Shown piece after piece: positions 1 through 64,000 of a stretch of DNA of 64,000 bases (positions within the stretch are counted from its first letter, which is position 1; each line of letters opens with the position of its first letter). The position numbers and the translations under genes are program-made. This DNA is from Euglena gracilis. Its lineage: Eukaryota. The notes under the pieces were generated by a model. That model was not told where the DNA came from. It ran no database searches and worked only from the letters and a program-made list of their open reading frames with translations. The stretch covers positions 33,085,455 through 33,149,454 of the forward strand of contig CP154954.1 in the NCBI GenBank assembly GCA_039621445.1, in the 5' to 3' direction.

Positions 1-445
1 GGTTGCCCTACTGTGTGCAGTTACCTGGTGGGGATTGGAAAAGTGGTGTGGAAAAATGGGTGGAACAAAATCCTGCGAAATATTTTCTGCCATTATGGAC
101 GAAACTGCCAAAATTATCCGCGGAAAAATTCGGAAATTACCTTATTTTTTGATCATCTCTTTCATCTTTTTTTCAATCATCAGTCACATCAAGAAAGCAC
201 ACAAGCGTTTCTTAACGCTTGTTTCGAGACAGCTGCTGATGAGCCATTTGGAGGTGAACGTTGTGAGGCTTGCAATAAGCGGGGTACCATGACATTGAAA
301 TTCCTGTGTGTTTTTTCGGGATTTCTTCCATCGTTTCCACATTTTTTGCACGAAATCCTGCCAGATGTTTTTCTGCCATTTTGGGTGAGACTGCCAATTT
401 TTTGTCCTATTTTATTAACGTCATTTGTGGGCGGTTGTGCTGAGG

Positions 446-801
446 CAGGGGGGGGGGAATGCAATTTGCATAATTTGCATATTTTTGCATAATCAGGTTT
501 TTCCCGAAATTTGCATTTTTTGCATTTTTTTTGCATTTTTTTTGCATAAAATATTTTGCCTTGGGAAATTTTTTTGTTGTTGGTTTCTGTATGTTTTGAT
601 TTTTTTTTTTTTTTTTTTCATTTTTTACATAAAATACTTTGCCCTTGAAAAAAATTTTGTAGTTGGTTGGCATATGTTTGGATTTTTTTGCATTTTTTTG
701 CGTTTTTTGCATAAAATATTTTGCCCTGGAAATTTTTTTTGATTTTAGGCAGCAAATCTCTGTCATATTCCAGCTTTTTCTCATGGTTTTCATGCAAGTT
801 G

Positions 802-833
<32 letters not shown>

Positions 834-877
834 ACTTGCATAATTTGAAGGGCCAAGTTGCATTCCCCCCCCCCCTG
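446..877. mobile_element. MITE with CAG(G)nAATGCAA TIRs and a 7-bp TSD
   Basis: gctgagg|CAG(G)nAATGCAA ... TTGCATT(C)nTG|gctgagg; the interior is rich in TTTTTGCA repeats. Confidence 0.85.
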
Positions 878-1414
878 GCTGAGGTTATGGCTCCCAGGAG
901 TCTTTTAATTGTTAGGATTAGAGTTTCCGGCATTTGCCCCAAACTATTCGTAAATTGTCCTCACATGTCAACCAAATGAAGGTTGGTCAGACAAATGAAT
1001 GAATGCCATCAAAAAAAATGAGAAAAAATACCTAAGTGCTGGCAAAGGCATCGATGAAATTCTTACAAAATGGTTGTGAAGAATAAGGCTGCCAGAATGG
1101 AAAGGGATGCAATTTTAAAGTTATTGGTTTTAGGCATTTTCAGTGTTTTCCAACCGCCGGAACGATCTGTTTCTCGACATCCCCGGGCCACCCCAATTCT
1201 CCACCGGGCTGGCGGGTTCGTTCTCGTCTTTCTGTGCTGCTTGCCGGAGCCTCTGGGCATTGGATGGTGACGTTGGCCAACGTTGCGCCGAGAATGAACC
1301 CCTTCTTTTCCCCACAGGCGGGTCATCCCCAGTCCGACAGCCGATGGGGCTGGGGGCCGAAGGGCTCATTCGGGGCCCGGGGCGGCGGCCATCCCCTCCC
1401 CCATTCTGCCGCAG

Positions 1415-2052
1415 GCGGAGTTCGCGGCGCTGGAGCGGCAGTTCGAGGCGGCGGCAGCCGAGCAGGCGGCGGAGCAGAAGGCGATGACGGACCGCCGGCG
1501 GGCCGCGGAGTGGCGGCGGCGGTTCCAACAGCAACGGGTCTGCCTCCCCCCTTCCCTTCCTCCCAGATGAGGCTCCGGGGATGCATCTGTATCAGTTTAA
1601 AATATTAAATTTTACTTTTTTTTTAGTTTTATTTAATCTGTAACCTTTTCATTTTTAAGGTGATGTGGGAAGCAGCTTCGGTTTATGTACCAAACTCTGG
1701 GAACCCCGCCAAAGGGCTCAGTGGCCCCGTCCCTCCTGCACAGCTGGGTCAACTTGGGGGGGGGGGGCTTAAAAAAACGTCAGTCGGTTGTGCCAACAGC
1801 TTCCTGCCCCCCCCCAACAGCAAGAGGCGGAAGGGGCTGCAATGGCGGAGGAGGACGCCCGGGCCCAGCGTGCGGCCCATGCGCGGCTGCTCGGGTGGCG
1901 GGAGGCGCTGCGGCGGCAGGCGCTCTGCGACGCCCGGCGGCGGTTCCGCGAGACGCGAGAGGAGTGGGAGGCGTTCCACATGGAGGTGTGCCAGACCGTC
2001 AGGGAGAGGGCAGGCCTGGCATGCTTGGCTTCCAGCTCCACTTTTGTGTGTG

Positions 2053-2088
<36 letters not shown>

Positions 2089-2224
2089 GCGCGCGTGTGT
2101 GTGTGTGCATGTTTGTGTGTTGTTTGTGTGTGTGTGTGTGTGTTGTGTGGGTGTGTGTGTGGGTGGGTGGTGTGTGTTTGTGTGTGTGTGTGTGTGTTGT
2201 GTGTGTGTGTGTGTGTGTGTTGTT

Positions 2225-2255
<31 letters not shown>

Positions 2256-2282
2256 TTGTTGTGTGGGGGGTGGGGGGGGGGT

Positions 2283-2350
<68 letters not shown>

Positions 2351-2516
2351 GCGTGTGTGTGTGTGTGTGTGTGTGCATGTGTGTTGTGTGTGTGTGTGTG
2401 TTTTGTGTGTGTGTGTGTGTGGGTGGGTGGGTGGGTGGGTGGGTGGGTGGGTGGGTGGGTGGGTGGGGGGGGTGTGTGTTTTGTGTGTGTGTGTGTGGGT
2501 GGGTGGTGTGCATGTG

Positions 2517-2563
<47 letters not shown>

Positions 2564-5500
2564 GCTGAAGTTCAGATCCATGGCGTTGTTGCCCCGCCAC
2601 AGCCCCCCCCCCTTAATGCATGACTGGCAGGTGGAGGACAGCACCTCGCGGCGCCGGGAGGCCCACGCAGTGGCGGCGGCGGCGGCCACCGCAGCGAGGG
2701 AGGCAGCGGCCCGGCAGGCGGCCCGACGGCAGCGGGCCGCGGAGCGGGCCGCGCGGCTCGGCCCCCAGGAGGCCGCGGAGTGCCGCCGGATGGCGGCGGC
2801 GATGGAGGAGGCCAGGGCCACAGCTTGGCCCCTCGCCATGAGTGATGTGTGCCCGTTTTGTGTGCCCCCTCTCAAAATGTGGAAGAAAGAAATCCCGCTT
2901 TTCTGGCAGTACTCGTTGAGGGGAGGGCAGTCAGCCGGGCCCTGCGGCTTTCCATGCGGTGGGAGGCGGAGCTGGCCAGCTGGCGACAGGCCCAGCACTC
3001 GGCGAGGCAGAACCTGGAGGTGCGTCGGTCTGTGCTCGGGTGCCTGCGCGGTGCATGCGCATCTTGGGCGACTGCGCCTTGTCCTCCAGCAGCCTCCTCG
3101 GGGAACGAAACCATTGCGTCAACAGGGTGAGGGGGTCCACCAGGGGAGTCAGTGCATGGTGTTGCCCCCCCCTTCTCCTCCCCAAATTTGGCTTGGGTTA
3201 TCTGCATGGGATGGTTTTTTTGCTAAGAAATTCCCCTTAAGGACCACCTAAGGCTGGGGTCCGGCCAATGGCTGATCCGGGAGTCGAACGGTGTCGGGAA
3301 AAAAAATAAGAAATTTTAAAATGGTTGACAACCCCATTTTTTTGACGTTTTTGGTGGTGGATGGACAATGGCCCAAGGATACCAGAAACCATTTTTCTCC
3401 CGGAGCCGACCTTTTTTTGCCAGCGATGGCCATTTTTCTGTCAATTTTTCTTGTGGATTTTGCATTGACTGTGCTGGGATGGGAATTTGTACTGGGATTT
3501 GCTGGTATGGAATTTTGTTTTCGCCAGCTCTGCGGTCGTTGGGGTTGGCGCTGGAACCGCCGGCTGGGGTGTCGCAGGGGAGGGCGGAGGACGAACGGCG
3601 GGCCGTGGCGGGGGAGGCAGCCGCGGAGTGGCAGCGCCTGGCGGAGCTGGCCGGGCAGAGCCTTCGAACGCTGGTGGAGCGGCAGGCTGCCGTGCTCCGA
3701 CATCGGGAGGCGCTGGCAGAGGTGTGTTGGGGAGGGCCATGGGGCTGTGGCCCACGGAATGCATTAGTGCACCTGCATGCATTGCCTGTACTTTCTTTGT
3801 TGCCCATTTTGATTCCCAGACAATCCTCTGTTGAAAAGATGGTTTAATGCGGGGGGGGGGGGGTCGAGTTCGGGTTGACAAATTGGACGGCACAAGAGAG
3901 GGTGAAAATGAATCGGTGGGAGGCCAAAAAGACCTTCTGACCCGTGGACTCGACGTGACCATACAGACATGGAACTCGGCTATTGTTTTTCAATTGAGGA
4001 GGGGTTAGGAAGACACTTCCACCCCTTTCCCGGGATGTCAACTTTTTTACGTTTGGTCAACTAGGTGTTCCACCCACCGTCCCTCATTGACTAGTTTTAG
4101 TGTGGTGGGCGTGTGGATTTGTTCACATTTCTCTGGATACCGCACAGTCAAGGTTTGGAAATCAGCAACGTTAAGTTTTTTTTTGTTTTTTTTTTATGGC
4201 CAGGCCGCTTCTGTTCTGGGTCTGGTCTGCAACCCCCTCCTGCAAAGGTGGGAGTGGATTGCGATTGGAAACACCGCAAAAACCATGCAAAACCCAGCAC
4301 GCTGGGGTGCAGCCAGGGGGGCCTGGGGCCATCCCAAAGTCATTGGCGTCTGTGGAGATACACTGGCTCCTCAATGGGATGAGTGCCAAACCCATGGGAG
4401 TGTGCAACGTTGTTCAATTGGATTTGGCCGAACCAATTGAGCTGGATTGTATTCTTAAAAAGAACTCTTTTGTTTGGTTGGGCGCGTGGTTCAGTCCAGT
4501 CCACAACTGGCCAGCCGCCCCCTCCCATACCCACCCACGGGTGAAGGAATAGAATGCAGAATTGCAACGCCACACGGCACAACGAAGCACGACGTCCTTG
4601 CAGCCATTGAGCCCACGGGCCATGCCAAAGTGACCGGTCAGGACAGTTGCTGGACCCTCGAACGACAGAGCGCCAAACCCACAGGCGGGTGGAACACTGA
4701 TTTGGAGCCACGCATTTGCACGCCCACATAAGGCTGTAGAAATTCGAAGTTCCCATTCAACCCCTGGATGGCCAGCTTCCACACCTCCACGCAGGCTTGC
4801 CCCAACTCCCCCCCCCCCCCAACCCCTTCTCCATCGATTGGTTTTATTTTCTTTAATGTTCATCTAAAAAATCTAAAATAAATGTTCATCTAAAATGTTC
4901 ATCTAAACCATTTCCCAAAGGTGTCCATCGCGTCGCGGCGGGACTCTGCCGATCCCCAACAGTTTCCAACAGTTTTGAACGATCCCCAGCTGTTTTCCAT
5001 CATTGGGGACCGTCAGGGGATCCACAGCAGTTTTTTGTGTGGGTGTGGGGGGGTGCTTGTCAAATTTTCTTGATATCACACATTTAAGGTTCGGAAATCC
5101 AACAAAGTCAATAATTTTGTTTTTTGATACCAGGCCGTTCTGTTCTAGCCTGTTCGAGTACAGTCTGCAACCCCCACCTGCAAAGGTGGGAGTGGATGGT
5201 GATTGCGTTTGAAACACCGCAAAGTATGCAAAACGAAGCACGCTGGGGTAGAGCAAGGGGATGGTCATCCACATCGATGGGTCGAATGGGAACTCCTACC
5301 GCTATATGTGGGCTTGCCAATCCGTGGCTCCAAACCAGTGTTGGGCCAACAACGAGATGAGTGCCAACCCCATGATGCAGGGAGTTCCCAAACCCCAGGT
5401 GCAGCTCAGGGGAGTCGAGGGATGGGCTCGGAAAATGTCTGAAATTAAGGCGGCGCATCTCGCATTCCAGTTTTTTTAGTCGATTTGCGCATTTTTGCGA

Positions 5501-7119
5501 ACCCACCAAAAATCATTTTGAGCGCTGGCGTTACAAGGGGTGAGCGCGAGAGGCAGCAGGATTGGACAAAATACAAGCGGGATATCATTTTTGGCCCCGG
5601 CTCTCCCCATAATTACGCGTTTTTGCTGTTTTTTTTGTTGAGGTCGGAATGACACGAAAACCCCCAAAGTGAAGAAACACTGACAAAAACACCAAAATCC
5701 CGGTACCGCCACCCCCCATTCCTTGTGTGACAACTGCCAGCGCCAGGTGGCGCTCTGGAGGGGTGGCAGGTCCACCCCTTTGCTTGCTTTCTGAAGTTTT
5801 GCGGCACGTTGTGGATGTTTTTGAAGTTGGTTACAAAAATGAACCGACCACTTGTGCAATTTTACAAACACATCAATTGCAGTTGGCACACAAGGCCTTT
5901 TTCACAGTTACACAAGTGGTTGGTGTGTGCATAAACACACACCGTCCATTTACGCATTTGCCCACACTAACCACCAATTTCCCACACAGCCAAGTGTCCG
6001 GGTATTGTTTCAGGCTTGGGCACACCTCACCAAAACATTCAGTCAATATCCTAGGTTATAAGACACCCATTGCAGGGTTCTTAACACTCCTGCTGGGTGC
6101 TGTGTATACCATATGCTGGTGGTGACACCTGCTCTTGGGCACCCTATTTGCCAAAGTCCCTAAAGTCCCTGCTTCCATCTCCATGTCCTGGGGCACTACA
6201 TCTCATCCTGCTTTCATTTTTGGGCTTTTGGGGTCACACCTTGTCATTTTCATAAAAGAGTCGATGTGCGCAATTCCACATATTGACGAAGAAAAAAGCT
6301 AAGTGCGAGATGCACCGCCTAAGTGAAAGAAGACAGGTTCAAAAATTATTCAAAGCCAGTTTTTTGAGGGCTTTTGGGTAGGTATTTGCCAGCAGATTTC
6401 CGGATCCGACAAGAAATGGGGTGTTTCGCTGTGTATCATATGTTTTGGGGTCATCTCTGTAGCTGGCAGTGTCGCACCCCTCCCAAATATGAGCAACCCC
6501 TCTCTTTGCGCCACCCCCAAATATTAGCAACCATTTGTCTGATTTTCGGCCGACATCCAAACATTAAGCAACCCCTTGGATCGATTTTCGGGAACCCAAA
6601 TATAAGCAATGGGCATATTTTTAATGCAAAAATTTATTGTATTTTCAGGCATTTCTAAAGCTTTTTAAGGCTTTTTTCGGGCATGTTCAAGGGTTGTTCG
6701 GGCACCAAACCAACCTTTTTGATTTTGCATGTGGTCCAAAATAATGATAATAATAATGAAAGAGTTTTGAATCGATGGACAATGCAATGTTCCAGCGATG
6801 CCAGAAATCATTCCCCCCCCCCCGGAGTTGGCCTATTTTTGTGGTTGTTTTTCAATTTTTCAATTTCTATTCAAATCATCATTCAAGTTTAATTTAAATA
6901 ACAGAATTGTCAAAAGTTTCTAATGCCTGATGAGCAACCGGTTGCTCATGTTTGGGGGGGTTAGGTTAATTGTGTTTTTTTCCTGGAAGAGCCGTTGGGG
7001 TAGACCACAGCGACATTTCTATTGTTATGGACCCCCCACATGACTCGAACCACGTCAGTCATGACTCGAACCACGTCAAATCCAATGTCCCAAAGGAAAG
7101 GCCCCAACGCCGAGACCCG

Positions 7120-7216
<97 letters not shown>

Positions 7217-10200
7217 CTCTGGACGAAGTGGAAAAGCACTCCAACACAGGGTTGCAACAGTTCATAAACTGTTTTGCTTGTGTCGGGGTACGGGGTCTTG
7301 TGTCGGGGTACAGGGTCCCAGGCGTTTCGCAAAAATTGTGAGTTTGCGCCCATTCTGAAGAAAACAACCTCAAGTGCGAATCCGCCCAAGAAGCAGCGGC
7401 TGTGGTTTTCCTCGGCCCAGGCGTGCCAGCGGCTGTGGGAGGCCGAACCGATGGCGAGGGCGGCGGTGGCCAGCGCGGAGGCGACGGAGTGGGCCGCGGT
7501 GGAGGCGGCCTGCGCGGCGGCCGGCGGCCAGGTGCGGGCGGCGGCGGCGCAGCGCCGGGAGGCGGCCGCCCGCCGGCAGGCGGAGGCCGAAGAGGCGTGG
7601 CCCCCGCCTTCCGTCCCCACCCTTCCTGCCTTCCCCTGTCAATTCCACCAGTGGCTTCCTCTGGGTACTTGCCAAGGGAAAAGAATCAGGACAACGCCGT
7701 CCGTTTTGCATTTGCATCCTGGAACTGCTCAGTTTGGGTGGAAGAGACCTCAGGTGGTTTTGAGCTGGTGGGCTTACCCGAAGGCAGCTGAGGTTTGAAA
7801 GGGGAGCAGTGGGCAGGCGCATTTTTGTTCTTCTTTGCTGTTTTTCTAAGAAAAGAAGAAATCTAATCAAAAATTCTGAAAAAAATGAGCAAGGAGTTAT
7901 TCTCTTGGGTGCCTAATGAGAAAAGTGCTAAATTGCTCATTTTTGAAAATGATGTTCCAATTTTTGATGGCAAAACTGAAAGGAAAAAAAAAGTCGAAGA
8001 CTAACCAGCAGCAAGAAGTTTATCCAAAATCATTGTTGAACCCAAAGTTAAGCAAAGAATGCTTGTAAACGTTTGCAAATGTTTTTGGTGTCACTCAGAT
8101 TTTATTTTTTCGCAGTTTTCTCCCAACTCGTTGTCACTGTGCAGGACAGAAATCGCGAACGAAAACCTCCAGCGTGCCCACACGCATGCACACACAAACA
8201 TGCACGCACACATTTGACGATTTGATGGAAGAGGGGATGTGGGGCATTATCCTTCCATTCCTCGACCGGCAGGCGCAGCGGCGAGCCGAGCACCGCACCG
8301 CCGCTATCGTCGCCCAGCAGCGCCACGAGTCATTCGTGGAGGGCGACGGGCGGTGGCGGGCCCAGCACCGGGCGGCCCACCTCGCGGCGGAGGGGGCGGC
8401 GCAACGGGTCCGGCAGTGGCGGCGCCTCAACAGCGACCCGGCGCTGCGGCAGCTGGTGGCGGCCAACGCCGGCCGGTGGGCACCGCCGCCCCACAGAGCC
8501 TCGGTGGGCTGGACGCCTGCACACCAGCCCTGACGCACCAGATTTTGCGGTTCGAAATCCACCGCGTCCTGCACCGGGTGTCCAACAACGGCGGTCTTTC
8601 GGAAAGGAGTGTGGGCCGTCCGACGCTCGGTGTCCGCACGTCGACTGTCGGTCTGCGGGGTGAAGGATTTGGCCTTCCTCTCTGAACCCCCCCAGGCACA
8701 CACATCGCGACGTGTGGAAGACCCCCACCGGTGCCCCCCGCGCGGGAGTGGCGGCGGGCGGCGGAGACGGCGGAGGTCCGGCGGCTGGCCCAGAGCGACG
8801 CCTGGCGGCGGCACCGCGTCGCGCCGGCCGCCGCCCCCGCCGCCCCGGCCCCTCGCCGGGCCTCGGCGGCGGCCGCGGCGGGGGACGGCGGCGCGGCGGA
8901 CGACCCCCTCGACGTCGCCGAGGTGTGCCGGGGCCCCAACCGCCGACCTGTGCAGTGGTTGCACTTGGGACGTGGGGAGGCCGACCCTCCCCGGACCGAG
9001 CCACATCGTCCGAACTTCCCTCCCAGGCCATCGCCGACCTCCCCCTGGAGGACGACCCGGTCCTGGACGAACCGCTGCTACAGCGCCTGTACCCCGCCGG
9101 GCGGCCCCACATGCGGGGGCCCCGGGCCAGTGCCACACTTCGGGCGCGTCCCGCACTCATTTTCCGGCTGACGTCTGTGTCCATCTTCGTCCTGGCTTTT
9201 CTGCGTGAACAGCTTTTCGGGATCATTGTCCCCTCCGGCGTCCAGCGAGGTTTGCTCCCCGCGCGGAATTGAATTGCATTCCTATCCCCCCGATGCTCCA
9301 GCCCCGCCGTGGGCGGTGATGGGGGGGGAGGTCGGGGGTTGGCGGCCGTGGCCTCGCCGGGGTCCGCCCCTCGCGGCGTGCCGGTCGCGGTGCTGCGGGC
9401 GGTGGACGCCCCGGTGGAAGGGCTGACCGCCGTGGCGGCGCTGCCGTCTGCTGAGCGGTTGGGCTGCCTCTCAGCCGGGGGCCCCCCCGGGCGGGCGGGG
9501 ACACAAAAGAAGGTCAAAAGAAACCCGGCGCAACTGCTGTGTGGCTGTGTGGTCCCACCGGTGGCCGGGGGCCTCCGCTGCCGATCCCGTCCAACCGGGT
9601 GAATCGCATCCACCCGGGGCTGGGCATGGACTACTGCCGGCAGCTGCAGGTGGCGTTCCCCCCCGCCAATGTGTGTATGACTCATTCACAGTCCTGTCGT
9701 TGAGACGGAGGACCTGGCGAGGTCCAGGTGGTTGAGGCCCGTCAGAATGGCTCCTCTTCCAGAATCTGTAACCTTGGAGGCCTTCCCAGAGGTGAGCAAG
9801 ACAATTGGGTTCCTGGGGTCTTTTTTGAGCTTTTTTATTATTTATGGGCTCCACGTAAAAATGAATTTAGCAGCAGTGGTGTCCAATCACGATGGAGTTG
9901 GTTTGCTTTGCACGAAGTTTGAATTTGCTTGTCTAATCATTTTGTTGCTGATTTCTTGTGAGACATCTTTTGAGCGTCCCAAGTTGAGCCCCCAACCCCA
10001 ATGGCTCACTAGCGATAACGCTTCACGCACCATCAAGCTCCTTCTCACTTGTGGTAAAAATGGTAATTTGAATGGGACCTAACGTGAGCTGAAATTTCCC
10101 AGTGCGTCGTATCATTTCCCCTGGGTAACGCATTCCGCAATCAATTTTGAACTGATTGTCATGTGAGCATCAGGCTTCTTTTTAATTTGGAAGCCCACCC

Positions 10201-13200
10201 CCCGGGAAAGGGGTGACTCTGGGGCCAGGCTCTGAGTATGGCCTGGGTACAGGTTCCGGTGCCAAGCGTCGGAATTTTGGGGGGGGGAATGCAGGTGTAT
10301 GTTATTTCGGTTTGAGGTTGTTGCCCGGCAAGGACAGCCACCGGATCCCACCGGATCCCACCGGATCCCACCGGGGGTTTTTTGACCACTTGACTAGTGG
10401 GTTCCCACCGGACCCCACCGGATCCCACCGGATCCCATCGGATATTTTTTTCCATGCACAGATTTTTCTTCTGGATTCATGGCCCCAAAGTCTGATGGGT
10501 TGCCTTTTATAAAAAAAAAACAACAAGACCTTTTCCTTCAAGTCAAAAAAAGTTGAAAGATATGATTCGCGATGGTAAATATTTGGTGGCCATTGTGGTG
10601 GATGAAACCGACGTCCCTAGGGACGGGGCAAAAGGTCCCGAGCACCTGGTTGTGCCCATTCAACAGAGCCAAAAGGTGACTCATGTGGGACAAGAAAAAG
10701 AGGCCAAGACCTTGACCTTGGGGGCCATGCATGTGGTCATGCTGTGCACCCATTGCATGATGCAACAAGAATATCCCGTCAAGCCACCTTGTTGGGGGTG
10801 TTTTTTTCCCAGTCCCCCCCCCCCAAGGCAACCCACGGAACCCCACCGATCCCACCGGATCCCACCGGAGACCAAAAACCGGGGACGACTGTCTTTGCCT
10901 GGTTGTTGGTGGAGAAGATTGCATTCCCCCCCCCTTTTAAGCGTATTGCGCTTTTCATTGATATTTTGGTGCTCCCCCCAAAAAAATTGTTCAAAAAAAT
11001 TCAAAAAATGAACATTTTTGTTGTTTTTTTTGGGGGAAAAAGTAGGGGATTTTTCCACTCAGGCCAAAATTGTTCAAAAATATCTGTTTTATCCGGCCTA
11101 GTATCCCTTTGGCCGTCCACAGAACCGAAAATTTCCGGGCCCTTAAAGATTCCGGCCCCTTACCATTTCGAGGTGACAATGGGGCTCCAACCCCTTCCCC
11201 TCCATGTTGGCCTCCTGGGGAAATGCCTTCAGATAGCCCGATTTTTTTGGGACACCCCCTGGTGGGGTGTCCCACGCCAGGCTGGGGGGGGGTAGGGGAC
11301 TCCCCTCTCCACGAGATTTAAAGCAATGTTTGTGATGAGAACTGATTCCCATGCCCCACCTTTCATTTCCCAGTTTCTTTCCTGCGTTGCAGGTGCTGAA
11401 CCTCCGGGACAACGCCCTGACCTCTCTCATCTTCCTCCGCTCGGAATCGGAAGCTGGTGACAGCTCTGCCAACCGCAACGAAACGTTGGAAGTCATCGAC
11501 GTTGCAATGAACCAACTGGCATGTCTGGATGGTGTGCTCCAGCCCCAATCTGTGCGGTTTTGCAGTTGCTCTGGGAGGGTCAAAGCCAGTACAAAGGAAA
11601 ATTTGAGGCCAATGAGGGGAAACTGAAAAAAAATATTGCACCCCCTCCCCCGCTGCACCCCTTTGAAGACAATCGAGCAAGGCAGAAGCCCATCGATTTT
11701 CTGAAAATAGTGTGTTTGACAATGATTGATACCGCAAGATTCAAAAAATACCAGTCAAAAGGAAGGGCCAAAAACACAAAAGATCAGAATTTATCAGCCC
11801 ACAGAACCCTGCCTTCAGATGACCAAATAATATTGTGCGATATTACAATTGAAATATACGATGTTGCAATTGAAGTCACACATTCTTTTGCAATGTATAA
11901 TTGGCCCTAACCAAGTCAGGGGTTTTTTTTAGTCGTGGACCCCGGGGGGGGGGGGAGGGGGGGGAGGGTGGGTGGGTCCGGCCGAGCCACTCAGGGGGGT
12001 CCCCCCAGGGGGGAGTGGGATATACTTTTCGGCGCGGAAAATTTTTGAAAAAGTGCTGTTTTTGGATTTTTCGCGATTTTTGAGTGGGTCCCCGGGGCCC
12101 CCCCCCCCCCGGGCCCCCCAGGGGGTGGGTGGGGGGGGGACCCCGTCCCCCCGGTCCCCTGAACCCAGTACATCATTGGCAGGGGAGTCCAAATTCGTCA
12201 AGGGAAGTGTACCCGTTGCACCAGCGGTGGCGAGTTGAAGCCAAGTCAAGTGTCCGTTCCAGTTCCAGGAAGGTTCCACCTGCAGACCTTCTCCAGCACC
12301 GACGTCCTTCTCCGGCAGCCGCGGCCTCGGTTCCCTTCCCCCCCCCCCCCGCCGCCCCATCCCCCACCCCCCGGCAGGCCTGGAGGGCTGCCTCCGCCTG
12401 TGCGCCGTCGACTGCAGCAGCAACCACGTGGCGGAGCTGGCCCCGCTGCGCCACTGCTCGGCCTTAGCCACCCGCCAGGCCCCTCCCGGCGCATTCGCAA
12501 CCCCGGACGTCAGGGCGTCGTTGGGGGGTCCCGCCAGCCAGCAGCCATTTCCCTTCGACACGTTTTAAAACCCCCCTCCCATCTATGACCACCCCCCATC
12601 CTATAACCCCCTCCTGGGACCATCCATCAAACCGGGACCTATAACCCCCCCCCCTCAACATTAGACAAACAAAGACAAAACAAAGGGGGACCTATAACCC
12701 ACCCCCCACCTATAACCCCCCCTCCGGGGGCCGACCATTGAACTGGATCCTATAATCCCTGGGGGGGTTATATATGTGGGGAGGGGGTTTTATTTTCCAG
12801 CCTCCCTTTGGGAGGCTGGACGGCAGCAGGATTTGGGCTGGTTTTGGGTTTTGGACGTGCAAAAATTGGCAAAAAAAATGGGCTAAATGGGTCTGAAGAA
12901 GGCTTGCCAGGACGAATTTTGGTTTGAAAAATGCATTTTTTTTGCATCATTGGCAGTTTTTGGCAGCATTTTTGCAGTTTTGATTTTTTTGGTTTGGTTC
13001 GGCTCCCAGTCAGACCGAGTTTCAGCCAGGGAGCCTGGGGAGCATGGAGAGTCCCCCAACCCACCAGAGGGTACCCCCCACCTCCGAGGGGAGGGTCCGG
13101 GGTACCCTCTGTTTGTGGGTCACTTTTGGGGTCAAAAAGGTCGGCGCTTCGTGCCAAAAAAAGGCCAAAACCCTTTGGCAGGAGACCCACAAGGCCCTTG

Positions 13201-16200
13201 TAGAGACGGAAGCTGCGAACCCGCTCCACGGTTGACCCTGGCAGGTGACTCCGACCAAGCTGGATGCGTACCGCAACGACCTGACCGACCTCTCCGTCGT
13301 CGCCCACCTGGCCAGCGCCCGCGCATCTGGCGCATCCGCCGACCGTGCCCCAGTTTGCAGGCGGATCTCCGCGTACATGAATGCATGAAATGTTAGCAAG
13401 CTTCATGCACAGCTGCCAAGAATGGGTGCATATGACGGCTTTTTATTTTATTTGGTGGATGGTGCTGTCGGGGTCGAGGTGTAGCACACACATGGCAAAG
13501 GTCACCCTCGCCATTACGATTTGCCCTGGCCTCCATCAACCCCCCCCCCCGACCCCACGGCACGGGCCCCTGACAGCCCTTGACGCCCCCCCCCCCCACG
13601 GCCGGGTGCTGCCCCCGCCCCGACTACTGTCACTCGGCGCGGGCCGCAACGCCCTCGCCGACCTCGGCCCCTGCCTCCGGCGGCCGCTGCTCCTGCAGAC
13701 CCTCCTCCTGTACCACAATCACATCCGGGCCCTCCCGCCGCAGCTGCACACCGTGCTGAGGTCCAGGCTGGCAGGCCCCTCATGTTCATTCCTGGGGCTT
13801 TTCCTGCAAAAGAAAACACACCGAAGGAACCGGAAAATTCCAGCATCAAATGCCTGGGGTATACCGAAATTCCTGCGATTGCAACAAATGGGTCGGATGG
13901 TGTACGCCCAATGACATCCGGCAATGCCGCTATTGTGTGTATGGTTTCGAGCAGCAGGAAGGTTTTTGCTTGGCCCATTGATTTGAGATAATCCAAAAAA
14001 TCCACCACAATGAATGCACCTCGAGCGATAGGCTTTGAGGTAAGTTTAAGGAATGCATGGCAGCAGATGGGTGTGTCGTTTAACGCCTCCCGCCACACCG
14101 AGATTCGCGCAGGGTGGCCAGAAAAAGAGTGGTTCCAGCCCAGGCCTCCGGCCAATACTGCAGCAGCTCTGGCTGAACGAGAACCACATCGGGCGCCTGC
14201 CCGCCCTTTCCTTCGCCCCCCTGCTGTGCCACCTGCAGCTGAACTCCAACCGCATCGCTGGTGTGCCCCATTCCCGAAAAGGGTGGCTGCGGCTTTGGGT
14301 TGCAGCCGGGGACGTGGCGCACATTTCCATTCCACACACGGCCCTTGGGGCACCCCCCCCCCCCCGGGTGGGCCCAGCGGACCAGCCAACTCTCCCGCCC
14401 CCTCGGGTCCAAACTTAACAAAATTCCTGGTCCGGTCATCGAACCAACTAAAACCCCCCAAATATAAAGCCCCCCCAGCTTTATATTTGGACAGGATTTC
14501 AAGACCCTCAGGGGGGGCTTTATATTTGGGGGGGATCAAACTTTTTTGGGAGGCCTCTATGACCTTCGGCAGCCTTCAATTGTGGCCAAATACCAAAACA
14601 AATTTTATGCCAAATTTTCGTTGCGTACTACCTATTTTACCCAAAAATGTGCAATTATTGTCCAAAAAAAATGGTCCATTTCTGGCGAAAAAAAATGTTG
14701 CATCCACCCAAATTCTTCTTCTTTTTCTTGAATGGCACCATCGTCCGGCTCCACATCAGGGCAGGGCGGTCCATAAGGGACGGGAAGTTTTTTTTTTTTT
14801 TTTTCGTTAAGGACCGCCCCTTAAGGACCGCCCCCCCGACCAAGGATCGACCGGGACTTGAACGGGGGTCGAAAACCAAAAAGTCGAAAAACGCATTCTT
14901 TGACGCTATGGGCGGATGGGCGATGTTCCAAAAGTGCCAGGAATCACTTTTTTTCCCGAAGTCGACCCGTTTCGGGCAAAATACGGCCACTTTTCGGTCA
15001 TGGATTTTCAAAAAAATTTCTCGGCTGTGCCGGGACGGGATTTTTTTTTTTTTTTTTTTGCTTAAGGACCGCCCTGCATCAGGGGGGGGGGGGGCTACAT
15101 TTGGGCGGCAAAACCAAACCCCCTGGGGGGGGGGGGCTTTAGATTTGGGGGGAGGTTATTATTTTGGATGTGGTCCAAAATAGAGAATTCAAAAAACGTT
15201 ATTTTTTGAGGGTTGGATGGACAATGTTCCCGGATGCCAGAAATATTTTTTCTTCCTGGATTTGGCTTGTTTTAGGGATTTTGCGACTTCATTTTTTTTG
15301 GCTCAGTCGATTTTTCTGCCAGTCCATTGAATACAGGTTGTTTCAGGCACCCTCAGGCATTTTCAGCATTTTGACGGAAGAAATTTTGAGGCATTTTCAG
15401 GGTTTCCAGGCTTTTAGGGCGCCTCAAAGAACATTGATTGCTTACCCTCTCCGCGGCAGACATCGCGGGCCTCGCGGCGTGCCTGCAGCTGGGGTCGCTC
15501 GACCTGTCCTTCAACGCCCTCGGCGACCGGGGCCAGTGGCGGCACCTCGCCGGCTGCCGGCGGCTGCAGGCCCTCGCCCTCAACGACAACCCGGCTACCC
15601 ACTGGGCCGCCCTCCCCGCCGGCCCCCAGCGGCAGGAGGAGGTCCCCATGCCACCACCCCCCGGCGCTGCTGCCTCTTGGCCCCTGCCTCTCATGGTGTT
15701 GCGTTGCGGCGGTCCCGTCCCCGGCTTGGACCCGCATCTCCCCATGTCTCCGTCAGGTGGACCGTTACCGCCGGGAGGTCATCGCGCTGCTGCCGGCACT
15801 GCGCGAGCTGGACAACGCCGACGTCTCCCCCACGGAGCGCCGGGCGGCGCAGTCGGCCGCGTTCGCCGTCCCCGGGCACCGGCACCTGCTGGCATGCCGC
15901 CGGCTGCCCAAGGTGGGGGTGCCGAGGGTTTCTTTGAGGACGAGCGCGAGACAGTCGTGGTTCGGTTTGTCTCCCCTCGAAGGTCCAGTGCAAACGGCTT
16001 CCTACGTCACCCATTCCCCGATTTGGTCAACCATCATGACACGATGAGAAGTTGATCAGCGTGTCCATACTCATCAACCCCGGCCTCCTGGCCCCTCGGT
16101 TGCCATTTTGGCAGGAGGGGGGTTGCCCTGCAATTCCACTCCGAGGCTGCTCTCTGCCCCCACTGTGGCCAACCTGGTTGCAAACAGGGTTGGCTCCCCC

Positions 16201-19200
16201 CCTTCACTGGCCCATTTGGCTGAACCCAACCTCCCCAGACCCCCCCCCGCCTTGCCCCCGTGCTTCGACCACAACCTGCCGCTGCCCGCAGTGCTGCTGC
16301 AGCCCCAGCCCGGCGGGGCCCCGCCCACCCCGGCCTGGGGGCCCATCCTCCGGGCGGGGCCCACCTACCCGCCGCCCCAAACCAGGCATTATGTTTTGAG
16401 GTGGAAATTTTCAAATATTTTAAGTGCTTTTAAAGTTATTTATTTTTAATTAAATTTATTAAATCCATCCATCCAAGGACCCATCCGGGAGTCGAATGGG
16501 GTCCAAAATCAAAAGTGGAAACCTCCTATTTTTTGAGTCGGGGTGGAAATACAACTTCCCAGTGATGCCAGAAATTATTTTCCCCGGAGTTGGTTATTTT
16601 TTTTGCCGAGGGTTTTCGAATTTTTGCTCGGTTGGAGAAAAGTTTTGCCAACAATGATTTCTTATCAGCTTCAGAAGGGTTAGAAAGGCGACTTAAAAAA
16701 AAGCAATGCCTGCCCCGACCCCCAGCGGGGTTGTGGGACACCCGCTGCAGCGCAGCCTCGGCCCGGAGGCCTGGCGGCTGCGGACGTTCGATGCGATGTG
16801 CCCGAGGGGCTTGCCTGGGGGGGCCTTTGGTTGTTGGCCGGTTTCCTCGGCAGGCAGCAATGTATGCCTCCATTTGGTGTCTGGGTTTATTTTTGCCTTG
16901 ATTGACGAGCTTGCCAATAGTATTAGCATCGCACTTTAAATCTAACAGACAATCAACGATTTGGTATATAAAAAGCCCCAGCTCATACCCATTTCCTTCA
17001 ATTCGTTTTTGGCTTCAATTAGCCAACCGCAAACACAATCAGCTTTATTACAAGGAGCAAATGTCCTGTGCTACCCTCAAAGATCCTGTTGCTGCCCTTA
17101 AAGGTGAAATGCATCTAGGTTGGCAATGTGTGGTTAAATTATCCCACTCTGCTTGTATGCAGCCATACACGGTCATATTTCCCGTTTCCTCTTCAATTTC
17201 CTCATCCGGCAGATTAAAGACATTCATGGCGGTGATTCGGTCTTCTGGATTTGTGTTGGGGTGAAGTGCCGCACCATGTGGTTGAACAACGTCCCCAGTT
17301 ATCATGTGCAAGTCCATCGCGAAAAGATAAAGCACAGCAAGATCAGTCTAATCGATGCAGTTGCAGAAATGGGCAGGATTCTTTGATATTGATGATTCCA
17401 GTGGAACGAGGATGGTCGGCCCGCGATCCGCTGGCCAAGCCCCTGGCCCCGCTCCGCCCAGCGGCGGGAGCAGCACGCCCAGCGCCAGGCGCAGAAGGCC
17501 GAGCTGCAGCGGCTGCCGCCCCCGACCTCGTCCGGTGTGCCGCAGCACCAATGGACTCCCGACCAGGTTCCCTGGGAGGCGCAAGGATGGCTAGATAGGT
17601 CCCCATTGAGAATTGTTTGTGCGGAAGTGTGCCAGCTCTGGCCAAATGAAACCAGCTCCACTTTCCAAGCCACACATCGGACGTATCATTTGGCAAACGT
17701 TTGACCCCTCCCCCTCATGCCCAGGGTCGCACAGCCACCCGAGTCAGGCGGACGTGCTCGCCGCCCGGCACCAGCTGGAGCTGTACCACGCGGAGGAGGC
17801 GGTGCGGCTCGCGGCGCAGCACGTGGTCCAGCACGCGGACTGGAACGCCGCCCCGCACCAGGCAGTGGTCCGCCTGTCCATTGCATACCGGCCAGGCCGC
17901 CCCGTCTGCCGACGAGAAGAGTTGGTCCGCCCCGGGGTCGACCCCCCTCCTCCGCAACAGGCTTCATTTTTAACTCGAAAGACCTTTCTCGGGGTGCGTG
18001 CGGTCCGGAGCCGGGCCCCCGGGGGGAGGGGTCCCGCGCCGGACCCCTTCCCAACCCCCAACCGAACCCCCATGGGGACCCATGGGGTCTGGGGATCGAC
18101 GCCGGGCGGTGGTGGCGGTGGCTCCGGGTCCAAGCACTCTGCACAGGGGGGGGGGGGGGTCTGCCGCCAGCAGCGGCTGCGCAGCCACCGGGAGCAGCAG
18201 GCGCGGCAGCGCATCGGCCGGTGGCTGGGCGGGCGGCTGGCGGTGCGCCGCGCGGTGGCGGAGCGGCGGCGGCGGGCGGCGGAGCGGTGGGAAGAGTGGC
18301 GGCGGCGGTACGAGCAGGAATTTCTTCGGATTGGACCCTCACCCCACCACCTGGGGGGGGGGGGGGGCGGCAACCAGCCAGCACCTTTTCCCCGGCCGGC
18401 AGCTCCCAGCCGGGCCACAGACCCCCCAGGGGAGTGTCTGGTCCAGGTCAGCACCTCCGGCAGGCTGGCTGGCGGGACCCCCCTTCAGGAATTCCTGGGG
18501 TCCGAGGTAGCGTGCCGCCGCATCCAGCCCGTGTGGCGGGGGGCCGTGCTGCGGATGCGGCTGGCCCGGGTCAAGGTGCGCTGCCATCCGCTTCAAGCAG
18601 AAATGCCACAAACTGATTGGGGCAGCCCTCCAAATGTGTAAACCATCGTATACTGTATTGTATTGGGGTTCAGCTTCATCCGGAAGGATGGGGCACCCAC
18701 TGTTTGCTTGTGGGGGTTCGGCGGGTGGGGATCTTACCAAACAGGGGGGGGGGGCACAAACGCGTTTGTTTTTTTTTGCTTTTTTGTGTGTTTTTCAATT
18801 TTGGCAAGATTTCAGGCTCTTTTTGTGTTTGTCCGGGTGCGGTTATTCAGTTTTTTTTGCGTTAACGTTTTTTTTCCTGATTATGAAAATTCCTCATTTC
18901 GGCCCCAATTTCCCATGGGAACAAAATTTTTGTCAAATTCCTGTCTTTTTTGCATTTTTGGTCAATAAATCTGCATATTTTTATGAAAATACCCCACAGA
19001 GGTGGAAAAATCCTCTCCAGCAGAAAATGTACATCCCGGGGGAGCTCCTGACGGACAACGCATGCAAATTGCGGTTTTTGCATTATTTGTGTTCATTTGT
19101 GCTTTTTTTTTGCGTCATTTTTGAGGATCCATGTTGTCTCCCCCCCCCCCCCCCCATACCATGGCTTAAGGTGTCCGAGCACCCCCCCCCCCCCCGGGTG

Positions 19201-22200
19201 ACTGTTAGTCCTTGGGGGGGGGGGGGGGTTGGCCAGGAATGACCGAAAGTGGCCACCCTGCGCCGAAGACACCAGAAATTTGGGGGGGTGGTTTGGCCAA
19301 ATCCATTTATTTTCAGCGTTTTTGGCCCGAGTGGCTAACCCAGGGGGGGGGGGACAGGAAGTGATTGACCAGTTTTTTGAAAGTGGAAAGTGACCCTCCC
19401 CCGCAGGGGGGTCGGTAAGCAATGGTAAACCTCCCTCCCAACTGACCTGGCGGGCCCTTGCTCCTGGCAGTGGCCAGATAACCTGGCAGGAGGGGCAAAA
19501 AACTTGGTTCCAGTAACTTGGCACCCCCTTTTCAGGCAAAATTCCTTTATGGCGCTGAGAAAAGGGCCCAAATAGCCTGGCGGGGGGGGGGGGGCAGGGC
19601 CAAAAGTTGGATCCAATAGCCTGGCACCCCGTCAGGTTATTTGGGGGGGGGGTTATGGTGAAGGTCCCATCAGCCGAACGAATGCACTCGCAAGCAGTGG
19701 TGGCCTCTGGAGCATCCATAATTTGTCTGTGTCGCTGAAGTCAAAGTTTTGGCAGGGACATCAAATGAGGTTGGAACCAGAGATTCATTTAACACTTGTG
19801 TGACCCCCCCCCGGGGGGGGAGTTTCGAGAGTGGGTGAGTGGGTTGGGCCCGTGGACTCCCCTGAGGGGTGGGGTGCGATAGGGTCGGATTTTCTGCCTG
19901 GCCAACGGCCGGGTCAGAGAAGTTTTTGAGGCGATTTTGGCTGGATTCTGGGTGGGTGGGCGGGTGGTTGACCCCCGTAGGGGGATTGTGGGTGGGTGGG
20001 TTTTTGAGACAAGTGGGTGGATGGATGGGTGGGTTTGGCCCCGGGGGAAACGTGCCGCCCCGGGGGGGGGGGGGGGGCCCAGTGCATCTATGGTTGGAAT
20101 GGTTATGTGCCACCTCCCCTGTCCCCTGCCCCCGTGGCATTGTCCCCCTCCAGCTGGAGGACGACGACGCGGAGCTGTACGGCCGGGTGGAGGTGGCGTT
20201 TGACGAGGAGAGGTACCTGCCCCGGGCGGTGCTTGTCATACTCCCCCCCGTGATGACGACGACGGGTGTGGAGTGGGGAAGAAGGCTGGGCGACGGCGGA
20301 AGAAGACGGGCTTTCTTTTCTTCGTGGTGGACCGCCCTGCCCCCCCCCCCAGCAAAGCGCTCGCCCGGTGGCCGGCCGTCAACGTGTCGACGGTGTTGGC
20401 GCAGGCGATGGCGGCCCATGGCCTGGACCGGCCCCCACCGGACCCCGCCGCCCCCACCCCCATGGAGGAGTACCTCCGCCGCAACCCACCGCCGCCTGCC
20501 CCGTCGCCGATGCCGGGGCCGGGGGCCCCGCCCAGCCTGCCGCCCCCACCCGACCCAAACACCCAGGGTTGACCCAGAGAACCACCCTCCCAGTCCTTCC
20601 AAAAAAGTTTTTATAGAAATTCATCACGCTTTCTGTGAAGTTCACCACTTGTTGTTTGAAAATTCAGAATTCTGTTTTGGTGACTCCTAATTCAGTTTAA
20701 AATTTGAATTTCACAGACAGAAGGTTTGGAATCTTTTCAACATTCGATTTTCCGCTCATGCCATCTTCTGCATACCGCATTTTCCGCTGATCTGAAATTT
20801 TCATCGTTTCTTTTTCGCCATCCATTATGATGCATTGGAAACGCTGTACCGGCTGAGCCAACGAACCAACCGAAACGACTGAAAAACAGGCCAAGACACG
20901 TTGAGGTTGGGGGAAGACCGGTCAGCGCCCTGTAACCGACGCCAGCCGCACGGTTCATGCCTGGATGAACGACAGTGCGCCACAGCCTGTCCCGAGCCAC
21001 GGTGTGCCCCTCGCTTTCCTGGGTGCCTGCCCCCCCCCCATCGACATCGATCTTTTTTCTCGGTAGTTTAACTTTTGAAGGTTTGAACAGATGTATTTAT
21101 ATTTCATTTGTTCCCGTTTATTTATATTTTATTATTTTATTATTATTTTATTTTCTCCCATTTCTGAACTTTTTTCTGGTTAGTTTTCTTTTTATTTGCT
21201 CAAAAAGGACACAAAAAAAGCAAGGCAACAAAAGAAGTGGGATTTTATTAAATTTTAAGCTTTGCTTTGACGCCTTTAAGAAGTGTGTCTTGGAATGTTT
21301 ATTTAAACGGCCGGGAATGCACTTTTCATTTTTGGTGGCTTTTTACGCACCTGCACATTCTTTTTTGACCAAATGTGTCGCCATCACTTGACGGGGCGGC
21401 GCACCCGTCAGCTGGAACCCGTGGTACCAAAATTAGTACCACTGCTTTCGACCCCCGGGTTTTTTTCTGGGTAAACCGACTTTTTTCGTTTTGAAAATGA
21501 CGGTTTACCACCTCCGCCGACCGTGTGGAAACCCCCGTCTGCCGAAGTTGGTGCGACACGAAACGCTGTATCGCAAGGGCGAACCCTCGTCAGGTGAAGC
21601 TGTTGTACCTGTCGCTGTCCCCCCTGTTTTGTGGTGCCCAGTGAATGCGCAGGTGTGCATTCACCCCCCTCCCCTCCCGGACTTTTCCTGAAGTTTCAGT
21701 TATTGTGGCTCCTGGGGGTGGGGGTGGGAAGGGGGCATTGTGGTCTCTACGGTTAGACTGGAGGGGAGGTTCTGTACCCTGTGTTGGAAGCAGGGCACAA
21801 GGGGGCGCTAGCGAAGGTTTGTTCTGTGCCTGTAGTCTGCATTCAGAGAGTGGTGGGGAGGGTATGTTTAAATCCACACCAGATGTCTGTAGGGGAGGGC
21901 TCGTTACCTTTCGTTAGGCTGCCTGCTGTTTGCATTGCACACGGTGCACTGCGCCCCTCCTTGACACATGCAGGCACAGCATCCCTCCAGTGGCACCCGC
22001 AGTCCGTCCCGCATGCCTTCTCATAGGCACCACGGCACATCACCATGTGCGACCACCTGTGTTTAGGTCTGACGTTTGGGATGGGCTGCTGGGTATGGAG
22101 GGGGGGGCTGGCTTGCATTCCTCTCCTGTGTGTCACTGGTTTTAAAAGCTACAAAACGGAGCCCCACTTCAACCCTTTTTGCCACAGACTACACCCACCA

Positions 22201-25200
22201 GAACAGCCCTCACAAACAACATAAAATGGCTCCTCTCCGAGGTTGCATGAGGCACAAGAATGCGCACGTGCGCACTCTTGAGGCCATTCCTTCGCTGGCT
22301 GGCTGTGATTCTATCTGCAGAAAAGCAGGAGGGGAGCAACGCTGGGCATCCACAAGAGTGCGCACCTGCGCATTCCGTGAGGGGGAGTGCGCATGTGCGC
22401 ATTCTCTGTGTTGTGGGGAGCTGTGTCTTGCACTCCTGAACCCAGTGCTAGCGCAGCATTGTGACAGGGCTACACCCTTTTTGTTAGCGATTTCAGAGGC
22501 ATCTCATTGCAAAGATGGATGCCGCCAGTAGGGTGGACGTCTCCTGGGCTGCCTCCACCTTGTGTGCTGAGTTGTTTTGGCATGGCCCTGCATAGCAACC
22601 TCCTACCAGGGTGCTTTAAGGTGAGACACAAGAAGGGAATGCGCATGTGCGCATTCACCCTGATGTGCCATGTTTGACTGCAGCCATTGCAGATGAGGTG
22701 TGTGGAGAAAGTGTCTTCATATGTGCTTTCCTTGGTCTTGGACAGCGGCCAGGGGTTGTGTGGCTTTGAGTGCTGGAGCGTCGACTCTGAGTACATGATA
22801 AAAAAGGGATCTGTGTGGTGGGTGACGTTTGTTGCCAACAAGGCCACAGGCGGTGGTCCTCCCCTGCCGTGTTTCGCTTCAGGGTTGCTTTGTCCTCGGA
22901 CACCATTCGATCCTCACAGGGAGGTCTATATTTCAGCCATGTGGTTTTAAACCCAGGCCTGGTGGGGGGGGAGTGAGCGTGGGTGGTGGCAGGCCCACCT
23001 GGGTGTACAAAATTCAGCAGTGTGGCTGTAATTCAAAGAAAGGCACAAGACGCTTTTTTGCGCATGTGTGCATTCACCGTCTTTTCACTCATGCCATGAA
23101 AGACTGCTGACCGCAGTTGGGAATTAGGGTGCCCGTCACTGAGGAATTTCCTTGGGCACTGAAGTCCCTTTCTCATCCATTGTCCATGGTGCGACACAGT
23201 GGAATACACAGAACAAGCAGGAAGGGAAAAATTGTCGGTTCTATCGGTCGTTTTCTTTTGTGATGTGCTTGTGCCTGACTCACGGTCTCAAGGGCCTGGA
23301 GAATTTTTGGTCAAGGACTGTCCAATCGCGTTCACTTCTTTGAGTCCATTTTGATTGTGAAATAATTCTGTGTTTACAGACCGTTTTTGGGAATGATGCC
23401 GAAGGTGGTGATAGGCGTGTTTCACTCTCAAGGTGCCAACCCCGTGAGCACCATGTGTGTGGAACCAGACGCAATCCCCTGCTTTGACCCTAATTGTGGG
23501 GCACAGTGCTCCTTGCACCATGCACTGCAGCCCAACGTAAGGTTGGTCAGTGCGGCCATTGGCTGTGTGCTGCCATGCATGCTCTGGGGCGGTGCTGCAG
23601 GTGTCGTCAAGTCATTGAACAAAACAGAATGCGCGCCTGCGCATTCGACTTCACCTGCTGCAGTCCAGTGCCCAGCCCAGCCTATGCTGCTTTTATGAAC
23701 GTGTGGAGCACCTCACAACGCACGTGCAACCGTCCCCCACCCGGCGGAGGTGATGGGCCGGTTGCTGCCAGCGTTGTTCCAAGAGCAGCGTGGAAAACCC
23801 TGGGCTCAGCGACGGCAGGTGTCAAGGCAAGAATTCACGTCCTTCAGTGAGGGGGAACTGCCCCCCTGCAGGTGTTTCAGGGTGTGGTCTGGTGCAGCGA
23901 CAGGGTTGCCAAGGGGTGATTCTGTTGGTTCATCTCCCCCTCACACACCCATGTTCTTCAAGCCCGAACCACGTCATTTTTTTGGATTTATGAGGGATTA
24001 TTATCACTTGTCTCTGATATTATGCCCATTTTGGCGATTTGGATTCGGTTTTTGTGAATCTGGGGCCATTTTGACAAATTTGGGTCAATATTGAGCTGAT
24101 TTGGGGCTTTTGGGCTTTGCTTGGTCAAAATGAGCAAGTGCAAAATATTTCAGGTCATTTTACACCATTTTGTTTTTTTGTGTGCATTTTTGTAGCCGAT
24201 GCTTTATGCCATTCTTTATCTTTGTGACCATTTTCGCTCATTTGGAAAGATTTTCGAAAAAATTCACAAAGCAATTTGTTCAATAGATTCCATGGGCATC
24301 TATGCGATACAAGTTGGCGCTGGATTCCACATGTGTGGAATGTGCTTTCGGTTCTGTGCTTGCTCACTTTGCACACTTTTGCTCATTTTTGGGGTCATTT
24401 CACATATCTCTGATGACAACTTTCAAAACCACCCACCTGGATAATATTTCTCATTCTCATTCCGACCCTAATTGGATGTGTTTTGATGAGACTTGCCACA
24501 TTTGAGGCATTTTGGGGTGTTTTATGACCCTTTTTTGTGCCATTTTATGACATTTTATGGACATAGAGGTGACATAGAGGTAGAGGTTGAGGTGGAGGTG
24601 GGTCAGATAAAGGTAGAGGTTTTGACCTCGACCTCTACCTCTATCCAGCCCTAGTCTAAATCTCTTGGCGGTCCACAAATCAGCATACCATAGATTGGTG
24701 AGGGCGCTGTTTCTGCCTTGGTCCAATATTGGGCAAAGGGGACGAAGCAAAAATACATTTAAAAAAAATAACCAATGTGGCACGTGATCCGTCAACAAAA
24801 ACAAATTGACAAAACTCGGCGAAACACGAAAGACACGGGCTCATTGAGGCGTCCATGGGCAAAAAGAAAAGTGCAAACACGCACAGACATACAACAGCCA
24901 AGACGAAGAATGTGGCATTGCTTGGCACCAAAGCACAATTGCTTCAACCTGCCATGTGGTTTGCTAGGAAGACAAAATTCTTGGCACCAAAGCACAATTG
25001 CTTCAACCTGCCATGTGGTTTGCTAGGAAGACAAAATTAAGCCAACCAAAATTTATGCACCGCAGTGCAAAAATAAAATCAAAAGGTGAACAACAGACAA
25101 TTCTCTCTTGAAAAACCCTGGTCTGAGCAAATCAGGAAATCCACCCCATTTCCAGAGGTGTTTTTAATGCGCAAAAATGCAGAGCTGCTAAACCCCACAG

Positions 25201-27011
25201 ATATTTGTTCCACAGTTTCGTGTTTGGTCGTTTGTTGGATTGTCGTCTGGGTTTTTTGAGCTCCATTTGGGCGACGTTGGGGTTTTGTGTCATGGGGCTG
25301 CCGTAAATCCATAAAAATTCAGGAACCCTTTCTTTCGCCGTTTTTTTTTAAAAGCCAATAATAAAGAAAATGTGGAGTGAAAATAGATAAAAGTGTCATT
25401 GAATAAAATGAATAAAATTGCACTTTAAGTGCAATTTTTTTAAATATTTTTGTGGTTTTTCTAGTATTGCTTTGAAGAAAAAATCTTGTGTCAAAAATCT
25501 TGATCTTTGAATTGTTTTCGATATTTTTTTCTTTGCTCATAAAGCTAAGAAAAGATCCTAAAATCCAAAAAAACATAAAAAAACACAAATGACATTTTGG
25601 GGTGCGCTTTGTGCAGTTTGGCCTGCACTGGGCTGGGCGGGAGGGAAACCCCCCACCTTTAAGTCTCCACCAGCCTTGGTGGGGTGGGGGGTGAGGGACC
25701 AGGCTTCTGCTCAAGGGTCTGCAGTACCCCTCAGCAGGGGGGGGGGGCTCGACTGCAGCAAGTTCAAATTTGGCTAGTGGACCCCTGGGGGGGGGGGGTG
25801 CGCAAGCAGGGCCAGTTTGTGGATTTTTTTGACAGCCCAACGCCTGCCCCAAATGACCGTTTTTGGCAATTCGGGATTTTTTTGAACAAAATTAGCCCAA
25901 CAACGCCCTGAAAGTCCCATTTCTGCCTCTGACACACAGCGCCGGAGGAGCTTTTTTCCCCCATTTCAGGGGGTTTCAGCCGAGGGGTCTAGCCAGTGGC
26001 TTTTTTCCCCATTGGCTCGGAAAATGGTTTGCTTAAAGACCTCGGTCTTTAAGCAAAACTGCGCGGGGGACAGTGGCAGGCTTTGCTCCCCCCCACCTTC
26101 CCCCGCACAGGCCCCGGTCCGCCGGCCGGCACACCGGCGGAGGAGTGGGGCGGCGTGGCGGACCGCATCCGGCGGATGCAGCGGCGGCGGGAGACCCAGG
26201 CGCGGCGCACCGCCCAGCGGGAGGCGCAGCTGCCCCCGGAGAAGCGGCTGGAGGCCCTGCACCGGAGGCTGGACCAGCAGTTCGCCCGGGGAGGGGCGGT
26301 CTGTGTGTGGGTGGGTGCGTGGGTGGGGGTGTGGGTTTGGGTGTGGTGTGGGGGTGGTGAGAATGGGGGTGGGGGGGTGGGGGTGGGTGCCTGAGCGTGG
26401 GCGCAGCCTTCTGAAAACATCTAGTCCGATTCCCCCAAATGAGGGTCTAAAGTAAATGCTTGATAAAATTTGGTAGTCCACCGTTGTCCTCAGAGCAAGT
26501 GAAAATTTTTCACGCATTCCTAGCTTAGGATTTATGTTCCAAACCATTGAAAGCCCTGTTCTTTTCTCGCACATTTTTTCTGTGCCAGAAATTCATTGAC
26601 TCCTGGCATTTTTTTTGTTGATTAAACTTGTCTGGTTTCCAATGTTTGGTGTTTCAACGTTTTCGGTTTTATTTTCAACGTTTCAGGCACCGCTTTAGAT
26701 TTTGGGGGTGGATTGTGTTTTCGCCTAGCCCCGGCCTCAATGGCCCACCACCAGGAATGTCTGTGGCCCAAACAATCCCTGGCAAGCTGCCTCGGCCGCG
26801 GCTGCGCCTGATGGCACCAACAGCATTGTGCGGAGCACCTGGTGGAAATTGGACACAAGCGTGAAAAAAAGTTTGAATTTGGTTTACATGCATGTGTGTG
26901 TACGTATAATGTAATGTGTGTATGTGTATATGTATTTGTGAATGCACGTGTGTACGTATCCGCATCCATATATGCATACATATTTGTGTATGTACATGTG
27001 TATGTATATGT

Positions 27012-27066
<55 letters not shown>

Positions 27067-29372
27067 GTGTATATGTATATGTCTATACGTATATGTATAT
27101 GTATATATATGCATAGGTGTGTATGTAAATGTATATGTATGTGTTTATGCATACGCATATGTATATGTATGTGCATATGCATATGTATCAGGGAATTTTT
27201 TTTGTCCAGACCCCACCCTATTTACCTGGGGGGGGGGGGCTCCCAGCCAGCACTCATTTTCCCCAGCAAGCAGCTCCCCAGGCTGTGAAACCCCCTGGCA
27301 GTCAGTGATAATAAAGTTTTCGCAACCCGGCAAGCCAGGGCTTGACTATCCCAATTTTTATATATACATCTATATATATATATATATTATATATATATAT
27401 TATATATATATATATATATTTGTCTTTTGTGCGCCTGAAGTTGGGATTTGGATTTTCGATAAAAGTCCAAAGAACACCTTCATCACCTCTGGCACCTGGT
27501 GCCGCCAGGGGTCTGAACTTTTGGGATAGTCTTACTGTTGGCAGTCCACAGGTTCTCATTTGGGAGGGTTGATGCACATCGCTACCGCATCCACTCACCT
27601 GTGGGGCATAAGCGTAACCACAACCAGATTTAGATAACAGGCCAAATGTTCAAGAGCACAATACAAACAGCACAACAGGAACATTTTCTTTGAAACCCCC
27701 CAATTCAGTCCTACAAAGGAAAAAAATTAAAAAGCACTAAAATAATTTGGATCTGCAGTCTTCGTCCAAAACTTTATTTAATATTTCACATACAATTGTC
27801 CCCGTATACATATACGGCAAGTGGGTAGCAGCCCCCCCCCGGGGGGGCCTGCTACCCGCGGGGCCTGTTAACCCTAACCCTAACCCAGTGCAGGGTCGCG
27901 GGTAGCAGGGGGGCCCCCGGGCACCCCTGCTACCCGCCTGCCACATGTGCATATACATGTACATATACATATATTATACAGATACAGATGCAGATATATA
28001 TATATATATATGTTCAGATTCATGCACATATGCATATACGTATATGAATACAGATACAGATACAGATATATATACAGATACATATACATGTACACATACA
28101 AATACATATAAGTAAAAAATACATATACACGTATGCATATACATATACACACATAAGTATATGCAAAAAAACATATACATGCACGTATGCATATACGTAT
28201 ACATATGCATAAACATATGCACATACACATACCTATACACATACACATATACATATGCATATGCATATACATATACATATACACATATTCATATGTGTAT
28301 ACGTATATGTATATATATACGTATATGTATATACGTATATATATACAAATATTCATATGTGTATACGTATACGTATATGTACATGTGTACATATACGTGT
28401 ACATACATGTACATATACATATACATATACACATATACATCTACATTATACACAGCATATGTATTTCGAGGATTGGGAGGTTGGGGGTGGCTGCTGCTGT
28501 TGTTGATGGGAGGGCGTCGCCGCGGGGCCGGGAGTGTCCGGCAGGCCTGCAGGCCAGCCTGCTGGAGTCAATGGGCGGAGGCCGGCCGACCGACATCGAA
28601 CTGCAGTCAGTGCCGAGGGCGGGCCCAACCCCCCCCCCCCCAAGGTGCAAACTCAGCTGGGGTTGCGGTCGGGGACCAGGGTTCGGGGCTAGGAGGGTGC
28701 CACGGCTTTAGGTAGTGGATCTACCCCCTCCTTGGCCGCCCCACCAGCCAAGGTGTCTGGACCGATCCCAGGGAGGTAGTCAGACCCTCAATTTTCAGTT
28801 TCCAGCGCTTTACACCGAATTTTTTTTGGCAATTTTGACGAATTTTGCCCAAAACCTGCCCAAAATTGCAGTTTGGGTCCATATGGGGGGATTTTTCAGC
28901 CCGACGCCCAAAATCCTTCATTTTGACCACGCACTGTTTTAGGCGTTGGGGTCCCACCCCTCCGGGGGGGGGGGGGGGGGCCCGACCCCATCCACCTGCC
29001 AGGGTTGGTGACGGCTGGCTGGTGTTCCGTCCTCCACTCCACCTTCTGTCTACCCACAGCCAAAAAAAAAACACCGCCCCACATCCATGTCCAGCATGTG
29101 CCATCGTTGTGCACAACATGGCGTCGGGGGTCGGCCTCGGATGGCCCGCCCTCCGCCCGTCCTCCGCCAGCCGCAGCCTCGGCGAGCGTTCCCGCACGTT
29201 CGGCGCGCTCGGGTCGTCGCGGGAGGAGGCGGCCGGCGGGCCGCGGACGGGCTCCGCCCCCTCCGCGCCGGGGGTGTGGGCGGACCGGGCGTCCCCGGGG
29301 GGCGGCTCCGCCCACCGCAGCCTGCCGGGCAGCTTCGGCAGCACCGGGGACGTCCTGAATGGACCCCGTTGA
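1415..29372 (+). CDS. Multi-exon gene for a coiled-coil + leucine-rich repeat + LRRcap + IQ-motif protein (LRRIQ1-like); 5' end probably upstream (candidate exon 233-253)
   Basis: Phase-compatible exons read by eye: 1415-1537, 1821-1985, 2631-~2841, ~2910-3019, 3090-3126, 3528-3721, 7421-~7594, 8273-~8479. LRR exons: 11393-11531 ([12 protein letters not shown]...[15 protein letters not shown]), 12378-~12472 ([24 protein letters not shown]), 13260-13309, 13617-~13760 ([13 protein letters not shown]...[15 protein letters not shown]), ~14152-14260 ([11 protein letters not shown]...LQLNSNRI), 15460-~15605 ([11 protein letters not shown]...[10 protein letters not shown]). LRRcap exon 15757-15912 ([20 protein letters not shown]). 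IQ exon 18504-18575 ([17 protein letters not shown]). Then 20154-20212, 20353-20560, 20938-21001, 26111-~26283 and a putative last exon 29171-29372 (TGA). The LRRIQ1 label comes from domain architecture only. Confidence 0.8.
2045..2558. repeat. (TG)n/(GGGT)n microsatellite in an intron
   Basis: Directly visible; lies in GT-AG intron 1986-2630. Confidence 0.98.
7123..7220. repeat. (CT)n microsatellite
   Basis: Directly visible. Confidence 0.98.
11917..12161. mobile_element. hAT-like MITE (CAGGGG...CCCCTG) with an 8-bp TSD
   Basis: aaccaagt|CAGGGG ... CCCCTG|aacccagt (7/8 identical flanks). Confidence 0.75.
12566..12791. mobile_element. TA-flanked MITE with CTATAACCCC repeats
   Basis: AAAACCCCCCTCCCA ... 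TGGGAGGGGGTTTT ends flanked by TA; a related decayed copy lies near 63350-63700. Confidence 0.6.
13310..13616 (+). other. Euglenid nonconventional intron (LRR gene)
   Basis: Junctions cac ct|ggcCAGCGCCCG ... CGGGTGCTGccccc|g ccc cga. CAG at +4, CTG at -8, 9-bp terminal stem (one G-T pair), Y|R at both ends, no GT/AG. Removal restores [16 protein letters not shown], a clean LRR unit. Confidence 0.85.
14762..15076. mobile_element. hAT-like MITE, TIR CAGGGCGGTCC(A/T)TAAG, perfect 8-bp TSD
   Basis: catcaggg|CAGGGCGGTCCATAAG ... CTTAAGGACCGCCCTG|catcaggg; homologous along its length to 60671-60983. Confidence 0.95.
17890..18168 (+). other. Probable nonconventional intron (LRR gene)
   Basis: tac c|ggcCAGGCC ... 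GGTCTGccgcc|ag cag; the +4/-8 rule and Y|R junctions are met and the join is in frame. An alternative in-frame GT-AG intron using an upstream donor is also possible. Confidence 0.5.
18312..18503 (+). other. Nonconventional intron formed by a MITE with a 9-bp target duplication
   Basis: cggtacgag-CAGGAATT ... AATTCCTG-gggtccgag: a perfect 8-bp inverted repeat (18315-18497) with 7/9-identical direct repeats. Removal joins [17 protein letters not shown] (IQ motif). No in-frame GT/GC-AG alternative was found. The exact junction can slide within the repeat. Confidence 0.75.
20561..20937 (+). other. Nonconventional intron (LRR gene)
   Basis: aac|accCAGGGTTGACC ... GGTCAGCGCCCTGtaacc|gac. The +4/-8 rule is met with an extended stem and Y|R junctions. 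The unspliced frame stops at 20572; splicing gives [16 protein letters not shown], and that exon ends at a GT donor in phase with exon 26111. Confidence 0.85.
24921..25038. repeat. Perfect 59-bp tandem duplication
   Basis: CTTGGCACCAAAGCACAATTGCTTCAACCTGCCATGTGGTTTGCTAGGAAGACAAAATT occurs twice, head to tail. Confidence 0.95.
26885..28445. repeat. Cluster of (TATATG)n, (TA)n and (CATATA)n microsatellites
   Basis: 26885-27188 TATATG-type, 27360-27419 TA, 27945-28445 CATATA-type (opposite orientation to the first). Confidence 0.9.
27816..27942. mobile_element. Mini inverted-repeat element containing (TAACCC)3
   Basis: ac|GGCAAGTGGGTAGCAG ... CTGCTACCCGCCTGCC|ac; two GGGTAGCAG...CTGCTACCC hairpins flank TAACCCTAACCCTAACCC (27869-27886). 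Confidence 0.75.
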
Positions 29373-30289
29373 CCAACTATCGGGCCGACTGTGTTTGTCA
29401 CACGCAGATACACATGGCACAGGCGCACGCATGACCTCACGTGTGCATGCAAGCACCCACATGGACACAAATGCATAATTTTTGTTTGTTTGTGCTCGTT
29501 GTTCACAAGCAAGTGAGGGTGGAGGTGCCAGGGTTGAGCAGGGATTTTTTTTGCAGAGAGGCAGAGAAGTGTGTCCCCCCTCGGGGTCAAAACCAAAACC
29601 CTTCAGTATTCAAGAAATTGAAATTCCCCTTTCAGGTACTCTTCACTTGTAGGGGCTTTGGGTTGTTGGACAACTTTCAAAAAATTGGAGGTTGGCAGAG
29701 CACCTTTTTTTTTCAGCAGGTGTGCATGGAAATGTAAATTGTAACCCCCAAAAAATCCCCAAATAATAATCCCCCGACAACCATAAAGGCAATGAAGAGG
29801 GGAAATCAACAGAATGGTTAAAAAAGAAACACAAACATGGAGGAAATTGGTGCAGAAATTATGTTCCAAAGTTCGTCCATTTTCAAAGGAGCCCCAAAAT
29901 GCCCAAAAAAAGTCCCCTGTATTGCCTCTTGGTGGTGCATGTTTGACTTCGAAAATTTCGCCCAAGTAACGAACCCCCCCCCAAAATGATCAACCCCCCT
30001 GGACCCCAATTCCGAATGTCTAGATAATAATACGGGGGGGTTTATTATTTCCTTCAGTGTTTCTTTCGGTATGGGGGGGGCGGTTAGGTAGTAATTGTGT
30101 GTGTCCATAAACGAATGAGTATTTAACACCTTTTCACAAATCAAGGTTAAGCAAACATGTGTGTGCGTATGATTTCATCCATGTGAGATGGTCTCTTCAT
30201 CGTTGCATTGGAGTTCTTACGCACACGCACAGTCCCAGTTTCACCCCATGTCTTCAAGGCGGTCCCCCTCCCATCCCCTCGATGCCATC

Positions 30290-32482
30290 TCCTATGCGTG
30301 CACCAGCTAAGTCCACCGCCCTCGCCCCCCTGCCCAACCGTCCACCTGTCAGCTCTTCTCCGGGGCTGCTCTGTGTCACTGTGCTTTGGCAGCAGCAAAC
30401 TATCGTAGCCAAGGATGGATATTGATATTGGTTTTTGGAGGTCGCGATAAATTTGGATGGATTGAAGCCCCGATATCGTCGATAAAGGTTGATAAAACCG
30501 ATATGATCATTTTGTGCCCCGATATCCTCATTTTTGTGATTTGGAGAATCCCAAAGTCGCCCCAAAAAAAGAGAGAACAAAAAAGTACGTTGCCCCCCCC
30601 CCCAATAAAAGCCGATATTTCACGATATTTTTTTGGGACCCCATAAATTCAAGGTTTTCGATAAACCCGATATGGGCCGATATCCAATATCCATCCTTGT
30701 TGTGGCCAAAAGGCAAAGCACACACCACCATCCCCCACTGGGGGGATTACTGGGGTGGGTGGAATTGATTCAGACAGGCAGCCCCCGAAGGATGAAAGAC
30801 CCTGCTTTCCTGCGAAACTTCATGTCGGCCCTTTGTTTCCTCTTTGTCCCGGCCGCTGCGGACATAGTAGTAGTACATCCCCGTAGAACCCTGTCGTGTG
30901 CACCAGCCCCCCCCCATGTATTCCCCTCCCTCCTCTCTACCCATGGATGCCCCCCCAGCAAACAGACCCACGTGTATGCCCGGGGCACTTTGGGGCCACA
31001 CCGCACGTCAGCCGCCCCGGCCCCCGACCTCTCCGCCAGCCTGGCCGGCCCCCCTCCCCCCGCCCCCCTCCCCCCCCAGCCCCGCCCCGCCCCGGCCCCC
31101 GCCGGCCCCGGCCGCGCCTCCGCCGTCGCCCCGCTGGCCCGCCCCGCCCCGGGCAGCGCCACACCGGCCGACCCGGGCCTCGGCCTCGGGCTCGCCTCCC
31201 GCCGCCTCCACGGCGTCCACCAGCCGGACCCCCCGCCCCCGTCGACCCAGCCACCCCCGGCCCAGCGGCCCGTTGGGGCGGCCCAGGCCGCGGCCCGGAC
31301 CACTGCATTGCTCGGGATGCGCTGGACCCCCCCAAGGGGATGGCTGACTGGTTTTTGGGCCCCGGACCCCTCGGCGCGGGTGGGGGCGTTCGGGCGCAAG
31401 TGTCCGGCGATGTAAATGAAGGCTTTTTTGACGTTGATCAGCGTGAGGTTTTGAACCAGTTTGTCTTGAGTGGCTGGAGTGATCCCCCAGTCCCCACCCG
31501 GGGGGGTTGAAAGTGGGCTGGTGAATAAACCTCCCCTGCCCACCCCCCCAGGCTGGTTATTAAGCAATGCTATGGCCCAGACCCGGCCAGACCCCAGCAA
31601 GCCCACTCCGCTGGAGGACCCCGGCGGGCTGGGCCTCATGTCTCGGCGGGCGCTGCTCTTCCCGTCCTTCCCGGACGCCCCATGTGGTTCTGCAAGGCAC
31701 CCTTTGGGGATATTCCAACCTACACCCCAAGCTGAGGTTCCGTGGAGGAACCCCAGGGGCTTTGAGAACAGTCATAAAATGCCCCCCCCGAGAAGGACAG
31801 CCACCTTCGCACGTGACAGTCAGGCCAGGCAGCAATGGGTGTCCCCCAAAGCCATCAGACACCACTGGTGCACAGGTGGAACTTCCAAAAGTTGCCCCCC
31901 CCCCCGACCCCAAAAAAGGGCAGCGCCGTCCTTCGGCGGCTGGTCGGCGCCGCGGCGGGGGAGGCCCCGGCCCAGCGTCCCGCCCTGCGGCCCCCCCAGG
32001 CCCGCCGCTGACACCCCCTGAGTTGCACTACGGCTTCTTGTCCGTTTATGGCCGGCGCTAACTTCGCGTTTAGCCCAGTTTGTGTTGTGAGTGCTGACCC
32101 CCCCCCCCGGCGTGGTGGGTGGCTGGCGCCGGATACCCTGGGGGGGGGGGGGGGGTTTTTGGCGGAAGGTTCCCCCCCAATCCACTTTTCCGGGGCCCCT
32201 TCCATGGCCGTGTCGTTATGAAGTCACGAGTGGCAGGGGGTGGTTTTCTTACCCACCCCTGGTGCCGGGGGGGGGGGGTCGGTCTTTCACATTGTCCTTG
32301 TGTTTGTTTCGTCCCCGGGGTTTTTTTTTTGGTGTTCATCGGTCACCCACAGGTGCAGGGGGCAGGGTAAATGCGATCATTTACAGAGCGCTGTTCACAC
32401 CCCGCCGAAGTTATCCTGACATGGACACTGCTCAACGTTTCATTTTTTAACTCCATCGCTGCACCACTGACCTTGAACGCCA
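30290..32482 (-). CDS. Possible multi-exon gene for a low-complexity Gly/Ala/Arg-rich hypothetical protein
   Basis: GC-rich exon-like blocks on the - strand: ATG GCG TTC AAG|gtcagt near 32482, then blocks at ~31920-32060, ~31600-31680, ~31000-31410, ~30780-30865 and ~30300-30375. No recognisable domain, and the exon chain is not fully resolved. Confidence 0.35.
30410..30699. mobile_element. MITE with a perfect 15-bp TIR CAAGGATGGATATTG
   Basis: CAAGGATGGATATTG ... CAATATCCATCCTTG; the interior has repeated CCGATAT motifs; flanks tcgtagc / ttgtggc may be a decayed TSD. Confidence 0.8.
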
Positions 32483-33278
32483 TGATGTCTGTGTCGTTTT
32501 GTTTGTTTTCGAAGTCGGTCTGGTTTTCCCTAACTGTTGTAATATTCTGTGCAATATGCATGTCAGCCCGCCTCCTGACCCCTGACCTTTTCTGCTCTCC
32601 ACCCACCACCTCACCCACCGCACCGATGCAAATGCATTATTTCCCAGTGTCATATGCATTTTCCATCCCAGAGAGAATCTAGCAAGCGCATCATCAGTGA
32701 ATGCAAATCAAAGAACAGGGGGGATGGCCGAAAAAGATCTGTCCAAATAATTTTGCCCCCCCTTTACAAGAAAAATATGGAAAGGGGTGCATCGTCTTTG
32801 AAAATGAGGAAGTGGAAGGACAAAGACCATGCCATGATGTTCTGTTTGTTATGTTGTCCGATGAAGTAAATCGTGTTGCAATTATTTATAAAAACAGCAT
32901 TCAGAACAAAGTGCTTCTGAATAAAAGTGGGTCCACCACTAGTTTTATCCGCACCGCCAACGGCGGCCGGTTTCGGTCTCCGGGGCACGACGGCGGTGTT
33001 GGGTGCCGGAGTGGACACAGCCAACGAAAAGGAGGAGGGGAGGGCAGCGGCGGGAGGGGTTACGCGCCCGGCGTGCGCAGCTGCGATGGAGGGACAACCC
33101 AGGGGGCGGTTGCGACACACCCGCCCACCGAGGTCATACGTTCACCGGTCCTGGATTACCGGCTGCGATGGGGGGTGGGACCCGCACAACTAACCAGGGG
33201 GGGGAGCATGCGCAGGTGCGCATGAATTCTTTAAAACCCATGGAGGATGCATTCGAAACCAAAGCGTGCGCTTGACGG

Positions 33279-35939
33279 TCACCCCGGAAGGGACGTGAAG
33301 TACCGAGCGCGTGCAACCCAAACAACAACCCAGCGGGCACCAGCTTTCTGCTGACGCCGACACTCCAAACCGGCAAACAGTCGGCCCCTGGGTCCACACC
33401 AGTACGGCCGGGGACGCCTGCCGGCCGCGGGCGGGACTGGTTGGGCCGGGGGCTGGCCCGCGGCCCGGGTCTTGGGGGCGCGCTCCAGCACTGGGACGCC
33501 GGCGTACTCCGCCCGCAGCGCCGCGGCGGTGATCTCCGGCTGCCGGGCCGCCAGCAGGTCCAGCTCCGCCGCCGCGTCGGCCGAGGGCTCCTCGTCGCGC
33601 AGCATCAGGAGCAGGCTGCAGCGCAGCACGTCGGCCAGGTCGTCGGCGGGCGGGGGCGCGGCGGCGGGCGTCCGCGGTGGCCGCCACCAGGAAGGCCACG
33701 CGGCCTACGCCATGCACTCCTTCGCCCCGCGCCGCTCCACGTACGTGACCACCTTGGTGGCCAGCTCCGGCGCCGCCAAGCCCGCCGCAGCGGTGGACCC
33801 CGCCGGCGCGGCGGGCTGAGCGGCGCCTGACGCCGGTGGCCGACCGCGACCGTCCCGATCCGCCGCGGCTGCGGACGTTGCGACTGCTCCGCCGGGCGCA
33901 GGTGCGCTCCGCCGCGGCGCGTCGCAGCAGCTTCCGGAGCCGCGCCGTGGACTGCGCCACCCACTCCCGCCCCACGCCGCCGGCGCCGATGCGCTGGCCC
34001 CCGGGGTGCCCGGTCGCACGGCGATGTAGAGGTCCATCGCCTCGTCGAAGGACTGCGACTGCGGGTGCTGCTTCAGGGCCTTCCCGAGGCGGCTGATGGC
34101 AGCCTCGTTCATCTCCTCGTAGTAGCAGCACGCCGGCAGGCTGTCGTGCTACTCCGTCCAGAGCAGCAGCGCGCAGGACACCGTCCGCTCGTACTCCGAG
34201 GAGGACCGGGCCCGCGGCGGGTGGCCGCGCTCCGCGGCCCGCAGCTCCGCCAGCAAGGCCGCGGCGGCCTCGGGCGGGGGGTGGCCGCTGGCCCAGGGGG
34301 CGTGGGCCGGCGGGGCCGCCGACGGCAGGTCCACCTCAAGGTGCACCAGCAGGAGCAGGGCCGTCTGCAGCACCTCACGGGCCTGCCAACCGCTGCCCGC
34401 GCCACGTCCGTCCCAGCTGCAGGACCGCACCATCCAGCCCAACACCAGGGCGGCCGGGGCCCACACTTCCACCAGGTCCCGCCAGCCGTCCACCACCGTC
34501 GCCTCCGTCCACAGCCGCTGCAGCGCCAGGCACCCCTGCCGCAGCTCCTCCTCCGCCGCCTGCCCGGACGCTCCCGCTACCTGCAGGGGCCCCACAAAGC
34601 CGGACGCATCCTGCACCGCCGTTGTCCCCGGGCGCACCTGCGCACGCTCGGACCGCAGGGCCTCCACCCGGGCCGCACCTCCGCCTCCACCCGCCCCACC
34701 CGCACCGCCAACCGTTCCTGCCACGCGCGCAGCTGCGCCCGCTCTTCCTCGCCCACCAGCAGCCCCGTCACCTCCAGCGTGCCGTTCTTCAGGAACAGGT
34801 AGAACGGCAGGAAGCGGCGGTGCAGGGCGTGCAGCAGCTGCTTGTACGGGTGCCAGACGCCGTACAGCAGAGGCAGCCGGTCGAACGTGGTGGCCAGGTC
34901 CCAGCAGGTGGCGGAGAGCTGGCCGTACCGCAGCCGCGCGACGCGGTACCAGATGTTCTCGTCCGCCAGGACAAGGACGGGGCCGGCCACCTGCGGGAGC
35001 ACGTTCTCCTCGAGGAAGCGGAGGGTATGCAGAAGGCCCACCTGTGCGCCAACCACCGTCTCGCACAGGTTGAACGGTCGCCAGACCGGGGACCAGGCGT
35101 TTTTCGGGGCACGTCGAGGGGCACCCGGAACTGCTCCTCCTCCAGCGGGCCGCGGCAGAGCGCGAGAGGTCCACCAGCGGGCCGCGGGCGAAGGCCGCCA
35201 GGGACTCGCTCCACCACCGGCACGAGCCCCGCTGCGCCGGGGCGTCGGCCAGCAGCACGCGCACGGCGGGCAGGGCCGGGACGGGCTCCCGGCGCGCGGC
35301 GGCGGGGTCCGTGCGGCGCATCACGGCCATGATGGTGCCATTCAGGGACGCGTGGGGCACCCGCGGGGTGGTCACGTACCGCTGGCGGTACAGGTTGTCG
35401 AACCAGACCACCACGTGCGCCCCCTCCATGTCCGCCCACAGCTTCCGCAGCCGCTGGGCCGCCAGCTCCCGACGCACCGACACGTCCCACAGCGGCGCCT
35501 CGGGGGGATGCCGGCGGACCGGAGGTAGCGGGACACCGCCCGCGTCCACCCCATCGGCATGTCGCCGGCGGGCACGTGGGGCTGGTCCTGCCGCGGGCAC
35601 GCCGCGTCCCGGGCGATGCGGTAGTACGCCCAGGCGTTCTGCAGCAGTCTGGTAGTACTCCGTCGCTGAGGGTTCCACTGCAGCTCCTCCAGCAGCGTGC
35701 CGTGGCCCCGCGTCCGCAGCGGCCGGCGCATGTGCGCCACGTGCGTGACGAATGGCAGCAGGTGGTACTCCGGCGGGGCCAACACGCCCCGGACGAACTC
35801 GTCGAAGGTCCGGGCCAGGTGCAACGCTGCCAGCTCGCCCAACACCTTGCCAGAGTCCGCCGCCCGCCGCTGTGCATCGCTGTACTGCTACGTCCCACGC
35901 TGCCGGATGCCGCGGCCCGGTGGGGTGGAGCTCGACATC
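33279..35939 (-). pseudogene. Decayed, intronless DDE/RNase H-like transposase (DUF6589-like motif order)
   Basis: About 2.7 kb of GC-rich coding-like sequence split over several frames. Motifs in order: VVVWFDNLY, RVPLD, VLVLADENIWYR, LYGVWHPYKQ, YYEEMNEAAISRL. In-frame TAG stops at 35888-35890, 34149-34151 and 33705-33707, plus several frameshifts. It has no introns, unlike the flanking host genes. Family assignment is from remembered motif order only. Confidence 0.6.
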
Positions 35940-38155
35940 AGCAGCGAGGGCGGGGGCGGCCGCAGCAACGGGGACGGGGACGAGGAGGCGCTGCGCAGCG
36001 GCGCCTGACCACACTTAGGGCCGAGGCGAGCTCTGTCACTGGTTTCCGTCACCGTGGCACACCAACACTGACCCTTGGTAACTCAATTCTCCCACCCCAA
36101 CCGATCCGCGGGTGTCTTCACTGGCCACCGCTGTGACCCTTTCTGCGGACCTTTGCACCAGTCACCCTGGCTGTCCGTGCGCATGTGCGCTTGGCACCGT
36201 CTTATTTTAAAAAAACAAATGAGATCCAGGCGCAGGTGCGCACGGGACTGAGTGCACATAACAAACGCTGTTGTATGTGTGGTTTGTGTTTCTCACACGG
36301 ACAGTGGAACCCTCACACACGGCATGCGTGCGCATGCGCGCACCGTTTTACACTCAGGCACGCAGCACGGGAACCAAGCGCAGGTGCGCCTGGTTCTGAG
36401 TTCAGAGTACACAGTACAAACGGAACACAGAATGTATGCCCTGGCGCAGCTGCGCACCGCGGACGTGTCATTCTCTCGTTTCGGAGTGCAGTGTTCACTC
36501 GTCACGTCAGCGATATGACCTAACAACGGCCCGTGGCTCTGCGTTTGTCGTAACAGTTTGGAGTGCTTTCATGGGTCCCGAATTCCGGCGGGGGGGGCCA
36601 GGCGGTTGACCGGAAGTATCATCCTCACCTTGTCCCGTTCTAAGCTGCTTCCGGTACGATACAACCCGGTTCGCTCACACCAATGGCCACCGTGCACAGT
36701 TCCCTCAGGCGCACCTGCGACTGAGTTTTCAAATTTTCAATTTTCACCAAATTGGAGCGCACCTGCACATGAGGGACGATCGTTGTCTGCCCTCACCCAC
36801 CCGCACGTTTGGAACCAGGTGGGATGCACTGCGTGTGTCTGTTGATCCGGGGTCTCCTGTCGTTGAGGCTGCTGGTGCCCGCTGGGCGCTGGTCGGACGC
36901 ATTTTCGCCGTCCCGAAGGAACTCCCCCTACACATTGCTTAAGCACTGTCCGCCTGACATGTACCGCCCGAGATGTGCACAGCCACCCACGCTGTATTCA
37001 CGGCATAAACCCTTTAAGCACCCATTGCACACTGCACCCCATTCACACGTCTGCCAGTGGTTTCCGGTCTACGGGTTGCGGCGCCCTGCACACCGGTGAC
37101 AACCTGACGCCCCACCCACATCGGACCCAGTATCCCAAACAGTTGACAGAGCCCGTCTCGCACAGATGGCCGACTGCGCGGTCACGGCCGCGCTACAGGG
37201 GCAGCAGGGCACCGGCCATTGTGAGGGCTGCGGATGGGGAGGCGGTGCAGCTCTGTCGGGGGGACTTTTCACTTCAGTATTTTAAAACAACAATCGCAGG
37301 TGCCTTCCCGGTCGCACCTGCGCACGCGCGACCCTCACCCAGGGCGCAGGCAGATTGTGACCGTGTCCGTCAGCAAGACCGGTCCCAAAACCGCGGACGA
37401 TCCGGTTTTTGGGCCCAAAACCCCTTAAGTGCCTTTACGGCCGTCTAAGACACACTCACACGTATGCATGCATGCATGCATACATGCATGAATACATGCA
37501 TACATACAAACATACACACACACGGCCAATGGTCACGGCACTGTCAATGTGTTAATTCATGTTTCCATCCCACCTTCTGCCCAGGTTCCACTGTAGCCCA
37601 CCCCATGTTAGTGCTGCGCGGGTGGTGGGGCGCAGCAAGCTGCACTGCAACGCCGGGGTCCTCTTTTCCCTTGCTTCTGCTGGAAATCCCCCCTCTGGTG
37701 CCATCTCCCAGAGGACCCACTGGAATAGAAGACTGGAACGATAGAGAAAGGCGATGGCCAAACCCAGTGACAACAATATTAATAGTACCGGTTTTAGTGG
37801 TGGTATTTTGTTTTGCAGTATTTTTGTCATTTACCCTCACAGAACACAATGGGCTTGTTTTGGGGAGAGGTTCTGCATCAAGGGGAAAAAATTGTGAAGA
37901 TCATGCACATAAGAAGCCCATTTTCTTTGCGACATTTCGGTCAGCTGACGGGAGCGATTCTGTTTCAACGACAGGAGCCATTCTGTTTCAACGAGATAAA
38001 GATAAGTGTGATCACTGGCCATTTCCCTGTTACGGGAAATTTGCTGCCTCAGCGAAGCATTGCAGGTGTTTCCATCTGAGCTGGCATGGCTGGGATGGTG
38101 AGCGGTGTGACGTGGCGAGCAGTGTGCCACCTGGCCTTCTGGGGCCTCCCTCCAG

Positions 38156-44745
<6,590 letters not shown>

Positions 44746-46641
44746 CACCCTAGGCGCGGGGAACCCGGCCTCCAGCTATGGATTAACTGCACGCCCCCAC
44801 CCTTGGACTGTCTCCTGCCGTGTTGATTGGACGCGTGATGCAGTACGTTTGTCTTTTGAACCCCTCAAGTGACCGGGTTGGCATGCTCCATTTGTTGGAT
44901 TGCGCATTTTGATGGTCTGTGTTTTCATCCATGAACTCATCGTGCCAACCTGGAAATATGGAACGCAGTACATAAATACTTTCCCACGCAAATTTAATCT
45001 TTCTAGTACCATCTTTCTAGTACCTCGTCATTTGGGCATTGCCATATTCTTCCCAATGCTAATAAAACAAGAATGGTATTTTTTTAAGATACAGATACCC
45101 TTCAAAATTTTGACATTTTATGCACCCAGTTCCTGGGACAGTGTCACCAAGGGTTTTCTCAAGCCACCCCCCCCGGGGGGGGTTCCATTCAGCCAGCACG
45201 TTTTTTTTTCCAGCCAGCAGCTCCCAGCTGGGCTGTGGGCCCCCCAGGAGATCCTCTTAAATGAAGTTTAGCCAGCCCGGCAAAGCCGGGCGGGGCCGGA
45301 AAAAAAGGAGTCAAAGTGGCCAAGAAATGCATTTTTGAAGGGGGCTGTTTTTAGGGATTTCAGGGTTTTTAGGGTTTTTAGGGGTTCGGGATTTCTAGCT
45401 AAAAAAAAACCCCCAACCCAGCTGGAGTTGGACATCTCTGCCATTTTTCGGGTATCTGCCGGGGCCAGCTGCCAGAGGTCGGACCCCCCCCCCTCCGAAC
45501 CCCCCGCCCCTCACCTGGCTGCCTGGGGGGTCCAGCCAGCACCTTTTTCTAGCCGGCCCGCCTGCCCCCCCCCCCCCCCCGGAGGTTCTTAAATGGAAAC
45601 CCCTGGCTGGCATGCCCGAGAACCTGTCAGGTCCCGCCCGGGATGCTGTCCGAAGCCCCTGTACCGGCCAATCTGTCATCATGGCAAGTTGCCAGGGTCC
45701 CTGGTACTGTGGTACTGGCTGACTTTTCATGTGACAGTGTCCCAGGTGGGAAGGTGTGCTTTCACGGATTTTTCTACAAATTGTGTGGAATCCTTGTGGC
45801 AAACAATTTTATTGGTTTATTTCTGTGCCTCACACCTTTTGCAAAAAAAGATTGAGGGGGGACTGAATATTTTTTCCACCTCAAGGGTTGTGGTCGCACC
45901 AGCAGGTTGTTGGGGTGAAACCAGGGCTGATTGAAAATCTCCAGTTTGCGACTTTCCTCTCCTGCAGAGATAAACAGCCCTGGAGTCAGTCGCAGCCGTT
46001 CAGCACACTTACCAGTGGGCGTACCCCTGAATTGCTTTTGTTTCCGGAGGCACCACCCCTCGTCTCACAACGTCTGTTCAAAATCCCAAAATTGTAGGTG
46101 TACCTGCTTTTGCAAGCAAATTCACTTCCACCGTTGCTGATTGGCTGGTTGGGAGAAACCCTCATTCAGCTTCGATATTTGTTTGACAATGTGGTGCATT
46201 GAGACGGTTGTTATGAAAAAACCTGCTTAAGGCATCCCATGCGCATCCACACCTTGAGTGGTGTGTCAAATGATTCGGCCCCAGTTTAGCATCCCAACAG
46301 GTGGGGCAGCCACCTTGAAAAAAGGATTTCCCCCCCAAAAAATATCGGGGCGCGGCCCGCAAACATTCAAAGAACAAAACAGAAGCAAAGAGATAAAAAT
46401 GCCAATCCAATCGCTGAGTAGATTCAGTTGGACGCTTTGTTCACTGGCCGGGGCATTTTTACGCTATGCACCTACCAGTGTGGGAGGTTAAGCCTGGGAG
46501 CATAGAAAATGGCCCCCGATTTTTTCTTCTGGAGCGCCCCAATGACAGTTCAATCCTCCAACTCGACCCGTGCCACCCGAACCCGCAGTGCGTCGCATGC
46601 CGTGTGTCGTCTTTTTCCTCCGGGCGGTGTGAGGCACCGGG

Positions 46642-61790
<15,149 letters not shown>

Positions 61791-64000
61791 GTGTGGTTGG
61801 GTCGGTGGGTTGGGGGGTTTAGGGGCACAAAATACACAAACACTGTCCCTTTTTTGAGCGAGCCATGCGGAAGCCGGCCGTGTCATAAAAAATTTGTTAT
61901 TAGGTTATCTGATTTCAATCATTTGGAACGGATCGCCTGGCTCCATCCATCGATCCCTCCCCAAAGGGGCGGTGCTGTTGGGGGCCTCAGGGCCCCTCTT
62001 TGGCACTCCCATTTAGCGATCCCGCCGGCCCACGACGACACAGACCCCCTCCCTGCGCTGCCGTCCGGTCTGTCCTTCCCAGGGTCGTCTTTTTTTTTTG
62101 ATTGGGGACGGGAGCACTGGAAGGCCCATCCCTGGACAGAGCCCTGTCGTTTGCAACGACAACCGCCTTTACCACACGCCCAGCTGCGGACCAAAATGGC
62201 GAGAGGGCTTCTGCCTGGAGGGTCGGTGTGCATTCTTGTTCATCCAGTGTTTCAAAGTGTCCTTGGTTGCTTGGCCTGCCAGCTTGGTGCCTTTCCCATG
62301 GCATCGTCTGGGCTCTGACAGAAGGGCAGCCTTCCAACAGTATCCAACAGAAAAGAAGCGACCCTCATCTTGACCCTGTGCTGTCCCATTATCATTGTGT
62401 GTCATGTGCCTTTTCCTCTTGCTTCCTCCCTTCCTAGCTTGGCTCTTCGCATTGAGATTCGAGAGTTCGTTTCATTGTTTCTGACGCTGTGTCCAATGGT
62501 TGCAGCCTCGAATTCAACAGACCTCTTGCAGCCACAGATACCTCCCAAAGCCGTCCTGTTCACGCAGCTACACACACCACCAAAGGCTTTGGCCAGTTGG
62601 AGATGATCACTTGTTGACCGAGGAGCTTTTCCCCAGCCCAAGAATTCCTCTGAAATACCCAAAGCCCTCGAGAAAAGCGACGTCACAAATGTCCAGCTCC
62701 AGTCTGAAGTCACACCTCCCCCACCGTAAGGGGCAGGACTTTTCTTTTTATTATCCAACGGCCAACAGCCAATCCGGGGCTCGGGCGGGTTCGAAAATTG
62801 AAGCAAATCGAAATTTGTATTCTTTTGATGTTTTCGGCGGATGGACGATGGTCCAAAATTGCTAGAAATACAATCGTTCCCCGATGTGAACTGGTTTTTT
62901 GCCAAGGGATATCGAACTCTTGCCCATTTCCCTGGGGATTTTAGTTCAATCTGCTAGGACAGCGGAGTTTCTTTTCTGTTAACAGGCTGGAGGCCCCAAC
63001 TTGGCTCAAACAGAAAACACACCGCACTCGCGTCATGACCCAACGAAGGTCGCCATTGCATTGCCATCGCCAGACAATCGACTGCTGTTGGCTGTGTGTT
63101 CCCACTGCCTTTCCTTCACCATCGTTCTGACAGAGCAGCCAGAAATGGGTTCTCTTGCAATTTTTCTTCACCTCCTCTCCAAACAGCACGTCTCTTTCTC
63201 ATTTTCTCTGCAGCATTTGCGTTTCTGTCGTGTTCCGTTGCATTGTTGTGCTCAGTATGGCATGTCATGTCCATGACCCAGCGGGATATCTTTCTGTGGT
63301 CAGCAATGCGGAGTTTGTGGATCAGGCTTGTTCGGGCATCAACCCATTTATAACCCCCCCCCCTGGCCCAATTACCAAACCGTGATTTACAACCCCACCC
63401 AGAGGGAAAGAACGATGAAGAAGCAATAGACAAAACATGCTAAACTCCTCAGTGTCCGAAAAAACAGGTGTGGTGGGCATGCCAACCTCCCAGGTTTTGG
63501 CAAAAAGAACCATGAAGTTACCCAAAATACCTTGTTTGCCCCCCCCCCAGGGCAAGAATTGGGGGTCATTTTGAACCTCTTCCCATTACACACCAAGGCT
63601 CAATTTATAACCACCCCCCCTTACCCCCCCCCCGCCCCCCCGGACCGACCACCAAACAGGTTCTTATAACCCCTGGGGGGATTTAAGTGAGGAGGTTTTT
63701 AGAGCAAAGGAAGATCATTTTCAATTAAATGCCATTCTAGCGCCATTTTTGAAGTAGAAAAGCTCCAGTATGTTTTGTATTTGCATATTTCGGGAAGCCT
63801 CAGAGCTTCACAAAAGTTCAACCCTCTCCAATCAAATACACATTTATAACATTTTCCGGCGCAAAAAAAAGGTTTTTTATCCATTGTCATGCTGTTATGT
63901 GCAGGGTGTTAATGGAGCGTTGTTTTGTACAGGGGGAGGGGGGCTCAGATCACCCCCCCCCCGCCATTTGGGCTGAGTGGGTTCCGGGACCCCCAAGGAA

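Follow-up and report, generated by a model that had tools for sequence, protein, structure and literature searches.

A 192-nt intron, probably of the euglenid nonconventional type, with part of a dispersed repeat in a Euglena gracilis gene

We found that a segment in a coding region of Euglena gracilis, positions 18312-18503 of the window, leaves the RNA as an intron. By the window we mean the whole stretch of 64,000 nt that was analysed, and all positions are counted from its first letter. The segment is very probably a nonconventional intron of the kind known from euglenids, without GT-AG borders; it lies in a coding exon and is best placed at 18312-18503. A dispersed repeat accounts for its first ~125 nt. 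From the sequence, a transposon origin of the intron is plausible. The features of the locus are collected in Table 1.

Table 1. Coordinates of the intron, its parts, the neighboring exons and introns, and the repeat copies in the window
Feature	Position	Strand	Remarks
Nonconventional intron	18312..18503	+	RNA contig and code register
Upstream coding exon (...WEEWRRRY-)	18169..18311	+	record 9 piece 18167-18310, 0 differences
Downstream coding exon with IQ-like motif	18504..18575	+	ends at GT donor
5' terminal repeat CAGGAATT	18315..18322	+	CAG 18315-18317 is the 5' code motif
3' terminal repeat AATTCCTG	18490..18497	+	CTG 18495-18497 is the 3' code motif
Flank copy 1 CGGTACGAG	18306..18314	+	six exon bases and 3-nt 5' spacer GAG
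Flank copy 2 GGGTCCGAG	18498..18506	+	6-nt 3' spacer GGGTCC and exon bases GAG
Left arm, family member	18309..18439	+	CAGG-T-rich, ACC-CTG, G-run, CCAGCCAGCAC, T-run, CCGGC, GCAGCTCCC
G15 tract in left arm	18353..18367	+	X1 DNA contigs break here
Right arm, short inverted copy of family core	18420..18502	-	E 6e-5
Intron	17890-18168		fits code: GGC-CAG...CTG-CCGCC, next exon base A
Intron	15906-16259		non-GT-AG, pairing CAAGG/CCTTG
Intron	starts at 16380		begins AAC-CAG
GT-AG introns	14261-15459, 15642-15756, 18576-20153		
Sister copy between microsatellites	27183..27348	+	profile member, E 1.8e-37; CAGGGAATTTT at 27189
Two family copies	45141-45296, 45474-45625	+	possibly one unit 45148-45605, ends 9/12
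Two family copies	41517-41635, 41705-41829	+	
Family-core fragment in same gene region	12523..12560	+	

Removal of the segment from the RNA

The preliminary description of this DNA, made from sequence, had proposed that an insert at this site is spliced out as an intron. We found a spliced RNA contig that skips 192 nt in frame at the insert (run X15, record 9; 1,880 nt, depth 24.7). X15 was identified as an RNA run by this spliced contig. The contig joins 14155-14259, 15459-15639, 15755-15905, 16260-16379, 17724-17887, and 18167-18310; beyond 18575, its final 112 letters continue into an exon at 20154. The final piece ends at 18310, and the 73 letters left before the loose end at 18575 correspond to 18503-18575; thus, 192 nt are skipped. 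The joint of 18310 to 18503 was derived in this way from contig coordinates, depths, and the length of the loose end, and is not a directly printed joint. The length removed equals the element plus one flank copy, and excision joins ...RRRYE to VACRRIQ... in frame. The variable bases kept in the mRNA (TAC) are those of the 5' flank copy, which settles the question, posed in the preliminary description, of which copy the spliced sequence retains.

RNA depth inside the element is known at one interior position, 18448. In X15, depth was 24.7 at 18508 versus 0 at 18448. The raw RNA reads of X23 were few: 5 at 18508, 0 at 18448, and 8 spliced at 18575. X24 had no reads at 18508 or at 18448. Retention in the mRNA had also been suggested, and the depth of 0 at 18448, the one interior position reported, speaks against it. 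The suggestion had rested on the lack of an in-frame stop. We confirmed that the element with one flank copy (192 nt) is open in frame; however, 1506 of 5000 shuffles of the insert are open too, so the open frame is uninformative.

Five registers, with starts from 18311 to 18315, yield the identical mRNA. Their borders are CG..TC, GA..CC, AG..CG, GC..GA, and CA..AG, so that none of the five gives GT/GC-AG or AT-AC. This bears on the idea that the element is a spliceosomal introner like those of Micromonas or dinoflagellates, with GT-AG borders that would come partly from the duplication. Removal of the element with one duplication copy is what introners undergo (PMC11282704), but with GT/GC-AG in 0 of 5 registers we give this idea almost no credence. 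An intron from GT (18308) to AG (18506) was rejected: it would be 199 nt long and out of frame, and would leave 66 rather than 73 letters before 18575.

A nonconventional splicing code, 5'-N3-CAG...CTG-N5-6 followed by a purine, with complementary middle bases in the two triplets, has been genetically defined in Euglena (PMC12501133). One of the five registers, 18312-18503, fits the code in the form 5'-N3-CDG/CH'G-N5-6 followed by R. It reads GAG-CAG...CTG-GGGTCC, and the next exon base is G (18504, a purine). The preliminary description had allowed a spacing of 3+6 or 4+5 and a flexible splicing register. The 3+6 spacing is the one that fits. The 4+5 register, 18311-18502, does not: a pyrimidine would then open the next exon, and function was lost in the published work when the 5' spacer was lengthened by an insertion of 1 bp (PMC12501133). 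In the published assay, a 6-nt 3' spacer gave 30-40% fewer transcripts than a 5-nt spacer (PMC12501133). In the 2014 model (PMC3935182), the upstream exon and the intron each end in a pyrimidine, and the intron starts with a purine. Here, both intron junctions are pyrimidine to purine (C to G and C to G), in agreement with that junction model. For most such introns, the model also has C as the third downstream exon base; here, that base is G.

From the published Euglena code we infer how the ends may be recognised. The CAG, 3 nt inside the 5' junction, would pair with the CTG, 6 nt inside the 3' junction, and the next exon would begin with the purine. The imperfect 9-bp flank repeat would supply both the 3-nt and the 6-nt spacer. 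Removal would thus take the element and one flank-length, and the coding sequence left would equal that of a gene lacking the insert. In published work, the machinery is suggested to be separate from the spliceosome and to release the intron as a circle. The predicted fold of 18300-18515 showed no excess stability over shuffles (z 0.66), 145 of 200 of which were at least as stable. Its minimum-energy structure omits the CAG/CTG pair, and the 3' palindrome pairs with itself.

The absence of canonical splice sites, the 4-nt microhomology at the joint, the G15 tract and 70% GC, and the 81% complementarity of the flanks 18297-18312 and 18511-18526 would all suit a skip made without splicing. Such a skip could come from template switching by reverse transcriptase (GC-rich structure, CGAG microhomology) or from an allele lacking the 192 nt. 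We consider this very improbable. The joint fits a published code that was matched by 0.15-0.5% of random pseudo-introns of these lengths (50,000 trials each), and another skip in the same contig fits the code as well. Depth inside the element (18448) is nil in two RNA sources, which date from different years. The element is also present in DNA on window-like and divergent haplotypes: X1 DNA contigs span both of its ends, and it occurs in a DNA run with a haplotype that diverges from the window at about 1.3% of sites. The X15 exons match the window haplotype (5 of the 6 pieces listed above without a difference), and 4 of 5 X23 reads carry the X1 allele at 18508. These observations speak against an allele without the insert.

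Composition of the insert and its repeat family

The terminal repeats and flanks were confirmed where the preliminary description had placed them. CAGGAATT and AATTCCTG form a perfect 8-bp inverted pair (10/12 when extended), three bases of which are required by the splicing code. A 12-nt palindrome, CAGGAATTCCTG (18486-18497), forms the 3' end and contains AATTCCTG. Because the 3' end is palindromic, the ends of the element are equally a direct repeat (91%) and an inverted one. The flanks, CGGTACGAG and GGGTCCGAG, had been read as a 9-bp target site duplication. A direct repeat is indeed there, at 7/9 with the last 4 bases (CGAG) exact. The pattern does not exceed chance across the window, however: among 654 non-low-complexity 8-bp inverted pairs spaced 60-600 nt apart, one, the 18315/18490 pair, has flanks of at least 7/9, versus 0.39 expected. 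Thus, the pattern of terminal repeats plus flanks is by itself within chance for the window, and its weight comes from its coincidence with the intron defined by RNA.

The left arm of the insert belongs to a family with six other copies or fragments in the 64 kb. We built a profile from five of the other copies in the window. It matches 18309-18439 with E 8.9e-14 (47 bits), had no matches in any of 10 block-shuffled windows, and gave E 3.5e-16 in a search of the intron alone. Similarity to three other copies starts at the CAG: identity is 72% over the first 12 nt versus 31% over the 12 nt upstream (6 pairs). The right arm matches the profile weakly, in minus orientation (5.6 bits; E 0.0016 when 201 nt are searched), and its stretch 18464-18483 is identical at 20 of 20 positions to the reverse complement of 12523-12542. 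The intron body consists of two inverted partial copies of the family.

We found support for the proposal that the 5' half of the insert is colinear with a copy at 27189-27297 (in-window blastn, E 2e-9 to 4e-9), with the qualification that the end at 27297 is uncertain. In the family alignment, the repeat at 27189 extends to about 27348. This copy has a possible inverted end, ...GAAACCCCCTG, at 27297, and its flanks agree at 2/9, without a duplication. The two outcomes that had been named as counting against the preliminary description were constant retention in the mRNA and a nonsignificant alignment to the 27189 copy; we found neither. As had been noted, CCAGCCAGCAC-Tn is found again near 41766, 45190, and 45532.

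The nearest window copies are about 72-82% identical to the insert, at which level no recent activity is visible. Flanks at three other copies agree at 2/9, 1/9, and 2/9, that is, without duplication. Three other copies have CAGGG...CCCTG-like ends matching at 8-9 of 12 positions, these ends having been picked by searching for them. The 5' terminus is common to 3 copies; the 3' terminus of the insert is not. With up to 2 mismatches, CAGGGGTTTTCT occurs 16 times in the window versus 10.3 expected (3 of 100 shuffles reach 16), and CAGGAATTTCTT occurs 15 times versus 6.2 expected (0 of 100 shuffles). This enrichment of terminal motifs in the window is only mild. A metagenome scan for the family core returned 0 loci.

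Possible origins of the intron and related systems

The single most likely history, which we put forward tentatively, is insertion of a MITE-like transposon with terminal inverted repeats. It would have made a 9-bp target site duplication in the exon and been tolerated since its CAG...CTG ends make a spliceable nonconventional intron. The perfect 8-bp inverted ends abut the 7/9 direct repeat, the length removed equals the element plus one repeat copy, and the body lies in a dispersed family with similarity from the CAG onward. The CAGGG...CCCTG-like ends of three other copies (8-9/12, chosen by search) point the same way. So does the summed X1 depth over 18250-18423, which is 4518 versus about 79 nearby and is partly due to the G-run. 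Around this tract, the X1 pieces are 17262-18344 and 18395-18625, with loose poly-G ends at 18353 and 18370 and a pile-up of poly-G reads. A recently gained gapC intron of Euglena agilis has an 8-nt direct repeat (PMC4770533), and 3+5 makes 8 as 3+6 makes 9. On the other side, the other copies checked lack a duplication, the pattern occurs once in the window versus 0.39 expected, the 3' end is not shared by the family, and the right arm is weakly family-like.

The insert had been called young and still recognisably a transposon. Its youth is not borne out: the flanks differ at 2 of 9 positions, the copies are 72-82% identical, and the element also lies on the haplotype that is ~1.3% divergent. 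Nor did we find support for the second description: CAG/CTG ends with a short junction repeat are ordinary for nonconventional introns, and 3 of 3 other copies checked are without a duplication.

An origin without transposition is possible, if rather unlikely. In that case, repair of a double-strand break would have used the repeat as filler, with microhomology producing the flank repeats, or an older nonconventional intron would later have been hit by repeats. For the new gapC intron, which has extended direct repeats, break repair has been put forward (PMC4770533); the body of the intron here resembles two inverted fragments rather than a single family unit, and the family copies vary in length and lack duplications. 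However, the 5' boundary of the family falls exactly on the intron CAG, which is unexpected of random filler, and a perfect 8-bp inverted pair stands at the very ends.

A broader reading, which we regard as doubtful, takes the G-run/CCAGCCAGCAC repeat for a MITE-like family, mobile now or in the past, whose ends are CAG...CTG and whose 8-9-bp target duplications are read by the splicing code as 3 plus 5-6 nt. If true, each exonic insertion would be erased from the mRNA with one duplication length, the code would have evolved as a system that erases transposons at the RNA level, and the locus described here would connect, for the first time at the level of sequence, a Euglena nonconventional intron with a dispersed repeat family.

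The intron resembles published euglenid nonconventional introns (Nomura et al. 2025, PMC12501133; Milanowski et al. 2014, PMC3935182) in several ways. It is without GT-AG, its CAG 3 nt from the 5' junction can pair with a CTG where 5-6 nt from the 3' junction is usual, a purine starts the downstream exon, the junctions are pyrimidine to purine, a short direct repeat makes them "slidable," and GT-AG introns occur in the same gene. It differs from typical members in its 3' spacer of 6 nt where 5 is preferred, in its long flank repeat (7/9), and in paired ends that reach 8 bp. It also differs from such introns as reported in the available text of these sources in having its body in a dispersed repeat family. 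In Euglena agilis, 71.8% of all introns are of this nonconventional kind (PMC12501133). A MITE-like origin has been a published hypothesis based on their inverted ends, and their origin is called unclear (PMC3935182, PMC11282704, PMC12501133, PMC12621601). The composition of this intron fits that old idea, itself unproven. In the literature searched, as far as the partial texts go, we found no nonconventional intron traced to a repeat family that also has copies at other places. Such an assignment can be made here, with the 5' edge of the repeat on the intron CAG.

A close likeness is intron 4 of gapC in Euglena agilis ACOI 323 (Milanowski et al. 2016, PMC4770533), a nonconventional intron whose junctions carry a direct repeat of unusual length (8 nt, compared with 7/9 here) that was taken as a trace of how the intron arose. 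Unlike the intron studied here, it is absent in other strains, so that its gain is documented. Its authors favor break repair, and the available text reports no repeat family for it. Introners of Micromonas, Aureococcus, and dinoflagellates are likewise exonic repeat elements removed with one flank copy so that coding is restored, but they use GT-AG and the spliceosome (PMC11282704), whereas none of the registers of the intron described here gives GT-AG, and one of them agrees with the Euglena code. Animal SOS splicing (Zhao et al. 2025, PMC12779559) also proceeds without GU-AG. There, pairing of terminal inverted repeats is the trigger, exonic transposons are buffered, and the factors are AKAP17A, CAAP1, and RTCB. 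Its cuts fall at multiple positions, small indels remain, and only some of the products are in frame, whereas here we found one precise in-frame joint. Euglena is not mentioned in the available text of that paper. SOS-type or artefactual skipping in a vertebrate gene was dropped as a candidate because other joints of the contig are non-GT-AG and fit the Euglena code. The locus suggests a genome-wide question: whether family ends lie at CAG/CTG, and whether young copies have 8-9-bp duplications that equal 3+5 or 3+6 spacers.

The host gene and its other introns

The host gene has leucine-rich-repeat-like exons and an IQ-like motif. Excision of the insert had been said to restore this motif. We found instead that its 13 residues (18522-18560) are uninterrupted and lie entirely downstream of the insert, so excision merely joins the exons in frame. 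The same transcript has at least two further non-GT-AG introns and three GT-AG introns, a mixture such as PMC12501133 describes. The X15 contig and the 8 spliced X23 raw reads continue from 18575 into sequence at 20154. Between 16380 and 17723 lie 166 nt of exon in two exons, for which the open frames and splice codes allow 540 placements. An in-window BLAST of the other introns of the transcript found no copies of the repeat family in them.

Pfam made no call of an IQ domain here, even at E 10, and gave only sub-threshold leucine-rich-repeat matches on the upstream exons. On four other ORFs it gave nothing above threshold and one sub-threshold Comm match. Rfam had 0 matches in the whole window, and a word-based homologue search with the IQ exon had none. 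A HMMER search with the 283-aa read-through matched one protein, P0001 (73 aa, 96% identical), which is itself a read-through ORF from one Logan contig. Gene calling based on ORFs reads through such in-frame GC-rich introns, as in P0001.

Skipping of a 192-nt segment in the transcript

From 24 listed sequencing runs, all from one organism, two raw RNA runs (X23 and X24), a small contig set containing spliced RNA (X15) and a set of DNA contigs (X1) were aligned to 13900-19100. In one X15 RNA contig (record 9; 1,880 nt, depth 24.7), pieces that are separate in the window are contiguous (see table), and the record is therefore spliced RNA. Its final 112 letters extend past 18575 and match window 20154-20183, immediately preceded in the window by ...ccctccag. 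The 73 letters left between record positions 186 and 112 are exactly 18503-18575, and X15 depth was 24.7 at 18508 and 0 at 18448. Thus, the transcript skips 192 nt, with the joint derived from contig coordinates, remaining letters and depths. Raw X23 reads, in small numbers, agree with X15 (5 at 18508, 0 at 18448), and 8 are spliced at 18575 into the same next exon; X24 had 0 reads at 18508 and at 18448.

RNA from an allele without the insert would lack the 192 nt too. Such an origin is unlikely, because the element occurs on two diverged haplotypes, each with similar RNA missing the element. The X1 contigs 17262-18344 and 18395-18625 span both element ends, with the G15 tract as their sole interruption. 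Over 5,201 nt, 67 differences between X1 and the window are listed, whereas five of the six listed X15 exon pieces match the window without a difference, and X23 carries the X1 allele at 18508 in 4/5 reads. Both haplotypes carry the element, and RNA like each is without it.

The flank copies are identical at 7/9 positions, with the final four bases exact, and the element plus one flank copy measures 192 nt. An open frame of 343 codons (17610-18638) includes this insert. As the preliminary description stated, it has no in-frame stop, but 1,506 of 5,000 shuffles of the insert were likewise open. Its removal keeps the frame and fuses ...RRRYE with VACRRIQ.... Excision had been said to restore an IQ motif; however, the 13-residue IQ-like motif is encoded at 18522-18560, wholly downstream of the insert, so no broken motif is repaired. 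Pfam called no IQ domain there, even at E 10.

Coordinates of the element, its transcript and related repeats
Feature	Position	Remark
5' terminal repeat CAGGAATT	18315-18322
3' terminal repeat AATTCCTG	18490-18497
Flank copy 1 CGGTACGAG	18306-18314	abuts 5' terminal repeat
Flank copy 2 GGGTCCGAG	18498-18506	abuts 3' terminal repeat
Record 9 piece	14155-14259	contiguous in record
Record 9 piece	15459-15639	contiguous in record
Record 9 piece	15755-15905	contiguous in record
Record 9 piece	16260-16379	contiguous in record
Record 9 piece	17724-17887	contiguous in record
Record 9 piece	18167-18310	contiguous in record
GT-AG intron, same transcript	14261-15459
GT-AG intron, same transcript	15642-15756
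GT-AG intron, same transcript	18576-20153
Intron without canonical register, same transcript	17888-18166	17890-18168 in code-fitting register
Intron without canonical register, same transcript	15906-16259
Profile member	27183-27348
Profile member	45141-45296
Profile member	45474-45625
Profile member	41705-41829
Profile member	41517-41635

Intron class and splice register

Because CGAG stands on both sides, five registers yield one identical mRNA; their borders (CG..TC, GA..CC, AG..CG, GC..GA and CA..AG) are canonical in 0/5 cases. The intron type was decided by the other joints of record 9, which mix GT-AG and non-GT-AG; the intron following 16379 opens with AAC-CAG. According to the literature, GT-AG and nonconventional introns side by side characterise Euglena genes. 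Nomura et al. (2025; PMC12501133) give the nonconventional code as 5'-N3CDG-/-CH'GN5-6|R and report that 71.8% of Euglena agilis introns are nonconventional and 84.4% of all its introns "slidable," due to short direct repeats. This code is matched by 18312-18503 (GAG-CAG...CTG-GGGTCC|G) and by 17890-18168 (279 nt; GGC-CAG...CTG-CCGCC|A), compared with 0.15-0.5% of random pseudo-introns of the same lengths (50,000 trials each). The 2014 euglenid model (PMC3935182) has pyrimidine|purine junctions, as here, but also a C at the third exon base, which the 192-nt intron lacks. Fold stability of the element region was no greater than that of shuffles. Of the two spacings first proposed, 3+6 and 4+5, published spacer genetics retain only 3+6, since altering the 5' spacer by 1 bp eliminated function, whereas a 3' spacer longer by one base still worked, with transcripts reduced by 30-40% (PMC12501133). 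In its non-canonical borders, its fit to the code, the purine that opens the next exon and its removal from mRNA, the segment matches euglenid nonconventional introns, and it is an ordinary intron type for its organism, which on these introns is most likely a euglenid.

Relation to a repeat family and origin

The 5' half of the intron had been called colinear with a sister copy at 27189-27297. It does align from 27189 onward, but the family alignment runs to about 27348; the 5' half also aligns with 45175-45251 (E 1e-9 to 4e-9). A profile of five other window copies, the intron left out, matches 18309-18439 at E 8.9e-14, with no match in 10/10 block-shuffled windows. Among the four copies with a 5' part (6 pairs), identity is 72% over the first 12 nt from CAG and 31% over the 12 nt upstream, so the family's 5' edge lies at the CAG of the intron. 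On the right, the arm is an inverted and shortened family copy with a profile score of just 5.6 bits, and 18464-18483 is identical (20/20) to the complement of 12523-12542. An X1 summed depth of 4,518 over 18250-18423 (about 79 nearby), a figure inflated by the G-run, suggests many related copies genome-wide.

Of the 654 8-bp inverted pairs in the window that are not low-complexity, one has a 7/9 flank (0.39 expected). At three other family copies, the flanks match at 2/9, 1/9 and 2/9 positions, next to CAGGG...CCCTG-like ends (8-9/12) of our choosing, the 27297 end included. Protein homologue searches and a metagenome scan for the family core found no orthologue or empty site. Copies are 72-82% alike, and a young insertion, as had been supposed, is not supported. 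An insertion history is plausible, if tentative; break-repair capture or later remodelling of the intron is the somewhat less likely alternative. The preliminary description of the intron is correct in outline, and the link to the repeat family is suggestive but unproven.

Spliceosomal introners are defined by GT-AG, which is absent here. Removal of this intron resembles SOS splicing (PMC12779559, a paper in which Euglena goes unmentioned), a system that leaves multiple imprecise joints; a shared mechanism is hypothetical. A MITE origin of euglenid nonconventional introns was proposed in 2014 (PMC3935182, according to which euglenid genomes had by then yielded no identified transposable elements) and repeated in 2024-2025, with the origin still termed unclear; the literature surveyed assigns no such intron to a repeat family. 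Here, spacers of 3+6 sum to the length of the 9-bp flank, and 3+5 would give the 8-nt repeat of a gapC intron gained recently (PMC4770533). This arithmetic merits a genome-wide test.

Other introns and neighbouring features

Family copies pair up 190-330 nt apart at 45148-45605 and 41522-41826, with GG-GTCAAA-TGGCCA-GAAATG as a common spacer motif and outer ends that resemble CAGGG...CCCTG (9/12); each pair could be a longer composite unit of this family. Around the sister copy at 27189, and at 26900-27190, 27950-28460 and 56500-57620, lie long microsatellite arrays of the (TATATG/TATACA)n type, about 70-75% alike between loci. The region 34000-36000 is 74% GC. Its minus strand has open frames 380-620 codons long and its plus strand has ones of 300-410; Pfam gave no match to the longest.

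Intron 17890-18168 has a G13 tract and an X1 summed depth of 5,326 over 17902-18075; it therefore also contains repeated DNA, and BLAST found no copies elsewhere in the window. The third non-GT-AG intron, 15906-16259, is 354 nt long; its ends pair as CAAGG/CCTTG, and it lies outside the strict code. The AAC-CAG intron follows from 16380; its 3' end, and two exons that together make 166 nt, lie somewhere between 16380 and 17723. The nonconventional introns with known coordinates are all multiples of 3 (354, 279 and 192 nt; chance 1 in 27), which might reflect tolerance of retention. Within GT-AG intron 14261-15459, a very high-copy repeat (14422-15117) has X1 summed depths of 1.7e5-4.7e5 in 3/4 bins and 3.2e4 in the fourth (single-copy, about 60-80), with numerous contig break-points at 14454, 14534, 14761 and 15099.

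The open frame 17610-18638 passes through two nonconventional introns. The sole library protein matching 17757-17969 (P0001; 73 aa, 96% identical, from one 1,711-nt Logan contig) runs from exon directly into nonconventional intron; automatic ORF calls translate such introns.
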